Source: an archaeon
Lineage (GTDB): Archaea > Nanobdellota > Nanobdellia > Pacearchaeales > GW2011-AR1
NCBI GenBank assembly: GCA_038121585.1
Contig: JAYONY010000002.1
Location: forward strand, 95,341 to 159,340
Direction of reading: 5' to 3'
Length of the DNA stretch: 64,000 nucleotides
Part shown: positions 1 to 64,000 of the stretch, in pieces
Position numbering within the stretch: position 1 is the stretch's first letter
Layout: each line of letters opens with the position of its first letter
The notes under the pieces: generated by a model
What the model saw: the letters and a program-made list of their open reading frames with translations, nothing else
The model's database searches: none
Told to the model about the DNA's origin: nothing
Program-made: the position numbers and the translations under genes

Positions 1-308
1 AGTGCAACTCCAGCCCCAATCAGGCTTGCGGTATCAACTGGTCGAATATCTTTTTCTCCTTTATAAAATGCAGCGATACAAATAATGCCTGTTAATAATG
101 AGGTAAGTCCGAGCGCGATGGATGCTATGCCTGCATTATAGAGCACTTGTGTCACAAAGCCGATACCTGTTAGTATGCTCCAGATGAGCCAGGTGTATGC
201 ATGAGGTTTTGTTCTCTTTTTTATCAGAAATTCACGCAAGTAAAAAAGATAGCTGATAATGGCAATTAGGCCTGCAGTAAGTCCTAGGATAATTGTAACT
301 GAAAACAT
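1..308 (-). CDS. Membrane protein, N-terminal part (gene runs off the left edge)
   Basis: Own translation of the minus strand from ATG at 308..306: MFSVTIILGLTAGLIAIISYLFYLREFLIKKRTKPHAYTWLIWSILTG..., open to position 1 and hydrophobic. Absent from the track because it is edge-truncated. Confidence 0.5.
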   Translation of the reverse strand, partial: MFSVTIILGLTAGLIAIISYLFYLREFLIKKRTKPHAYTWLIWSILTGIGFVTQVLYNAGIASIALGLTSLLTGIICIAAFYKGEKDIRPVDTASLIGAGVA

Positions 309-406
309 GGTGCACCTCTCAGATGTTGATTGCAAAGAGTGTATAAAAATAGCAGGATTTTATTGAAACTACTTTTAAATAGTTACAATATAGATAGTTT
401 TTTAAA

Positions 407-1165
407 TTGAATGTTTATAAGGAAAATATGAAACTTACAACGTTACGACAGATGGATAATACGCTACAAAATTATAAGGGTATTTTTAACACTGATGAGC
501 TGAAGGTTCTTGATACATGTGCAATAATTGGTCCTTTTAGTGATGCTAATATAGATGCTAACCAGTATTTTCTCAATAGTCTAGAAAAAATTGTGAATGA
601 TAGTGTTTCATTTCCTGAGGAAGCGATTGAAGAGTATCTTGCGGGAATCAAAAGATCACTTAAGTATGTTAAGGAAAGAAAGGGGGCATTAGGTAATAGA
701 AGGAATGATAGTAATACTAAGCGAATAAAGAAACGATTAAAGGACATTTCTCATCAAGCACGATTGAAAAGAGCGATGCTAGATGGTTTTTCAGATAGCT
801 ATTCTACTGAGAGTCATTTCTCTCAAGAGGGAAGAGATGCACAACCAAATATTGCAAAAGCCCTAATTGCAGTTGCACGAGAAATTCCAGATTTGGAGGA
901 TGAGGATATTGAGAGTGATGCGGTTATATTATCTAAAGCAGTTGCAGCATCATACGATGTGCCAACAAATATCTTGACTCGAGATCGGGATTTAGTACGG
1001 TTATTCACGTATTATAATGCACGAAAACGTGCATTAGGTGACCAATATGGTTTTGCAGTGCCTGAAAATGAAATAAATGTTACCTTGCCTCTAAAAAGTG
1101 TAAATCGTGTGTATTTTCCTGAAAATTCTAGAACGGGTGTTACAGATTATCCGCTTTTTGAATAA
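407..1165 (+). CDS. PIN-like domain protein with large insertion (tandem paralog 1)
   Basis: Shares blocks with 1228..2007 (IVNDSVSFPEEAIEEY/IVNDSVSFPKETIEEF, YSTESHFSQEG/YSTESHLSQEG, ILTRDRDLVRLF/ILTKDYDFPRLL). KVLDTCAIIG and DAVILSKAVA..NILTRDRD resemble the first and last acidic PIN motifs. Track start is TTG; an ATG lies at 428. Confidence 0.45.
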   Translation: MNVYKENMKLTTLRQMDNTLQNYKGIFNTDELKVLDTCAIIGPFSDANIDANQYFLNSLEKIVNDSVSFPEEAIEEYLAGIKRSLKYVKERKGALGNRRNDSNTKRIKKRLKDISHQARLKRAMLDGFSDSYSTESHFSQEGRDAQPNIAKALIAVAREIPDLEDEDIESDAVILSKAVAASYDVPTNILTRDRDLVRLFTYYNARKRALGDQYGFAVPENEINVTLPLKSVNRVYFPENSRTGVTDYPLFE

Positions 1166-1196
1166 AGATCAAAGTACGTAAGTTAGGTAAGGGTAG

Positions 1197-1207
1197 CTTT
1201 AAATATT
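1197..1207 (+). promoter_or_regulatory. TATA-like box (CTTTAAATATT), centred about 26 nt upstream of ATG 1228
   Basis: A/T box at archaeal TATA distance from the start codon, implying a leaderless transcript. The same geometry recurs at many genes in the window. Confidence 0.45.
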
Positions 1208-1227
1208 GTTTTTATCGTCGATACATT

Positions 1228-2007
1228 ATGAATGAACCTCGAAGAGATCCTTACGAATACCTTCCTATAGGGCATCGTTTAGAAGTCTGCAATACTTTGT
1301 TTAACCAAGGAGGTCTTAAGATAGTTGATAATTCATTCTTATGGGGTTTTGATTTTTTTAACCGCGATTTTGATACCTCTGAGGATTCGATAGCTAATGC
1401 AGGGATATTTTGGTCAGGGCTTGATGGAATTGTGAATGATAGTGTTTCATTTCCAAAAGAGACAATTGAAGAATTTGCAGATGGGATTCGGTTAGTAAAA
1501 AGAAACGCTCGTAGAAGAAGAAGGAATATCAGCGGAAGGGCAGAGCGACATCGTGATAGAATCTATGAATTATCTCGTTTGGGATCAAATGTTGCTAATG
1601 TTGGAAAGCGAGTAGCACGAAAATTTGCAAGGGGCTATTCCACAGAGAGTCATCTTTCACAAGAAGGATTGCAAGCTTTACAAGTAATGTATCCTGCTGT
1701 TACTAAGGTGGCTCAAAATGAATGGGTGTCTCGAAAAAAAGACATGGCAAGTGATTGCAGAATCTTCACTAAAGCACTTGCTGCAGCTGTTGATAATCCT
1801 GTTTCAATACTCACCAAGGATTATGATTTTCCACGATTACTCTCGGCTTTTTATGAGCAGAAAGATCATCTAGCTATCCAGTATGGGTTTAATGGGCCTG
1901 TTCATGAAGTAAGTGTTGTTCACTCGAATAATGAAGTTGCTACGCATCACTATCCACACCCACAATCTGGAACGTGTGCGTCGGAATCAATTAAACTTGA
2001 TGTATGA
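1228..2007 (+). CDS. PIN-like domain protein with large insertion (tandem paralog 2)
   Basis: Paralog of 407..1165. KIVDNSFLWG and ILTKDYDFPRLL sit at the PIN-like positions. Confidence 0.45.
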   Translation: MNEPRRDPYEYLPIGHRLEVCNTLFNQGGLKIVDNSFLWGFDFFNRDFDTSEDSIANAGIFWSGLDGIVNDSVSFPKETIEEFADGIRLVKRNARRRRRNISGRAERHRDRIYELSRLGSNVANVGKRVARKFARGYSTESHLSQEGLQALQVMYPAVTKVAQNEWVSRKKDMASDCRIFTKALAAAVDNPVSILTKDYDFPRLLSAFYEQKDHLAIQYGFNGPVHEVSVVHSNNEVATHHYPHPQSGTCASESIKLDV

Positions 2008-2048
2008 AATTTGCAGATTCCAATAATTGATAGATATAAAAACCCTTT

Positions 2049-2240
2049 TTGTTATTAGAAACTATGGTAACTGAAAAAAGAGTGACGCATGCACGGCATC
2101 AACTAGAAACTATTCTGGTTATTCTCATTACTGCTATGCTCATTGGTAGTTTTGGGTGGCTTGTAGGGCTTGTTATTGCGGTTGTTGCGGCAGTGCTCTA
2201 TAATTCCTATCGCCACAAAAAATTAGATTCTAAAAAGTAG
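2049..2240 (+). CDS. Small two-helix membrane protein
   Basis: 63 aa, hydrophobic core, basic tail. A shorter look-alike ORF (2281/2293..2385, tail ALYRKRKKK) follows. Confidence 0.3.
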   Translation: MLLETMVTEKRVTHARHQLETILVILITAMLIGSFGWLVGLVIAVVAAVLYNSYRHKKLDSKK

Positions 2241-2397
2241 TATTGTAAATAAAGTAGGGTGCTATTTTCAAATTATAGGATTGCTTTTCGTAATGGTCAT
2301 TGTTGCATACGCCTTTAGTCCTTTATTTGCAATTGCTATTGGTGTTGCTGCAGGTGCACTATATAGGAAACGAAAGAAAAAATAATTCTTGAAGTTG

Positions 2398-2745
2398 TTA
2401 AAAAAAGCTGGGGATATTAAAGAATATTCTAAGTATAATCTCTATTATAGTTGCTGATATAATAACAAAGAGTACTTGCAAAATCCAAACAAAGAGTGCT
2501 TTGTTCCAGGTTAATTTGTATGCTCGTTTGTAAATAATAAGTAATGTAAATACTGAAAGTAGTCCTAGGAAATAAGGTATAATCGCATTTAGTAGTGCTA
2601 CCGTTACTCCGGCAATGAATGTTATTAGTAATGCTTTTGAATAAGTTGATTTTCGCTTTACTATGCGAACTGCTTTGTGCAATGGGAGTGCTGATAGTAA
2701 AAATAATACGAGGCTAATAAAAAGGGGTAGTAGTTCTGCCATCAT
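2398..2745 (-). CDS. Polytopic membrane protein
   Basis: 115 aa, about 4 hydrophobic helices, ATG start. Confidence 0.45.
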   Translation of the reverse strand: MMAELLPLFISLVLFLLSALPLHKAVRIVKRKSTYSKALLITFIAGVTVALLNAIIPYFLGLLSVFTLLIIYKRAYKLTWNKALFVWILQVLFVIISATIIEIILRIFFNIPSFF

Positions 2746-2765
2746 TCATTGATGGTAGGGGGGTA

Positions 2766-3374
2766 TTAATGATTTTCGAGCCAATCATGGGCAGCTTTAA
2801 TCTCTTCAACATGTAATTCATGTCCCCACGACCAGGTTTTCACGTGCAAATGGGCTTTGCTTTCTCGCAAGTAATCAATTAGATCTTGTGTTTTTTCAGG
2901 GGGGATTAAATCGTCGCGTTCCCCGCGTGAGAGAAACACGTGCGTATCTGAAAGTGTAGGGATTGTTTTTGGTATGCCTGGGAGGAGTGCTTTAAACAAG
3001 AGCGCTCCTTTGACAATGAGCTTACTTTGTAATAGCAGGTTTGCAGCCATATTAGCTCCGTTTGAGAATCCAAGTACATACACTTCTTTTTTGTCAAGCT
3101 TGTAGTCTTTGAGTGCTTTTTTGAGAAATAGTGCTAGCTCTTCGGTACGGGTTTCTAAATCTTGTTGATCAAATTCTCCGTTTTCGGGTAGTTTAAACCA
3201 GCGTAGCATCCCGTGCTGTTCTGATTTGCCGCGTGGGCTGAGAATACTTGCGGTAGCGTCAAGTCGTTTTGCAAGGGGGAGGAGGTCGTGTTCGTCAGCG
3301 CCGGTACCGTGCAAGAGGATAAATAATTTGGTTCCTGTTCCCTGTGTGAATACGTGTTCGAAATGTACTGTCAT
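2766..3374 (-). CDS. Alpha/beta-hydrolase, phospholipase/carboxylesterase family (MhqD-like)
   Basis: LLHGTGADEHDLLPLA and nucleophile elbow GFSNGANM. Its ATG overlaps the stop of the upstream dioxygenase gene by 4 nt. Confidence 0.75.
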   Translation of the reverse strand: MTVHFEHVFTQGTGTKLFILLHGTGADEHDLLPLAKRLDATASILSPRGKSEQHGMLRWFKLPENGEFDQQDLETRTEELALFLKKALKDYKLDKKEVYVLGFSNGANMAANLLLQSKLIVKGALLFKALLPGIPKTIPTLSDTHVFLSRGERDDLIPPEKTQDLIDYLRESKAHLHVKTWSWGHELHVEEIKAAHDWLENH

Positions 3375-4309
3375 TTTTTCCCCTCTAGTGGTTGTAGTTC
3401 TTTTTCTATGTCTGCTCGTTTGTCTTCAAACCATGCAGGTAGTTTAAGGTGCGTACCGAGTTCTTGTTCGGGTTCATCAACCGTAAAGCCGGGGTTGTCA
3501 GTTGCAATTTCAAAGAGTATTCCTCCTGGTTCACGAAAGTAGATTGAGTGAAAGTAGTTACGGTCAATAATATGTGTTGGGTTTCGATGGAGTTCTGAAA
3601 GTTCTTCACGGTCTTTTTTTTCGGTTTCATCATCTTTGGTACGGTATGCCACGTGGTGAATTGTACCATGGCCGAGCTGTCCTGGTGGAGCATCAGGACT
3701 GCATACTATATCTACAAACGTTGCGGGTATTGCGTCTATTTTAGGTTTGAATCGATGTCTATTGTTCTCTTCAGATACCTCTTCAAAACCCATTTTTTCA
3801 AGGAGCTTAGCAGTATCTTCATACCCTTCTTGCGTTAAAGTAACTGAGTGAAATCCTTTTACTGAATAGTCTTCTGGTACTGCTTCGTTCCAGCCATGAT
3901 CTGCTTGGTGTTTTGCAAGCGGGGTAGCGATGAGTTCGAGAAGTAAGCCGTCAGGATCTTCAAAACTAAGTACTGTCTCCCTAAATCGTTCTGAAAAGGA
4001 AAGTTTTATCTTTTTCTGAGTAAGGCGTTGCTTCCAATAGTCAACTGCTTGTTCGGGGATGGTAAATCCGATTGCTGTTGCCTGGCCAGTTCCTCGTTTC
4101 CCATTAGGGACTTCTTTCCAGGGGAAGAAGGTGAGTGCAGTGCCAGGGTGGCCTGTCGTATCCCCGTAATAGAGGTGGTAGGTATAGGGGTCGTCAAAAT
4201 TAACTGTTTTTTTCACGAAACGTAGCCCTAAGACGTTCGTGTAAAAATCATAGTTTTTCTGCGCATTTGACGCGATTGCAGTAATGTGGTGTATGCCTAG
4301 TAAGTTCAT
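3371..4309 (-). CDS. Ring-cleaving dioxygenase, glyoxalase/VOC superfamily (MhqA/MhqE/MhqO-like)
   Basis: N-terminus GIHHITAIASNAQKNYDFYTNVLGLRFVKKTVNFDDPYTYHLYYGD and a second VOC repeat HHVAYRT..NYFHSIYFREPGGILFEIATD, typical of Bacillus Mhq-type dioxygenases. Confidence 0.8.
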   Translation of the reverse strand: MNLLGIHHITAIASNAQKNYDFYTNVLGLRFVKKTVNFDDPYTYHLYYGDTTGHPGTALTFFPWKEVPNGKRGTGQATAIGFTIPEQAVDYWKQRLTQKKIKLSFSERFRETVLSFEDPDGLLLELIATPLAKHQADHGWNEAVPEDYSVKGFHSVTLTQEGYEDTAKLLEKMGFEEVSEENNRHRFKPKIDAIPATFVDIVCSPDAPPGQLGHGTIHHVAYRTKDDETEKKDREELSELHRNPTHIIDRNYFHSIYFREPGGILFEIATDNPGFTVDEPEQELGTHLKLPAWFEDKRADIEKELQPLEGKK

Positions 4310-4396
4310 ACTAGTCTCTTTTTCTCATTATTAATAAAGATATTGCGTTTTGGTTTTCAAGTAGTATTTTTATAGGCTGTATTGCTTAGTGATAGT

Positions 4397-4696
4397 ATGG
4401 TTAAAAAAAAGAGTGTTCGCAAAAAAGCAAACTCTAAGAAAAAATTATATTTGGAACAAAAGGCAAGTAAGCAATCAAAACAAGAACATGATTGGCAGAA
4501 AAAACGTGTTGAATCATTTGTGAATACGTTGTTTATTGTGTATGCAGCACTCCTTGCTGTTCCATTACTAATTCTTACTGCTACATCAACTGACACGAGT
4601 CCTATAATGGTTGTTGTTTGGGCAGTAGTTATTATTGGCGGTCCAGTGCTCATTTACAAAACAGTGCTTTTTATGGTGAGAAAGGGTTCTCGGTAA
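4397..4696 (+). CDS. Lys-rich N-terminus, two-TM membrane protein
   Basis: Track ORF trimmed from TTG 4382 to ATG 4397 (MVKKKSVRKK...). Confidence 0.4.
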   Translation: MVKKKSVRKKANSKKKLYLEQKASKQSKQEHDWQKKRVESFVNTLFIVYAALLAVPLLILTATSTDTSPIMVVVWAVVIIGGPVLIYKTVLFMVRKGSR

Positions 4697-4734
4697 CGGA
4701 ATAGGTTTAAATTACATGAGTCTATTACTCTGTC

Positions 4735-5142
4735 ATGACACTCAAAACCGTTCCTACAAAAAAAAGTGTTTCTGCATTGGTAAATGCTATTGAGGATGAT
4801 GCAAAGCGTAAGGATACTAAAGAACTCATTGCACTTATGAAAAAAATCACTGGCAAACGGCCCGTAATTTGGGGCGATAATTTCATCATTGGGTTTGGAA
4901 CATACAAGTACAAGCGAAAACATAGCAAGGAAGAACTTGAATGGTTTAATGTCGGATTTGCACCAAGAAAAACAAATATTACCTTGTACGTAACGTGTTA
5001 TTTAGAAAAAGAGCCATTGATTAAAAAATTAGGGAAATGCAAGCATGGTAAGGGGTGTTTGTATATTAAGAAATTAGAAGATATTGACTTGGAAGTGCTC
5101 AAAAAACTAATTGCAAAGTACAAAGATGCTGCGTGGTATTAA
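4735..5142 (+). CDS. DUF1801 / YdhG-like protein
   Basis: KSVSALVNAIEDDAKRKDTKELIALMKKITGKRPVIWGDNFIGFGTYKY matches the YdhG-like pattern as I recall it. Confidence 0.55.
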   Translation: MTLKTVPTKKSVSALVNAIEDDAKRKDTKELIALMKKITGKRPVIWGDNFIIGFGTYKYKRKHSKEELEWFNVGFAPRKTNITLYVTCYLEKEPLIKKLGKCKHGKGCLYIKKLEDIDLEVLKKLIAKYKDAAWY

Positions 5143-5228
5143 CATCCGGTGTCAATTGCCCACTGTGGCGCTTCACACTTTTCTTGCGTATCAGACGTAT
5201 TTTCTTCATTTTTCGTTTCAGTGCTTGT

Positions 5229-5837
5229 CTACGCAAAAACGATTGTTGTAGCAATAACTCCCATAAGAAGTATGAACAAGATAAGAATAGCGATGTGTGT
5301 GTCTCGCACTTTTTGAATTGGCTCTTTGCGCTTTATGGCACATGCTCCTCCAGGACAGAGTTTGGCTTTTTCTTTATTGAAGAGATTATAGAGTTTGCAT
5401 CCGATGCAAATGCCAAATGCCGCTTCAAAAAATAAGAGGGTAAGGCATATGAGGCAAATGCTAAGGTTGAGTGGGCCGCGAACATCAAATGTAACAACAA
5501 GGAAAAACATGGTCACTGCAAGTGCCCATCCGAGTAACCAGGCGAATTTTTTCTGTGGTGCTCCTGCATACTCGACTGTTTGATTGCGAACAAATATGCG
5601 TCCAAGAATCATGGCAGGGGAAAATTGCGGGGAGATAAAAAGTCTGATTGTAAAATCAGAGAGAAAAATGATAACAAATAATTTGATGTAGTTGAAATTG
5701 CCAAGTAGCCAAGCGTTCATAAATGCAATAAATGCGCCTAGAAACATAATCCCTGCTGCAGCGCGTACTTCTCGCTCATTAACGACTCGAACTTCAACTC
5801 CAGGTACTTTCTCTCCAAATCCAAACAGTGTTTTCAT
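5229..5837 (-). CDS. DUF4395-like membrane protein with C-terminal Cys cluster
   Basis: VVNEREVRAAAGIMFLGAFIAF, four helices, then CIGCKLY..CPGGAC. Confidence 0.45.
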   Translation of the reverse strand: MKTLFGFGEKVPGVEVRVVNEREVRAAAGIMFLGAFIAFMNAWLLGNFNYIKLFVIIFLSDFTIRLFISPQFSPAMILGRIFVRNQTVEYAGAPQKKFAWLLGWALAVTMFFLVVTFDVRGPLNLSICLICLTLLFFEAAFGICIGCKLYNLFNKEKAKLCPGGACAIKRKEPIQKVRDTHIAILILFILLMGVIATTIVFA

Positions 5838-5922
5838 ACCTGAGTGGTTTTTCAGATGTTTATAAAGCTAGAGTAAACAGGGTAAATGAACCTTTTTTAT
5901 ACTCGTTTATGCTAGTAGCTAT

Positions 5923-6393
5923 ATGAAAATTAGTTGGGGTGTTTTGATTGGGCTTATTATTGTGTGTAATCTAGTTGGTGCACTGGGCACGCTTTGGACG
6001 AGTCCTGATGGGGAATGGTATTCGTCAATTACCAAGCCGAGTTTTAACCCTCCTAGTTGGGTGTTTGGTCCTGTCTGGACAATGTTATTTACTCTAATGG
6101 GTGTTGCACTCTATCTTGTAGTGCAGGCTCCTGATTCACGAGATAAAAAAATGGGACTTATCTTTTTCGGAGTACAATTTATTTTCAATGTGCTCTGGAG
6201 TTACTTGTTTTTTGGAATAAATAATCCGTTAGCGGCATTTGTAGAAATTCTAGTGTTGCTTGGTCTTATCATTTGTACTGGGATATACTTTTTCAGAGTT
6301 CGCAAAGCTGCAGGTTACTTGCTTATTCCCTATATTTTCTGGGTTAGCTTTGCAAGTGTTTTAACATTTAGTATCTGGAGATTAAATGGGTAA
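5923..6393 (+). CDS. tspO: TspO/MBR tryptophan-rich sensory protein
   Basis: WYSSITKPSFNPPSWVFGPVWTMLFTLMG and five TM helices. Confidence 0.85.
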   Translation: MKISWGVLIGLIIVCNLVGALGTLWTSPDGEWYSSITKPSFNPPSWVFGPVWTMLFTLMGVALYLVVQAPDSRDKKMGLIFFGVQFIFNVLWSYLFFGINNPLAAFVEILVLLGLIICTGIYFFRVRKAAGYLLIPYIFWVSFASVLTFSIWRLNG

Positions 6394-6625
6394 GCAAACA
6401 TACATTATCGCACAAAAACCTAACCTGCCAATTATTGTTTGGTTTGTAAGTTTTGTATTATTACAGTTTTTTTCTATTGGGGTTGTTCACACGTTGCTTG
6501 CGCTTATATCCTTCGGAGCTATTTTTACTTGGGCATGGCTTGAAATCTTTCAAGGGGTTAATGCTTTTAGAAAAGTTCTTGGGGGGGTTGTAATGGCCTT
6601 TATTCTACTCTCTCGAATCTTCTAA
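6386..6625 (+). CDS. Small membrane protein
   Basis: 79 aa, two to three helices. Its start overlaps the tspO stop by 8 nt. Confidence 0.4.
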   Translation: MGKQTYIIAQKPNLPIIVWFVSFVLLQFFSIGVVHTLLALISFGAIFTWAWLEIFQGVNAFRKVLGGVVMAFILLSRIF

Positions 6626-7038
6626 GTTTTTTGTGATTCAACGTACTGTTTGAAATGCTTAAGAATGGCTTCCCATCCTTTTTTTTGCGCAGTTTTCGGA
6701 TTAATAGTTTCTGCTTCTATAACATAGGTTACAAGTGTTCCTGTATCTGTTTCGTTAAAAGTAATTTCTGCGGTTCGTCCGTCTTCCATTGTGTACGCTA
6801 GAGTGTTTGGGGGTTCTATACGGGTAAAAATCCCTCTAAAATCAAATTGTTCACTTTTGTCTTTTGCAGCCATTGTATAAGTAAAGGTTCCTCCTACTTT
6901 GAGTTCATTACGAGCTTTTGGACATTCCCACGTTTCCGAAGAGTAGTTCCAGTGTTCAATATCTGAGGGGGTAGTAAAGTACATCCAGACATCTTTCGCT
7001 GATGCGTTAATAGTTGTTTTAACAGTAATGGTGCTCAT
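6622..7038 (-). CDS. SRPBCC / AHSA1-like domain protein
   Basis: Size and pattern (INASAKDVWMYFTTPSDIEHW, FDFRGIFTRIEPPNTLAYT) match the Aha1/START-like fold family. Confidence 0.7.
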   Translation of the reverse strand: MSTITVKTTINASAKDVWMYFTTPSDIEHWNYSSETWECPKARNELKVGGTFTYTMAAKDKSEQFDFRGIFTRIEPPNTLAYTMEDGRTAEITFNETDTGTLVTYVIEAETINPKTAQKKGWEAILKHFKQYVESQKT

Positions 7039-7083
7039 TAATGAATGGGGGTAGTAAGGAGTTATAATTATTTGTATTGCTAG

Positions 7084-7755
7084 TTAGAAATCAACTTTTA
7101 CGCCTACTACTGGCACGATGTTTTTGAATTTGATGCCGTCAGCATCTCCTTGATGTGTTGCACGAATAAATGCGCTTGTTTTATCAGTTAATTTGTAATC
7201 AAGATTTGCTTCAGTATACACTGTGTCTTTTTCGCTTGGTACAAAGTTATAGTCTACGCGAAGGTTTCCTGTAAGGTTGTCATCGAACTTTTGATTAGTT
7301 CGCACACTTAGTTGTGATCCGAAATCTCCTGATGTTTCAAAAGGAAGTAGTTTTATGTAGGTACGGTTAGTTTCGCCGGTGTCTGGTGTGAAGGAAACCC
7401 CCAGTCTGAGTAGATCTTTGAAGTCTGAACCCCCATTATATTCAAGCACTCCTCCAAAACGAGTTAGGTTATCGCTGACGTCACCAAGGAGTCTGTCTAG
7501 TGTAAGTTCAGTATAGTAGTGTTCAGAATCAAGCGGTCGTTTTTTAGTTGCATCAATGTCTGCATAGCCAAAGAGTCGTGTCGGAGCAACAGCATCTTCT
7601 TGGAGCGGTGTTTCACCCTCAAAACGAACGGTGGTATGGTTGTGTTTTAGATCATATCCTGGTCGAGCACGTAATGACTGATCTGTCTGAGGAACCCCGC
7701 TACAGCCAACCGTTAGTGCAAGTAATCCTCCGCCAATAAGTGATTTGAGTCCCAT
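7084..7755 (-). CDS. Putative lipoprotein, beta-strand-rich, ending in aromatic residue
   Basis: Signal peptide plus lipobox-like LTVGCSG. Alternating hydrophobic pattern and C-terminal VGVKVDF. Confidence 0.5.
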   Translation of the reverse strand: MGLKSLIGGGLLALTVGCSGVPQTDQSLRARPGYDLKHNHTTVRFEGETPLQEDAVAPTRLFGYADIDATKKRPLDSEHYYTELTLDRLLGDVSDNLTRFGGVLEYNGGSDFKDLLRLGVSFTPDTGETNRTYIKLLPFETSGDFGSQLSVRTNQKFDDNLTGNLRVDYNFVPSEKDTVYTEANLDYKLTDKTSAFIRATHQGDADGIKFKNIVPVVGVKVDF

Positions 7756-7804
7756 GCACTCTTCACATTATCGTCGGTATTCTTAAAGATTTATGTGATT
7801 AACT

Positions 7805-8050
7805 CTATCTATGAGGGCATCCTGGCCAGCAACAGGGTCTACGCTTACCCTGTAAGAGATCTTCACATCCGCGCTTTATTCGTTTAACTCGTGTCTCTTC
7901 TTTTTTTGCAGCGGTCATCCAGCAAATAAATTCGTTTCGTGCGAGTGGCGTTAGGTCATTCCACGCTTCTACCAATTGTTCTGACGCGGTGAGTGCTTTA
8001 CGCAGGTCTGCGGGGATGGTGTGTACCGCGCCTTGAGAAAGGTTTGTCAT
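7805..8050 (-). CDS. YdeI/OmpD-associated-like protein
   Basis: Track ORF trimmed to ATG 8050 because its upstream part overlaps the divergent gene. LARNEFICWMTAAKKEETRVKRI and terminal RRPCCWPGCPH are typical of this family. Confidence 0.55.
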   Translation of the reverse strand: MTNLSQGAVHTIPADLRKALTASEQLVEAWNDLTPLARNEFICWMTAAKKEETRVKRIKRGCEDLLQGKRRPCCWPGCPHR

Positions 8051-8100
8051 TAGTGTTAGGGGTATTATACGTTTATATAATCCAGTGTATTTGGTATTGC

Positions 8101-9096
8101 ATGGGGAAAAAAGGGGTATTTGTGAGTGTTTCCGTGGTTGTTGCGCTCGCAGGATTGATAGTTTTCCTTGCAGGTCCAATCCCGCAAGAATCGCCTCAAA
8201 CATATAGTCTCCCTGAGCCTCCAATACAGCAACAACCTGCTCCAGGGAATATTCCTCCAGAAGCGCCGAGTGGCGAGGAGTTTTATGCTTCACAGCAAGC
8301 TGAAGGGTTTACCGTTTCTCAGAATGAACTGCTTTTCACAGGAGGGTATGCTGACCCTTCAGTTATTGAGTTTGGAGGCCGGTATCTGATGTATTTGAAT
8401 ACGTTTGGTGGAACGCAAACCGGGGTGTATATTCTTGAGTCGAGTGATGGGGTTACCTGGTCTGAACTCACTGAGGTTATTTTTCCAGGCATTGCTACCG
8501 CGCGAGCGTTCGAGTTTGAGAGGGGTATACGGTTGTACTATCCAAATAATGGGGAATTACATAGTACTATTTCCGTCGATGGAGTAACAAATTGGGTTGA
8601 GGATGGGGTGTTGCTTAGTCCGAAAACGGGCTATAAGCTTGAAGGTCCAACGGTGATTCAAACAGCTTCAGGCTATCGTATGTTTTTTGACGAGTTTGAC
8701 GCAGCAAGTCAAGGGGATGGGAATATTCTGACTGGTGAAATCTATGGAGCGAGCTCACCTGATGGTGTTGCATGGACTCGTGATGCACAGCCAACTATCG
8801 TATTTGAAGATGCAGTTGAGGGATTTGGTAGGGCTGGATCACCAAAGCAGGTCTTACACCCATTCATTATTGAAGTTGCAGGCAGAGGGTATTATATGTT
8901 TTACAACGCTCATTCAGAAGTATTTGTTGCTCATTCTGATGATGCTGTTACCTGGGAGAAACTCGGGTATGTAGGGTTACACGGGGCTGATGTTGATATT
9001 ATCCCGTTAGATGATGGTACATTTAGGATGTACTATGGTGATTTTAGTCCTGAAACGCTAGGGGTTGTTTATACCACTATTTTAAGGCTTGAATAG
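8101..9096 (+). CDS. Membrane-anchored beta-propeller glycosidase-like protein (GH32/43/68-like)
   Basis: Trimmed to ATG 8101 (anchor MGKKGVFVSVSVVVALAGLIVFLAG). Repeated blade-like segments YLMYLN, IRLYY, YRMFFDEF, YYMFYNAH, FRMYYGDF. Confidence 0.45.
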   Translation: MGKKGVFVSVSVVVALAGLIVFLAGPIPQESPQTYSLPEPPIQQQPAPGNIPPEAPSGEEFYASQQAEGFTVSQNELLFTGGYADPSVIEFGGRYLMYLNTFGGTQTGVYILESSDGVTWSELTEVIFPGIATARAFEFERGIRLYYPNNGELHSTISVDGVTNWVEDGVLLSPKTGYKLEGPTVIQTASGYRMFFDEFDAASQGDGNILTGEIYGASSPDGVAWTRDAQPTIVFEDAVEGFGRAGSPKQVLHPFIIEVAGRGYYMFYNAHSEVFVAHSDDAVTWEKLGYVGLHGADVDIIPLDDGTFRMYYGDFSPETLGVVYTTILRLE

Positions 9097-9138
9097 GGAT
9101 TACAAGGGTTTAAATGCTGTTAAAAACCGGGATTATTG

Positions 9139-11256
9139 ATGGAGATTTTTAGAAATTGTGGATTTCCACACATTAGTAGAAAACAGAAGACACTGACGTT
9201 TTTCGTTGGTATGTTCTTGCTTAGTGCAGCGTTCATAATCGCATTTAACACTTCTGAAGAGTTTAGGAATTTTACAGGTAATGTTATCAGTAGCTTTAGC
9301 GGACCTGAGTATGCAAATATTACTATTGATTTTGAGAATGAGGTAGGAGTTATTCGGGATGATTTTTATGGTGTGAGTAATTTTAATGGGTATCTTTCAG
9401 ACTTATCATATGTAACATCTTCTGGTGGATGGTCTCTGTTTGATACTCCTTCTAACGAAACGCACACACGGCAGGCGTTTATTGACGCTAATTTGAAGAT
9501 TTTTAGAAGTTGGGCGTTTCTCACTCTTCTCTCTTCCGAAGAAGGGGTGTTGAGGAATCTCGATTCTGACGCTACCTATCATGCAACGCTTTGGAACGTT
9601 GATGCTTTAACAGACCAAAATAAGTGGGCGTATGAAAATGATAAGATAATGATGTACAATATTGCGGGTATGCCTGAGTGGCTTGCTGACAAATCTACTG
9701 GTTGGTGCACTGACCGTCCAATTGACGGCTTATATTATTCAGATCATTTTCTCAATACTAATTGGAGTTCTTGCTCACCAACAAATTACACTAAGTACCA
9801 GGAAGTTGTGACTGAATTAGCAATGAACATCTCAAATAATTGTGAATATGCAGATCATATCTGGTTTAATATTGGTAATGAAATGGAGCAGACGAATTGG
9901 CTTGATAACTTGCCAGCTGATGATCCTCTAAAAGCTGCAGAATTTGTGAAATTATATGAGCATACGTATGATGCACTAGATCCTTTGTGTGATGGGCGTT
10001 TTACCTTGGGAGGTGCTTCTGGACTTCGGTTTTTCCCAAACATGCATCATGCATTTTTAGCGAACATGTCTGATAAAATGGATTATTATTCTGAAAACAT
10101 CTATTCTGACTGGTATAATCCGTATATTGAAACTACAACTATTGATTATCGTGTCGAGCAAATTATTGATAATTGCGAATTGCATGGGGCTAATTGCGAC
10201 CATATTATTATTTCGGAATGGGGGTATATTTTCAACTCCGAGGACCGGGATGATTATATGAATGTTGATGTAGGATATGTCTATCTTACAATGTTGCGTA
10301 AATATCCTGCTAATATCTCGCTGGCGTTTCATGAATATATGCTTCCCGTTAATGGAAGCGATTATCATTTCATCTCTGAACCGTCTCTTTCAGATGCGTT
10401 TTATAATCCGTATAATGTAACGAAGGATTTTGCAACATATCATGCCGGTGGGGAGGCTGTTGTTACCTCAAATGCTGATCTGAGCACAATTCATGTTGTC
10501 GTAAGTAAGGAAAGCAATGGAACAGGTCATATTTCAATCATTAATGAGGGCGGCGATACTGATGTTACGTTGCTACTAGAAAACAGCGCTAACTTAACGT
10601 TTACTGATGTCAAGACAGGACAAAACTATAGTGCAAGCAATAATTCAGTAGCTATTGGTGTTATTGATATGCATAAAATTCGGCATTTTACGTTTAGTGA
10701 TTCTATTGTAAGTGGGGGATCAGAAGAGCCACCTCCTCAAGGCGCTTCTTCTTCTTCTGGCGGTAGTTCTTCTAGTAGTTCCTCTGGCGGATCATCTAGT
10801 AGTTCTTCTTCTGGCGGTAGTTCTTCTAGTAGTTCCTCTGGCGGATCATCTAGTAGTTCTTCTTCTGGCGGTAGTTCTTCGAGTAGTTCTTCTGGTGGGT
10901 CAGCACAAACAAGCCCTCCTGTAGTGCCTCCTGCTCCAGTAGAACCTAATGAGTCTAATGAATCTCCAATACCTCCTCAACCTCCTATTCCTCCTGTAGA
11001 GACCACTGAAGTTGCAGTTGGTGATAACGAACAAGTGCCTTTTTCAGAATCGTTTTTAACAGGATTTGGTATTTTTGAATCTGATAATGAGGGTGGTGTA
11101 AGGAACGTTGCGCTCCTGATTACGGTGTTTGGAATTCTTGCTGGTGCGATTATTATTAAGGTCCTACAAAAAAAGAAAGTTTCATCAGCAAATAAAAGAA
11201 ATCAGTTATTTATCGTTAAAGCAAGCAGGTTTAAAAAACCAAGTAAAAAGAAATAG
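9139..11256 (+). CDS. Surface-anchored glycoside-hydrolase-like protein (clan GH-A-like) with Ser/Gly repeat and Pro-rich stalk
   Basis: N-terminal TM, IGNEMEQ (NE-type acid/base motif), SSGGSSSSSSS repeats, PPVVPPAPVEP stalk, C-terminal TM plus basic tail. Confidence 0.5.
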   Translation: MEIFRNCGFPHISRKQKTLTFFVGMFLLSAAFIIAFNTSEEFRNFTGNVISSFSGPEYANITIDFENEVGVIRDDFYGVSNFNGYLSDLSYVTSSGGWSLFDTPSNETHTRQAFIDANLKIFRSWAFLTLLSSEEGVLRNLDSDATYHATLWNVDALTDQNKWAYENDKIMMYNIAGMPEWLADKSTGWCTDRPIDGLYYSDHFLNTNWSSCSPTNYTKYQEVVTELAMNISNNCEYADHIWFNIGNEMEQTNWLDNLPADDPLKAAEFVKLYEHTYDALDPLCDGRFTLGGASGLRFFPNMHHAFLANMSDKMDYYSENIYSDWYNPYIETTTIDYRVEQIIDNCELHGANCDHIIISEWGYIFNSEDRDDYMNVDVGYVYLTMLRKYPANISLAFHEYMLPVNGSDYHFISEPSLSDAFYNPYNVTKDFATYHAGGEAVVTSNADLSTIHVVVSKESNGTGHISIINEGGDTDVTLLLENSANLTFTDVKTGQNYSASNNSVAIGVIDMHKIRHFTFSDSIVSGGSEEPPPQGASSSSGGSSSSSSSGGSSSSSSSGGSSSSSSSGGSSSSSSSGGSSSSSSSGGSAQTSPPVVPPAPVEPNESNESPIPPQPPIPPVETTEVAVGDNEQVPFSESFLTGFGIFESDNEGGVRNVALLITVFGILAGAIIIKVLQKKKVSSANKRNQLFIVKASRFKKPSKKK
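10744..10902 (+). repeat. In-frame 54-bp tandem repeat (about 2.7 copies) encoding GGSSSSSSSGGSSSSSSS
   Basis: Copies start at 10759, 10813 and 10867. The first two are identical by eye and the third is truncated with one substitution. Confidence 0.85.
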
Positions 11257-11258
11257 GT

Positions 11259-12617
11259 ATGGATAGCAATCTCGTACTAGTGGCCAGTAGCGGGTTACTT
11301 GTGCTCGTTGGAGTAATTACAATGGCACTCTTCTACCTCGTACGAACAAAGAAACTTCAGAACACCTGGGTGGGCAAAAAATACACCTATATTATGGGTG
11401 AATCACTGTATAGGAATTCAGTGTATTTGATGATTAACACTGTTGTGGTCACAGGTCTTGGATTTTTCTTTTGGCTCATTAATACTCGATTGTTCACTGC
11501 TGAGGAGATTGGTCTTGCAACTTCTGTAATTAGTGTTATGGGGGTTATAACAGGGATATCTGTTCTCGGACTTAATATCGGTCTAATTCGATTTTTACCT
11601 AAATCAAAGAAAAAAAATGAAAAAATTAATGCTTCATTTATGACCATTTTGCTCTCTTCTATTGTTGTTTCAAGTATTTTTCTCGCTCTATTGCCCTTTA
11701 TCGCTCCTGAACTCATGTTCCTTCGTGCAAATGCGTTAATCGTCATTTCATTTGTGTTTTTTATGTTTGTAGCAGGGTGCAATTTACTTATAGATAGTAT
11801 TTTCACAGCGTTTAGAACTACAAAACACATTATTGTAAAAAATGCAGTTTTTAGTGTTCTCAAGCTAGTATTGCCTTTCTTCTTGGTCTTTTTAGGAGCG
11901 TATGGTATCTTTAGTGCGTGGATGATTTCGCTCATTGCTGCTGTGCTAGTAAGTATTAGTATTCTAATGCGAAAATTTGATTACGTCCCAAAGATTGAAT
12001 TGAATAAAGAAGTGGTAAAGGATATCGGAGGGTATAGCTTTGGAAACTATGTTGCTGGGTTTATTAGCGGATTGCCGTTGCTTGTGTTGCCGTTGCTTGT
12101 ACTTAATCAGCTAGGTGCCGAATCTGCAGCATATTATTATATTGCGATGATGATCGCAGCACTTTTGTTTGTAATTCCACAAGCAACAAGTCAAAATGTT
12201 TTGGCTGAAGGGTCGTATTCTGAGAAAGGATTGAGGGAACAGATTACTAAGGCAAGTAAAATTATTGCAGCGCTGCTACTCCCTTCAGTAGTGTTTATTA
12301 TCTTCTTTGGTAAGTATCTCTTATTGCTCTTTGGAGGAGAGTATTCTGAAGGCGGGTTTGAACTCTTGCAGTTACTTGCCCTTAGCGGTATGTTCGTAGC
12401 TTTTAATGCGGTTTTTACGGCTATTTTCCAAGTGCAAAAAAGAATTACTGGTTTACTCATACGAAGTATTGTGAGTTGTACACTTACTATCTCGCTTGCA
12501 TACGTATTTATTGCTCAAGGTGCTGGCTTAGTGGGTATTGGATATGCGTGGATTGTAGGTCAAGTGGGCATGGCACTCTTTTTTGTAGTAATGCATTTTG
12601 CACGAAAAAATAAATGA
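11259..12617 (+). CDS. Polysaccharide/oligosaccharide flippase (MOP/Wzx-like)
   Basis: 452 aa, about 12-14 TM helices, lying in a glycosyltransferase cluster. Confidence 0.6.
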   Translation: MDSNLVLVASSGLLVLVGVITMALFYLVRTKKLQNTWVGKKYTYIMGESLYRNSVYLMINTVVVTGLGFFFWLINTRLFTAEEIGLATSVISVMGVITGISVLGLNIGLIRFLPKSKKKNEKINASFMTILLSSIVVSSIFLALLPFIAPELMFLRANALIVISFVFFMFVAGCNLLIDSIFTAFRTTKHIIVKNAVFSVLKLVLPFFLVFLGAYGIFSAWMISLIAAVLVSISILMRKFDYVPKIELNKEVVKDIGGYSFGNYVAGFISGLPLLVLPLLVLNQLGAESAAYYYIAMMIAALLFVIPQATSQNVLAEGSYSEKGLREQITKASKIIAALLLPSVVFIIFFGKYLLLLFGGEYSEGGFELLQLLALSGMFVAFNAVFTAIFQVQKRITGLLIRSIVSCTLTISLAYVFIAQGAGLVGIGYAWIVGQVGMALFFVVMHFARKNK

Positions 12618-12651
12618 ATACTCTTAAAAGGGGTGATTTTGGAGGTCTACT

Positions 12652-13524
12652 ATGGTAAAGCCTCTTGTTTCAGTGATTATCCCCTCATATAATAACGCAT
12701 TGCTAATTGAGAAATGTATTGATTCGATTATAGCTCAAAGCTTCAAACGACTAGAGATTATTGTTGTTGATGATTGTTCTACTGATGATACGATTGCAAG
12801 ACTCAAAAGATGTAATGATAAGCGATTGAAGGTTTTGCAAACAAAACAAAATGGGGGCAGTGCTATTGCTCGCAATAAAGGGATTAAAAATGCAAGGGGT
12901 ACCTATCTATTCTTTATTGATGGTGATTGTATTGCTGAAAAAGATTGGATTGCACAGGGCTTAAAGGTTTTCAAAAAAGAGAATTGCATAGGGGTCGAAG
13001 GTAGAATTCAGTATGTTTCTAAAAACTATAAGCCAGGGGTTATGGATAATGTTGCTGAGAATAAGCATGGTGGGACGTTCATGGGTGCGAATATTGCATT
13101 TCTAAAAAAAGTAATTGATGATGTCGGGGGATATGATGAGAACATGATTCGAATGCAGGATCGAGATATCGCTTTTAAAGTTTTGAAGAAAGGGCGTATT
13201 ATGTTTGCAAAAAATATGGTTGTTACACATCAAAAAGTTGCTTGGACATTTAAGAAAAAGATGTGGTTAGCTAAAGAATGCACGAAGACGAATATTACAC
13301 TTTTTAAAAGGTATAATGATAGAAATCAATTTGTAGGGAGGGTGTATCAACCTGTTAATTTGCTTGCTGTAGTCTTTCCGCCTACTGTATTGGGTTTATT
13401 ATTTACAAAGCGTTTTAGAAAGGTTTCTGATTTGAAGGTACTTGCCTGGACATATGCGTTTGTTGTTGTTGAACGATTCACGCTTTGGAAAACAGCCTTT
13501 AAGGAACGCATATTTCTAGTGTAA
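12652..13524 (+). CDS. Family-2 glycosyltransferase (tandem paralog 1)
   Basis: VSVIIPSYNNA, VVDDCSTDDT, FIDGDC. GGAGG lies 8 nt upstream of the ATG. Confidence 0.8.
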   Translation: MVKPLVSVIIPSYNNALLIEKCIDSIIAQSFKRLEIIVVDDCSTDDTIARLKRCNDKRLKVLQTKQNGGSAIARNKGIKNARGTYLFFIDGDCIAEKDWIAQGLKVFKKENCIGVEGRIQYVSKNYKPGVMDNVAENKHGGTFMGANIAFLKKVIDDVGGYDENMIRMQDRDIAFKVLKKGRIMFAKNMVVTHQKVAWTFKKKMWLAKECTKTNITLFKRYNDRNQFVGRVYQPVNLLAVVFPPTVLGLLFTKRFRKVSDLKVLAWTYAFVVVERFTLWKTAFKERIFLV

Positions 13525-13586
13525 TGTTGTAATTCACCAAGGGTAACTCCCGTTAAGTTTAAAAATGATTTATCGTCAACTAAACT

Positions 13587-14459
13587 ATGAAAAAACCTGT
13601 AGTTTCAGTTATTTCCCCGAATTACAATAATGCGAAGTATATTGAGAAGTTTGTTGCATCAATTTTAAGTCAAAGTTTTAAGGATTTTGAATTGCTTGTT
13701 GTTGATGATTGTTCTACTGATGATACGATTGCACGACTCAAAAAGATAAAAGATAAGCGTCTTAAGGTGCTTAAAACTCCTGCTAACGGGGACATTTCAG
13801 TTGCAAGAAATCTTGGTATGAAACATGCGAAAGGAAAATACATTTTTTTCACTGATGGTGATTGTACTGCCGATAAAAATTGGCTTGCAAAGGGTGTAGA
13901 AACGTTTGAGAAAGAGCAATGTCTTGGTGTTGAGGGAAAGCTCCAATATGTTTCAAAAAATTACAAGCCAGGGTTTATGGATAATGTTGCTGAGAATCCG
14001 AGCGGAGGACGGTATATGGGTGCTAATGTTGCGTATACTAAAAAAGTTGTTGACGAGGTAGGGTTTTTTGATACTGCTATGCGGAGAATGGAAGATCGAG
14101 ATTTTGCGCTTCGAGTGTTGCAAAAAGGAAAAATCGTATTCGCTAAAGATATGGTTGTTACGCATCAAAAATATCCTTGGACGTTTAAGAAAAAGATGAA
14201 GTTAGCGCGTGAGGACACTAAAGGTAATATCACGCTGTTTAAAAGATTCAAGGATAAAAATCAAATTTTTGGAAGGATTTACCAACCAGTTAATCTATTA
14301 GCGCTTTTTTTCCCACCACTAGTGCTAGGGGTTCTTTTTACTAAAAAATTCAATAAGATTTCTGATTTAAAAGTGCTTAGCTGGACGTATGCGTTTGTTG
14401 TTGTTGAACGATTCACCCTTTGGAAGAATGTGTTCAAGGAACGTGTTTTCTTAATCTAA
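13587..14459 (+). CDS. Family-2 glycosyltransferase (tandem paralog 2)
   Basis: Same length (290 aa) as 12652..13524 and collinear with it, e.g. VVDDCSTDDTIARLK and VLAWTYAFVVVERFTLWK/VLSWTYAFVVVERFTLWK. Confidence 0.8.
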   Translation: MKKPVVSVISPNYNNAKYIEKFVASILSQSFKDFELLVVDDCSTDDTIARLKKIKDKRLKVLKTPANGDISVARNLGMKHAKGKYIFFTDGDCTADKNWLAKGVETFEKEQCLGVEGKLQYVSKNYKPGFMDNVAENPSGGRYMGANVAYTKKVVDEVGFFDTAMRRMEDRDFALRVLQKGKIVFAKDMVVTHQKYPWTFKKKMKLAREDTKGNITLFKRFKDKNQIFGRIYQPVNLLALFFPPLVLGVLFTKKFNKISDLKVLSWTYAFVVVERFTLWKNVFKERVFLI

Positions 14460-15952
14460 GCTACTTTATCTTCAAAAACAATTTTTCCTGTATAGGATAG
14501 TAATTCTATACCTAAGAAATAAACAGGGTAGGTGAAGTAGACGCTATTTGAAGTCAGCAGGTATAAAAGTACACCTAAAGCGACCAGTCCTCCTTTGAGG
14601 TATATCCGTTTACCAAGTGAGATTCTTGCAAACGCATGTTTATCTGATAAATAGTAGTACGTGCTTTCTAGATGCGTATTTATGAGGAGTACAAAGAAGA
14701 GGGTTTGAACCTGTATCAAATCAATAAATATAATGAGGGGAATAAATGCCCTACACAGTTTGAGTGTTGTAAACGTAACTATCTTTTGAGGTTTAGAGGC
14801 GATTGTGTGCAAGAAGTACATTCCAATACAGAAAAGCATGAGCCAGAAGTATAGTGCTGCGTTGTAGCCTTGATGGCTAAAGTAGAGCAATATAATGTCT
14901 AGTGTAACAAGTCGTATGAATATGAATAGGCCCGTATTAATCTTAGTTCCGGGTCGTATCCTCAGAGTGTTATTGCTGCTTTTTGTAAGTGCGTAGATGT
15001 CATTAATAAGGCCCCCTATCTCATACGCTGTAAAAAATGCGAAGAATGAAAGTCCGGATAGGAAGAGGGCGGTCATAAAAGGTGTGTTTGGTATTGAAAA
15101 GAAATATACGAATAATGCTACGGGTAAGATATTCTTTAAGAATACTTCAATTACCGCTCCTCGTAAGTGAAACCTGCTTATGAGATAATAAAAAGTAGGG
15201 ATATAGGCATATGGTGCAGTTTTTGTATTTATACTATACACATCGTCTTTTGTAGGGTTTTCCAGTTGCTTTTTTGCATAATTTTTTAGGATTGGTATGC
15301 GCACTTGATAGCGTCGCATATTTTTTTTCCATGCTTGCAATTCTTTTGGTGTGTGAGCAATTGCGTGTGCATTAGGGATTTGTTTCATAAGGAGCACATC
15401 ATCTTGATTATCTGAATAAAAACTAGTGTGTTCTACATCAAGCGCGTGGAGTTTATTTTCAAATAAGGTATCTTTTTTTCCAAGTAAATCAGTATGTAGT
15501 TTTCCAGTGTAGACTCCTTTTCGTACTGCTAGTTCTGAGGAGTAATACGTAGTAATGCCTAGTTTTGTAGCAAGTGCTTGTATTGGCGGATTAATGGATG
15601 CTGAGATGAGCACTATGTTTGTGTTGTGTGCTTGTTCTCGATGGAGTATCTGCATTATTTTTTCATGAAAGAGTTTTTTCTCATATAATTTCTCAACATA
15701 TGTTTTCGCTTTTTGTTCAATTTCATCTACAGTGTACCCTTTCAAAAGACTAATTATCCCTTGGCGAGGATAGTCTTTTTTGAATATGTGGTGTAGGTGG
15801 AGTGTGGTAATAATAAAAGAAATAAGGGTATAGAATCTAAAGAGGCAGTGGCGTAGTGGTTGTTCTTTGACTACAAATCCGATAAAATCGTGAGTGTTAT
15901 TTGTTTTTGTGAGGGTATTGCACACATCGAATAGTGCTGTTTGTTGTTTCAT
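14456..15952 (-). CDS. HAD-IB-like hydrolase domain fused to a polytopic membrane domain
   Basis: N-terminal ALFDVCNTL (motif I with Cys in place of the second Asp), ISASINPP, YSDNQDDVLLM. The C-terminal half has about 7 TM helices. Confidence 0.5.
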   Translation of the reverse strand: MKQQTALFDVCNTLTKTNNTHDFIGFVVKEQPLRHCLFRFYTLISFIITTLHLHHIFKKDYPRQGIISLLKGYTVDEIEQKAKTYVEKLYEKKLFHEKIMQILHREQAHNTNIVLISASINPPIQALATKLGITTYYSSELAVRKGVYTGKLHTDLLGKKDTLFENKLHALDVEHTSFYSDNQDDVLLMKQIPNAHAIAHTPKELQAWKKNMRRYQVRIPILKNYAKKQLENPTKDDVYSINTKTAPYAYIPTFYYLISRFHLRGAVIEVFLKNILPVALFVYFFSIPNTPFMTALFLSGLSFFAFFTAYEIGGLINDIYALTKSSNNTLRIRPGTKINTGLFIFIRLVTLDIILLYFSHQGYNAALYFWLMLFCIGMYFLHTIASKPQKIVTFTTLKLCRAFIPLIIFIDLIQVQTLFFVLLINTHLESTYYYLSDKHAFARISLGKRIYLKGGLVALGVLLYLLTSNSVYFTYPVYFLGIELLSYTGKIVFEDKVA

Positions 15953-18366
15953 TTGAATATGACGCTTTCCCCATTTGAATACACTAGATTTTTATTGTCT
16001 TCCAGGAATTCGTCTGGATAATTGTATGTTAGCGGGGCTATTTTAGTTAGTTTGATTGCTTGATCATTTGCAAAATTATTATAGTCTAAGTATACATAAT
16101 CATCTTTTTGAATTACTTCGGGGAATATATTTGGGTTAAATTCACGTTGCAAACGTATTTTTTGAGAAAGTAGCAGTTTGTATGATGAAAAGCTATCAAT
16201 GTAAATTGTTTTGTCAGGGTCATAATGGGTATAGAGCCATTCTCCAGAGGCAATGTCAGACTGGTGGGTGTAGAGTGAGTCATGTTCATACCCGTGATTT
16301 GCAAGGAATAGCTTTGTTTCAGGGCCTCCAAAAAAGTGGTGGACCGTGCCTGATAAAAATAGGAAATAGAGCGCTATGAACAGGGTGAAGAATAGTACTT
16401 GTCTTTTATGATTGAGGAGTGGGCCCAGACCAAAAAGGAGCATGGGGGATAGCACGAAGAGCATTTGTTGATAGGTTCTTCCGGTGTCATAACTGAGTGA
16501 TATGAAGGGGAGTACGAGCAGTCCAACAAGCAGTATAAATGCGATGAGTATCATAAGGGTATGTTCTAGGTTTTGCTTTTTGAACGGTTCATTTTTTCTA
16601 AGAAATTGAGCTACGAGGTAGTAGGTTGTTCCTATGGAGATGAACAGGCTTCCGAGCGCTTTTAGTATTTGCCGAATTCCTGTAACTGTTGTTGCTGCAG
16701 CTGCTCTATCTTCTTTTGCGGGGTCTCCTGAAATCTTAGGCTCGAACGAATAGTCTGCGTAGGTTTTGGGATCATAATAATTATGATTGGGGTATTGTTC
16801 TTTGAACGTAGCTACTATCTCAGCTGCTTGTTCTTCCATGCTCGGGGGATTTTCTTGTTTCCCAAAAAGATTGAATTGTTCAAAGACTGATTGCTCAGTG
16901 CTTTGCAGTTCTCGGTTAAAGATATTGTCTATATTATCAATGCTTTTTTCTGCAAAATTAAAGAGTGTGTCAGCTGTAGGGGTTACTTGTACGTACCAGA
17001 TAAATCCAAAAAATAAGAGGTATGCGAGTACCATGCCATTAAGGTAGAATTTTTCTTTATGGTACACGATTGTTTTTGTTTTTCGAATGTGTCGTTTCTC
17101 ATATGCTTTATAGCAGAGGATGCTTAAGTAGGTGAGGGTAAAAAATGCGAGTGCTATGTAGGTGGTGCTATAATGTGAGAGTATCATACCGACTCCGAAA
17201 ATGATGAATAGTGTTTTTCTGATGGTTGGTCTGATTTCTGTTGCGAATGCAACGAGGAGCATGAGGCTAAGAAAAATAAATGCTATTTCTTGTCGTGGTG
17301 ATAGTTGTATGAGGCTTGTGAAAAACATGGGTTGGAATATGAAGAATGCACTTGCTAAGAATGAATGTAATTTGCTGAAGTGAGTATTGAAACATAAGTA
17401 GAGCGTTACCGGAACTATCGAATAGAGTATCTGAAAAAATAATTTGATGATTATGTGATGGTTGACTTCGAGGAATGCTACTAAGATGTTTGGGAGCAAT
17501 GCTATGCTCGCCATAAATTCGTAGTTTGCTTGGCTTAAGCCTGCTAGGCCGCTTATACTCCAATAAGATGCTTGATGCACGAATTGTGTTACCATAAACT
17601 CAAGGTTAGGATCTCTACTACTCAGAAAATAACTGCGCATGGAAAATGAGAGGAGTAATGCAAGCCCCATAAGCCAGATTGCCCAAGGGTACACGTTAGG
17701 ATTGAGCTTATCTTTGAGTGCAACTGCAAGGAAAAAGTAGGTTAGTATTGAACCTATCATAAGAAGGGTGATGTTGCTTGTACCGTTATTATTGAGTATG
17801 AATGCTCCGAGCACTGCTAGAAACGGAAAGAAGAGCGGTAGTATGAAGAATACTGTGTTGAGGGTGTTGAGCTTTGGAAAATGCAGAGGGAATCTTGTAA
17901 CGTTTTTATTACGATAGTATGAAAGCACTCCGAGGGTTATGGTAAGTAGTGCAAAGCTAATGAGTAACGTATTTGTCTCAAGTGGAGTATCTGTAATGCT
18001 AAGCAGTGGGAGTGTCCAATTAATGATCATTCCCCCAACGAGTAAAAAAATGAGTGAGAGTCCGATTGTAAATACGAAATAATGCCAGTATGTTTTAGTC
18101 CTAATATTTAACAGGAGCATGAGCAGCAGGCCCGGAATGAGTGTTGCAAATAAAAATCCGAGTATTGTACGCGCATAACCGGGGTTTATATCGAGCGCTA
18201 CGAGTAATGCGAAAAAAAGTGAGAAAATACTTATTCCTAAATATAAGCCTTTTTTTGTTATGTGCATCCAGGTTTCTGTACGTGTAGGTTTCTGTTCTTT
18301 TTCAGGTGCTATTTGTGGTGGGAGCGTGAAAAAGCGTTTGAAGAGTGATTTACTTTTTAGTTCCAT
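15949..18366 (-). CDS. Large polytopic membrane protein, GT-C / DUF2206-like (glycan polymerase or transferase)
   Basis: 805 aa with more than 14 TM helices and soluble loops, embedded in a GT operon with overlapping stop/start codons. Confidence 0.45.
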   Translation of the reverse strand: MELKSKSLFKRFFTLPPQIAPEKEQKPTRTETWMHITKKGLYLGISIFSLFFALLVALDINPGYARTILGFLFATLIPGLLLMLLLNIRTKTYWHYFVFTIGLSLIFLLVGGMIINWTLPLLSITDTPLETNTLLISFALLTITLGVLSYYRNKNVTRFPLHFPKLNTLNTVFFILPLFFPFLAVLGAFILNNNGTSNITLLMIGSILTYFFLAVALKDKLNPNVYPWAIWLMGLALLLSFSMRSYFLSSRDPNLEFMVTQFVHQASYWSISGLAGLSQANYEFMASIALLPNILVAFLEVNHHIIIKLFFQILYSIVPVTLYLCFNTHFSKLHSFLASAFFIFQPMFFTSLIQLSPRQEIAFIFLSLMLLVAFATEIRPTIRKTLFIIFGVGMILSHYSTTYIALAFFTLTYLSILCYKAYEKRHIRKTKTIVYHKEKFYLNGMVLAYLLFFGFIWYVQVTPTADTLFNFAEKSIDNIDNIFNRELQSTEQSVFEQFNLFGKQENPPSMEEQAAEIVATFKEQYPNHNYYDPKTYADYSFEPKISGDPAKEDRAAAATTVTGIRQILKALGSLFISIGTTYYLVAQFLRKNEPFKKQNLEHTLMILIAFILLVGLLVLPFISLSYDTGRTYQQMLFVLSPMLLFGLGPLLNHKRQVLFFTLFIALYFLFLSGTVHHFFGGPETKLFLANHGYEHDSLYTHQSDIASGEWLYTHYDPDKTIYIDSFSSYKLLLSQKIRLQREFNPNIFPEVIQKDDYVYLDYNNFANDQAIKLTKIAPLTYNYPDEFLEDNKNLVYSNGESVIFK

Positions 18367-19198
18367 GGTTTAACTTGTTGCTTATAAAACCAAATACGTA
18401 TGGTATTGCAACGAGCGGTAAAAGTAATCGATCGTACATATTCCTTTTGTTAGTATAGGTTTGCGGTGTTCCTCCAACCATTGCCCGTTCTTTGCCAGCA
18501 TACCAGTATCTTCGAAAGACCCATGCAAGGCGCATTCTATCAGTTTGGATTTGGTGATGTACTGTTGCTTTTCCAGTATAGTATGTTGTAAATCCTTTTT
18601 TCTCGCTTCGAGCGCACAGATCTGATTCTTCCCCGCTCATGAGTGAGCCTGGTCGCCGACCAAGGTTTTCATCAAAAAATGCTTCTTGTTTGAGTAGTTT
18701 TTTATTTAGGCTAAAATTAACTCCTACTATTCTCGAAGTTTCTAGTGTTGTCGCTCCTAAATCTATCGTTGAGTACATATCCATGAGGATATTTGATTTA
18801 TGATACCATTTTGGTTTGCAAAGCCATTTAGCAACTGATTTTCCTCCTACAATTGCTGCTTTTGGATTGGCACGATAAGTGTTTGCGAGTTCATACGCCC
18901 AGTTTGGTTCGGGTATTGCGTCTGAATCAATAAAGAGGACGAGGTCTGTTTTTGCGAGTTTGATGCCTATGTTTCGAGCGTTAGAAAGTGATTTATCTGA
19001 TATTTTCTTGTAGTGTATTGTAATATTTTTCGTTGATAGGTTGGCACAAAGTTTTTTTGTTGCGGCATCAAATGTTTGGTCTAGAAAATACACTGTTGCA
19101 CGAACATTTTTTTGTTGTGCGAGACCTTCTATACAGGGGTGGATGAGCTCGTTAGCTTCATTGTATCGGGTTAGTGTTATGGTTACGTTTGGTTTCAT
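18350..19198 (-). CDS. Family-2 glycosyltransferase
   Basis: VTITLTRYNE and FIDSDAIPEPNW (DxD). Confidence 0.7.
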   Translation of the reverse strand: MKPNVTITLTRYNEANELIHPCIEGLAQQKNVRATVYFLDQTFDAATKKLCANLSTKNITIHYKKISDKSLSNARNIGIKLAKTDLVLFIDSDAIPEPNWAYELANTYRANPKAAIVGGKSVAKWLCKPKWYHKSNILMDMYSTIDLGATTLETSRIVGVNFSLNKKLLKQEAFFDENLGRRPGSLMSGEESDLCARSEKKGFTTYYTGKATVHHQIQTDRMRLAWVFRRYWYAGKERAMVGGTPQTYTNKRNMYDRLLLPLVAIPYVFGFISNKLNHGTKK

Positions 19199-20301
19199 TT
19201 ACTAAGTTCCTCCCTGGTGCTGCTTGCAGTGTTCCAGCCTTTTGCAAGGAATGGTGATAGTGCCATAGTTACTTGCATTGATATAAACATTCGTGCGAAA
19301 GCTCCTAGTTTTGGTACGAGGAAGAGTGCGAGTGAGAATATATAGGGTGGTTGTGTTATGAGGAGCCCTAAGTATGTTAATACGCCGAGTAGTACGAGGT
19401 AGGGTGAGAGTACGTGTGTGAGGAGTGCGAATGGAAGTACTACTTTGCCAAAGTTTCGTTTTCCAATCATTGGAATGCTTTTTGTGTACATGTACATTAC
19501 TCCTCGGGCTCTGCGCATTTTTTGTTTTTGGCGTTCTTTAAAATTGGTAGGTGTGTATTCTGATACGATAGCGTTTGGCGCGTAACTAAATCGATACCCT
19601 TTTTTGATTACGGTGAATATGAGCTCGGTGTCATCTACGCTGCTTGATAGTTCCACTCCTTTGAGGAGTTTTGTTCGAAATGCCATGAGTGGCCCATTAC
19701 AGATAGATACTGAGTCAAGCGCACTCTCTCCACTTCGCCATAGGTGGTAGAATGTTCGATACAAGCTTTCGTCTTTGTATGTTGCTTTTGAGGTTCCTGG
19801 TTCAATAATGTGTAGTTTTGCATTTGTAGCTCCGACATCTTTGTTTTGAAATTCTTGCATGAGGTGTTCTAGGGCATCTTCTTTTACGAGTGAGTCTGAA
19901 TCGGTTACAACGGTTATTTCTGTTTTGATTTTTGGGAGGAGGTAGTTTAGGGCATTTGGTTTTCCTGGCTTGGTTGGGTTACTAATGATTTTATATTTGA
20001 ACGGAAAGTTCTTCATTGCTTTTTGTATAACATCAAGTGATGCATCTGTTGAATGGTCGTCTAGAAAGATTACCTCTAACTTATTTTTCGGATAGTGTAG
20101 TTTTGCAGTATTTGCTATTTTTTTGGGCAGTACGAGTGCTTCGTTAAGAAAGGGGATGATAAGCGTTGCTGTAGGGTGAATTTTTTTTGTATAGTGGGGG
20201 AGTGGTTTTTTTGAATAATAGTAGTATACAAGGGTATAGCTAGTAAAGATAAGGGTTACCGCTCCGATGAGGGACAGTAGGAGTACTAACAGAAATGTCA
20301 T
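19195..20301 (-). CDS. Membrane-embedded family-2 glycosyltransferase (synthase-like)
   Basis: N-terminal TM, LIIPFLNEA, FLDDHSTDAS, VVTDSDS, QKQKMRRARG (QxxRW-like), C-terminal TMs. Confidence 0.7.
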   Translation of the reverse strand: MTFLLVLLLSLIGAVTLIFTSYTLVYYYYSKKPLPHYTKKIHPTATLIIPFLNEALVLPKKIANTAKLHYPKNKLEVIFLDDHSTDASLDVIQKAMKNFPFKYKIISNPTKPGKPNALNYLLPKIKTEITVVTDSDSLVKEDALEHLMQEFQNKDVGATNAKLHIIEPGTSKATYKDESLYRTFYHLWRSGESALDSVSICNGPLMAFRTKLLKGVELSSSVDDTELIFTVIKKGYRFSYAPNAIVSEYTPTNFKERQKQKMRRARGVMYMYTKSIPMIGKRNFGKVVLPFALLTHVLSPYLVLLGVLTYLGLLITQPPYIFSLALFLVPKLGAFARMFISMQVTMALSPFLAKGWNTASSTREELSK

Positions 20302-21069
20302 TTAACCTCTCCTTGGTTTCCATCGAACATTCTTTAGTAACATGCCGGTTATTTTTAAGCCGTCCATTATTGGTGATAGCTTGCTTTCTCCGTGTCGTGG
20401 GTCGTACGTGATTGGTACTGAGTGCATTTTCAGTCCGAGCTTTGCCATTTTGGTTACCATTTCTGCTTCTATTGCAAATCCGCCCGCTCGAAGGTGGCCG
20501 TTTAAGACTTTGGTTGATTTTCGAGTCCATGCAAAGTAACCTGTACACGTGTCTGAGATGTTTGCTTTGTATAATGATCGTGTGAGGAAGGTGAAAAACC
20601 AGTTTGCTGATCGGTGGGAGAATGACATTGCATTCTTTGTCATATTCCCTTCAATTCGGCTTCCTACGATTACATCTGAGAATCCTGATTCGAGTGGTTC
20701 AATTAGGCGGAGCATTTCTCGTGGTTTGTAGGTGTTGTCCCCATCTACCATGACCACATAGTCAACATCTTTTGCAATATTTTTGAAGCCTGTCTTTATT
20801 GCGTTGCCTTTTCCAGGTTTTGGTTCATGAATTACGCGTGCTCCATATTTTTGGGCTACTTCTGCTGTTTTATCAGTAGAGTTATTGTCAACGACCATAA
20901 CTTCTATTTCATATCCTTTCTTTGCCAATTCTGTATATTGGACATCTTTGATAACATCGGCAATTCCTTTTTCCTCATTGAGACATGGAACCATAAGTAC
21001 TATTTTCTTATGTTTCTTAACTGCTTTTTGTGCTGTTCGGGCCATTGGTCGGTATATGTGTTGTTGCAT
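20302..21069 (-). CDS. Dolichyl-phosphate sugar synthase-like GT2
   Basis: LMVPCLNEEKGI, VVDNNSTDKT, GKGNA, MVDGDNTY. Confidence 0.75.
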   Translation of the reverse strand: MQQHIYRPMARTAQKAVKKHKKIVLMVPCLNEEKGIADVIKDVQYTELAKKGYEIEVMVVDNNSTDKTAEVAQKYGARVIHEPKPGKGNAIKTGFKNIAKDVDYVVMVDGDNTYKPREMLRLIEPLESGFSDVIVGSRIEGNMTKNAMSFSHRSANWFFTFLTRSLYKANISDTCTGYFAWTRKSTKVLNGHLRAGGFAIEAEMVTKMAKLGLKMHSVPITYDPRHGESKLSPIMDGLKITGMLLKNVRWKPRRG

Positions 21070-21170
21070 TTGATACTGTAATGTTAAATAACATTAGTTA
21101 GGAAAACTTTTATAAGTGTTTCGGTTTTTTACTACTCTAGGGTTTAGACCTCTGAGCCTTACTCTAGAAT

Positions 21171-21695
21171 ATGAAACAAATAGTGCTTGCTGCCATATTA
21201 ATAGCTATCGGATTTTTTTTCTTACTTGCGAGAATTCCTATTGGTATCGAACCGATTACTGAGGTATACTTCGAAAATCACACTTTGTTACCAAATGCAT
21301 TATACTATACGCAAGAAACAGAGTTCTCATTCACTGTTGTTAATGCAGAACACCGGGAAATGCAGTATAAGTATCGTGTCGAACGATATAATGGGGAGGG
21401 GGAGCGTGTTACAATGACTCGATTAAAAGATTTTTCACTTGTAGAAGGGGAGAAAATAACGTTTACTGAAGGGTTAGGGTACGATGATGTTTTTGATTAT
21501 GAAGAAAGCATTGAACGACTTCAGAATGATACGTTCACCGATAACCGTGCTAAATTGCTTGTGCGAGTACTTAAGTTCCCTGGGGAGGAAACTCCTTGGT
21601 TTGAAAAAAAACTTTGGAGAAACGACCCTAAGTATGCTGATGAAGTAACGATTCATTTCTGGGTGGATGAAATCCCTCCTGAATTGCCAGTTTAA
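21171..21695 (+). CDS. N-terminally anchored hypothetical protein
   Basis: ATG start, single TM, then a soluble domain. No recognisable motif. Confidence 0.4.
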   Translation: MKQIVLAAILIAIGFFFLLARIPIGIEPITEVYFENHTLLPNALYYTQETEFSFTVVNAEHREMQYKYRVERYNGEGERVTMTRLKDFSLVEGEKITFTEGLGYDDVFDYEESIERLQNDTFTDNRAKLLVRVLKFPGEETPWFEKKLWRNDPKYADEVTIHFWVDEIPPELPV

Positions 21696-21703
21696 AGTGA
21701 AAT

Positions 21704-22285
21704 CTAGGCACTTGCTGCAAGTGCACGTTCTACATGGCCGAGTTGCGCAGTAATGCCACCGTAGAATGCAAGTGCTCCTGCAAGTGCGAATACGATAATA
21801 GTGATGATAAGCCACACTTTTCGTTTTTGCACATCTTGAATGTGGGTGAGTGGGTAAGTGAGAAGTGCACCAAGTCCTGATAGGGAGATAATAGCCGCTG
21901 TTTTAAGGGGGTCACGTGATAATTCATTAATGAGCACGTTATAAGATGAAGCAACAAGTAACACTCCTCCCAATGCTCCAAAAACGCTTGCTGGTCGGTA
22001 GTCCCAGTTATTAAGCATGACGAGCCCTCCAACGAGCGTGAGAGTTGCAAATACGAAATAGCCTACGCCGTATACTTCAATATAATGGTCTGGTATTGGG
22101 GTATTAACAAACAGGTTGAACCCAAATGCCATAGCAATACCTCCCAGAATAATGAAAATTGCACCGTAAGTTTTTTCTTTCTGAGGGTCTATTTTTTCAC
22201 GGAAGTGATGGAAGAGATAATACGCGAAAAGAAGTGCACCTGTCCCTACAAGCATTAATCCAAAAGCAAGTGGGTTGTAAGCCAT
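21704..22285 (-). CDS. Polytopic membrane protein
   Basis: Trimmed to ATG 22285, which is preceded by GGAGGTGA. Six hydrophobic helices. Confidence 0.5.
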   Translation of the reverse strand: MAYNPLAFGLMLVGTGALLFAYYLFHHFREKIDPQKEKTYGAIFIILGGIAMAFGFNLFVNTPIPDHYIEVYGVGYFVFATLTLVGGLVMLNNWDYRPASVFGALGGVLLVASSYNVLINELSRDPLKTAAIISLSGLGALLTYPLTHIQDVQKRKVWLIITIIVFALAGALAFYGGITAQLGHVERALAASA

Positions 22286-22420
22286 TACTATTTCACCTCC
22301 CTTAAAAAGAGTATTTGAAATATTTAAAAGTATGTCTAAGCAAGAGGTATAAAATATGTCTCTCAAGGTGATGGGATGGTTAGCAAACACCTTTTAATAC
22401 CGTTTTAATTGTCGATAAGC

Positions 22421-22870
22421 ATGGAAAACGTAGAAAAATGGCTCAGTGAAGTTGATCGAGAAATCGCTGCGTGTCAGCAGCATTTTGGCGGTAATTGGCG
22501 AATACATGCCCTTAATAATTGGGGGTTTAATCTCCCTGGAGGGTTTTGTAGGGATATTAATGCAGATGTGCTTGATGAGCTATCTGAGTCACAGTCTATC
22601 TATCCTGATACGGGTAAAGAAGGGTATTTCATCGGTGAGGGTGAGGAGAGAATAATACCTGGTAAGACTGAGAAACGTCTTTCTCAAACGCATAGGGAAT
22701 TTTATAAAACGATTGATGATGCGTTAGAAAGGCGTGCTATCTCGTTTGATTGGGTGCGTTCATTACAGGGCACTGATGCTGACAAGCGAAATGAGTTATA
22801 TGCTATAACGCTCCCTGCTTATCGTGATCTGCGAGCGCAAGGGTATTCCTGGCAGGATTTGTGTGGGTAA
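22421..22870 (+). CDS. Hypothetical soluble protein
   Basis: Trimmed from TTG 22409 to ATG 22421. A TATA-like CTTTTAATAC lies about 27 nt upstream. Confidence 0.4.
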   Translation: MENVEKWLSEVDREIAACQQHFGGNWRIHALNNWGFNLPGGFCRDINADVLDELSESQSIYPDTGKEGYFIGEGEERIIPGKTEKRLSQTHREFYKTIDDALERRAISFDWVRSLQGTDADKRNELYAITLPAYRDLRAQGYSWQDLCG

Positions 22871-22906
22871 AAACTACAAAAAATAAAAAAAAATGGGTGA
22901 GCGAAT

Positions 22907-23134
22907 TTATTGCTCTTGTTCGTCTCGCTTCTTCTGGAAACACTCTCTACAATAGACAGGTTTTCCTTCAGTAGGTTTGAACGGTACTTCACATTCTTTC
23001 TGACATTCAGAGCAGGTTGCTTTGTGCATTTCACGTGGTGGTCGTGGACCTCGGTTAAAACCGCGTCTGTTGCCTCCCCCTCCTCGGTGGAATGAATCTC
23101 GTCGTCCAGAATTGTTTCTTCGATTATCTTGCAT
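22907..23134 (-). CDS. RGG-rich CxxC-x17-CxxC zinc-ribbon protein
   Basis: CSEC-x17-CREC counted directly. Arg/Gly-rich N-terminus. Confidence 0.7.
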   Translation of the reverse strand: MQDNRRNNSGRRDSFHRGGGGNRRGFNRGPRPPREMHKATCSECQKECEVPFKPTEGKPVYCRECFQKKRDEQEQ

Positions 23135-23601
23135 GGTAGGCCTCCGTTATACTTATTGAATGAATTGCTTAGTTTTACTCGAGAAAAAAATGGGTCCTTG
23201 AACCATACGTATACCTTACGCTATAAGGTAATTTTATCGTTATTTAAATGTGTGTATTGGCCGTGTGCTTTCCCTCCGGGTAGGTTATGCATTGATCAAT
23301 TAGGCTATGTACTGCAAAAAGGTTATAGAATAGATGTGCAAACAATTAAATTACTGCATTCCTAGTACATTGTATGTGTACAGTTTGTGCATCAACAATA
23401 TGTGGGGGAACTGGAGGATGTCAGGCAGCAGCTCAGACTGCTAAAGTAGTGTTACAGAACCCGCAACCAATCCAAGTAACTATAACGTATGCACAATCCT
23501 CGTTTTCATGGTTGTATTCTGCTATTGCAACAACCTTTACTGGGTTGCAAGAAGCTGGTAGGGCGAGCGTTCGATCATTGTTTATAAAATAAGGTGGTGT
23601 G

Positions 23602-24276
23602 ATGGGTACAAAGAAAAGCACAACGGTCGAATTATTGTTCAATATTGTAATTCCTATACTCATATTATCGAAATTCAGCGGTGAGGATCGACTTGGTCCA
23701 ACGCTTGGCCTCATTGTTGCGTTAGCGTTTCCAACAGGGTATGGTTTGTGGGACATGCGTCAGAAGAATGGTGTTAATTTCTTCTCAGTTGTTGGGTTTG
23801 TGAGCGTGCTTCTAACCGGTGTTATTGGACTCCTAGAACTTCCAACGCACTGGTTAGCGGTAAAAGAAGCAAGCATTCCATTTCTGATAGGGTTGTTTAT
23901 TCTAGGGGCAATGGCGTTTGGCCGTTCACCAGTGTATGAAGTCTTGAAAGGAACCCTTAATTTTGAAAAAGTGAACACTGCAGCAAAAACAAAGAATAAA
24001 AAAAAGCACGTAGGGCAAGCTATCAAACGATCTAACATTGCACTAGCATGCGTTTTCTTTCTAGCAGCACTCGCAAATTACATTCTAGCAACGGTGATCG
24101 TAGTAGCGCTTCCAGGAAAACCTGAATACAACGCACAACTCGGGACACTAACGGGCTTAAGCTTTGTCGTGATCGTCGTACCGTTCGTCATAGCGTTCAT
24201 GGGAATAACATACTATCTTATGAGAACAATCGCTAAAGCGACTGGTTTATCGTTTGATGTAATGATGTGCGAGTGA
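23602..24276 (+). CDS. Polytopic membrane protein
   Basis: AAGGTGGTG precedes ATG 23602. About 6 TM helices. Confidence 0.5.
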   Translation: MGTKKSTTVELLFNIVIPILILSKFSGEDRLGPTLGLIVALAFPTGYGLWDMRQKNGVNFFSVVGFVSVLLTGVIGLLELPTHWLAVKEASIPFLIGLFILGAMAFGRSPVYEVLKGTLNFEKVNTAAKTKNKKKHVGQAIKRSNIALACVFFLAALANYILATVIVVALPGKPEYNAQLGTLTGLSFVVIVVPFVIAFMGITYYLMRTIAKATGLSFDVMMCE

Positions 24277-24665
24277 TCACTCACGTAGTATTGATTCAAT
24301 CTTCTTTCCTTTCGCAAGTTCATCAACTAATTTGTCCAAGTAGCGTATCTCACGCATGAGTTTTTCTGTGATGTCTTCTACACGAATCCCACAAACAACG
24401 CCCGTGATCTTCTTTCGCTTAGGATTGAGTTTTGGAGCGCTCTTGAAAAAACCTCTCATACTCTGTTTTGATGATTGGAAATTAAATGATTTGGATGTGA
24501 AAGGAATGGGTGAATACAAATCATTCAATGAATTTATTGAATCCAATAGGCATCTAAAAATTAAAGAAATCAAATCATATAATCGAAAATCAAAATGTTT
24601 TCTTATCTTGCCTTAAGAAACTAGCATGCAATAAGTTGGTCACATAATCCTCTACTAGCGGTAAC

Positions 24666-24675
24666 CCTATAAACT
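24666..24675 (+). promoter_or_regulatory. TATA-like box (CCTATAAACT), centred about 25 nt upstream of the recQ ATG
   Basis: Position relative to ATG 24695. Confidence 0.4.
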
Positions 24676-24694
24676 ACTGCTCGTTGCTGAGTGT

Positions 24695-26164
24695 ATGGGT
24701 GAACTATTACAACAGTATTTTGGATATGAGCATTTCAGGCCTATGCAGGAAGAGGTGATTGCTTCTGTCTTAGATAAGAAGGACACGGTGGTTATCATGT
24801 CGACTGGCGGGGGTAAATCAATGTGTTATCAATATCCTGCGCTTCAGTTTGAGGGGGTAACGATTGTTATTTCTCCCTTAATCTCTCTTATGAAGGATCA
24901 GGTTGATGCGCTGCGAAAAAAGGGTATTGCTGCTGACTACATTAACTCTACGCTTTCAAGTGATGAGGTTGCGGAGATTCAAGAGAAAGTAGTGTATAAT
25001 CAAACGAAACTCTTGTACATTGCTCCTGAACGATTAGCATTAGAGGATTTTCGAGAATTTTTACTCGGGGTGAATTTGAGTTTAATCGCGATTGACGAAG
25101 CACATTGTATTTCTGAATGGGGACATGATTTTCGACAGGACTATCGTAATTTAACGATGCTCAAACAACTGTTCCCGACTACTCCGATAGTTGCACTAAC
25201 CGCGACTGCGACGAAGAAAGTGCAGTCTGATATTATCAAACAATTAGATCTTAAGGATCCTGCAGTGTTTGTTTCTAGTTTTGATCGTACGAATTTGCGA
25301 TTGCGTGTTATTCAGAAAAAAGATTCGTTTGGGAAAATTCTTGATTTAGTTCAAAAACAACAGGATGGTGCAACGATTATCTATTGTTTTTCTCGTAAAG
25401 ACTGTGAGTCGATAGCACAACGACTCCAAGATAATGGGTTTGGCGCACTACCATATCATGCTGGCTTAAGTCTTGAGGCACGGCGGCATAACCAGGAATT
25501 GTTTGCTAAGAACAAAGTGAAAATCATGGTTGCAACCATTGCATTTGGTATGGGTATTGATAAGTCTGATGTCAGGCTCATAATTCATCATACTTTCTCG
25601 AAAACGCTTGAGAGTTATTATCAAGAAATTGGTCGTGCTGGTCGTGACGGACTGCAAAGTGATTGTGTATTATTCTATTCTGCGGGGGACATGCGCAAGC
25701 ACGAGTTTTTCATAACGCAGATTCCTGACGGGGAAGTGCGGATGCGCAGTAAAGAACAGCTTAAGAGAATGATGCGATATTGCGAGGACACTACCTGCCG
25801 GAGAAAGCATATTCTGAACTATTTCGGGGAGGAGTATCATGAACCTAATTGCGGTGGGTGTGATCTGTGTGTTGCAATGCCTTCAGTTGGTGGGGAACTA
25901 AAACCACAGCAAAATAGCAGTTCATATGATCCTGCACTCTATGAAAAACTACGTGGTGTTCGTAAAGAACTCGCTAAATTCTTAGAAGTCCATTCATTTA
26001 GAATTTTTAGTAATGTGGCGCTTGAACGCATGGCATCAAGAATGCCACGAACAAAAGCAGAATTCTTACAAGTCCATGGTGTCGGACCAAAAAAAGCCCG
26101 TGAATACGGGCAATTATTCCTTGATGCGATTAATGAATTTGTAGAACAAAGTGTTACGGCGTAA
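24695..26164 (+). CDS. recQ: RecQ-family DNA helicase (short form with HRDC-like tail)
   Basis: FGYEHFRPMQEEVI, TGGGKS, DEAHCISEWGHDFR, ALTATAT, Cys cluster CRRKHILNYF..CGGCDLC, HRDC-like C-terminus. Confidence 0.85.
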   Translation: MGELLQQYFGYEHFRPMQEEVIASVLDKKDTVVIMSTGGGKSMCYQYPALQFEGVTIVISPLISLMKDQVDALRKKGIAADYINSTLSSDEVAEIQEKVVYNQTKLLYIAPERLALEDFREFLLGVNLSLIAIDEAHCISEWGHDFRQDYRNLTMLKQLFPTTPIVALTATATKKVQSDIIKQLDLKDPAVFVSSFDRTNLRLRVIQKKDSFGKILDLVQKQQDGATIIYCFSRKDCESIAQRLQDNGFGALPYHAGLSLEARRHNQELFAKNKVKIMVATIAFGMGIDKSDVRLIIHHTFSKTLESYYQEIGRAGRDGLQSDCVLFYSAGDMRKHEFFITQIPDGEVRMRSKEQLKRMMRYCEDTTCRRKHILNYFGEEYHEPNCGGCDLCVAMPSVGGELKPQQNSSSYDPALYEKLRGVRKELAKFLEVHSFRIFSNVALERMASRMPRTKAEFLQVHGVGPKKAREYGQLFLDAINEFVEQSVTA

Positions 26165-26600
26165 TTGGAGATATAGGGAAAATTGCAGCATTCTCAAACT
26201 GGCACGCTAAGTTACCATTATCAACATACGTTTGAGGTGTTTGTCTAATGAAAAAGTTCCAATCAAATAGATAAGATATGCTATCTGGTATTGAGCATTG
26301 TTGTACTATTGTGTTATCAGTTGTTCGGGTATAGGGGTGTTCAGTTAATACAATTGATGTTTCATCAAATTCAGTGGTTGCTATATAATTCGCTATTCGT
26401 TCAATAATTTCTTTAGTATTGACTGTGTATCCTAAAGTACAATCTCCCGCAGCACTAGTTGCCTGATTGTATAATGAGCCCACTCGTCGCAAAACACAAT
26501 GTCAAAATCGATGAGGCTAATGTCACTAAGCCGTTTTAGAATTTTACTAATGTGTCGACGGTAAAAGATTTATAAGGCAGGGGGATTCTTGAAAATTGCT

Positions 26601-27551
26601 ATGGGTAGTTTAGTAAAAAAAATTAGTGAAAATAAGGATAAAAATGCGTTTTGGAGTTTTGCATATGGCGGGTTGTATGCTGCGCATAAGTTTGCGATGC
26701 GGTGCGTTCCTACGAAAGCACTCATCGCGTATCGATATAAAAAAAGGTTTGGCAGGCCATTAGATCTTGCTCGTCCCAAGACGTTTAATGAAAAAATACT
26801 CTGGAAGCAGGTGTATGGTGATAATAAGGCGTATGCTCGTCTATCTGATAAGTATGCGGTGAGAAAGCATATTGCAGAAACAATCGGTAAAGAGTACTTG
26901 ATTCCGTTGCAATATACCACGACTGACCCGCGCTGTATTCCGTTTGATACTCTAGACTATCCAGTCATTATTAAGAGTAATCATGCTTCTGGCCAAAAAA
27001 TAATTCTGAAGGATAAGTCTGCAATTGATAGAAAAGCAGTTATTAGGGAATGCACGCGGTGGTTGAACATAAACTACTATGATGCATTTAGGGAATCACA
27101 GTATAAGGATATTGTTCCAAGGATAGTGGTTGAATCACTACTCGTTAACAAGCAAGGAAGAATTCCTATTGATTACAAATTGCATTGCTTTAACGGTAAA
27201 GTAGAATGTATTCTCGCAATGGATGGAAGATTTGAAACTGATAGAAAGATTGGTTTTTTTGATACTAAGTGGAAGTTTCTCCCGTTCAATTATGGTGTTG
27301 AAGAAGGTGGAACATTCCTTTGGAAACATTCTAAATCGTTTAAAAAACCAAAGAATCTAAAGAAAATGGTTGCGCTAGCAGAAAAACTAGCGAAAGACTT
27401 TGATTTTGTGAGAGTAGATTTGTATTCTGTACAGGATAAAATCTACTTTGGTGAATTAACGTTTACGCCAGGCGCGGGCCTTAACAAGTTCTATCCTGAG
27501 ACTTGGGACAACTATTTTGGGGATAAACTACAATTAGCGAATAAAAAGTAG
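26601..27551 (+). CDS. TupA-like ATP-grasp enzyme
   Basis: KTFNEKILWKQVYGDNKAYARLSDKYAVRKHIAETIGKEYLIPL and RVDLYSVQDKIYFGELTFTPGAG. Trimmed from TTG 26589 to ATG 26601. Confidence 0.7.
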   Translation: MGSLVKKISENKDKNAFWSFAYGGLYAAHKFAMRCVPTKALIAYRYKKRFGRPLDLARPKTFNEKILWKQVYGDNKAYARLSDKYAVRKHIAETIGKEYLIPLQYTTTDPRCIPFDTLDYPVIIKSNHASGQKIILKDKSAIDRKAVIRECTRWLNINYYDAFRESQYKDIVPRIVVESLLVNKQGRIPIDYKLHCFNGKVECILAMDGRFETDRKIGFFDTKWKFLPFNYGVEEGGTFLWKHSKSFKKPKNLKKMVALAEKLAKDFDFVRVDLYSVQDKIYFGELTFTPGAGLNKFYPETWDNYFGDKLQLANKK

Positions 27552-27552
27552 A

Positions 27553-27564
27553 ACGCCCCAACCG
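27553..27564 (+). repeat. att-like core copy 1 (ACGCCCCAACCG)
   Basis: Exact 12-mer starting one nt after the TAG stop of the ATP-grasp gene. Confidence 0.7.
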
Positions 27565-27653
27565 TAAGTTGGGTAGAAACGAGAACGCTCTACGCGATAA
27601 TAACAATGTAATTAAAGTCTTGAGATATATAAATATTTTGAATAGCGAGGATA

Positions 27654-28115
27654 ATGGGAAATAAAAACACTGTTTATGGCATTGTAATTGTTTTGCTATT
27701 AGTGATAATTGCATTATTGTTTATTGGTTTTAACAATTCAAGAGTCACAGGAAACGTAGTTAGTGTAGATAGTGCACTTGAAGAAGAAAGTACTTTTGTT
27801 CCTGATAGTGTGCTTCCAGAATATCATGATACTTTTCTGGTGTACAAAGGGCCTTTATTTAATGGAATGGCCATGTTAGTGTATGAGCGAGAGGTTGAAG
27901 ATGTTGAGGAGGATAATCTAATTATAAAATTGAAAAAACGTGAGAATCGAGACTATCGAGAGCTAGCTGAGTATCTTTCTATAAATAGAATCCCAGGGGT
28001 TATAATTCATACTGAAGATATGGAGATTGGCGAGGAAATAAGTGAAGAAATCGGAGCAAGTGTTATTGTCAAATTTGGGAAAGTAGCGTCTGACGGTTCT
28101 ATTATTCGGAAGTAG
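27654..28115 (+). CDS. N-terminally anchored hypothetical protein
   Basis: ATG start, one TM, acidic soluble domain. Confidence 0.4.
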   Translation: MGNKNTVYGIVIVLLLVIIALLFIGFNNSRVTGNVVSVDSALEEESTFVPDSVLPEYHDTFLVYKGPLFNGMAMLVYEREVEDVEEDNLIIKLKKRENRDYRELAEYLSINRIPGVIIHTEDMEIGEEISEEIGASVIVKFGKVASDGSIIRK

Positions 28116-28136
28116 GCTTTTTACCCTTCAAACTTT

Positions 28137-29153
28137 TCATGGATATTTTTCGCGTAAAAATTGGAGATTGATTGGTTCTATGGGTAATATTCTTGGGCAT
28201 GTGTCTGTTCGAGTGGTAGACATTAGGCTTCCGAAATTACTATTATGCTCAACTCCAAATGCATGCAATAGCTCGTGCAATGCAACATTTCTGTCTTCAC
28301 AATCATTACCATTGGTGTCATAAACTGAAGCAACAAGTAATGTACTTGGGTCTTCATCAGGCACCATTTTTCCAATAGTGGAGGTAAGGCCATCACTTGA
28401 TGTAGGCCAATGTTCTCTTGGCAATATGATGCCAAGAATTAATTGGGCATCATTTGCATTATTAACTTCTTCAAAAGTAATAGATGGAACTTTTGATGTT
28501 AATTCAGCCATGGCTTCATCAAAATTTTCTCTTTTTTGAATTGCCAATTGCTCATGTGCGTTTCCAGGGTCAAAGTAAAAGGTTATGGGCATTTCAAATT
28601 CTAATTCAGGAAAAAGGTTGAATGAAGTTACAGTTTCTGTTTGAATTCCTTCAGGTACTTCTTGCGCTCCTAAACGAATTGTTTCAGTGTATATGCTATA
28701 TTCTGCATCTTGAGCGCTTGGATTGTAAAGGATTATAACCCCTCCATTAACAACGCATGAAAGTGTATATTCTGTGACTTCTTCAATACTACAACCTGCA
28801 TACCTATTGTAGTGTATAAGGTCAAAATATTTTTCATAATCTCTATAAGTTGGAACTATTTGCATATTTAGGGGTTGGCTACTTTCAATTCTAAAAGTTG
28901 CTTCTTCAATTAGTTCTGATTCAAATTCTATAGCAATGATGTAGTCTGATGAAAGTGTATCTTGATCAAATAATGCCTCATTTGAATTGCTTACGTTTTC
29001 AGTAGAGTTTTGTGATTCATTAGTAAGTATGATTGTTTCTTGAGAATCTAGAGTGCCGCTGATTGTCCAAATGAACAATGCTAAAACAATGGCTACTAAG
29101 GTCATATGAATTAGAAAACTATAATCTTTCTTTGGTTTTTTCTTTGATGCCAC
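28137..29153 (-). CDS. Membrane-anchored zinc metalloprotease (metzincin-like)
   Basis: HELLHAFGVEHN equals HExxHxxGxxH. N-terminal TM, GTG start. Confidence 0.7.
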   Translation of the reverse strand: MASKKKPKKDYSFLIHMTLVAIVLALFIWTISGTLDSQETIILTNESQNSTENVSNSNEALFDQDTLSSDYIIAIEFESELIEEATFRIESSQPLNMQIVPTYRDYEKYFDLIHYNRYAGCSIEEVTEYTLSCVVNGGVIILYNPSAQDAEYSIYTETIRLGAQEVPEGIQTETVTSFNLFPELEFEMPITFYFDPGNAHEQLAIQKRENFDEAMAELTSKVPSITFEEVNNANDAQLILGIILPREHWPTSSDGLTSTIGKMVPDEDPSTLLVASVYDTNGNDCEDRNVALHELLHAFGVEHNSNFGSLMSTTRTDTCPRILPIEPINLQFLREKYP

Positions 29154-29225
29154 AACACGCCCAAGCAGGCATCACTTAATAATATTTCTAAAAAATTTCT
29201 GTACGGTTTATACTCACATTATTAT

Positions 29226-29561
29226 TTATTTTTCTGTTCCAATAATGTTTTTTACTCCGCATAAACGGCATTTAATGAGGGAATGATTGTATGCTCGAAG
29301 CTCATTCTTGATATTTTCATTAGTAGTTATCATGTTTTTACAGTTTGGACATTTCCACCTTCCATCAATTTGTTTTTTGATTGGTTTCTTGTAATTATCT
29401 TTCATAGCTAACATCTGATTTTTTTTATGTAACTCATTAATCTGTTCTAATGCTACATAAACTCCAAGTACTATTAATGCTGTAATTATACGTTCTCCTA
29501 CCAAACTGTCTGTGAAAAAGTTAATTGAAAGTCCTAAAACAGCCCACCAGATTAAGTTCAT
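29226..29561 (-). CDS. Two-TM protein with C-terminal zinc ribbon
   Basis: CPNC..x..CRLC after two hydrophobic helices. Confidence 0.45.
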   Translation of the reverse strand: MNLIWWAVLGLSINFFTDSLVGERIITALIVLGVYVALEQINELHKKNQMLAMKDNYKKPIKKQIDGRWKCPNCKNMITTNENIKNELRAYNHSLIKCRLCGVKNIIGTEK

Positions 29562-29662
29562 CTAGCATAATCATTGAATGAATGTATATAAAAATTTCTG
29601 TGCGGATAACCTCAAAAACATCATGTTTTTTGTGAACGTCGCTGACATGATGTTTTTTGTGT

Positions 29663-29919
29663 AAGGTTAACGATTGTTAACCTTTCTGGCCTTCGGCCGT
29701 AGTGCTGTTATTGCAATACAGCCAGCCTTTCGTAGGCTGGTAAGGCTCTCGAGAGCCTAGTCTCGCCCCAAAGCGAGACCTGTATTGACAATTCTTTCGT
29801 GGCACTCCCAACGCGCAATAAACGAGCGTATAATGAAAATCTAACTTTTGCGAGGCGTGCTAACGGCTTCGCAAAAGCAAAGATTGCTATTATAGAACGA
29901 AGAGGCATTAGTTGGGAGT
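29663..29919. other. Hairpin-dense GC-rich segment: candidate structured ncRNA or replication origin
   Basis: Six local hairpins plus a 9-bp long-range pairing (29804..29812 with 29911..29919) that encloses a 12-bp stem (29845..29856 / 29866..29877). The only ORF here is Arg/Leu-rich junk. Confidence 0.45.
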
Positions 29920-29981
29920 AATGGGTCGTCCGTAGAAATAATACTATTATACTCTCTTTTTAGTATCATTTTATACTATAT

Positions 29982-31283
29982 TTATGGACGGATATGATTA
30001 GTAAATATTTCTGAATCGAAAGGTAGTGTTTCCTTCGCTTTCCAGAAGTAATAATACTTATCTGGATAAGTGGTGGGTTCATTTCTACAATCTATAATTC
30101 CAACATTCTGTAAGACACTACATTCTCGCATTACCGTTGATTTTCCTATTTTTATTCTGTGAGCTATTTTGGTAGTGCTCAAATCTCCGTCCGTGTCAAT
30201 TAGTAGTGCTAAAATCTTTACTCTTGTAGGAAATGCTGAGCTTTTTGCGATATGCCAGAGTATTCGTAGCGCTGTTGATTCTGGATAGTTTTCCTCAAGA
30301 CTCATTAGGCAGATGTACATTCTCTTGAGTTGTTTTGCTATTCTGGTTGGTTCTTCTGGGTAAACTTGATTTCGTAATTCTTGGGTATAGTTATCAAATT
30401 CTGCAGTTGCTCTCATTAGAGAAATAAAAATAGCGATAGCTTTGATTTCTTTAAGTGTTTTCGGAGTGATAGTTTTCCTATTGATTTCAGTTTTTGTTAT
30501 GAAATCTGTTGTAGTTTTTTGAAGTAATTTCTTTATTTTTTCTTCTGCTTCTTCGTTTTTGAAGCAGCGTTCTATGAGAGTTTCTTTGTCCGCACTCCCT
30601 TTTGTTCTGTAGATAAGTTCTCTTGTTCCTAGGTCTTGGTGGATTAGTATTTGACCATCAATAACTGGTGTACTGCCGCCTAAGAGGGTAATTTTAAGGT
30701 CTTTGTAGTTTGCTCTACTGCCTTGTCCGGATATTTTTCCTGCATGTCCATCATAAAGGTCTCTAAGTTGTGCCCAAACTTGTGCTTTGTCAACTGGTGG
30801 CAGTTTTAGTATTTGGGACATGTCAGGGATAATAACTATTTTATTGTTCAATTCAGGCGCAAGGTCAGGATACTCTTTTTTGTTCTTATGCCCATTAGCT
30901 AATGTTTTTGCTGTAAGATTGTGTAAAACAAATACCTCGTCTCCCCTAATTGCATTTAGTTGAACGCTTTTCATGTCTCCACTTGGTCCTACAAGTAAGA
31001 GCCACAAGGGAATTCCTTCTAACTTTCTACTAAGGGCAGTTGCTAACACAACATCAATCCTATCGGTATCTTCTATATGGAGATTTTCCTTGTAAATTCT
31101 GTGAAGGTTTTGCAGATTAATTGATTCATATTCTTCTTCACTATATTCTGTTGCTAATAATATTGGTAATGGGTTTTCACAACATTTGAAATCGCTAACA
31201 TCTCTTTCCCTATCTTTTATGAACATAGACTTACAATTCTTACATTCAAACTTGTTTTTAGGGGTAATGGATTCATTACTCAT
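29982..31283 (-). CDS. Putative element replication protein: Zn ribbon + deviant P-loop NTPase + C-terminal wHTH
   Basis: CKNCKS..x..CCENP, GPSGDMKS (Walker-A-like), KIVIIPDMSQ (Walker-B-like), C-terminal KIGKSTVMRECSVLQNVGIID. Confidence 0.45.
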   Translation of the reverse strand: MSNESITPKNKFECKNCKSMFIKDRERDVSDFKCCENPLPILLATEYSEEEYESINLQNLHRIYKENLHIEDTDRIDVVLATALSRKLEGIPLWLLLVGPSGDMKSVQLNAIRGDEVFVLHNLTAKTLANGHKNKKEYPDLAPELNNKIVIIPDMSQILKLPPVDKAQVWAQLRDLYDGHAGKISGQGSRANYKDLKITLLGGSTPVIDGQILIHQDLGTRELIYRTKGSADKETLIERCFKNEEAEEKIKKLLQKTTTDFITKTEINRKTITPKTLKEIKAIAIFISLMRATAEFDNYTQELRNQVYPEEPTRIAKQLKRMYICLMSLEENYPESTALRILWHIAKSSAFPTRVKILALLIDTDGDLSTTKIAHRIKIGKSTVMRECSVLQNVGIIDCRNEPTTYPDKYYYFWKAKETLPFDSEIFTNHIRP

Positions 31284-31507
31284 TTTAGCCTCACTCCATG
31301 AAATGGTACGATTTCAAGAACATCCATTTCTTGCAATGTGCTGAGTAATTCCCATGCATCTTTTTTTGTTATAGAAAATGAACGGCAAATTGATTCAAAG
31401 ACCAAAGGGAATCTAATTATCTCACGAGTGCCTTTGCATCGCTGAATGCGTTGCAATGCTATTTTGTATAGTCCTTGTGTTTTATTAGCTAGCTTTTGGT
31501 TCTTCAT
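31280..31507 (-). CDS. Small conserved element protein (wHTH-like), homolog of 52140..52469
   Basis: GLYKIALQRIQRCKGTREIIRFPLVFESICRSFSITKKDAWELLSTLQEMDVLEIVPFHGVRL aligns with GLYTILFRRLEEIRKDCHKEIIPFPVLFEKLCRNFSISKQECWDILFMLRDVGLIEIVPYRGVKF. Confidence 0.5.
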   Translation of the reverse strand: MKNQKLANKTQGLYKIALQRIQRCKGTREIIRFPLVFESICRSFSITKKDAWELLSTLQEMDVLEIVPFHGVRLK

Positions 31508-31558
31508 TTGGTTTGTTCTGAGGGGTTTTTCCCTCTTCTTTAATTTGTAAGATGATGC

Positions 31559-31699
31559 TTACCCACTCTGCTGTTTCTCTTTTTTCTTGTTCCATGAGTA
31601 AGATTTGCATTTCGGGCATGACAATGGGTTTTCGAGCTTGGAATACCAATCATGGTCGCATTTTTTGCATTCGTGGTTTTTGAGTGTGATTGCTTTCAT
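31559..31699 (-). CDS. Small zinc-ribbon protein
   Basis: Trimmed to ATG 31699. CKKC-x14-CPKC. Confidence 0.4.
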   Translation of the reverse strand: MKAITLKNHECKKCDHDWYSKLENPLSCPKCKSYSWNKKKEKQQSG

Positions 31700-31759
31700 A
31701 TTATGATGATAATCAGTAGGTTTAAGAAGACTATTGTCTTGGCTAAATTGGTCATAACT

Positions 31760-32311
31760 ATGAAAAGACTTAGCCATAACCAAAAGCAACTTAGCAAAAT
31801 ATCTCACAGAATAAAGCGAAGAGCTGAAGTTGAAAATCTTATCATGGGGGCTTTGAAGAAAGAAGATGATTTGACTATAGCTCAGCTAGTAGAAAAAACA
31901 GGTTTGTCACGTGGCAATGCGAAGCACTATTTGAAGAACCTTATGAAACGTAAGTTTGTTATTGGAAAGCGCCAAAATGACATCCATGGAAGGCCTACAT
32001 TTCTTCGATTGAACAAAAAGGAAATTGAAAAGCGTCAAAAACAGAGTTTTAGGTCATTTGAAGATTTTGAAACTCACCATTTGAAATCTATTGTTACAAT
32101 GAAAATACTTGATGAGGTATCTAACCAGCAAGACCCCCAAGTGCAAACAAAAAAGATTTTACAACTATTTAAAAAATTTAGATTAGAAAGTTTTGGAGAA
32201 AAACTTACATTCCTAATGTATTCTGACTATATTAAGTTAAATTACGAATTTGAGCTCACTGAGAAAGGTAAAAAATATTTGAAGAAAACTAAACAGAAAT
32301 CTTCTGCTTAA
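31760..32311 (+). CDS. Winged-helix DNA-binding protein
   Basis: Trimmed to ATG 31760. LTIAQLVEKTGLSRGNAKHYLKNLMKRKFV. Confidence 0.5.
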   Translation: MKRLSHNQKQLSKISHRIKRRAEVENLIMGALKKEDDLTIAQLVEKTGLSRGNAKHYLKNLMKRKFVIGKRQNDIHGRPTFLRLNKKEIEKRQKQSFRSFEDFETHHLKSIVTMKILDEVSNQQDPQVQTKKILQLFKKFRLESFGEKLTFLMYSDYIKLNYEFELTEKGKKYLKKTKQKSSA

Positions 32312-33464
32312 TCAATTTCAAAATCTCTTTGTCTTTCAATAAAGCATTCATAATATCGTCTGCTTGTACACGTTCTAGCTCGTTTTTGATTTTCTTATTT
32401 GCTTCTTGCTCATTAAGTATCATACCGCACGTCTTACAGAATTTGTTTGTGACTTCGTTAACTGTCTTGCAACGAACGCATTTTTGAGGTAGGAGTTCTT
32501 GCTTCTTTTCTTCCTCTTGCACTTCTACACCGCTTAATTTTAGTATTGCATTATCAGTGTCTCGTCCTGATAAGTGAACGTATACGCCTGCCATTTTACT
32601 GGACTGCGTCCATCCTAGATAGTCTTTCATTTGTGCTTCTGTCAAGTGCTTAGCTAAGTACGTTGCGCGACTGTGACGGAATAGGTGCGGGTAGACTCGT
32701 TTCTTAATCCCAGCTTTTAAAGCACAGCTCTTGAGTATTGCAGCTATGCGAGTATACGTTAATGGTTCTCCATTGGGTTTTGTCCAAATATAACTATCAG
32801 GTATGCCGTTATTCTTATGACGATTAACCCATTCTTGCACGTACGGTGCTGATTGCACGATTCGAATTCTTCGAGCTCCTGTCTTGCCCGAAACGGTTAC
32901 TCGTGCTCCATGTTCGTCAAACGTGATGTCTTTCATACGCATTGAACCTATTTCTCCTATGCGGCAGCCAGACTCGTAGAGGATGGAAAGTAATGCACGG
33001 TCTCGTAGTGTATTGGCGGAGCCAATCATTAGTTTTACCTCTTCCTCACTCATGAGTTCATCAGGTAGTTTCTTGTGGTTGTTCTTTACGCCTGTCCTTA
33101 GCCATCGTATCTTCTCAGGGTACACGCCTTTTTCGTCAATGCCTTCGATGTAACGGTATAATTTCTTAATCATGACTTTGAATGTGTGTTTTGTGTGAGG
33201 GCTCCATTCTTTCTTTTCTATAGTGGCAACTGCAGCCTGTAAGTCCTCTTTTGTTGCGTCAGCGAGGTCGCAATTCATTATTTGAGCGAGTCTGAAAGCA
33301 TCATACAGGTATCGTTCTATTTTACAGATGCCTAGACCATCAGTGAAACAAAAGTTATGGAATGCTTCTAGTAAATCTTTATTCTTTTGAGAAATGTCTG
33401 ACTGTCGAACGTTGTTGAGTGTTCGGTCAAGTCGCTTTTTGTAGTTGTGAATGTCGAGTGCCAT
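32289..33464 (-). CDS. Tyrosine recombinase/integrase with C-terminal zinc ribbon
   Basis: ESGCRIGEI (Arg I), HLFRHSRATYLA (HxxR), GW..MAGVYVHL (Tyr), CVRC..x..CKTC. Confidence 0.85.
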   Translation of the reverse strand: MALDIHNYKKRLDRTLNNVRQSDISQKNKDLLEAFHNFCFTDGLGICKIERYLYDAFRLAQIMNCDLADATKEDLQAAVATIEKKEWSPHTKHTFKVMIKKLYRYIEGIDEKGVYPEKIRWLRTGVKNNHKKLPDELMSEEEVKLMIGSANTLRDRALLSILYESGCRIGEIGSMRMKDITFDEHGARVTVSGKTGARRIRIVQSAPYVQEWVNRHKNNGIPDSYIWTKPNGEPLTYTRIAAILKSCALKAGIKKRVYPHLFRHSRATYLAKHLTEAQMKDYLGWTQSSKMAGVYVHLSGRDTDNAILKLSGVEVQEEEKKQELLPQKCVRCKTVNEVTNKFCKTCGMILNEQEANKKIKNELERVQADDIMNALLKDKEILKLIKQKISV

Positions 33465-33521
33465 GATTTCGTACTTTGTTGTTTGCTATTAAACAACGTA
33501 GTACGTTCTCTTTTCTACTAC

Positions 33522-33533
33522 ACGCCCCAACCG
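33522..33533 (+). repeat. att-like core copy 2 (ACGCCCCAACCG)
   Basis: Exact 12-mer about 60 nt upstream of the integrase start codon (33464). Confidence 0.7.
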
Positions 33534-33604
33534 TGGAGCCTGTGAATTTTCAACGTCCTTTCCGACGTGAGGTATTGCTTATTATTCAATAGGGGTTGTT
33601 GTAT

Positions 33605-35539
33605 TTATAGTTTTGTTTTTCTGAGTAAGTTTGCGTTTGTTACAACAGTGATGCTTGATGCTGCCATGGCTATTTCTGCGATGATTGGGTGCAATACTCC
33701 TGCAATAGCTAACGGGATAGCAACTACATTATATGCGAATGCCCAGAAGAGGTTTTGTTTGATTTTACGAAATGTTCCTTTTGAGAGGTTTATTGCTTGA
33801 GGGATACTAATGAGGGATCCGTTTGCTGAGACAATATCTCCTGCTTCTATTGCAATGTCTGTTCCAGTACCCATTGCAATACCTACATTTGCTTGCTTAA
33901 GCGCTGGAGCGTCATTGACCCCATCACCAACAAACGCTACCATCCCTTTTTGTTGTAATTCCATTACTTTCTTTGATTTATCTTCAGGCAATACATTCGC
34001 AATAACCTCGTCAATACCAACTGATTTCGCAATTGCTTTCGCGGTTCGTTCATTGTCTCCTGTGAGTATGACTGTTTTGTATCCTTGTTTTTGTAAATAG
34101 GCGATGACTTTTTTCGCTTCTTCTTTTGGGCTGTCTGCAACTGCAATCGCTCCAATAGCTTTCTTCCCTTCAGCAATAATCATGGTGGTCTTACCTTCGT
34201 TTTCAAATTGCGTAACTGTTTCTTTTACTGATTTTGTGTTGATGTTTTTGTCTTGCATTAATCGTTCATTTCCAATAGTGTATGATAGTTTACCTATTGT
34301 TCCGATAACTCCCTTTCCTCTGATGATTGAAAATTTTGTTACTTTTTTTGGTGTTTTGAGCTTTGCATAGTTTACTATTGCTTTGCCAACTGGGTGTTCT
34401 GATAAGTTCTCTATTGAGGCTGCAATTTCAACCATTGCTTTCTCTTGTTTTTTAGTTACTGCGAATACGTCTGTCACGACAGGTTTTCCATGCGTGAGTG
34501 TTCCTGTTTTATCGAATACGATTGTTTTGATTTCTTTCATGGTTTGTATTGCTTCTCCTTTGCGAATGAGTATTCCTTTTTTCGCGCCCATGCCGCTTCC
34601 GACCATGAGTGCTATGGGGGTTGCAAGTCCTAATGAGCATGGACATGCTATAACAAGCACTGCTATAGCCACCCCTACAGAGCGACTGAGGTCTCCGGTA
34701 ATGAGTATCCAGGCAAGAAATGTAATTGCTGATAGGACTAGAATTATTGGGACGAACACACTCGTTATTTTGTCAGCTACTTTTTGGATGGGTACTTTGG
34801 TTCCTTGTGCTTCTTCAACTAGTTCGATAATATGTGCTAAGAAGGTGTCTTCTCCGACTTTTGTCGCTTTGACATATAATATTCCATCTTGATTGATTGT
34901 TGCTCCAATGACTGAACTCCCTTTCGTTTTATCAACGGGAATACTCTCACCGGTTACCATTGCTTCATCTACTGCACTATTTCCTTTTGTTACAATGCCG
35001 TCTGTGGGGATTTTTTCTCCTGGTTTTATTATCATTATGTCTCCTACTGTGAGTTCTGTAATTGCTATTTCAACTTCTTCTTTGCCACGTAGTACTCGTG
35101 CTTTTTTTGCGCCTAGTTCGAGTAGTTTCATGATTTCTTTTGATGCACGGCCTCGTGCTTTTGCTTCTACAAATTTGCCGGTGATAAAAATGGTCATTAT
35201 CATTGAGCTTACTCCTGAGTAATCTTGTGAGAGTTCAAAGTATGCGAAAAATCCTGTGAGGTATGCTATGACTGTGCCTAGGGCGATGAGGGAGTCCATG
35301 TTAAAGTAGAATGTAAAGAGTCCTCGAAAGCCCATTTTTACAGTGTTCCATCCTACGATGAAGATTATGGGGAATCCAAGTACTAGTAGCACAATTGGCA
35401 TCATGTTCATTGGGACAATATGCACTCCAAATAGCATGCCTGCATACATGATTATCATTATGGGGATAGTTAGAGCCCATGCTGCTATCATTTTGCGCTT
35501 CCACATGCGGCTTTCTAGTTCTTCAATGGAGTCGGGCAT
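33605..35539 (-). CDS. copA: Copper-translocating P1B-type ATPase (no fused HMA domain)
   Basis: TGES, CPC ([13 protein letters not shown]), DKTGTLT, GDGVNDAP. Confidence 0.9.
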   Translation of the reverse strand: MPDSIEELESRMWKRKMIAAWALTIPIMIIMYAGMLFGVHIVPMNMMPIVLLVLGFPIIFIVGWNTVKMGFRGLFTFYFNMDSLIALGTVIAYLTGFFAYFELSQDYSGVSSMIMTIFITGKFVEAKARGRASKEIMKLLELGAKKARVLRGKEEVEIAITELTVGDIMIIKPGEKIPTDGIVTKGNSAVDEAMVTGESIPVDKTKGSSVIGATINQDGILYVKATKVGEDTFLAHIIELVEEAQGTKVPIQKVADKITSVFVPIILVLSAITFLAWILITGDLSRSVGVAIAVLVIACPCSLGLATPIALMVGSGMGAKKGILIRKGEAIQTMKEIKTIVFDKTGTLTHGKPVVTDVFAVTKKQEKAMVEIAASIENLSEHPVGKAIVNYAKLKTPKKVTKFSIIRGKGVIGTIGKLSYTIGNERLMQDKNINTKSVKETVTQFENEGKTTMIIAEGKKAIGAIAVADSPKEEAKKVIAYLQKQGYKTVILTGDNERTAKAIAKSVGIDEVIANVLPEDKSKKVMELQQKGMVAFVGDGVNDAPALKQANVGIAMGTGTDIAIEAGDIVSANGSLISIPQAINLSKGTFRKIKQNLFWAFAYNVVAIPLAIAGVLHPIIAEIAMAASSITVVTNANLLRKTKL

Positions 35540-35745
35540 TATTCTACTACCTTGTAGCCTACTGCAGCAACTGCCTTTTTGAGATCTTCAAGTTTTACAT
35601 CATCTTCTACTTCAATGATTGCTTTGTGTGTCATGACACTGACGCTGACGCTGGTTACGCCAGGCACTTTTTTCAAACTCTTTTCAACGTTTCCCCCGCA
35701 CGCAGCGCAGTGCATGCCTGTAATAGCTAATTTTATTTTCTTCAT
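35539..35745 (-). CDS. copZ: Copper chaperone, HMA domain
   Basis: [15 protein letters not shown]. Its stop overlaps the copA start. Confidence 0.85.
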   Translation of the reverse strand: MKKIKLAITGMHCAACGGNVEKSLKKVPGVTSVSVSVMTHKAIIEVEDDVKLEDLKKAVAAVGYKVVE

Positions 35746-36236
35746 GGTTTCCCTCCTTTTTTCTTTTGTTTAGGAATTTCACAATGAATTTTTTTTGTAA
35801 GGTTGTAATAGCTAAATCCGAGTAGTGCAATGATTGCGAGTTGGATTTCAATACCTCCTAGGGGGAGTACTGCAAAACTAAACGTAATACCAAAAATGCC
35901 TAGGATAAGTGGGAGAATGCCTCCAACGCAGATTGGACAGACTCCCACCGCCATCCCTCCAACCGCACCAACGCTTGCAAGCACTGATGATTTCTTACTT
36001 CCCCGCCGAAGTTTAAATCCATGATAGATATAGCATCCGTTAATGCCAATAAGTGCTGCAATGATGAGCGAGAGAATAAGTGAGGTGATGAGTTTGAACC
36101 AATTAGTTGTTGCTGCGTATTGCATCGCAATTTCAAGACTAATCCAGAAGTCAGTAATGTACGACACGAACCCAAAGTACGCTATGAACAATACTATGAA
36201 AATATAGATGTACGGTTTTTGTAGGATAAGCTTCAT
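35742..36236 (-). CDS. Four-TM membrane protein with intramembrane CPxC motif
   Basis: GVCPICVGG; paralog 55943..56422 has GVCPVCVGG. Confidence 0.5.
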   Translation of the reverse strand: MKLILQKPYIYIFIVLFIAYFGFVSYITDFWISLEIAMQYAATTNWFKLITSLILSLIIAALIGINGCYIYHGFKLRRGSKKSSVLASVGAVGGMAVGVCPICVGGILPLILGIFGITFSFAVLPLGGIEIQLAIIALLGFSYYNLTKKIHCEIPKQKKKGGKP

Positions 36237-36457
36237 TGTTTCTCCTGTAGTTGCTTAACGAGCCATACAATAAATAAGACAAGTGCAATAATAACAAGCA
36301 CCATGAGTAAAGGGCCGAAAAAACCACCCATAAAGTACGAGCTTCCCATCATGCCGTAGCCCATCATGCCAAACCCTCCTCCGAATAGGAGAATCACGAG
36401 TAGAATTAGTCCTCCAATAATGAGTGCTTGTGAAGTATCCTCTTTTTTGCGTGCCAT
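36233..36457 (-). CDS. Small membrane protein with Gly/Met-rich segment
   Basis: GGGFGMMGYGMMGSSYFMGGFFGP lies between two helices. Confidence 0.5.
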   Translation of the reverse strand: MARKKEDTSQALIIGGLILLVILLFGGGFGMMGYGMMGSSYFMGGFFGPLLMVLVIIALVLFIVWLVKQLQEKQ

Positions 36458-36459
36458 GA

Positions 36460-36846
36460 TTACTTGACGATCAGTTTCCCTTGTCCCATGCCCATACTAC
36501 AAGCGAATACGTATGTTCCTGGTGTATCAGGCGTGAAGGTAAGTGCATCATTTGCAGTTGCTAAGTATTTATTGATACCTAAGCTTCGAATGGTAAAATC
36601 TCGAAAACAACCGAACACACTATCATCAAGTCGAATACTCACTGGTTTGCCAGCTTCAACCTCAACACTTTCTGGATAATAATTATAATCCTTATAACTC
36701 AAAACAACTTCTTGCGTTGTTCCGTCAGATGGTAGTGCGACAGCATTTCCAGATAGTGCTGGTGTATCTTTACCGCTCACTAAGAAAAATCCAGCTACTA
36801 CAATTACTGCGAAAATTGCAATTCCGTACTTTGTTGTTTTTTCCAT
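36460..36846 (-). CDS. Membrane-anchored cupredoxin-like domain protein (Cupredoxin_1-type)
   Basis: YNYYPESVEVEAGKPV and YVFACSMGMGQGKLIV. Paralog at 56576..56962. Confidence 0.65.
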   Translation of the reverse strand: MEKTTKYGIAIFAVIVVAGFFLVSGKDTPALSGNAVALPSDGTTQEVVLSYKDYNYYPESVEVEAGKPVSIRLDDSVFGCFRDFTIRSLGINKYLATANDALTFTPDTPGTYVFACSMGMGQGKLIVK

Positions 36847-36848
36847 TG

Positions 36849-37532
36849 TTACTGAAAGAGCAAACTGCGTGGCCCGTACACCATGAGCCAGGTTGTTGTA
36901 ATCGTGAGTATAAAGCTCAGGAATACTGTGAGAAACTGATCCTCCTTTTTAGTTCTTTGCTCTCCGCGTGTTTCTGTATAGAGCATGTAATTAAGACCTA
37001 CTAGAATTGCACCGCATATAAGGAACATAATTGCACCCGCTACTTTAAGCGGTTCATTAATCATCATAACAGCAGTCATTGCGCCCATGAGGCCTCCCAT
37101 AAAGCCTGCCATGAGTCCTTCCATAGCGCCCATAACCCCACAGCACTTACCGTTCCATACTCCTAAGAAAATACCTACGGTCATGCCATAGATGCCTCCG
37201 TAAAACATACCGTTTGTCGCACCAGTATAGAATCCTGCTAAAAAGCCTGCCATCATACCAATAGTCATGCCAATCATCATGCCAGTCATGCAGGGGAATT
37301 GTTTGAACGCACGCACTTGTCGCATTGAAGGCAGAATTAGTGCGTAACTCAGAGCTGCAAAGAATAACCAGAAACCGTAGCGTGGAAGGAAATCGGTAAC
37401 TGTTCTAAGTTTTACAATGTAGAGTATGCCAAGTGTTAGAAATGATGTAACGAGTGAAATGAAAATTGTCTTAATTAACTCTCCTTCAACGCCTTCGCCA
37501 TTCAAGGCTTTTGTAAATTCTTTGAAGCTCAT
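36849..37532 (-). CDS. Uncharacterised Met/Gly-rich polytopic membrane protein
   Basis: MTGMMIGMTIGMMAGFLAGFYTGATNGMFYGG, KCCGVMGAMEGLMAGFMGGLMGAMT. Paralog at 56987..57670. Confidence 0.55.
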   Translation of the reverse strand: MSFKEFTKALNGEGVEGELIKTIFISLVTSFLTLGILYIVKLRTVTDFLPRYGFWLFFAALSYALILPSMRQVRAFKQFPCMTGMMIGMTIGMMAGFLAGFYTGATNGMFYGGIYGMTVGIFLGVWNGKCCGVMGAMEGLMAGFMGGLMGAMTAVMMINEPLKVAGAIMFLICGAILVGLNYMLYTETRGEQRTKKEDQFLTVFLSFILTITTTWLMVYGPRSLLFQ

Positions 37533-37570
37533 GAGTGCATTAGTCTTCTTGATTTATTTAAGCGCTTGTG

Positions 37571-37584
37571 TGAAACTAGTTTCA
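37571..37584. promoter_or_regulatory. Perfect palindrome TGAAACTAGTTTCA between divergent TATA boxes (candidate operator, cassette A)
   Basis: Located 9 nt from TTAAATAAA (minus-strand operon) and 7 nt from TTTAAAC (regulator gene). Confidence 0.6.
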
Positions 37585-37591
37585 TAAGACA

Positions 37592-37598
37592 TTTAAAC
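37592..37598 (+). promoter_or_regulatory. TATA-like box (TTTAAAC), centred about 24 nt upstream of ATG 37619
   Basis: Position relative to the start codon. Confidence 0.4.
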
Positions 37599-37618
37599 TT
37601 GAGAACGTCAGTGTAGCA

Positions 37619-38110
37619 ATGGAAAACAAACAAGTAGGGTACTTGCTCTTAGGTATTACTGTTCTTCTAATATTTATCATCTACTTGTTTAATGCTGCAT
37701 TGCATGAAATAGTCAATGCTTCATGTTCAGAAGCAGGGCATGGTGACTCCTGTCCAATGTATAATACGATTAATCGACAAACGTATCTTTCCATAGGTAT
37801 TACTTCGCTAGTTGGGTTACTCGGATTATTTATGATTTTCACTAAGCCAGCTAAAGAAGTTATTGTTAAGACAAAAACTGTTACGAAACCTAAGAAGGTC
37901 TTTGATATTTCTGAACTTACAAAAGAAGAGTTACGGGTGTTTGAACTTGTTAAGGAGCAGAAAGCGGTTTTCCAAGCAGATCTTATTGAAAAAACAGGCT
38001 TTGGGAAGGCTAAAATGACTCGTATTATTGATCGTCTAGAGGGGAAGCGTATTGTAGAGCGAAAACGTCGCGGAATGACTAATATTGTAGTGCTGTTAGA
38101 AGAAGATTAA
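37619..38110 (+). CDS. Membrane-tethered winged-helix regulator with Cys/His/Met loop (candidate copper sensor)
   Basis: TM1, loop CSEAGHGDSCPM, TM2, then FQADLIEKTGFGKAKMTRIIDRLEGKRIVERKRRGMTNIVV (wHTH). Paralog at 62344..62838. Confidence 0.6.
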   Translation: MENKQVGYLLLGITVLLIFIIYLFNAALHEIVNASCSEAGHGDSCPMYNTINRQTYLSIGITSLVGLLGLFMIFTKPAKEVIVKTKTVTKPKKVFDISELTKEELRVFELVKEQKAVFQADLIEKTGFGKAKMTRIIDRLEGKRIVERKRRGMTNIVVLLEED

Positions 38111-38166
38111 AGCAATCTAATGCGATAGTAACTAATCATTATTAATTATGAAAATAGGAAAATAAA

Positions 38167-38178
38167 ACGCCCCAACCG
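38167..38178 (+). repeat. att-like core copy 3 (ACGCCCCAACCG)
   Basis: Exact 12-mer. Confidence 0.7.
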
Positions 38179-38320
38179 AAGGGTGCATGGTTCTGTGACA
38201 ATTTAGTAATGTTAATTTCTAAAGGTTCTTAGAGGTTAAATAATTTGCTCTTTTTCAATCACATCTGTTTGAGATGACGTGCTTCTATCAGCTATAAAAA
38301 ACGAGCATTTAGTAAGTTTA

Positions 38321-38426
38321 TATTTTATCGCGTGCTTCAACTTTCTCTTTATTTTTTTACTTTAGTGGCGCGCCACCGACAATAATTTAGTCGAACAAAG
38401 TTCGACAGCACGCACGCGATAAAATA
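38321..38426. other. Composite inverted-repeat element
   Basis: 15-bp arms TATTTTATCGCGTGC / GCACGCGATAAAATA enclose palindrome GTGGCGCGCCAC (38365..38376) and hairpin GTCGAACaaaGTTCGAC (38390..38406). Confidence 0.5.
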
Positions 38427-38463
38427 GGTTAATCTTTATATAATTCTTTTAGCAAGTTAAAAA

Positions 38464-38757
38464 ATGTCTCAAAATAATGATAATAGAGAATTTATTGGTG
38501 AGTTCATTTCAGATAGTTGTCAATTATTAATTGTAGATCCTTCATGCTTGTATAATTTTAAAGAAAATGGCGAAGAAAGAAAAATGGACCTTACATATTC
38601 AGGGTGTTGTAATGCAACATTGTCAAAAGAGGGATATGGTGCTTTGAACAAGGATCAGGGGTTTGCTACTAGTGTTGGAGATGGTGAAACGAACTACAAA
38701 ATCTATGTGAAAAAGGAAAATGATAAAATTAAGAGAATAACAATAGAATTTCCTTAA
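38464..38757 (+). CDS. Hypothetical protein
   Basis: 97 aa, ATG start, no recognisable motif. Confidence 0.4.
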   Translation: MSQNNDNREFIGEFISDSCQLLIVDPSCLYNFKENGEERKMDLTYSGCCNATLSKEGYGALNKDQGFATSVGDGETNYKIYVKKENDKIKRITIEFP

Positions 38758-38768
38758 TTAAGTAACCA

Positions 38769-39809
38769 TTATATCTTATAGTTGATCCCGACTACGTCGC
38801 GCAGCTCTCTTAATTTTTCAGAAGCAATTTCTCGAACCTCATCTCTCCCTTTTCTTAGGACATCGTATGCTCTATCATCTGATATGGATTCTCTTTTTTT
38901 TCTGAAAGTTTCAAGAGTTGGGTTGAGTGCTTTTACTAAATCGCTTTTACAGTAGCCGCAAAGAAGATCTCCTTCAATGCATCTTTTTTCAATTGAGCTT
39001 GCTTCATCATTGAATAGTTTCTGATATTCATAAACAGAGCATGATTCTGGATTTCCCACATAGCCTCTGCTCTCAATCTTTTCTGGATCTGTAGGCATTT
39101 TCCGTATTTTTTTAGCATATGATTTGTCTCCTTCGCCTAAATCTATCGTGTTTCCAAAACTCTTACCCATCTTCTTTCCATCCGTTCCAATTAACACTCC
39201 GTCCAGTATTTCGAGCCCTTGAGGTACTCTAAACAGATCGTAACCTGCAACATCATTTACTTTTCTTGCAATCTCTCTGCTGATTTCCAAGTGAGGCATT
39301 TGATCTCTTCCAACGGGTACAATTGTTCCGTCATTTGCTAAAATATCTCCTGCTTGCAACACGGGATATAGGAATAATGAGGCGCTAGGTGATTTCTGCT
39401 TGTCCTTCCAATCTTTCAATGTGGGATTTCGTTCTAGGCGTGATGCAGTAACAAAGTTTGTTAGCAGATAGCCTATTTCATAATGCTCGGGTACTGTTGA
39501 CTGAGCATACAATGTTGATTTTTCAGGGTCAATCCCTGCGGACAATAGTTCTTTCGTAAAATCTAGTGTTCTACGCTCAGCGTTCTTAAAATCCTCTTTT
39601 GTGTTGCTTGTGGTCATTGTGTGAACGTCTGCTATCATAAATGATGGCTTTTCTAATGTGTCTTCGCTTGATGAGGTCTCTTGGAGTTCTAAATAAGGTC
39701 TTAGGACTGCTACTAAGTGGCCTAGGTGTAATTTTCCTGTTGATCTCATACCAGTCATTACTCTGTGCTTGCCTTCTGTTTTATCAAGTAATTCTGTGAT
39801 GTCTCTCAT
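38769..39809 (-). CDS. trpS: Tryptophanyl-tRNA synthetase, bacterial-type, with C-terminal Cys4 motif
   Basis: GKLHLGH (HIGH), VPVGRDQMPHLEISREIARKVN, KKMGKS (KMSKS), C257-x19-C-x6-C-x2-C. Confidence 0.75.
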   Translation of the reverse strand: MRDITELLDKTEGKHRVMTGMRSTGKLHLGHLVAVLRPYLELQETSSSEDTLEKPSFMIADVHTMTTSNTKEDFKNAERRTLDFTKELLSAGIDPEKSTLYAQSTVPEHYEIGYLLTNFVTASRLERNPTLKDWKDKQKSPSASLFLYPVLQAGDILANDGTIVPVGRDQMPHLEISREIARKVNDVAGYDLFRVPQGLEILDGVLIGTDGKKMGKSFGNTIDLGEGDKSYAKKIRKMPTDPEKIESRGYVGNPESCSVYEYQKLFNDEASSIEKRCIEGDLLCGYCKSDLVKALNPTLETFRKKRESISDDRAYDVLRKGRDEVREIASEKLRELRDVVGINYKI

Positions 39810-39900
39810 AAATTTGAGGAATTTATACCATATATAAAATTTACCATTATGGAGTGAGGATAAAAGTTAAGTTTTTATACTAGTTTTAGTCATAGATTTG

Positions 39901-41499
39901 ATGGATAAGACTATTAAAGAGTTATTTGGTGAGGAGGAGAAAGTTGACTTTGAGGATCTTGCTAATAAGATTATACAGGTAGGGGAAAAAATCCCAGAGA
40001 TCCCAAAGAACAGCCCTTACCTTGGGAGAAATGAAAGGAATTTCATAATTTCAGAGGAGCCTTGTGATGCTGATGATTTATTCGAGAACATCGCAGGATT
40101 CTTTTCAGATTCAATAAATTGGAAATCAGCTAGGGCGATGTTAAATGTAACGCCTCCTGCTGTAATCTCAGGGGTAGCTGCCTCATCAATAGTATCTCTT
40201 CTTAACCCAAATGGAGTATGGGATATAGCTTCAGGTAGGCTATTGGAATTAGAACAGAATCTAAGCAAATATTTCAGTGATCTAATTGGATGGGAAGAAT
40301 CAAACGGGTTCTTTACTTTTGGTGGAACATCTACAAATCTTTACGGTATTAAACTTGGATTGAATAAGGCGAACGAAAATGCGGCAAGTCAGGGAACTAT
40401 TGGTGCGGACAATGTTGTCTTCTCAAATAATGAGGGCCATTCATGTCATGTCTCGGTTTGTAACTGGTTAGGGATTGGAACTGAAAATTGTATTCGTATG
40501 AAAAATAATGCCTCCGGTGAGGTAGATTTTGACTCACTTATTAATGGAATTGAGAAAGCCATTCTCGATGGGAAGAAGGTTGCATGTATCGTATTAAATG
40601 GGGGGAGTAATTTTGATGGCGTTATTGATCCAATTGGGAGGGTATCTGAAAAATTAGTTAAATTGAAGAATAAGTATTCATTGGATTACTTGCCTCACAT
40701 TCATGTTGATTCTGTTTTGGGATGGGTATATCTTTTATTTAAGGAGTATAACTTCGTAGAAAATCCTCTTAACATTTCTGAGCAGATATTAGCAACCATT
40801 AAGAAAAGTGTAGATGAGATTTCAGAACTTGAATATGCTGATTCAATGGGTATCGATTTTCATAAAACTGGTTATTGTTCATATCTATCCAGCATGTTTA
40901 TCTCGAAGAATAAAAAGGACTGGGCTCATTTCTCAGGCGGAGAGGATATTTTTTCACATCAATCTTTTGATAGGGGTAAGTATCAACCAGGTAAGTTTAC
41001 TTTAGAAACTTCCCGGCCTCTAAATGGTGCAGTTTCTGCTTATATAACCTTGAATGCGCTCGGGTTGAATGGTGTCCGCAAGGTCATTGTTGGATTGTAT
41101 GAGGCCTCATTAAACTTAAAGAAAAAATTATCTCAAGATGAATGTTTTGTTATTGGCAATATGAATCCTCAGAATTGGGCAACAATATTCATGGTTTCTA
41201 GAGATAAAAGGAAAAAAAGCCTCTCGGATTTTATGGGTCTAGATGAAGTTGAATTAAAAAAACACAATGATCTTCAGAAAGAATTCTATAATTATGTAAT
41301 GGATAAATCAAATGATGATGATCGTTGGTTGTTAGGATTTGCAAGTTCGTACAAAAAAACACAAAAAGGGTTTTCAATAGCCGGATTGAAGAGTTATCCT
41401 ATGTCACCATACTTTACAAAAGAAAAAGCAGATGAATTATCTGTTTGGCTTCATAAGAAGCGCGAAGATTTTCTAGAGCTAAAGAATCAAGCTGTTTAA
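39901..41499 (+). CDS. Group II PLP-dependent decarboxylase
   Basis: SNNEGHSCHVS, HIHVDSVLGW, DSMGIDFHKTGY (PLP lysine). Confidence 0.7.
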   Translation: MDKTIKELFGEEEKVDFEDLANKIIQVGEKIPEIPKNSPYLGRNERNFIISEEPCDADDLFENIAGFFSDSINWKSARAMLNVTPPAVISGVAASSIVSLLNPNGVWDIASGRLLELEQNLSKYFSDLIGWEESNGFFTFGGTSTNLYGIKLGLNKANENAASQGTIGADNVVFSNNEGHSCHVSVCNWLGIGTENCIRMKNNASGEVDFDSLINGIEKAILDGKKVACIVLNGGSNFDGVIDPIGRVSEKLVKLKNKYSLDYLPHIHVDSVLGWVYLLFKEYNFVENPLNISEQILATIKKSVDEISELEYADSMGIDFHKTGYCSYLSSMFISKNKKDWAHFSGGEDIFSHQSFDRGKYQPGKFTLETSRPLNGAVSAYITLNALGLNGVRKVIVGLYEASLNLKKKLSQDECFVIGNMNPQNWATIFMVSRDKRKKSLSDFMGLDEVELKKHNDLQKEFYNYVMDKSNDDDRWLLGFASSYKKTQKGFSIAGLKSYPMSPYFTKEKADELSVWLHKKREDFLELKNQAV

Positions 41500-42303
41500 G
41501 TCAGAAACGATTTTAGATTCATCTAGTTCGCCCTCAAGAACAGTTATGGGCGAAATAAAATTGTCGAGTTCTGTAAATGATTCTTTCTTTGAGAATTTCT
41601 TGTATCCGGGTAGTTCTTTGAGTAATTCTTCAATTTTTTGTATTCTGTCTTCATTGCTGTTTGCAAAGTTCACAAACTTCTTCCAGTAAGCTTGGTGATT
41701 ATCTCTCATAAACTTAAGATTTGAGGTATAGCTGTAGTTCTCGACTCCCCAAAACTTAGAAAATGTTAGGGCAATTAGTCCATGAATTTGAAGGCAAACA
41801 AGGTCAGAAATATCTTTATCAACAGGAAGATAGTACTTTGCTTTGTTTACTCGCCAAAAATAATGGAACCAAACAGAGTCAAGCTCTGATTCAAATGTCT
41901 TGAAAGTAGAGTCTCTCAATGCTATTTCCTTTATTTTTTGATAAAGGGCATCAGACTTTGAAAAAAGAGTTTTACCTTCTTTCAATATCACATTAAATAA
42001 ACGAGGTCTTGTATTGTTTATGATTTCATTTTCCTCGAAGATAAGGATATCAAGGAGTCTATTGTTTTTTATGTAGTGAAGACACTGAATGTGCTTTTCT
42101 TTATAATCATCTTTTACGATAATTGCAAGATCAATATCTGAATTCTCGAGCTGTGAGCTTTTTGAATATGATCCAACCAAAACTGCTCCTCTTATATCTT
42201 CTGATTCTCTAAACTTTTTTATCAGATTTGGATAAGAGCTTTGCAGAAGTTTATCGATCTGTTCAACTAGTTCTTCATCAAAGTAGGCTTTATTTTTTTC
42301 CAT
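41479..42303 (-). CDS. Pol-beta-superfamily nucleotidyltransferase with helical C-terminal domain
   Basis: LVGSYSKSSQLENSDIDLAII (GS..x..DxD). Overlaps the upstream TrpRS gene by 14 nt. Confidence 0.6.
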   Translation of the reverse strand: MEKNKAYFDEELVEQIDKLLQSSYPNLIKKFRESEDIRGAVLVGSYSKSSQLENSDIDLAIIVKDDYKEKHIQCLHYIKNNRLLDILIFEENEIINNTRPRLFNVILKEGKTLFSKSDALYQKIKEIALRDSTFKTFESELDSVWFHYFWRVNKAKYYLPVDKDISDLVCLQIHGLIALTFSKFWGVENYSYTSNLKFMRDNHQAYWKKFVNFANSNEDRIQKIEELLKELPGYKKFSKKESFTELDNFISPITVLEGELDESKIVSDLNSLIL

Positions 42304-43381
42304 AGGCTATCTCGTTAGCTATTTCTCTGAATGATTCAACCTTCACCTGATGTTTCGAAAGGGTTTCTGTTAGGAATTCAATACAGATTTTCTTTAGTTC
42401 TCCTGTTGACATTTCTCCAGATTTGTATCTTGTGTATGTTTCCTGTACAAGTTTTGTGTCTGGATGATGCAGCTGAAGAATTTCATATGCCTTATCGACT
42501 TCGGGAATTCCTCCCAACTTCTTATGCTCTTCAATAGTTTCTCTTCCGCCTGAAAAAGCGCGGTTAATTTTTCGTTTAATATCTGAGGGGTTATCATTTA
42601 AGAAAATAGCAGAATCTTTTATTGAGGCACTCATCTTCATATCCTTTTGCAGCCCTGTTTGATGGACAAAGAATGCAAATGATGGCTGAACAAAACCGTA
42701 TGGTAATCTTCGAGATATATCTCTGCAAATTCGAGCATGAGGGTCTTGCTCTACTCCAATACATGTAATTGAAGGCATAGGTCCAAAATTTTCCTTAAGT
42801 TGAAGATGCAGAATATCTGCATATTGAAGGATATTTGCAGATAATTTTCCCGGATTGACATGTCCATATGTTGCTCTGAAAGCATTTTCTGTGATTTTCT
42901 TTGAAGCTTCAAAAGCTAGTTGGAAATAGGAGGGTTTCTGCTGGCTTTGGACATAGATCTCTTCCTTTTTAACCCCAAATGCAAGTAAGTGAGCGACTAT
43001 ATCTGCTGCATACTTTTTAGCTTCCTTCATTGAAGGAACCTTATCATCCGGTCTTGAAACAAACGCATCAATATCTGATATTACACATCTACTAATTGCA
43101 CCTAACTCTCGAAACATGAGGAATATGTCGATATCTAACTTGTGGCCTAAATGCAATGGTCCTGAAGAAGCGATCCCTGTGAGTTGTATGAATGGCTGTT
43201 TATTCTTTATTCGCTGAGCAATTTTGTCTAGATCTCTATGTGCTAGGAGTATCTTTCGTTTAAGCAAGTAATGATCTGTATTCAGATAATTTTCTGGAAT
43301 TTCTTTTAAACCAAATTCTTTCAAGAGTTTTTCATCAATTTTTATCTCGTCTGAGCCCCAAGGGTCTATTTGTTTTTGCAT
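42290..43381 (-). CDS. Tryptophanyl-tRNA synthetase, archaeal/eukaryotic-type
   Basis: IDPWGSDEIKIDEKLLKEFG, SSGPLHLGH (HIGH), GVEQDPH, MKMSAS (KMSAS), AFSGGRETIEEHKKLGGIPEVD. Confidence 0.7.
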   Translation of the reverse strand: MQKQIDPWGSDEIKIDEKLLKEFGLKEIPENYLNTDHYLLKRKILLAHRDLDKIAQRIKNKQPFIQLTGIASSGPLHLGHKLDIDIFLMFRELGAISRCVISDIDAFVSRPDDKVPSMKEAKKYAADIVAHLLAFGVKKEEIYVQSQQKPSYFQLAFEASKKITENAFRATYGHVNPGKLSANILQYADILHLQLKENFGPMPSITCIGVEQDPHARICRDISRRLPYGFVQPSFAFFVHQTGLQKDMKMSASIKDSAIFLNDNPSDIKRKINRAFSGGRETIEEHKKLGGIPEVDKAYEILQLHHPDTKLVQETYTRYKSGEMSTGELKKICIEFLTETLSKHQVKVESFREIANEIAYGKK

Positions 43382-43701
43382 GGTTATGTCACAAATTTAG
43401 GATTTATAAGTTATCTTATCTAGCAGGATTATTGATTTTTATAATCGGTGCATTTGGGACATGCCCTGAAATACACCTCTTTGTAACTATTCACTCAAAA
43501 TAAGTTTATCAAATGTTAGGGAGTTGCACTATATCTAAATAAAGAGCTACACTGCGTTTCGCTCTTTAAATACGCTTCACCCAGTTGAGAAACCTCCAAT
43601 TTCTCCCTAATTTAGTGAGGGAGAAATCGTTCGGCGTGGATGAAGGACGGGGGAATTAGAAATAAGAAGCAGGGTTAGAAAGAAAGGGGATTACAGAGGG
43701 A

Positions 43702-43887
43702 TTAATTATTAAACAATCTTTTTGCCAAATGGTCAATTTTTCGCTCTATGCGGAAAATATCAGTTCTTTCTCGCAGTATCTGTCTTATGAGTTGTGAGAG
43801 GGAAAGATCTTTTTCTTCAGCCTCATCACGTAATTTATTATGAAGGTGCGTGTCAAGATTAAAGTGTATCTGGGAGTTTTTCTTCAT
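43702..43887 (-). CDS. Ribbon-helix-helix (CopG-like) protein
   Basis: IHFNLDTHLHNKLRDEAEEKDLSLSQLIRQIL. Confidence 0.55.
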   Translation of the reverse strand: MKKNSQIHFNLDTHLHNKLRDEAEEKDLSLSQLIRQILRERTDIFRIERKIDHLAKRLFNN

Positions 43888-44313
43888 TAGTAATCCTCCT
43901 CGTAAAAGGTGTTAGATCTTGATTCTTGTAAAAGTATAAGTGAGTCGATTCTTTGCAGGATTTTATCTCCTAGGTCTTTGATTAGTAGTTCTGTGCTTTG
44001 AGTTCTTTTATTTGAAAGCATAAATGTAGTTCCTCAAGTTTATTTTTAAGAAAGTACCAACACTTTCTTTGATTTAACAGCGCTAGGTCTGAGGGGTATA
44101 TAAGGAAGTGCGGACACTTTTTTCAGAATCTTCTAGGGAGAGTCTCAAGCAAGACTTTGTAAATCAATTTTTTAGCGAATATAGCTTGGTGTTTGCAGTG
44201 TTTCTTTTTCTTGTTTTTTTGAGTCTTTTTCTAAGATTTCATCACACATTGTAAGAAACAATTTAACTTGTTCATCTAATTCTTCAGAAGTAAGCATTGA
44301 CATATGCCTCCTT

Positions 44314-45531
44314 TCATGAATCATTGTTAATGAGGTATAATTCTTTTTTGGGTTTTTGATTGGTCATCATCTCAGCTAAAACTTCAGTTCTTTCTAGAAT
44401 TTGTTTCATTTGTGTTTCTAATGATTGAACTCGTTCTTGTAGTAATTTCTTTTCTTGTTCTGTTTTTTTGAGTCTTCTTTCATGTTCTGTAATGGATATG
44501 TCTAGCATAAGGTCTTCTTCTGTGATTGTATCATTAAGCCCTAAAAAATCAGTGTACTCGAATACTTTGTCATTTTTCTTCCATCCGAAGCGATATTGTA
44601 AGGCTGATTGTTGCTTGTATCTCGGCAGCCAATAACATGCTGAAGAATGTCTAAAGTCGTAAAGCGTAAGCTCTGAGTATCTTTTGCCTCCAGAGCTTAT
44701 ATTATCCCCCAAAACCTTCTTAGCTAGGCGTTTTAGGTACTGATTGGTGACTGAGGGACTTATTTTGAAGAGATAGTCCTCTTGACTGAGATGATTCTCT
44801 TTAATATGCTCTTTGAGTATTTCAGGACAGAGCATTAATTTTATCTTTCTGCCAATAATTTTGCTGATTTCATCCCTAATGTGTAATTCACTATAATCTT
44901 TATTTAAGTCAGAGACTAAAACGTTTGAAAGCTCTGTTGGAGCCCTGATTCCTGTATCAAACAAAAAAAGCATTAGCGCTTTGTACTTGAATTTTGCTCT
45001 ATTACATAGTTTTTTGACATCATGTTCTGTTAAGTAAGTCCATTTATGTTTCTCTACACTAGAATCTAAGTAGATAGTAATATCTTCTAGTGCTTCTCCT
45101 TGTTTCTTTCTAACCAACATTAACCAATGCCAAAATGTTTTGAAGTTTTTCACAAAGTAACCTGTTGATTGATAGGGCTTGCCATTTTGTTTAGTGATTT
45201 CACCTTTTCTCATTCCACTAATAATTTGATGAATTTGTTTCTCAGATATTTTTGATATGTCTTGTAATTTGAATAAACTCTCTGTAGTTCTAGTAAAAAA
45301 CATTAACTTATCTCGTAAGGTGTTTAATCTAATGTAACTTCTAGGGCCCTTCTTACTTCTGACTGAAACGTTAAGCCCATGCTCCATATCAAAAATAAAG
45401 TCTTTAATTAGCTCAGAATTAGCCTTACTAACGCCTTCTATTCCGTTCTCAGAAGCTTTTTTCCACTTCTCAAACTTCCGCTTGTGATTGTGTGGATCTT
45501 TCTTTTCTGCCATGCTGTACGAGAGAACCAC
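44314..45531 (-). CDS. Tyrosine recombinase/integrase with C-terminal coiled coil
   Basis: DTGIRAPTEL (Arg I), LYDFRHSSACYWL (box II), FGWKKNDKVFEYTDF (Tyr). Confidence 0.75.
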   Translation of the reverse strand: MVLSYSMAEKKDPHNHKRKFEKWKKASENGIEGVSKANSELIKDFIFDMEHGLNVSVRSKKGPRSYIRLNTLRDKLMFFTRTTESLFKLQDISKISEKQIHQIISGMRKGEITKQNGKPYQSTGYFVKNFKTFWHWLMLVRKKQGEALEDITIYLDSSVEKHKWTYLTEHDVKKLCNRAKFKYKALMLFLFDTGIRAPTELSNVLVSDLNKDYSELHIRDEISKIIGRKIKLMLCPEILKEHIKENHLSQEDYLFKISPSVTNQYLKRLAKKVLGDNISSGGKRYSELTLYDFRHSSACYWLPRYKQQSALQYRFGWKKNDKVFEYTDFLGLNDTITEEDLMLDISITEHERRLKKTEQEKKLLQERVQSLETQMKQILERTEVLAEMMTNQKPKKELYLINNDS

Positions 45532-45593
45532 GAGTTGTATATAACCAACTTGTATAGTTCTTGTACATCACTATAATATCACAAAAAGAGTAT

Positions 45594-45605
45594 ACGCCCC
45601 AACCG
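45594..45605 (+). repeat. att-like core copy 4 (ACGCCCCAACCG)
   Basis: Exact 12-mer about 60 nt upstream of the integrase start (45531). Confidence 0.7.
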
Positions 45606-45699
45606 GGCATCACGAGAAATTTCAACGCCCTTTCTGGCGAGGATTATTCGCTCTTTTAGTATGTTAAGATGGATAGTGTCTTCTTGTATTTATAATTTC

Positions 45700-45987
45700 C
45701 TACTCTTTCCTACATAAATAAAGCAATATCGGCACGCTATTCTCATCTATCTCTTTAAGCGCTTTTCTTGCTTCTTCGTGGTTTTTATGGACTACCATTT
45801 TGTATCCGAATTTGTCTGTTTTGTCTCGTAGTTGTGGGAATTCGTGGAGTATTTCTTTTTTGAGTCGAAGGATGTTCCATGCTTGGTGTCCTTCGCTGTA
45901 GAACAGTTTGCCGTCTACTATCACCGCCTCTTTGTTTGGAGTCAGCACGAGGGAGACTCCTTTGAGGGAGGGCTTTTTGGCAGACAT
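45700..45987 (-). CDS. Hypothetical protein
   Basis: Trimmed to ATG 45987. No motif recognised. Confidence 0.35.
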   Translation of the reverse strand: MSAKKPSLKGVSLVLTPNKEAVIVDGKLFYSEGHQAWNILRLKKEILHEFPQLRDKTDKFGYKMVVHKNHEEARKALKEIDENSVPILLYLCRKE

Positions 45988-46103
45988 TTGATGTAATTCT
46001 AGAGTGATAAACAATATATAAATGTATCGTATGCATATTATTGAAACAAATGTTTACAATCAATACATTTAAATAGCGTCCCTAATAGGATTGTGTGCTT
46101 ACT

Positions 46104-46298
46104 ATGACAGAAAAATCGAAATATACTCGCTCGATAACAATTCGAGTGCCAGAAGATGTATACAAGGCATTAGAGAAGCGTGCAGAGTACAAGAAGAAGT
46201 ATTTTGGCAAGTACAGGCCTGCAGATGTCGTTAGAACGGCTGTGATTAAACACCTTAAGGCTAAAGGCTTGCTTGACAAGGATAAAAATTATCTTTAG
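46104..46298 (+). CDS. Ribbon-helix-helix DNA-binding protein
   Basis: RSITIRVPEDVYKALEKRAE. Trimmed from GTG 46095 to ATG 46104. Its 3' end overlaps the fic stop. Confidence 0.5.
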   Translation: MTEKSKYTRSITIRVPEDVYKALEKRAEYKKKYFGKYRPADVVRTAVIKHLKAKGLLDKDKNYL

Positions 46299-47197
46299 AA
46301 TCGTAGTTCATTCTTCTTGTACAGGTTTACCATAAGTTCTACAAATGGTCGTAGGTTGCCTTTCATTTGTGCTGATTGTAGCGCTTTGTAGTATTTTTGT
46401 TTGGTCTTATTGGGTATGTTTATCATTGGAAGCTTTTCTTTATGTAGGATAAAGTTCATGAGTAGTCTTCCTACTCGTCCATTGCCATCTACAAACGGGT
46501 GTACTGTCTCAAACCCAACGTGCACATAGGCAGCGATAATTACTGGATGTAACTTCTTTTTGTTTTTTGAATACCATGCGAGCAATGCCTTCATTTCTCT
46601 TGAAACTTCTGCTGGTTTTGGAGGTAGCCATTCTACTCCTCTGATAAATACTTGGCTTGTTCTGTACTTGCCAACTTGATCCCTTAAGTGTGGCTTTAAT
46701 GTTTCTTTTACTACAAGTTTGTGTAGGTGACAAATAAAATTCTTGGTGATGTCTCCTTTGTATTTGAGGAGATAGTCAAATGCTTTTTTGTGGTTTAGTG
46801 CTTCGTTGATTTCTCGTAATGATTTGTTGCTTGGTACTCGTTTATCAAAGAGTAAGAATGATGTTTCTTGTAAGGACATTGTATTTCCTTCAATTGCTGT
46901 TGAGTCATAGGTGAAGAGTGAAGTAAATGCTTCATATCTATTCTCATAGGTTGCTTTTGGTTCGTTAGCAAATTCTTTCTTGAGTTTTTCGAGAAAATCT
47001 TTTTCTGTATGTTGTAGAAGATAGGCTAGTGGGGAGAGTTCTTTGTCTGCTTCTATTTCTGCTTCTTTGAGCTCTTTTTTAGAAAGGTTAACTCCTAGGT
47101 ATACGCTTTTACGTTTGACTTTCTTCCCTTCTCTCACTGATCTAATCCTGTAATAGTATTTCTTACTATTTTTTTCTTTAATTTCTGTGAATGCCAT
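46295..47197 (-). CDS. Fic-domain protein (AMPylase family)
   Basis: HPFVDGNGRVGRLL equals HxFx(D/E)GNGRxxR. Confidence 0.85.
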   Translation of the reverse strand: MAFTEIKEKNSKKYYYRIRSVREGKKVKRKSVYLGVNLSKKELKEAEIEADKELSPLAYLLQHTEKDFLEKLKKEFANEPKATYENRYEAFTSLFTYDSTAIEGNTMSLQETSFLLFDKRVPSNKSLREINEALNHKKAFDYLLKYKGDITKNFICHLHKLVVKETLKPHLRDQVGKYRTSQVFIRGVEWLPPKPAEVSREMKALLAWYSKNKKKLHPVIIAAYVHVGFETVHPFVDGNGRVGRLLMNFILHKEKLPMINIPNKTKQKYYKALQSAQMKGNLRPFVELMVNLYKKNELRF

Positions 47198-47208
47198 ATA
47201 CTAATATA

Positions 47209-47319
47209 TACGTCTACATTATATATAAATTTATCTGATATGTAGACGTAATTAGATAATCTAGTTAAGTCATTTATACTTCTACATTTAATGATTATTA
47301 CAATGATATGTAGACGTAA
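47209..47319. repeat. Inverted plus direct repeats of ATGTAGACGTA
   Basis: TACGTCTACAT (47209..47219) is inverted relative to ATGTAGACGTA (47240..47250). GATATGTAGACGTAA occurs at 47237..47251 and 47305..47319. Confidence 0.7.
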
Positions 47320-47534
47320 ATTCTTTCTTAAGATGAAAGTACTACTGCAACAGTTCGCGAGTACGCGAACTAGTGCTTCCAGACTTATATAATTTTGCTC
47401 CAGAGAAAAATGGATCAAAGATCTTTTATTCATGTTGGATCGAGAATGGATAAATGTGGAGAATATTAGGGGTATGGGGGCTATAATTGGCGAATTTTTT
47501 TTTGGTACGTGGATCAGGATTTGGAGTTTTTGGC

Positions 47535-50477
47535 TCATTTTTTGAAGTAAGATAGAAGATGTTTCTGGATATTTCGTTTGTCAAATGTCTTTCCGTGCTT
47601 GCCGTATTTTCCACTTATTCTTGAATGGGTGACTACGAAGAACCAGTCTTTCTTGTATTCTTTAGTTAGTCTCTCTGACTTTTCTACTAATTGTTTCTTA
47701 AATGTCTGCAAGACTTTGCCCGTTTCAACTTCTATCGCTATCTTTTTGCGTCCTACTTGGAAAATAATATCTGGTTTTGTTGTTTCATACAGCCATACTT
47801 TATCTGTGTGCTTTAGTAGAAAGTTTGCGATGTCATAGGTGAGTAGGCAGTGGTGGTTTGATTCATTGCTTCTTGGTTTTATGAGGAAGCGTTCGACGTT
47901 TCCTTCTATTGTTTGATATTCTACATCTTTGAATCCTTTTGATAAGAGGAATTTTCCTTCTTCTAGACTTATGTCTTTGTAAGAATGGAATGGCCATTCT
48001 GGATCGACTTTTATCTGTACTTCTTTGAGTTTCTTTGGTCGTTCAACTGGTTTATGTTTTTCTTTTTGTTGTAGTAGCTCGTCTGGATTTGTGGTGATTA
48101 TTTTGTGTTCTTCTGGTGAGGCAACGATTTGTATTTCTGAGTGTTCATCTTCCATTAGGAGTATACCTTCTCCAACTCCTGCAGTAAGTAAGTGGGCTCG
48201 TTCTGCTTCACTTAAGAAAAATGTTTTCTGGATGTTTTGAATTACTGCTGGCTTTTGTCGCATGAGTAGGGTGTATGAGCTGTTTGCTAGAACTGATTTT
48301 CCTGCGTTGGAGTCTAGCATTCCTTCTACTTCTTGGTTGATGAGGAATAGTGCGAGGTTGAATTTTCTGCAGGTCTTGACTATTTCAAATATGTAGCTTG
48401 CGTCTTCTGCTCGTCCTAGGAGCGACCAAGCTTCATCAATCACTAAGAGCTTACGATCTAATGTTTCCTTCATTTTCATATAGATATAGTCGAGTACGAG
48501 GAACATTACTGTTGGCTTAACTTGTTTGGGCATGGTGCCGATATCAAAAGTTACGAATTGGTTGTTGAAGTTGATGTTTGTGTGTTTGTTGAGGAATGAG
48601 AAAACGCCATCCACGTACATGCTCATTCGAGTGATAAGACTTCGAATAGTTGTCTTTTCCAGTTGGACAGCTTTACGCTCTAGTCGTTTGAGTGCTTTAA
48701 GCACGTCTTCTAGTATTGGTGGTTTGTTATGCCATGTTTTTGGATCGTTAGTTATGCCTTTTGACTCATAAGCTATGGTGAGTGCTTTGTCGATGAATGC
48801 TCGTTGTGGGCTGGTGAGTTCTCCGAGCATGATTTTCATGAGGTCAATAAGGGCTAGTCGTTTTTCGTGGTAGTCGTGTCCCATGAGATCGAGTGGGTTG
48901 ATGATTGTTGTGGAGGTTCTTGAGAGGTTGATTCGTTGGCCGTTGAATCGTTTGGTGAGTGCTTGGTATTCTCCTTGTGGGTCTATGACCATGACTTTGG
49001 TGCCGTTGAGTAGGTAGCGTGAGATGAGTAGTTTTGCCATGTAGCTTTTTCCTGATCCTGAGCTTGCGAGGCATAGTCCGTTTGGGTTTGAGAGGGTGAA
49101 TATGTCTTTGATTATTGGTATGTTGTTTTTGTTTTGTCCGAGCCACACTCCTGTTTTGTCGACTTGTAGGAATGATGAGGTGAAGGGGAAGAATGCTGAT
49201 AGTGCGTTTGTGGTTACGTTGCGTTGTTTTTTGAGTGCGTTGTGTGCGAGTGGTGCGCAGGATTGAAATCCTTGCGTCATCTGAAATGAAGCCTGCTTAG
49301 GGATTATTAATAGGGCGTTAAGTTCTGATTCTATTCGTTTTGTGAGTAGGTCGAGTTCTTCTTTTGTTTTTGCCCTACAACTTACGTAGAGGCTGACGTT
49401 GAAGAGTTTTTCTTTTCCTTTCTGTAGGTTTTTGAGCACTGCTCTGGTGTCTTCGTATTGTATTTCGAGGCTTGGGTTGAGGCTTTCTTTTTGTTTTGCG
49501 GCGTAGAGGTCTGCTCGTTGTTTTTGTAGTTCTTTGTTGAGTGAGATCATCATTGTTTCTATGTCGTAGGGTTCTATGTGTAGTGAGAGGTCGAAGTTGC
49601 CGAGTGAGCTCACGATTTTATCGAGGAATCCTGATTCTACGTTTCGTGGGTAGCCGTGTGCGTGTATTGTTCTGCTGAGTGTGTTGCCTATTTTGATGTA
49701 GTTTGGATTGTTTTCTATGCGTACTGAGGCGAGGTTTTCGACTTCGAAGAAGTTGTGTATGAGTGCTTGTAGGTCGTAGTCTTTGAGTCGTTTGCTTCTC
49801 AGGCCGATGCTGTTGAGTTTGTCTTTGCAAATGTGTGCTTGTATGTTGATATCGGTTTTTTCTGGTATGAGCACGTAGAAGTTGCGGTTCATGACATCGT
49901 GGTCTGATGCTATGCTTTGTAAGTGTTCTTTGTATTTGGTGAATAGGTTCTCGAATTTCTTTGTTTTTTGGAGTCGTTTGGTAAGGCTTTTGAAGTATTC
50001 TTTAAGGTCTAGTTTTTCTGTGTTCATTAATACTTGTATTGGGAAGTCGAGTAAATTCAGGAATTTTTGGAACATCATGATGGTTGCTTCTTGTGATTCT
50101 TTTGGTTTGATTGAGAAGTTGATGGGTGTGATTTTGAGCACTGCTATTTTTCTGCCGTCATTGGTGTGTATGAGGTCGTCTTTGATGGTGTTGAGTGATA
50201 CGAATTTGGCTATTTTTTCGGGGTTGTCTATTCTGCGGGTGAGTAACCAATGATACCAGACTCGTAAGTTGTGATCTAAGTTGAGAAACATAAATCCCGT
50301 AGCGAGTCCGGTTAGCAGTATTGAGTAGAATATTCGTAAGTAGAGTTCCATGCTGGTTTTGAATAAGAGTATGGGGATGAATGGGGTGAATAGGAAGGCG
50401 TAGGCTAGTTGTTTGAATGTGAGTCCGAACATTATTTTCTCATTATATTCGAGTCGTTGTGGTATTTCGTATGCCAT
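47535..50477 (-). CDS. VirB3-VirB4-like T4SS ATPase with C-terminal PD-(D/E)xK-like extension
   Basis: Two N-terminal TMs, Walker A SSGSGKS, LLVIDEAWSLL, FLINQE. The last ~105 aa contain KPDIIF..IAIEVETGK. Confidence 0.75.
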   Translation of the reverse strand: MAYEIPQRLEYNEKIMFGLTFKQLAYAFLFTPFIPILLFKTSMELYLRIFYSILLTGLATGFMFLNLDHNLRVWYHWLLTRRIDNPEKIAKFVSLNTIKDDLIHTNDGRKIAVLKITPINFSIKPKESQEATIMMFQKFLNLLDFPIQVLMNTEKLDLKEYFKSLTKRLQKTKKFENLFTKYKEHLQSIASDHDVMNRNFYVLIPEKTDINIQAHICKDKLNSIGLRSKRLKDYDLQALIHNFFEVENLASVRIENNPNYIKIGNTLSRTIHAHGYPRNVESGFLDKIVSSLGNFDLSLHIEPYDIETMMISLNKELQKQRADLYAAKQKESLNPSLEIQYEDTRAVLKNLQKGKEKLFNVSLYVSCRAKTKEELDLLTKRIESELNALLIIPKQASFQMTQGFQSCAPLAHNALKKQRNVTTNALSAFFPFTSSFLQVDKTGVWLGQNKNNIPIIKDIFTLSNPNGLCLASSGSGKSYMAKLLISRYLLNGTKVMVIDPQGEYQALTKRFNGQRINLSRTSTTIINPLDLMGHDYHEKRLALIDLMKIMLGELTSPQRAFIDKALTIAYESKGITNDPKTWHNKPPILEDVLKALKRLERKAVQLEKTTIRSLITRMSMYVDGVFSFLNKHTNINFNNQFVTFDIGTMPKQVKPTVMFLVLDYIYMKMKETLDRKLLVIDEAWSLLGRAEDASYIFEIVKTCRKFNLALFLINQEVEGMLDSNAGKSVLANSSYTLLMRQKPAVIQNIQKTFFLSEAERAHLLTAGVGEGILLMEDEHSEIQIVASPEEHKIITTNPDELLQQKEKHKPVERPKKLKEVQIKVDPEWPFHSYKDISLEEGKFLLSKGFKDVEYQTIEGNVERFLIKPRSNESNHHCLLTYDIANFLLKHTDKVWLYETTKPDIIFQVGRKKIAIEVETGKVLQTFKKQLVEKSERLTKEYKKDWFFVVTHSRISGKYGKHGKTFDKRNIQKHLLSYFKK

Positions 50478-51305
50478 TTAGAGTTTCCTCCCGAAGCTTT
50501 TGATTGTGGTGTAGAGGTTGAGTCCTGCTTTGATGATTGCAAAGCAGAGTAAGAAGATGGTGATGGTGTTGATGGTCATGAATGCGGCGATGAGTATGAT
50601 GATGTCAAATGATGCGAAGGTTGAGAGTCCTACGAGTTCTGAAAATCCGATTAGGAGTATGGCGTCAAGGAACGTAACGAATATTGCGATGCCTAAGAAG
50701 TTGAGTATGAGGAGTCCGTATTGTTTGATTGGTGGTAGGAAGTAGGCGAAGATTGCGAGTGGTAAGAAGACAACGCCTACTGAAACGAATGCGTATCTGA
50801 TAGTGAGTATGAGTGCTGTGCCAAGTAATACTAGTACGTATACGATTCCTAGGATTATTGACACTCCTAAATCGCCTACGCTATCTAGTGTGAGTAGGAA
50901 GAGGTCTGTGTTTATGAGGCTTAATGTAGTGCTTGTCATAATTGCTGACAGTTCTATTGTAAGATCGTAGAGGAAGAATGATGCTTGCAGCAGGATTATC
51001 ATTATGGCGATGTTTTGGAGCCATTGTTTTGCTTCGTCTCTTTTTCGTGAGTCATGGCCTGAGATCATGAATCGCAAGCCTGCTGAAAGGAGTAAGAGGC
51101 CATAAAACATTGATAAAACGTAGATGATGATTATCCAGAGGTTAAGGAATAAATCAATATTGATTGGTTCTGAAAGTAAGTCAAGAACTAAATTGAGAAA
51201 TGGAGTTATTGGGGCATTAAGAATATTCGCAAGATACTCAAATAGTTTTTGTGGTAGGCATGAGCCAAGACTTAAGAGCCCACACTCAGCCATTGGAGGA
51301 ACCAC
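50478..51305 (-). CDS. Polytopic membrane protein, VirB6/TrbL-like by position and topology
   Basis: 275 aa, about 6 TMs, immediately upstream of the VirB4-like gene. Confidence 0.4.
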   Translation of the reverse strand: MVPPMAECGLLSLGSCLPQKLFEYLANILNAPITPFLNLVLDLLSEPINIDLFLNLWIIIIYVLSMFYGLLLLSAGLRFMISGHDSRKRDEAKQWLQNIAIMIILLQASFFLYDLTIELSAIMTSTTLSLINTDLFLLTLDSVGDLGVSIILGIVYVLVLLGTALILTIRYAFVSVGVVFLPLAIFAYFLPPIKQYGLLILNFLGIAIFVTFLDAILLIGFSELVGLSTFASFDIIILIAAFMTINTITIFLLCFAIIKAGLNLYTTIKSFGRKL

Positions 51306-51673
51306 GAAGATTTAGTTAGTACCGAGAAAATACCATAATTAATAAGGCCAAGTATGAAAACATTCCACGCAGTGAGCATAGTGCTCGTGTCTAGGTCTTG
51401 TGCTTCTGCCTCATAATCAGGTACAATTACTGTTGTTGGTTGGTATTCCCAAATATCACCTTCGTACTCATATGATTCTGTCCAGAGAATTAAGAGCACT
51501 GCTTGCTCTTCTAAAAAATCTAGATCTGCTTCTTCAACATAATCACAATCTTCCCGATATTGGTCTTCGTAGTCTGTGAAGTTGGCGCAGGTGAGGAACG
51601 CTGTTACGCTTGAAGTCTTGTAAACGAGTACGAGACTTACCAGTACGATCAAAACTATTTTTTGCTTTTTCAT
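51272..51673 (-). CDS. Secreted acidic protein with C-terminal anchor
   Basis: Signal/anchor MKKQKIVLIVLVSLVLV, Asp/Glu/Tyr-rich middle, C-terminal TM. Confidence 0.4.
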   Translation of the reverse strand: MKKQKIVLIVLVSLVLVYKTSSVTAFLTCANFTDYEDQYREDCDYVEEADLDFLEEQAVLLILWTESYEYEGDIWEYQPTTVIVPDYEAEAQDLDTSTMLTAWNVFILGLINYGIFSVLTKSSWFLQWLSVGS

Positions 51674-51674
51674 T

Positions 51675-52016
51675 TTATGCTACGATGTATTGTACTACTA
51701 GGGGTGCTGCCCAAATAATAACGAGTCCGATAAGGACGTACATTGCCATGCTCTTAGCACTTTCACGCTTCTTAGGTTCAGAACCACTGGTAATGTAGTT
51801 GATACCTGCAAGCAATAGCACGAGTGCAGCGATGACCGTAGCGATGTACTTGACCAAGTTATAAATCTTAATTACTGGTTCTAAGATTTGGTCAAACACT
51901 GCCTGATCTTCCTCACTGATCTCGCCTTCAATCACTTGTGCGCTCACAAGTTGTGCTAGTAGCAAGAACAAAAAGCTTGCAACCAAAAGGTATTTAGTTC
52001 TCATACGATTACTCAC
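51675..52016 (-). CDS. VirB2/TrbC-like pilin candidate
   Basis: 113 aa: signal peptide ..LVSAQ, then two hydrophobic helices separated by a short basic loop (SGSEPKKRESAK). Confidence 0.45.
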   Translation of the reverse strand: MSNRMRTKYLLVASFLFLLLAQLVSAQVIEGEISEEDQAVFDQILEPVIKIYNLVKYIATVIAALVLLLAGINYITSGSEPKKRESAKSMAMYVLIGLVIIWAAPLVVQYIVA

Positions 52017-52050
52017 TTGACCGTCTATTTATAGTGCCTAGTGAAAAAAA

Positions 52051-52093
52051 TAGTATACTTTTTAGTACACAAAATAGTACACATTTTAGTACA
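52051..52093. repeat. Four 12-bp-phased iterons TAGTA(C/T)AC
   Basis: Copies start at 52051, 52063, 52075 and 52087, in the divergent intergenic region between the pilin-like operon and 52140..52469. Confidence 0.7.
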
Positions 52094-52139
52094 TTTTTTT
52101 TCTCCGACTCCTTAAAAAATACAACGTGCAAGAAAAAGT

Positions 52140-52469
52140 ATGGAAAGCACACTCGTCCAAGAACCACAACAAGAAAGTTGGGTTGATATCTTGCACAAAG
52201 CAATGGCGCAAAAAGAAAAGCCAAAACCCGAACCAGAACCACAACAAAAACCAACACAAGGACTTTACACAATCTTATTTCGAAGACTAGAAGAAATCCG
52301 AAAAGACTGTCACAAAGAAATCATTCCATTCCCCGTATTGTTTGAGAAGTTATGTCGTAATTTCTCAATCTCAAAACAAGAATGTTGGGACATACTCTTT
52401 ATGTTAAGAGATGTTGGGTTGATTGAGATCGTGCCTTATCGTGGCGTTAAGTTCGGGTTTATTTCATAA
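52140..52469 (+). CDS. Small conserved element protein (wHTH-like), homolog of 31280..31507
   Basis: See 31280..31507. It has an extra Pro/Glu/Lys-rich N-terminus. Confidence 0.5.
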   Translation: MESTLVQEPQQESWVDILHKAMAQKEKPKPEPEPQQKPTQGLYTILFRRLEEIRKDCHKEIIPFPVLFEKLCRNFSISKQECWDILFMLRDVGLIEIVPYRGVKFGFIS

Positions 52470-52474
52470 TGAAT

Positions 52475-53359
52475 CTAAGTTTCGAAGGAACATTCTTTCC
52501 CAGAGCAGTATTTTTCGCTTTCTAGTTCGAGTGTTGAGTGTTCTATGTTGTGTTTGGCTAGGTTGTTTTTTATGGATTTTCTAATTTTGTCAGGATTCTT
52601 AAGGTATTTATCTTCCACTATCACATGGGCTGTTAAGATGCCTGTTTCCCCTTCTAGTGACCATACGTGAACATCGTGAATGCCAATTACTCCTTTGATG
52701 GTTCGTACTGATTTTTTAATTTTTTCAATGTTTATGTGTTGTGGAACACCTTCGAGTAGCAGGTTAAATGTTTCTCGTATATTTTTTGTAACGCCCCATA
52801 ATACAAATACTGTGAATCCGATAGTCATTATTGGATCTATAATGTGGTTGTCTGAGAATTTGATTAGTATCGATCCAGTTAGCAGGACTATCCATCCTAG
52901 CATATCTTCTAGTAAATGCCATGAGAGTATTTTTTCGTTTTGACTGAGTCCCTTTTTTAATTTTATGAACCCTATGCTGTTTACTATTATGCCAATTATT
53001 GCTACTATTATCATCCCGCTTGCATCGACGTGTTCTGGACTTATTAATCTAGGAATTGTTTTTGATAATATGAATAATGATCCTGCGATTAGTACGATCG
53101 CTGCAAAGAGGGATGATAGGAGTGATAATCTTCTATATCCGAATGTTCTTTTCAAATCGGCTGGTTTATCAGATTTTTTTTCTGCAAACCACGCGACTAT
53201 TAGGACAATGCTATCTCCAAGATCATGTAATGCATCGGCCAATAGGGCTAAACTGTTTGTGAGAATTCCCCCGACTATTTCTATGATTGTAAAGAATATA
53301 TTCAGAAGTGCAGCAAACCCTACATTTTTCGCTCTATGGCCCATAATATAATTTATCAA
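52475..53359 (-). CDS. Cation diffusion facilitator (CzcD/ZitB-like)
   Basis: ALLADALHDLGDS, six TMs, cytoplasmic C-terminal domain. Confidence 0.85.
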   Translation of the reverse strand: MINYIMGHRAKNVGFAALLNIFFTIIEIVGGILTNSLALLADALHDLGDSIVLIVAWFAEKKSDKPADLKRTFGYRRLSLLSSLFAAIVLIAGSLFILSKTIPRLISPEHVDASGMIIVAIIGIIVNSIGFIKLKKGLSQNEKILSWHLLEDMLGWIVLLTGSILIKFSDNHIIDPIMTIGFTVFVLWGVTKNIRETFNLLLEGVPQHINIEKIKKSVRTIKGVIGIHDVHVWSLEGETGILTAHVIVEDKYLKNPDKIRKSIKNNLAKHNIEHSTLELESEKYCSGKECSFET

Positions 53360-53413
53360 ATAGGGTATTAATTATTATCTGTATAGTTGCTATTATTTTT
53401 GTTTTGAAGCTCT

Positions 53414-55345
53414 TTAGATCTTTTTTCTTCTCAATAAATTAGCGTTGGTTACTACGGTGATGCTTGATGCTGCCATTGCAATTTCTGCGATTACTGGGTG
53501 TAGTAGTCCTGCTATTGCGAGTGGTATTGCGATTACGTTGTAGGCGAATGCCCAGAAGAGGTTTTGTTTTATTTTGCTGAATGTTGATCGTGAGAGGTTG
53601 ATTCCTTGTACTACTCCTTCTAGTGATCCTTTTGCGAGTACGATGTCTCCTGCTTCTATTGCTATGTCTGTTCCTGTTCCCATTGCTATGCCTACGTTTG
53701 CTTGTTTGAGTGCTGGTGCGTCATTGATTCCATCGCCTACGAATGCTACCATTCCTTCTTTTTGGAGTGCTTCGACTTTTTTTGCTTTGTCTTCTGGTAG
53801 TACGTTGGCGATTACTTCGTCTATTCCTACTTCTCGTGCTATTGCTTGTGCTGTGCGTTCGTTGTCTCCTGTGATCATGACTGTTGTGTAGCCTTCGTGT
53901 TTGAGACGTACTATTGCTTTTCTTGAGTCGTCTTTTACTGCGTCTGCGACTCCTATTACTCCGAGCACTTTGTTGTTTTCTGCTACTATCATTGTTGTCT
54001 TTCCATCGTTCTCTAGTTTTTCTAGGTGTGGTTTGATTTTTGTGAGTGGTATTTTCTTTTCTTTCATGAGGCGTGCGTTTCCGATGTACATTTGTTTTTT
54101 GTTGATTATTCCTTGTACTCCGCGTCCTCGTAGTATTTTGAATTTGGTTACTTTTTTGTAGTTTTTGATGTTTGCGTGTTCTACTATTGATTTGGCTATT
54201 GGGTGTTCGCTGAGTTTTTCTAGTGATGCTGCTTTTGCTATCATGTCTTGTTCTTTTGATTTTGTGAGTGCGTGGATGTTTGTGACTTCTGGCTTTCCTT
54301 TTGTTATAGTCCCTGTTTTGTCGAATACTACTGTTTTGACTTCTTTCATTGTTTGTATTGCTTCTCCTTTTCGTATGAGGATGCCTTTTTTTGCGCCGAT
54401 GCCTGAGCCTACCATAAGTGCTATTGGTGTTGCGAGTCCTAGGGAGCAGGGGCATGCTATGACGAGTACTGAGATTGCTACACCTACCGCGCGGCTGATG
54501 TCTTGTGTGAAGATCCACCAGTTGAAGAATGTGAGGAGTGCTACCATGAGGATTATTGGTACGAAGACGTTGGTGATTTTATCAGCTACTTTTTGTATTG
54601 GTACTTTTGTTCCTTGTGCTTCTTCGACGAGTTCTATGATGTGGGCTAGGAATGTGTCTCCGCCGACTTTTGTTGCTTTGATGTAGAGTATGCCGTCTTG
54701 GTTTATTGTTGCTCCGATGACGGTACTTTTTGGTTTTTTGTCTGTTGGTATGCTTTCGCCTGTGACCATGCTTTCATCTACTGAGCTATCTCCTTTTGTG
54801 ACTATTCCGTCTGTTGGGATTTTTTCTCCTGGTCGTACTACCATTATATCTCCAATTTTTACATCTTCTATTGGGACTTCGATTTCTTCTTTTCCTTGTA
54901 GTATTATTGCTTTTTTTGCTCCTAGTTCTAGTAGTTTTCGTATTTCTGAGCTTGCTCGTCCTTTGGCTTTTGATTCGATGTATTTTCCGGTGATGAATAT
55001 GGTCATGATCATTGCTGATACTCCTGAGTAGTCTTCAAAGCCATAGAATGAGAGTATTCCTGTAAAGTAGGCTATTACTGTTCCTAGTCCTATGAGGGAG
55101 TCCATATTGAAGTAGAATGTGTAGAATCCTCTGATGCCACTTCGTATTGTCTGCCAGCCAATTATGAATATTACGGGGAATCCAAGTATGAGTAGTGCTA
55201 TTGGCATTGTTCCCATCGGTATGATTGGCATACCAAACATCATTCCGGAGTACATGATTGCCATTATGGGGATGGTGAGTGACCATGCCCATATGAGCTT
55301 CCGCTTCCAACTTTTGATTTCTTTTTCTTCTATTGATTCTTCCAT
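53414..55345 (-). CDS. copA: Copper-translocating P1B-type ATPase, copy 2
   Basis: [32 protein letters not shown]. Collinear with 33605..35539. Confidence 0.9.
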
Positions 55346-55557
55346 TATTCTATTTTGACTACTTTGTATCCTGCTTTTGCGACTGCTGCTTTTAGGTCGT
55401 CTTCGCTTACTGAGTCTTCTGCTTCGATTATTCCTTTGTGTGTCATGACGCTTACGCGTACTTCTTTCACGCCGTCGACTTTTTTGAGGCTTTTTTCAGC
55501 GTTTCCTCCACATGCTGCGCAGTGCATTCCTTCTATGGTTATTTTTATTTTTTTCAT
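55345..55557 (-). CDS. copZ: Copper chaperone, HMA domain, copy 2
   Basis: Trimmed to ATG 55557 ([18 protein letters not shown]). ATGA overlap with the arsR-like stop. Confidence 0.85.
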
Positions 55558-55922
55558 TGCTTCCCTCCTTTTGATGATTGTATTATGTGGATGCAATGTG
55601 CGTTCATGTGGTCTTCGATTAGGTCCATTAGTGGTTTGATTGTTGTTTTATTGAGGGCGTAGTATCTGTATTTTCCTTTAACTTTTACGTGTACGAATCC
55701 GCATTTTTTTAGTCGTGCTAGGTCGTGTGATATTGCTGTTTGTTCTGCTTCTAGGTGTTTTGTGAGTTCTGTTACGTTCATCTCTTGTTTTCGTAGTGTA
55801 TTGATTATTTTGATTCTTGATTCTGATACGAGTGTTCCGAAGAATAGTTTGTAGGCGTCAAGTACTTCTGTTTCATCATGTCCTTTTGTGTGACATTTTT
55901 TTAATATGTTTTTATTTATCAT
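55554..55922 (-). CDS. ArsR/SmtB-family metalloregulator
   Basis: LVSESRIKIINTLRKQEMNVTELTKHLEAEQTAISHDLARLKKCGFV. Confidence 0.8.
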   Translation of the reverse strand: MINKNILKKCHTKGHDETEVLDAYKLFFGTLVSESRIKIINTLRKQEMNVTELTKHLEAEQTAISHDLARLKKCGFVHVKVKGKYRYYALNKTTIKPLMDLIEDHMNAHCIHIIQSSKGGKQ

Positions 55923-55942
55923 ATGATATTTTAAGTCATATG

Positions 55943-56422
55943 TTATTTAAGTTTTTGTGTGGTTTTAGGAAATAATTTTTTGTTCATCCACCAAATATTT
56001 GTTCCCAGTAATACGGCCATTAGTAGTTGTATTTCGACTCCATTCCAAGGTAGGACTGCGAATGAGAATGAAATTCCTAAAATGCTTAAAACTACTTGTA
56101 GCAAGCCGCCTACACATACGGGGCAGACTCCAACGAATAATCCTCCGACTGCACCTGCGCTTGCTACTGTGGCTCCTTTTTTACAGCTTTTGCGTAGTGC
56201 ATAGTGGTAATAGGCGTAGCTTAGGTTTATTGATACTAGGACAGCGATGATTATTGAGAGGACTAATGATGTTATGAGTTTAAACCAGCTTGTTGTTTGT
56301 GCATATTCTAGCGCTACAGAGAAGATTGTTATAAAGTCACTGAGCCATACAGCTAGAGAAAAATATACTATGAATCCCAGTATTGTTATATATTTGTAAG
56401 GTTTTTGTAGTAAGAATTTCAT
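55943..56422 (-). CDS. Four-TM membrane protein with intramembrane CPxC motif, copy 2
   Basis: GVCPVCVGG. Paralog of 35742..36236. Confidence 0.5.
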   Translation of the reverse strand: MKFLLQKPYKYITILGFIVYFSLAVWLSDFITIFSVALEYAQTTSWFKLITSLVLSIIIAVLVSINLSYAYYHYALRKSCKKGATVASAGAVGGLFVGVCPVCVGGLLQVVLSILGISFSFAVLPWNGVEIQLLMAVLLGTNIWWMNKKLFPKTTQKLK

Positions 56423-56575
56423 GTTACTTTATTAGTAGTGTTCCTCCCATGTCATGGTGTTTTGGACTGCATATTACGTTACAAAAGAATGGATTGTCCT
56501 CCTCTATCTACTATGGATGATGTTCTAGTAACAACTATCAAGAAGCCAATTCCTGCTTTTGTTGATGTTTTCATT

Positions 56576-56962
56576 TTATTGTACTATTAACTTCCCTGCT
56601 CCCATTCCCATGCTACATGCAAAGGTGTAGGTTCCTGGTTTATCAATAGTAAATTCTAGTACATCGTTTGGTGTTGCAAGGTATTTTTTGATATTGGTTC
56701 CTCTAACTACAAGGTCTCTAAAACATCCGTACACGCTATCGTCTAGTTGTAGTCGTACTGGTTTTCCAGCATCTACCGTAACTGTTTCTGGATAATAATT
56801 GTAGTCTTTCATGCCTATGGAGAGTTCTTGTGCATCGCCAGTTCCTACTGCTACTACATTACCTGACACTCCTTGGCCAGAGTCTCCTTTTACCATAAAT
56901 ACACCTCCTCCTACAATTAATAAGAAGATCGCAATACCATACAATGTTGATTTGCTAACCAT
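56576..56962 (-). CDS. Membrane-anchored cupredoxin-like protein, copy 2
   Basis: YNYYPETVTVDAGKPV and YTFACSMGMGAGKLIV. Confidence 0.65.
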   Translation of the reverse strand: MVSKSTLYGIAIFLLIVGGGVFMVKGDSGQGVSGNVVAVGTGDAQELSIGMKDYNYYPETVTVDAGKPVRLQLDDSVYGCFRDLVVRGTNIKKYLATPNDVLEFTIDKPGTYTFACSMGMGAGKLIVQ

Positions 56963-56986
56963 TATCTATGCCTCCTTTCAAGGTTT

Positions 56987-57670
56987 TCATTGGAATAGTG
57001 CGCTCCTTGGCCCGAATACCATGAGCCAGATCGTGAGGACTGTTAGTACAAAGCTTAGTACGAGTGTTAGGAATTGGTCTTCTGTATGTGTTCTTTCTTC
57101 GTTTTTGGTTTCTTTGTATAGCATGTAGTTGAGTCCTGCTAGTATTGCTCCGCATACGATGAATACAATTACTCCTGCTGCTTTTAGGTTATCATTATAC
57201 ATCATGACTGCGGTCATTGCTCCCATGAGCCCTCCCATGAATCCTGCCATTAGGCCTTCCATAACTCCCATGACGCCGCAGCATTTCCCTTTCCATATAC
57301 CTAAGAAAATGCCTACTGCCATACCGAAAACACCGCCCCAAAACATGCCGTTGGTCGCTCCCGTATAAAATCCTGCTAGGAATCCTGACATCATGCCTAC
57401 TGTCATTCCGATCATCATTCCGGTCATACATGGAAATGCTTTGTACGCGCGGACTTGCCGTATTGAGGGCATTACTAATGCGTAACTGAGTATTGCAAAA
57501 AATAAGAAGAATCCGTACTTTGGAATGAAGTTGTCGATGTATTGTAGTTTTAGGAAGTAAAACAAACCAAGTGTAATGAATGAAGTAAGTAGAGAGAGAA
57601 ATATCGTTTTTAGTAATTCGCCTTCAACACGAGTGCCTTGTAATTCTTTTAGAAATTCTTTTGTTGTCAT
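56987..57670 (-). CDS. Uncharacterised Met/Gly-rich polytopic membrane protein, copy 2
   Basis: Trimmed to ATG 57670 (MTTKEFLKEL), with ATGA overlap with the upstream gene. MTGMMIGMTVGMMSGFLAGFYTGATNGMFWGG, KCCGVMG. Confidence 0.55.
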   Translation of the reverse strand: MTTKEFLKELQGTRVEGELLKTIFLSLLTSFITLGLFYFLKLQYIDNFIPKYGFFLFFAILSYALVMPSIRQVRAYKAFPCMTGMMIGMTVGMMSGFLAGFYTGATNGMFWGGVFGMAVGIFLGIWKGKCCGVMGVMEGLMAGFMGGLMGAMTAVMMYNDNLKAAGVIVFIVCGAILAGLNYMLYKETKNEERTHTEDQFLTLVLSFVLTVLTIWLMVFGPRSALFQ

Positions 57671-57894
57671 CTTTTCTGTAGTTGTTTTTGTATTAGTATG
57701 AATAGGAGCACTATTATTAGTATTAAAACGATACTCATTAGGATCCCGTTGATTGACCCTCCCCACATGTGTCCATACCATTGGCCCATCATCCCATGGT
57801 GATCATAGAAATCCTCTCCTGAGTGTGCGGTGGTCAAACTTATTAGATAGGCAAATGCTGCAGTGATACTAAGACCTATTTTTTTAGTTTTCAT
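57667..57894 (-). CDS. Small secreted/anchored His/Met-rich protein
   Basis: Signal-like N-terminus, HSGEDFYDHHGMMGQWYGHMWGG, C-terminal TM. Confidence 0.5.
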   Translation of the reverse strand: MKTKKIGLSITAAFAYLISLTTAHSGEDFYDHHGMMGQWYGHMWGGSINGILMSIVLILIIVLLFILIQKQLQKR

Positions 57895-57931
57895 AGCGTT
57901 TGGTAATCAAAAAACTATTTAACTGCTTTTG

Positions 57932-57945
57932 TGAAACTAGTTTCG
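57932..57945. promoter_or_regulatory. Operator-like palindrome TGAAACTAGTTTCG (one mismatch) upstream of cassette B
   Basis: Lies 9 nt upstream (minus orientation) of TTAAATAG. Embedded in a ~43-bp block repeated at 60830..60872. Confidence 0.55.
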
Positions 57946-58111
57946 TTTAACAAGATTGATTGTTGTTAACTTTCTATTAGTTTTAAAATGTTCCTCTCTG
58001 AATCATGATCAATGTTTATCTGGCAATTATTTTTTTAGAAAGTGCAAGTTTTGTAATTGTGTTGATGTCAAATTTATCGGTGTTGGTTTGCCTCTTTGAT
58101 GATGAGTGCAT

Positions 58112-58489
58112 TTACCGAAGTTGTTTTTTGCTTCTCCAATCAAGACAACTATACATTACAAGTGCTATAATCGGGAATTGCAGGTAGCTAAAGTCCCAGG
58201 TACCTGCAGTGATTCCTGTGAGTGTCATAGGTATAAGTGGCCAAAGTCCTGTGTAGAGACTCACCCACCATTTCCGATAAGTAAAAAGTGCTACTGCTGC
58301 TGCAATGTCCAGCGCACCTACTATTCTAACAAGCAGCTGTGATGCGGGGAATCCTGATTCTTGGATAAGCATTGTCATTCCTGGACTGCCGAGTAGTGCT
58401 GCCATTCCATGTACGAAGAAATTGTAGATGAGATATACTGCTGCTAGTGAGCCTAGTCCTTTTTTTGCAAGTTGTACGTAGTTGTTCAT
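58112..58489 (-). CDS. Four-TM membrane protein (paralog of 62848..63333)
   Basis: GLWPLIPMTLTGI aligns with GMWPLVPTTLTFI. Confidence 0.45.
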   Translation of the reverse strand: MNNYVQLAKKGLGSLAAVYLIYNFFVHGMAALLGSPGMTMLIQESGFPASQLLVRIVGALDIAAAVALFTYRKWWVSLYTGLWPLIPMTLTGITAGTWDFSYLQFPIIALVMYSCLDWRSKKQLR

Positions 58490-58971
58490 GGTAACACTAT
58501 GAGTTTTCCGTAATGGTTATGATGGCCTGGACCGCACATGACTGAACACCCATAGGTATATTCTCCTGGTGCTGGTGCCATGAATTCCCCAACTGTTGTT
58601 TTTCCGGGTTCTATGCGCATATTAAAGTTAAGTTGTGGTATTGCAATGCCGTGTGCTACATCTTTGCTTGTTGCTTTAATTCGTATGAGCTCTCCTGTTC
58701 TAACAGTAATTGTTGGTTCGCTCCAATCATATTGCCATGCTTCAAGGTTGATTTCTCGTGTGTTGCAATCTCCCATGTAGCCACCGCCCATGTAGTGACA
58801 TGGTGTGCCTGCCATTTCTCGCGCTGGGTCTGTTGGTAAGATTTGGCCGCTTAGGCCTTCAGCTTCGATTGCTAATGCATTGCCAGTAATACTCCCTGAC
58901 TGAGTTATGAACAAGCCAACAGCTACGATGACTACAAACATGCCTATGCCTATTTTAGTTGTTTTCTCCAT
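58486..58971 (-). CDS. Membrane-anchored cupredoxin with CuA-type ligand spacing
   Basis: DVAH-x34-CSVMCGPGHHNH gives H-x34-C-x3-C-x3-H-x2-H, counted directly. Also PCHYMGGGYMGDC. Confidence 0.6.
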   Translation of the reverse strand: MEKTTKIGIGMFVVIVAVGLFITQSGSITGNALAIEAEGLSGQILPTDPAREMAGTPCHYMGGGYMGDCNTREINLEAWQYDWSEPTITVRTGELIRIKATSKDVAHGIAIPQLNFNMRIEPGKTTVGEFMAPAPGEYTYGCSVMCGPGHHNHYGKLIVLP

Positions 58972-58984
58972 ATGCTTGCTCCTT

Positions 58985-60784
58985 TCATGCTACTGTAAAG
59001 CTTGTCATCATTCCGGCTTCGAGGTGTTCTGCTATATGGCAGTGCATCATCCACTCGCCTGGATTGGTGACGTCTACAAGTATGTCTACAGTTGAGCCTA
59101 TTGGTACGAGTACCGTATCCTTCCACACTTTATTATCGACAGGCTCCCCATCTATATGAGTTATAATAAATCTTTGTCCGTGTAGGTGTATGGGGTGTTG
59201 CATTGGGTGCATTGATTCGGGATCGTTGAAGAGGCGTATTTTTACAATGTCTCCGATGCTTGCGGTCATGCTGATGTCCATGTTTGTTGCTCCGCTTGCA
59301 GTGTCGAGTATTTCCCAAGTTACTTGGTCTCCTGGCGCGCGCATGTTCATCTCATCTTCCCACTCAATACGCTCTTCGTGTTCTTCTGCTTCTGCTTCGA
59401 GTGCTACTCTTTCTTCTTCTGTGCAATCGCCCATTACAATGCCTCCCATTTCATGGCAGGGTAATGTTGCCATTGCATCCATGAAGTCTGTAAGATCAAC
59501 GTTGAGATTAAGCTCATAATCGACTGCTTTATCGAAGTATGGTGCAAAGTCATTTATGTCTGCTCGGATTGTTGGGTTAGTTAGATCGTTGAAGAATTGT
59601 TCTGAGTAGTCATCTATCTCTGTTGTCTCTTCAACGGTGATTGTGCTCAACACGTATGACTTGTGAGGGTTCACGTTGAGCAGTGTGTAAGTGCCTGCAT
59701 CTGCAAAGTATACATCTACAATGTAGCGTTCTGCTGGTGCGATGATAAGTTCATCAATTAATGTTTCTGTTTCATATTGGCCGAGGTCTCCGCCGACTAG
59801 TTTCATCTGCGCTCCTGGAATGCTGAGTTTGTAGGGTCGCACATTAGCCACGTTTGTGATATAGTAACGAACCACTTCTCCTTCATTAGCTGTTTGGCGG
59901 TGATCTACATCTCCATTAACTAACATTACATTTCCGAATCTGCCCATGACTGCGAAATTTGCGTGTTCTCCTCCGAATGGTACGATACTTCCATCGTCAC
60001 CTAGGAGAAGGTCATCTAGCACAATAAGCTCTTCTCGATTGACTGGATTGTAAGCTTCAACTGGTATTACGAGCATGTTGCCTGCCATGCCTGCATCTTG
60101 TTGTATGTCTTCTCTGATGTGCGGGTGGTACCAGAAGATTCCATCATCGGGGAAGTATAGTTCGTATTCGAAGGTGTCTCCTGGTTGCATTGGCGGTTGG
60201 GAAACATCTGGCACTCCATCGTTTGCGAGGTCATGTCGTAGTCCGTGCCAATGTACTGTTGTTGGAAGGTCGATATTGTTAGTAAACACTACTTTAATTG
60301 TTGAGTCTTGTCGCACACGTAGTGCTGGTCCCGGAATCATGCCATTGTACCCGTACATGATAAGCTCTTCACCATTAATTTTCTTAGTGATAATGTCTGC
60401 TGTCATAGTGTATGTTTCGCCATCTGCAATGTCAACAATCGTACTACTTTGTACTGGTGTTAGTTCTGAAGCCGCGCGGCTTTGGCCTGGCAGGAAGTCT
60501 GCTCCAATGGTTGATTCAAATTGATTAGGTTGCTCTTCTAAGCGTTCAGCAAGTTTATTATAGGGCTCACATCCTTGCATTTCAGACATGTACAAGCAAT
60601 GTTCGTACATGAACTGCTCGTTTTGATCAAGCTCTGAAAGGCTTGTTACACTATCAAACTCGTCTGCGGGGAGGTTGAGTTCCGCGACCATTGAATGAGC
60701 ATCTCCTTCCTGAGAATCAAGGATATAACCCAGTGAGATTACAATTGCAAGTAGTGCTAATATGAAAATTCCTTTTTTATCCAT
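58985..60784 (-). CDS. Multicopper oxidase with acidic Cys/His/Met insert
   Basis: HWHGL, WYHPH, HPIHLHG, HCHIAEHLEAGMM. Insert with PCHEMGGIVMGDC. Confidence 0.85.
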   Translation of the reverse strand: MDKKGIFILALLAIVISLGYILDSQEGDAHSMVAELNLPADEFDSVTSLSELDQNEQFMYEHCLYMSEMQGCEPYNKLAERLEEQPNQFESTIGADFLPGQSRAASELTPVQSSTIVDIADGETYTMTADIITKKINGEELIMYGYNGMIPGPALRVRQDSTIKVVFTNNIDLPTTVHWHGLRHDLANDGVPDVSQPPMQPGDTFEYELYFPDDGIFWYHPHIREDIQQDAGMAGNMLVIPVEAYNPVNREELIVLDDLLLGDDGSIVPFGGEHANFAVMGRFGNVMLVNGDVDHRQTANEGEVVRYYITNVANVRPYKLSIPGAQMKLVGGDLGQYETETLIDELIIAPAERYIVDVYFADAGTYTLLNVNPHKSYVLSTITVEETTEIDDYSEQFFNDLTNPTIRADINDFAPYFDKAVDYELNLNVDLTDFMDAMATLPCHEMGGIVMGDCTEEERVALEAEAEEHEERIEWEDEMNMRAPGDQVTWEILDTASGATNMDISMTASIGDIVKIRLFNDPESMHPMQHPIHLHGQRFIITHIDGEPVDNKVWKDTVLVPIGSTVDILVDVTNPGEWMMHCHIAEHLEAGMMTSFTVA

Positions 60785-60849
60785 CGGTTTAGTTCTGTCT
60801 TTTTTAGGTATGTTTTTTTTATGATCAAAGAACTATTTAATTGCTTTTG

Positions 60850-60863
60850 TGAAACTAGTTTCG
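60850..60863. promoter_or_regulatory. Operator-like palindrome TGAAACTAGTTTCG overlapping the stop codon of the upstream oxidase gene
   Basis: The TAG stop of 60855..62246 lies inside the palindrome. A TATA-like TTAAATAG follows, then ATG 60784. Confidence 0.55.
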
Positions 60864-62246
60864 TTTAACAACTTCTACTATGCTTAACATTCCTGCTTCT
60901 GCATGTTCTAATATGTGACAGTGAAAAACCCATCTTCCAACGTCTTCTGCTATGAATGCGATGTCAACTTCTTCTCTGCTGTTTATCATTACTGTGTCTT
61001 TCCATCCTCTTGCTTTTTCAGGGATTCCATTTCGTGATAAGATTATGAATTTTTGTCCGTGTAGGTGCATTGGGTGTGGCTGGCCTTGTGTGTTTTTAAT
61101 TCTGAATTTGACGATTTTTCCTTCTTGGATTGTAAATGTTTCTGGATTTTCTGGAAATGCTTTGTTGTTGATTGTCCAACGTAGATTCATATGTCCTGCC
61201 ATTACTCCTATGAGGTCGGCTTGATAGTCAGGTTCTTTTTGTAGTAATGGTTCCATATCTAGTGTTTGTTCAAAAGTTTCTAATCCGTTGGTATCAATTT
61301 TTTCATCACTTGTGATAAGTGTGGCGATTTGAGTTGAACCTCTAGAAGTGTGATGGGTGAGTGTTATCGATTCTTGAGTGGTTTCTGGTAAGAGAATATC
61401 ATAGCGCTCTCCAGGGCTGATTGTTAGGAGGTTTGTCATATAGTGCTCTGAAGGTCCAATATCCATACCTACCACTGTGAATTGCTCTCCTCCAAATTGT
61501 AGGTTGAAGCTGCGTGCGTTTGCTGTGTTAACAATACGTAGGCGGTTATTTTCAAGCTGAATTGTGGGTTTTTCTTTTCCGTTTACAAGCAGTATGTTTC
61601 CGAATCGTCCGTGCATGACTCCTAGGTTAAAGCTTCTGAATTCGAAATCGTTTCCTAAGAGGGCATCATCAAGTACAAGTATGTTTCCTGGTGGTATTTG
61701 TGTGTTTTCTTCAATTAGTAGTACTCCTTGGAGTCCTGATTCGACTTGTTTGTGTGCATCAACGTGACTATGGTACCAATAAAGTCCAGGGTTTCTAAGT
61801 TCTAGTTCGTATGTAAATGACTCTCCTGGCAGTATTGGTTCTTGAGTCACTTCTGGTACGCCATCTTCAACGTTAGCAAGCTGCAAGCCATGCCAGTGAA
61901 CTGTTGTTGGTTCATCAAGGTTGTTGTGCACAATAACGTTCTGTGTAGTTCCTACTGCGCCTTTTATGAGGGGTCCGGGTATTTGTTGATTGTATGAGAA
62001 AACCGTTGTCTTCTTTCCTTCAATGAATTCATATCTTTCCTTTGAGATTGTAAGTTCAAAATCTCTTGGAGTGTTTTGGGCGCTATGTGAGGAGTAATCG
62101 GCGGCACGTACTGTTTCTTCATTTATGTTTACTTGAGTGCTTTCGCTATTCAAGAATATAAGGGTTAGGAGTAATGCAGTCACTGCTAATGCGAGCAATG
62201 TATTTCGGATAGTATTTTTTCGTATCGTAAAAATATTTCTTGTCAT
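60855..62246 (-). CDS. Multicopper oxidase (CueO/CopA-like)
   Basis: HWHGL, WYHSH, HPMHLHG, HCHILEHAEAGM. Confidence 0.85.
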   Translation of the reverse strand: MTRNIFTIRKNTIRNTLLALAVTALLLTLIFLNSESTQVNINEETVRAADYSSHSAQNTPRDFELTISKERYEFIEGKKTTVFSYNQQIPGPLIKGAVGTTQNVIVHNNLDEPTTVHWHGLQLANVEDGVPEVTQEPILPGESFTYELELRNPGLYWYHSHVDAHKQVESGLQGVLLIEENTQIPPGNILVLDDALLGNDFEFRSFNLGVMHGRFGNILLVNGKEKPTIQLENNRLRIVNTANARSFNLQFGGEQFTVVGMDIGPSEHYMTNLLTISPGERYDILLPETTQESITLTHHTSRGSTQIATLITSDEKIDTNGLETFEQTLDMEPLLQKEPDYQADLIGVMAGHMNLRWTINNKAFPENPETFTIQEGKIVKFRIKNTQGQPHPMHLHGQKFIILSRNGIPEKARGWKDTVMINSREEVDIAFIAEDVGRWVFHCHILEHAEAGMLSIVEVVKRN

Positions 62247-62283
62247 GTTTTGTTTAGGAGGCTTTTTTTATTAAGCTCTTTTA

Positions 62284-62297
62284 TGAAACTAGTTTCA
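62284..62297. promoter_or_regulatory. Perfect palindrome TGAAACTAGTTTCA in divergent promoter (oxidase / regulator)
   Basis: Lies between ATG 62246 (minus) and ATG 62344 (plus). Confidence 0.6.
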
Positions 62298-62343
62298 ATG
62301 TATCTTTCACAAAATTCTTAAACTCAATAAAACTTGATCATGC

Positions 62344-62838
62344 ATGGATAATAAGAAGACTGGCTATTTGTTGTTAGGGGTAGTAGTTTTGATTGTGATT
62401 ATAATTTATATGTTCAATAACGCATTACATGATATTGTTAATGCGAGCTGTAGTGAGGCTGGACATGGTGATAGTTGTCCAATGTATAATACTATTAATC
62501 AACAAACTAATCTTTCATTAGTTATTGCGGGGTTTGTTGTGGTTGTTGCTTTATTTCTTATTTTTTCAAAACCTCAAACCAAAACTGTTGTGGAAACTAA
62601 GATAGTTGAGAAAGAACCTATCAAGAAAGAATTTGATCTTTCTGATTTGAAGCAAGAGGAAAAGAAAGTGTTTGGACTAATTAGAAATAGCAAGGCAATT
62701 TTTCAGGCTGAGTTGATCGAAAAAACAAGTTTTGGTAAGGCAAAAATGACCCGTATTATTGATAGGTTGGAGGGTAAGGGTTTTGTAGAAAGAAAACGAC
62801 GTGGAATGACTAATGTGGTTGTTCTTCTAGAAAAATAA
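62344..62838 (+). CDS. Membrane-tethered winged-helix regulator, copy 2
   Basis: Identical loop CSEAGHGDSCPM (62449..62484). wHTH FQAELIEKTSFGKAKMTRIIDRLEGKGFVERKRRGMTNVVV. Confidence 0.6.
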   Translation: MDNKKTGYLLLGVVVLIVIIIYMFNNALHDIVNASCSEAGHGDSCPMYNTINQQTNLSLVIAGFVVVVALFLIFSKPQTKTVVETKIVEKEPIKKEFDLSDLKQEEKKVFGLIRNSKAIFQAELIEKTSFGKAKMTRIIDRLEGKGFVERKRRGMTNVVVLLEK

Positions 62839-62847
62839 TTCTTAAAA

Positions 62848-63333
62848 CTACTTCTTACTTTTTTGTTTCTTATATTTTGTAAAGTAGATAAGCAAAGCTA
62901 GCGTGGTTGAAAGGATGAATATCCACTCTATGTGTTGAGAGTCTATGAATGTGAGTGTTGTTGGGACTAATGGCCACATTCCTGCGTAGTAAAGCATCCA
63001 TTTTTTCATTTTGAAGTTGAGACCGAAGAATAGCAGGGTGTCTACTAGTCCAACAAGAGTAACCAATACCTTTGCAAAAGAGCCTGTTATGCCAAGGGGT
63101 CCTAGTAGGGTAACAAAGATTTCTGGTCGTAATAATGCTTGAATTCCATGGAACAGGAAGATTATCGAAAGTATGAACGCGAGAATTGGTTCTCTAAGGT
63201 TCTTGAAGTTTTTACGTCTGTATGCCATAATTGCAAGAGTTATTAGGCTTATTGTCCAGAATAATATTTTGTCAAAGGATGTTTTAGTTTCTTCTAATGA
63301 TGCTTTGTTAGCTGGGTCGATGGATTCTCCCAA
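62848..63333 (-). CDS. Four-TM membrane protein (paralog of 58112..58489)
   Basis: Shared WPL(I/V)P motif and topology. Confidence 0.45.
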   Translation of the reverse strand: MGESIDPANKASLEETKTSFDKILFWTISLITLAIMAYRRKNFKNLREPILAFILSIIFLFHGIQALLRPEIFVTLLGPLGITGSFAKVLVTLVGLVDTLLFFGLNFKMKKWMLYYAGMWPLVPTTLTFIDSQHIEWIFILSTTLALLIYFTKYKKQKSKK

Positions 63334-63421
63334 TACTGTCTCTTCTTCTTGTCCAATTGGTTGAGAATTGATGGTTTAATAAATTTCTTACTTTTACACC
63401 AATTTATTGTTGGCTATTATA

Positions 63422-63877
63422 CTAATTGTTAAATCTCTTAGCCATTATCATTTTACGCACAACCCAAAATACAACAAAAGGCAGGATTACTAATTGAATT
63501 ATTGGAACAACTCCGATATTAAGAATGGGTAATAGGGGCATAAACTCTGAATAACCCCATCTCACCAAGACTTGAGTATTCATTATCTCGATTGTTATCG
63601 CAATCAATATCGCAATAGGCACTAAAACGTAAACGTCTGACCTTGTCATACGCTTAAACCAATACTGATCTCTATTTCTAACATAACCTATTAGGTAAAA
63701 CAATACCATGATTATCCCATCGCCTAAAGTCGCACCAATTAGCTTTGGCAAGTACTCATTTAAAGAGAGGCTTCCGCACGTGTAAAGGGGGCTTTGTAAA
63801 ACCTCCCACAAAAAGTGAATGAAAACCCCTACGATGAAAATATACAAGCTTACGATAAAGACTTTATTCTGTTTCAT
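63422..63877 (-). CDS. Polytopic membrane protein
   Basis: 151 aa, four helices, ATG start. Confidence 0.45.
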   Translation of the reverse strand: MKQNKVFIVSLYIFIVGVFIHFLWEVLQSPLYTCGSLSLNEYLPKLIGATLGDGIIMVLFYLIGYVRNRDQYWFKRMTRSDVYVLVPIAILIAITIEIMNTQVLVRWGYSEFMPLLPILNIGVVPIIQLVILPFVVFWVVRKMIMAKRFNN

Positions 63878-64000
63878 TTATCTGTTTCTAAGCTTTTATT
63901 CATGAGACAAGAGGCATTAAAATTGGGACAATCACATAGAGTAACAACGCCCATACTACAATTGCAGTCAGAATACTAATCAGGATCATTTTCATCTCTT

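Follow-up and report, generated by a model that had tools for sequence, protein, structure and literature searches.

The closest functional counterparts described in archaea are the CopR/CopT proteins, TRASH-domain Lrp-type copper regulators that include P. furiosus PF0739, Saccharolobus SSO2652 and T. onnurineus TON_0836 (PMC7830388). In P. furiosus, the CopR gene is divergent from copA, and at nearly all targets the BRE is directly preceded by a semi-palindromic TTNNCAWWWTGNNAA (PMC7830388). In architecture, the closest are the TTRs, one-component proteins that bind DNA while in the membrane, sense extracytoplasmic or membrane signals and are widespread in archaea (PMC10269533), with ArnR/ArnR1 of Sulfolobus among them (PMC13286277).

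CopR is soluble and cytoplasmic, combines an Lrp/AsnC-type HTH with a TRASH metal-binding domain, and oligomerises on DNA. Among bacterial TTRs (ToxR, CadC and BcrR), the first two carry their OmpR/PhoB-type wHTH at the N-terminus, followed by one TM helix and, at the C-terminus, a large periplasmic sensor domain; periplasmic Cys pairs modulate these two proteins. ArnR has an N-terminal HTH followed by C-terminal TM helices and acts on the genes for the archaellum and pili. Dimers of MarR proteins bind to palindromes, and E. coli MarR is inactivated by copper-driven Cys oxidation; canonical members are soluble, about 140–150 aa long, and the helices flanking their wHTH at the N- and C-termini build the dimer interface and the ligand pocket. 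CueR, of the MerR family, is cytoplasmic, binds Cu(I) with two cysteines (C-x7-C) and distorts DNA between −35 and −10. The ArsR/SmtB proteins are small, soluble winged-helix dimers that act on inverted repeats at metal-efflux operons; their metal sites lie in helix alpha3N or alpha5.

In the 64-kb stretch of DNA analysed here (hereafter, the window), a 14-bp palindrome, TGAAACTAGTTTCA, stands in front of two cop operons and two multicopper-oxidase units (Table 1). From sequence comparisons, we consider it quite probable that this palindrome serves as operator for a small one-component regulator tethered to the membrane, encoded by two paralogous wHTH genes, that would control a copper regulon. 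Because the palindrome recurs unchanged in hundreds of related archaea beside a membrane-anchored DNA-binding protein, the two probably form a copper switch that has not been described before.

Table 1 Putative operators, core promoters and genes of the copper regulon in the window.
Feature	Position	Strand	Remark
Operator O1	37571..37584	.	Perfect palindrome TGAAACTAGTTTCA; between cop operon 1 (-) and divergent wHTH gene A (+)
Operator O2	57932..57945	.	Plus strand TGAAACTAGTTTCG; upstream of cop operon 2
Operator O3	60850..60863	.	TGAAACTAGTTTCG; upstream of 599-aa multicopper oxidase operon
Operator O4	62284..62297	.	Perfect palindrome; between 463-aa multicopper oxidase gene (-) and divergent wHTH gene B (+)
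Core promoter, cop operon 1	37553..37570	-	9 nt BRE-like cacaagcgc + TATA TTAAATAAA; ATG 37532, 38 nt after palindrome
Core promoter, cop operon 2	57915..57931	-	9 nt BRE-like caaaagcag + TATA TTAAATAG; ATG 57894, 37 nt after palindrome
Core promoter, MCO599 operon	60833..60849	-	9 nt BRE-like caaaagcaa + TATA TTAAATAG; ATG 60784, 65 nt after palindrome
Core promoter, MCO463 gene	62265..62283	-	9 nt BRE-like taaaagagc + TATA TTAATAAAAA; ATG 62246, 37 nt after palindrome
wHTH gene A	37619..38110	+	163 aa; candidate binder
wHTH gene B	62344..62838	+	164 aa; candidate binder; paralogue of A, 68% identical
Cop operon 1	33605..37532	-
Met-rich membrane protein	36849..37532	-	Cop operon 1
Cupredoxin	36460..36846	-	Cop operon 1
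Small Met/Gly-rich protein	36233..36457	-	Cop operon 1
CxxC membrane protein	35742..36236	-	Cop operon 1
CopZ	35539..35745	-	Cop operon 1
CopA	33605..35539	-	Cop operon 1
Cop operon 2	53414..57894	-
Small Met/Gly-rich protein	57667..57894	-	Cop operon 2
Met-rich membrane protein	probable start 57670, end 56987	-	Cop operon 2
Cupredoxin	56576..56962	-	Cop operon 2
CxxC membrane protein	55943..56422	-	Cop operon 2
ArsR/SmtB-family metalloregulator	55554..55922	-	Inside cop operon 2
CopZ	ends 55345	-	Cop operon 2
CopA	53414..55345	-	Cop operon 2
CDF gene	52475..53359		After CopA of cop operon 2
MCO operon	58112..60784	-
599-aa multicopper oxidase	58985..60784	-	MCO operon
CuA/COX2-like cupredoxin	58486..58971	-	MCO operon
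DoxX-like membrane protein	58112..58489	-	MCO operon
463-aa multicopper oxidase gene	60855..62246	-

A pattern search of the window with TGAAACTAGTTTCR returned O1 to O4 only, the same four positions given by an earlier reading of the sequence alone, and 100 dinucleotide-preserving shuffles of the window gave zero matches (0 expected by chance versus 4 observed). A repeat search independently found a 32-nt promoter module in the window as a four-copy family. The near-identical block of ~43 bp noted previously at O2 and O3 was recovered as 82% identity over 76 nt (57899–57974 versus 60817–60892), with a ~50-nt core containing three differences. As had also been described, O3 overlaps the stop codon of the upstream oxidase: the central TAG of the palindrome is the TAG stop of the 463-aa oxidase ORF, which ends at 60855. 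The statement that the palindrome marks every promoter of the copper island held for the four operon promoters, but not for the neighbouring genes 62848..63333 and 63422..63877 or for the CDF gene, none of which has a copy of its own. When up to two mismatches were allowed, one further match appeared in the window (364..377, against 0.59 expected by chance); it was not counted as a fifth operator because the match is at chance level and the BRE/TATA geometry is missing. Two of the four sites, O1 and O4, are common to the divergent plus-strand promoters of the wHTH genes, and the presence of the perfect palindromes in these divergent promoters is the strongest local clue. This shared arrangement had been missed in the earlier reading.

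Conservation was profiled in a protein-selected sample of 80 genome loci (790 kb) from DPANN archaea (Woese-, Pace- and Nanoarchaeota) and in a second sample of 120 metagenome loci chosen by the DNA motif alone. The 14-mer was almost invariant in both. In the protein-selected sample the palindrome was present in 70 loci; of the 10 loci without it, some end at a contig edge and some have a second paralogue type. The exact 12-nt core was found in 74 of 87 sites, and the flanking DNA was unconserved (~0.1 bit per position). Most loci had the same synteny, i.e., [CopA<][CopZ<]..[cupredoxin<][Met-rich TM<](palindrome)[wHTH>]. The palindrome is over-represented, dyad-symmetric, fixed in its promoter position, conserved across species while its flanks drift and adjacent to a regulator gene, as is general for operators of sequence-specific regulators. 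The alignment of orthologous promoters proposed as a check kept both the 14-mer and its spacing in ~200 loci, and the occurrence of the palindrome, letter for letter, before the same copper gene sets in these independent loci supports a single regulon under a dimeric binder, as had been suggested.

In all four copies in the window the palindrome ends exactly 9 nt upstream of the minus-orientation TATA box, where about 9 nt had been estimated. The order across loci was palindrome, CAAAAGnnC, TTTATATA and an ATG 37–38 nt past the palindrome. The consensus in the protein-selected loci was TGAAACTAGTTTCA, CAAAAGcgc and TTaTATA; 60 of 89 promoters there had the ATG at +37 or +38, and 84 of 107 motif-selected promoters had it at +37 to +39. 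Upstream regions of 743 other ORFs from the same loci, filtered for the palindrome beforehand, were A-rich at −36 to −32 and had a TATA at −29 to −22. Given these generic positions, CAAAAG occupies the place of the BRE and the palindrome promoters are leaderless; counted from the ATG, the operator spans roughly −51 to −38. With its ATG 65 nt from the palindrome, the MCO599 operon has the sole promoter of the four with a leader. We rejected CAAAAG as a part of the operator since its position coincides with the A-rich stretch of the 743 other regions and the regulator side of the dyad lacks it. Its conservation is unusually high for a BRE. Operator and BRE adjoin directly on the operon side; on the regulator side the gap is variable, at ~3–5 nt. 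Since the operator abuts the generic BRE position with rigid spacing across loci, the earlier suggestion of an action at the BRE/TATA appears well founded. Of 134 unique promoters, 130 have just one dyad, placed upstream of the BRE, and four (L008, L012, L050 and L066) have a further, imperfect one over the region from TATA to start; a second operator in that region, which would favour repression, was thus discarded as a general feature. As a separate observation, the near-consensus BRE and TATA already present are a trait more of repressed archaeal promoters than of activator-dependent ones, and so speak against activation.

The neighbouring gene across loci, most often divergent, encodes a protein of ~163 aa. 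This protein starts with a TM hairpin, tipped by C-x(n)-C-P-M, and ends in a MarR-like winged helix. Its hydrophobic helices lie at about residues 7–25 and 58–75; in protein A the transmembrane hairpin has the loop CSEAGHGDSCPMY and is followed by a Lys-rich linker and the winged helix (DUF7343/MarR). Pfam DUF7343 scored 31.0 and 29.8 bits for the two window proteins (cut-off 27.6), and PF24034 was found throughout their homologues. Pfam MarR scored 31.2 bits for the product of gene B (cut-off 24.6) and 24.4, slightly below the cut-off, for its paralogue. Neither protein matched TRASH or Lrp domains in Pfam or NCBIfam. The AlphaFold2 model of the gene B product (mean pLDDT 79) has a helical hairpin (3–39 and 46–74), a disordered segment (75–103) and then the winged helix. 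Its top Foldseek matches were MarR–DNA complexes, the best in the PDB being the E. coli complex 5h3r (31% identity over 67 aligned columns, 1.4 Å rmsd). C36, C45 and P46 are invariant in the alignment, the window proteins having C-x8-C-P-M, and C-x(5-14)-C is kept in 117 of 123 representatives of the wider family. His and Met near the Cys pair vary, and the His between the cysteines is not invariant. The extracytoplasmic Cys pair may simply be a disulfide, which would speak against direct Cu(I) sensing. The recognition helix and wing are near-invariant (KAKMTRIIDRLE...ERKRRGMTN).

Joining a DNA-binding domain to TM segments, of which one suffices for the class (PMC10269533), in one polypeptide, the wHTH protein shares the architecture of the TTRs and is likewise one-component and membrane-inserted by architecture. 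Unlike ToxR, CadC and ArnR, it has the reverse order, with the TM hairpin at the N-terminus and a MarR-type wHTH at the C-terminus, and it does not belong to the ToxR/CadC type, having no periplasmic domain beyond the ~30-residue hairpin tip. It resembles MarR proteins (E. coli MarR, OhrR) in fold and by sequence match. In the model, however, it ends right after the wing, without flanking helices, and the TM hairpin and disordered linker precede the wHTH; it is therefore not a canonical MarR, and dimerisation would have to come from the membrane part. The invariant Cys pair recalls CueR, from which the protein differs in its fold, in its proposed mechanism and in the predicted position of the pair outside the cell. 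The likeness to CopR (presumed control of copA/copZ, a clustered regulon, a divergent regulator gene and an operator directly upstream of the BRE) is functional and not one of family membership, as the wHTH protein is membrane-anchored, MarR-like with DUF7343 and without a TRASH match, has its putative sensor outside the cell and is paired with an unrelated operator sequence. In the literature searched, we found no TTR with a copper regulon or with a defined archaeal operator at the BRE, and no publication on the palindrome string, DUF7343 or a DPANN copper regulator.

The motifs CPC, N-x6-YN-x4-P and M-xx-SS define the P1B-1 Cu(I)-exporting ATPases, and both CopA translations of the window have them in TM6, TM7 and TM8, respectively; CopZ carries MxCxxC. 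Across loci, the genes downstream of the palindrome encode the Met-rich membrane protein, cupredoxin, CopZ and CopA, and also a Cys-rich protein, MCOs and DsbB; some genomes have DsbB, a thioredoxin-like protein and Cys-rich secreted peptides under the operator as well. This links copper handling to unannotated families, i.e., the Met-rich membrane protein, the Cys-rich protein of ~225 aa and the Cys-rich secreted peptides. The copper clusters in the window adjoin integrases and a conjugation-type ATPase. A tRNA-linked integration of the island was rejected, as ARAGORN found no tRNA gene in the window.

The palindrome lies within 160 nt upstream of 50 of 93 wHTH genes and just past the stop codon in three more. 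In the loci chosen by the motif alone, the divergent neighbour was the wHTH gene in 62 of the 112 cases with enough sequence, and those of at least 5 kb contained the wHTH gene in 46 of 57 and an ArsR gene in 11 of 57. The exact 14-mer was also found beside the gene, or beside HMA/CopA genes, for the relatives P0133 (37% identical), P0137 (41%), P0155 (36%) and P0186 (30%), and P0177 (32% identical) carries a variant of it, TGAAACCAGTTTGA. In P0174, whose recognition helix and wing diverge, the palindrome is missing and the neighbourhood contains no copper genes. Among the very few sequences of two distant paralogue types (one with the helix SKAKLSYVLQELE, the other a 164-aa CxxC-rich type), no shared palindrome was seen.

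We propose that the wHTH protein would span the membrane as a two-helix hairpin, the tip facing outward and bearing the conserved Cys-x(n)-Cys-Pro-Met, usually with a His, and that its cytoplasmic C-terminus would form the MarR-like winged helix. A dimer would read the half-sites TGAA...TTCA and, since the operator lies directly against the BRE, the bound protein would touch or compete with TFB/TBP. The Cys pair would sense the signal outside the cell, either copper or thiol chemistry driven by it. The regulon here would comprise two multicopper-oxidase units and two CopZ/CopA export operons that also encode Met-rich membrane proteins and cupredoxins, and the regulator genes at the two divergent sites probably belong to it too. 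Given binding, we lean slightly towards activation through aided TFB/TBP recruitment. The wHTH protein might instead be a repressor that blocks TFB/TBP at the BRE or holds the promoter at the membrane until copper at the outer loop releases or re-orients it, which we regard as possible but rather doubtful. The promoters look intrinsically strong (near-consensus CAAAAG and TTTATATA), and the gap on the regulator side, missing on the operon side, would let the regulator gene stay expressed under repression. Many copper sensors (CsoR and CopY) and most MarR proteins act by de-repression, and the second imperfect site in four promoters points the same way. Against this, nearly all of the unique promoters have one dyad upstream of the BRE, and the characterised membrane-tethered one-component regulators (ToxR, CadC and BcrR) are mostly activators. 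Archaeal sites upstream of the BRE are typically activating, and there the P. furiosus CopR motif activates copA (PMC7830388). It also seems unlikely that the wHTH protein binds the palindrome in answer to extracytoplasmic thiol/disulfide (oxidative) stress or to another soft metal, for example Ag, Cd, Zn or Hg, through its Cys pair. Just the two cysteines and the proline are invariant, genes for DsbB, the thioredoxin-like protein and the Cys-rich secreted peptides are under the operator in some genomes and a CDF transporter gene follows CopA here, but the core regulon is copper-specific, with the Cu(I)-exporter motifs of CopA, the MxCxxC of CopZ, cupredoxins and multicopper oxidases.

That the ArsR/SmtB-family protein of cop operon 2 binds the palindrome, leaving the wHTH protein another role, we judge very improbable. 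It is a clear member of a metalloregulator family (NCBIfam HTH_metalloreg, 69 bits) and its gene lies within an operon headed by the palindrome, here as well as in 23 of the 80 and 11 of the 57 related loci. ArsR/SmtB operators are TGAA-N6-TTCA-like inverted repeats, so that the shape of the motif does not by itself decide against ArsR. Its gene does not track the palindrome across genomes, however, being missing from cop operon 1 and from most loci in which the operon is visible from palindrome to CopA. In distant lineages the palindrome stays with the wHTH gene, with no ArsR gene adjacent. Where present, ArsR travels with the CxxC membrane protein as an accessory pair, and by this distribution it is an accessory module in a minority (about 20–30%) of related loci. 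The membrane-tethered wHTH protein, which adjoins the palindrome in most loci and whose relatives at 30–41% identity still lie beside the exact palindrome, is thus favoured as the binder, in agreement with the sequence-only reading. It is hardly credible that the palindrome serves no regulator and acts instead as a structural or basal part of the promoter, as an RNA hairpin or terminator, or as a sequence used in recombination or belonging to a mobile element. The neighbouring integrases and conjugation-type ATPase and the 3′-end position of the 60850 copy would fit such an element, but the palindrome is confined to copper-type promoters and absent upstream of the 743 other ORFs (regions that had been filtered for it), and it keeps its place relative to the BRE/TATA in ~200 loci whatever the mobile-element context. 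Lying upstream of the TATA, it stays outside the transcripts that start at the promoters it marks, and it has no T-run. The RNA element was rejected on this position and because no Rfam family matched in 33–64 kb of the window.

DPANN archaea are mostly uncultured and their gene regulation is almost unexplored; the putative operator, core promoter geometry, regulator and regulon form a complete testable unit that is conserved over hundreds of genomes. The proposed wHTH switch suggests that these tiny cells may sense copper outside by a one-protein membrane-to-DNA route, unlike the soluble TRASH-type CopR, and gives a candidate function to Pfam DUF7343 proteins of the wHTH type. More broadly, and with slightly more doubt than confidence, DPANN and related archaea may have a phylum-wide, undescribed family of minimal (~160 aa) membrane-tethered metalloregulators, which would sense extracellular copper directly by the Cys-x(n)-Cys-Pro-Met tip, with no cytoplasmic relay, and switch leaderless promoters via an invariant 14-bp operator at the BRE. 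If true, this would give archaea their first characterised membrane-bound metal sensor and transcription factor, and organisms currently without genetic tools a ready-made inducible promoter/regulator pair. An operator abutting the BRE with rigid spacing would also be a clean model for the contact of archaeal regulators with TFB/TBP. As for the central operator positions, no informative protein differences were found for a co-variation with the recognition helix; variants of the central CTAG, i.e., CTGG or CCAG, do occur.

Matches to the 14-bp palindrome (TGAAACTAGTTTCR) were found at only four sites in the 64-kb window (37571, 57932, 60850 and 62284), and in none of 100 dinucleotide-preserving shuffles of it. 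Allowing up to two mismatches added a single match (364..377, TGAAACTACTTTTA), the chance expectation for the window scan being 0.59; this two-mismatch, chance-level match lies in a divergent intergenic region and lacks the CAAAAG/TATA geometry. Read on the minus strand, exactly 9 nt separate the palindrome from the TATA box at all four sites, and a repeat search of the window independently recovered the promoter module as a 32-nt family with four copies. The perfect palindromes at 37571 and 62284 sit in divergent intergenic regions, with paralogous genes for a membrane-anchored winged-helix (wHTH) protein as their plus-strand partners. The 57932 and 60850 promoters are duplicates (82% identity over 76 nt), with three differing positions in a core of ~50 nt that extends over the final codons of the 463-aa oxidase gene, and the TAG stop of this gene (60855-60857) forms the centre of the 60850 palindrome. 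The sequence-only reading had described the same four sites and noticed none elsewhere, a spacing of about 9 nt to a minus-orientation TATA box, a near-identical block at 57908..57950 and 60830..60872, and the overlap with the oxidase stop, all of which were borne out. Alone among the four targets, the 599-aa oxidase has a leader (60785-60849), in which no obvious Shine-Dalgarno sequence was seen.

Features of the copper clusters and their surroundings
Feature	Position	Strand	Detail
Palindrome of cop operon 1	37571	-	cacaagcgc, then TATA TTAAATAAA; ATG 38 nt past palindrome; Met-rich membrane protein (227 aa), cupredoxin, small Met/Gly-rich protein, CxxC membrane protein, CopZ, CopA
Palindrome of cop operon 2	57932	-	caaaagcag, then TATA TTAAATAG; ATG 37 nt past palindrome; paralogous to cop operon 1, plus ArsR-family gene
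Palindrome of 599-aa oxidase operon	60850	-	caaaagcaa, then TATA TTAAATAG; ATG 65 nt past palindrome; multicopper oxidase, CuA-like cupredoxin, DoxX-like protein
Palindrome of 463-aa oxidase	62284	-	taaaagagc, then TATA TTAATAAAAA; ATG 37 nt past palindrome; multicopper oxidase
wHTH gene, 163 aa	37619..38110	+	divergent to 37571 target
wHTH gene, 164 aa	62344..62838	+	divergent to 62284 target
Met-rich membrane protein genes	36849..37532, 56987..57670		~227 aa
ArsR-family gene	55554..55922		
CxxC protein gene	55943..56422		~160 aa
Old duplicates, cop operons	33604-35760 / 53413-55572		
Old duplicates, cop operons	36599-36693 / 56715-56809		further segment
Old duplicates, wHTH genes	37937-38104 / 62668-62835		
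Tyrosine recombinases (Phage_integrase)	32289..33464, 44314..45531		
Repeat before each integrase gene	33519-33576 / 45591-45648		58 nt
Fic gene	46295..47197		
TraG/VirB4-like ATPase	47535..50477		980 aa
Aminoacyl-tRNA synthetase-like genes	38769..39809, 42290..43381		class I, W/Y type
Direct repeats	47204-47319		two, 48 nt each

Translated, both CopA genes show the Cu(I)-exporter signatures CPC, N-x6-YN-x4-P and M-xx-SS. The Met-rich membrane protein (CMTGMMIGM...GKCCGVMG...), present in most of the related loci L001-L200, stands first under the operator more often than any other gene, with cupredoxin nearly always next; it had no match in Pfam or NCBIfam and probably has a core role in copper handling. 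Duplication of the cop operons and of the wHTH genes is old, with 71-79% DNA identity between the copies, in contrast to the near-identical 57932 and 60850 promoters, which are a recent duplication.

Both wHTH proteins have a CSEAGHGDSCPMY loop between two hydrophobic helices, then a Lys-rich linker and a C-terminal winged helix that matches MarR and the functionally uncharacterised Pfam domain DUF7343. MAGs labelled in their records as Pacearchaeota, Woesearchaeota and Nanoarchaeota contain more than 1000 close relatives (58-77% identity), and 1.84 billion representatives searched with a profile gave 461 clusters with E ≤ 1e-10, almost all full-length (about 150-175 aa). C36, C45 and P46 were invariant in an alignment of 25 relatives, as were the recognition-helix and wing residues K..K..R....LE.....E.KRRGMTN.VV, and the C-x(5-14)-C loop pair was kept in 117 of 123 full-length representatives. 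The AlphaFold2 model (mean pLDDT 79) comprises a helical hairpin (3-39 and 46-74), a disordered stretch (75-103) and the winged helix (104-161), and its nearest solved fold was the E. coli MarR-DNA complex 5h3r (31% identity, 67 aligned columns, 1.4 Å rmsd). Based on the positive-inside rule, the acidic loop would lie outside, and the linker and winged helix in the cytoplasm. A second paralogue type (loop CFIQHGDVxSCEMY, helix SKARMTRIIDKLE), seen in L003, L005, L006, L041, L051-L053, L065, L073 and others, differs hardly at all in its recognition helix and may use the same operator; it regularly comes after an ArsR gene, often ending a palindrome-controlled operon. More distant 164-165-aa wHTH types nearby differ in Cys motifs and recognition helix and have no palindrome.

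The specificity of the palindrome was gauged across the window plus about 1.5 Mb of related loci, each a fragment no longer than about 14 kb. Among 80 loci (790 kb) selected via the wHTH protein from one-genome-per-species contigs, 70 contained the palindrome, and 74 of the 87 sites had the exact 12-nt core; from base composition, about 0.01 exact 14-mers are expected in 790 kb. In about 45 of the 80 loci, the distance from the start of the palindrome to the wHTH ATG downstream was 47-76 nt; in others the palindrome followed the wHTH stop codon or headed a nearby operon. In the conserved gene order, the Met-rich membrane protein, cupredoxin and, further on, CopZ and CopA are read away from one side of the palindrome and wHTH from the other. 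Another first gene, the second commonest target, encodes an unannotated, membrane-anchored Cys-rich protein of ~225 aa (…CEYCCGAEA…ACGCAHS…), without a Pfam match, found in L011, L014, L015, L027 and others and absent from the window.

The operon side of these loci showed a rigid consensus of TGAAACTAGTTTCA, CAAAAGcgc and TTaTATA. Of 89 promoters, 60 had the ATG at +37 or +38, and positions outside the palindrome, CAAAAG and TATA elements carried about 0.1 bit each. Upstream of 743 other ORFs from these loci, a generic A-rich element was present at -36 to -32, and TATA at -29 to -22, from the ATG. We conclude that leaderless mRNAs are in wide use in these archaea and that CAAAAG occupies the BRE position. 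This places the operator at about -51 to -38, gapless against the BRE, in agreement with the earlier proposal that it abuts the BRE/TATA. Spacing was variable on the regulator side (ATG 34-48 nt past the palindrome, mode about 41 nt), so that the BRE-like element lies about 3-5 nt from the operator. A few promoters, in L008 (5911/5939), L195 (1519/1547), L012, L050 and L066, have an additional imperfect palindrome that overlaps the TATA-to-start region, 28-35 nt downstream from the main copy.

A metagenome scan with TGAAACTAGTTTCAYAAAAG, in which loci were selected by the motif only, returned at least 120 loci. Among the matches listed, the first gene on the BRE side encoded the Met-rich membrane protein (n = 53), the Cys-rich protein (n = 33), cupredoxin (n = 3), CopA (n = 1), wHTH (n = 1) or an unclassified protein (n = 16), and four loci had no ORF or a contig edge on that side; the unclassified genes included those for a 79-aa secreted Cys-rich peptide (SCSQGSCNGSCS…CGCGK), DsbB (Pfam) and a thioredoxin-like protein. 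Of 107 promoters among these matches, 84 had the ATG at +37 to +39, and the divergent gene was wHTH in 62 of the 112 cases with enough sequence.

Family members 30-41% identical to the window protein were placed on their contigs. The exact 14-mer lies 5 nt past the stop of P0133 (37%; L201, 1919), followed by 7 nt and TTATATAT, and precedes CopZ-CopA led by a Shine-Dalgarno sequence; with P0137 (41%; L202 and L203) it separates a divergent HMA-DsbD-cupredoxin fusion gene from an HMA gene, with the ATG 38 nt past it, and with P0186 (30%; L209, 893) it lies 10 nt past the stop. The TGA stop of P0155 (36%; L204-L206, about 3448) provides the first three palindrome bases, and P0177 (32%; L212-L214) comes after a CopA gene, with the variant site TGAAACCAGTTTGA. 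Neither palindrome nor copper genes were found in the neighbourhood of P0174 (35%; L207 and L208), whose helix and wing have diverged (GRRKITKIVNRLE...RKVKGKAK). Across a wide evolutionary range, the operator thus tracks the conserved DNA-reading head of the family. Stop codons were repeatedly overlapped or abutted by the operator (the 463-aa oxidase, L204-L206, L201 and L209).

On comparative evidence, we conclude that the palindrome is likely the operator of the membrane-tethered wHTH protein, which is predicted to bind it as a dimer and to govern a copper-handling regulon. The single copper regulon of the sequence-only reading is favoured, as the same copper gene sets followed the palindrome in about 200 independent loci. 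So is its preferred binder, the wHTH protein: among the motif-selected matches listed, loci of at least 5 kb had the wHTH gene in 46 of 57 cases and the ArsR gene in only 11 of 57. ArsR/SmtB operators resemble TGAA-N6-TTCA, a shape similar to that of the palindrome, but ArsR is missing from cop operon 1 and is an accessory gene in a minority of operons, travelling with the CxxC membrane protein, and we consider it a poor and very improbable candidate for the binder. In the window and in 16-23 of L001-L080, the ArsR gene nearly always belongs to such a pair, inserted between the cupredoxin gene and CopZ; the ArsR C-terminus is His/Cys-rich (DHMNAHCIHI).

From directly upstream of the BRE, the wHTH protein might activate the palindrome promoters, and we lean slightly towards this sign: in archaea a site upstream of the BRE usually means activation, and most characterised membrane-tethered regulators are activators. 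Repression, with the wHTH protein shutting out TFB, also fits, since the regulated promoters already have a near-consensus BRE and TATA, and in four promoters another imperfect site covers the TATA-to-start region. The regulon content and the invariant extracytoplasmic Cys pair suggest that copper would be the signal, read by this pair; a thiol/disulfide switch, operated by copper or by oxidants, is a credible alternative.

The placement at the BRE and the divergent gene arrangement mirror P. furiosus CopR, whose motif lies "directly upstream of the BRE" and which activates copA without leaving its site (PMC7830388). The copper regulators known from archaea are soluble and have a TRASH domain; the wHTH protein differs from CopR in lacking this domain, from canonical MarR in lacking the flanking dimerisation helices, and from ToxR/CadC in its reversed topology and different wHTH type. 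Transmembrane transcription regulators are a recognised class, widespread in archaea (PMC10269533). Those characterised in archaea include ArnR and ArnR1, which control archaellum and pili genes. Literature searches on the palindrome, DUF7343 and DPANN copper regulation found nothing relevant. Based on these comparisons and searches, we rate the system as a putative membrane-tethered one-component regulator in a poorly known lineage, with an apparently new sensor, operator and regulon.

Both copper clusters flank or adjoin mobile-element genes, the repeats before the integrase genes are GC-rich and 74% identical, and no tRNA gene was found in the window; the copper island may be, or contain, an integrative element. 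The two synthetase-like genes, no more than 4 kb apart, are located between the copper clusters; one has a Pfam tRNA-synt_1b match, and in the other HLGH and KMGKS motifs were recognised by eye. Just upstream of the Fic start, each of the two direct repeats contains the inverted pair TACGTCTACAT…ATGTAGACGTA, and these repeats may be a separate operator.
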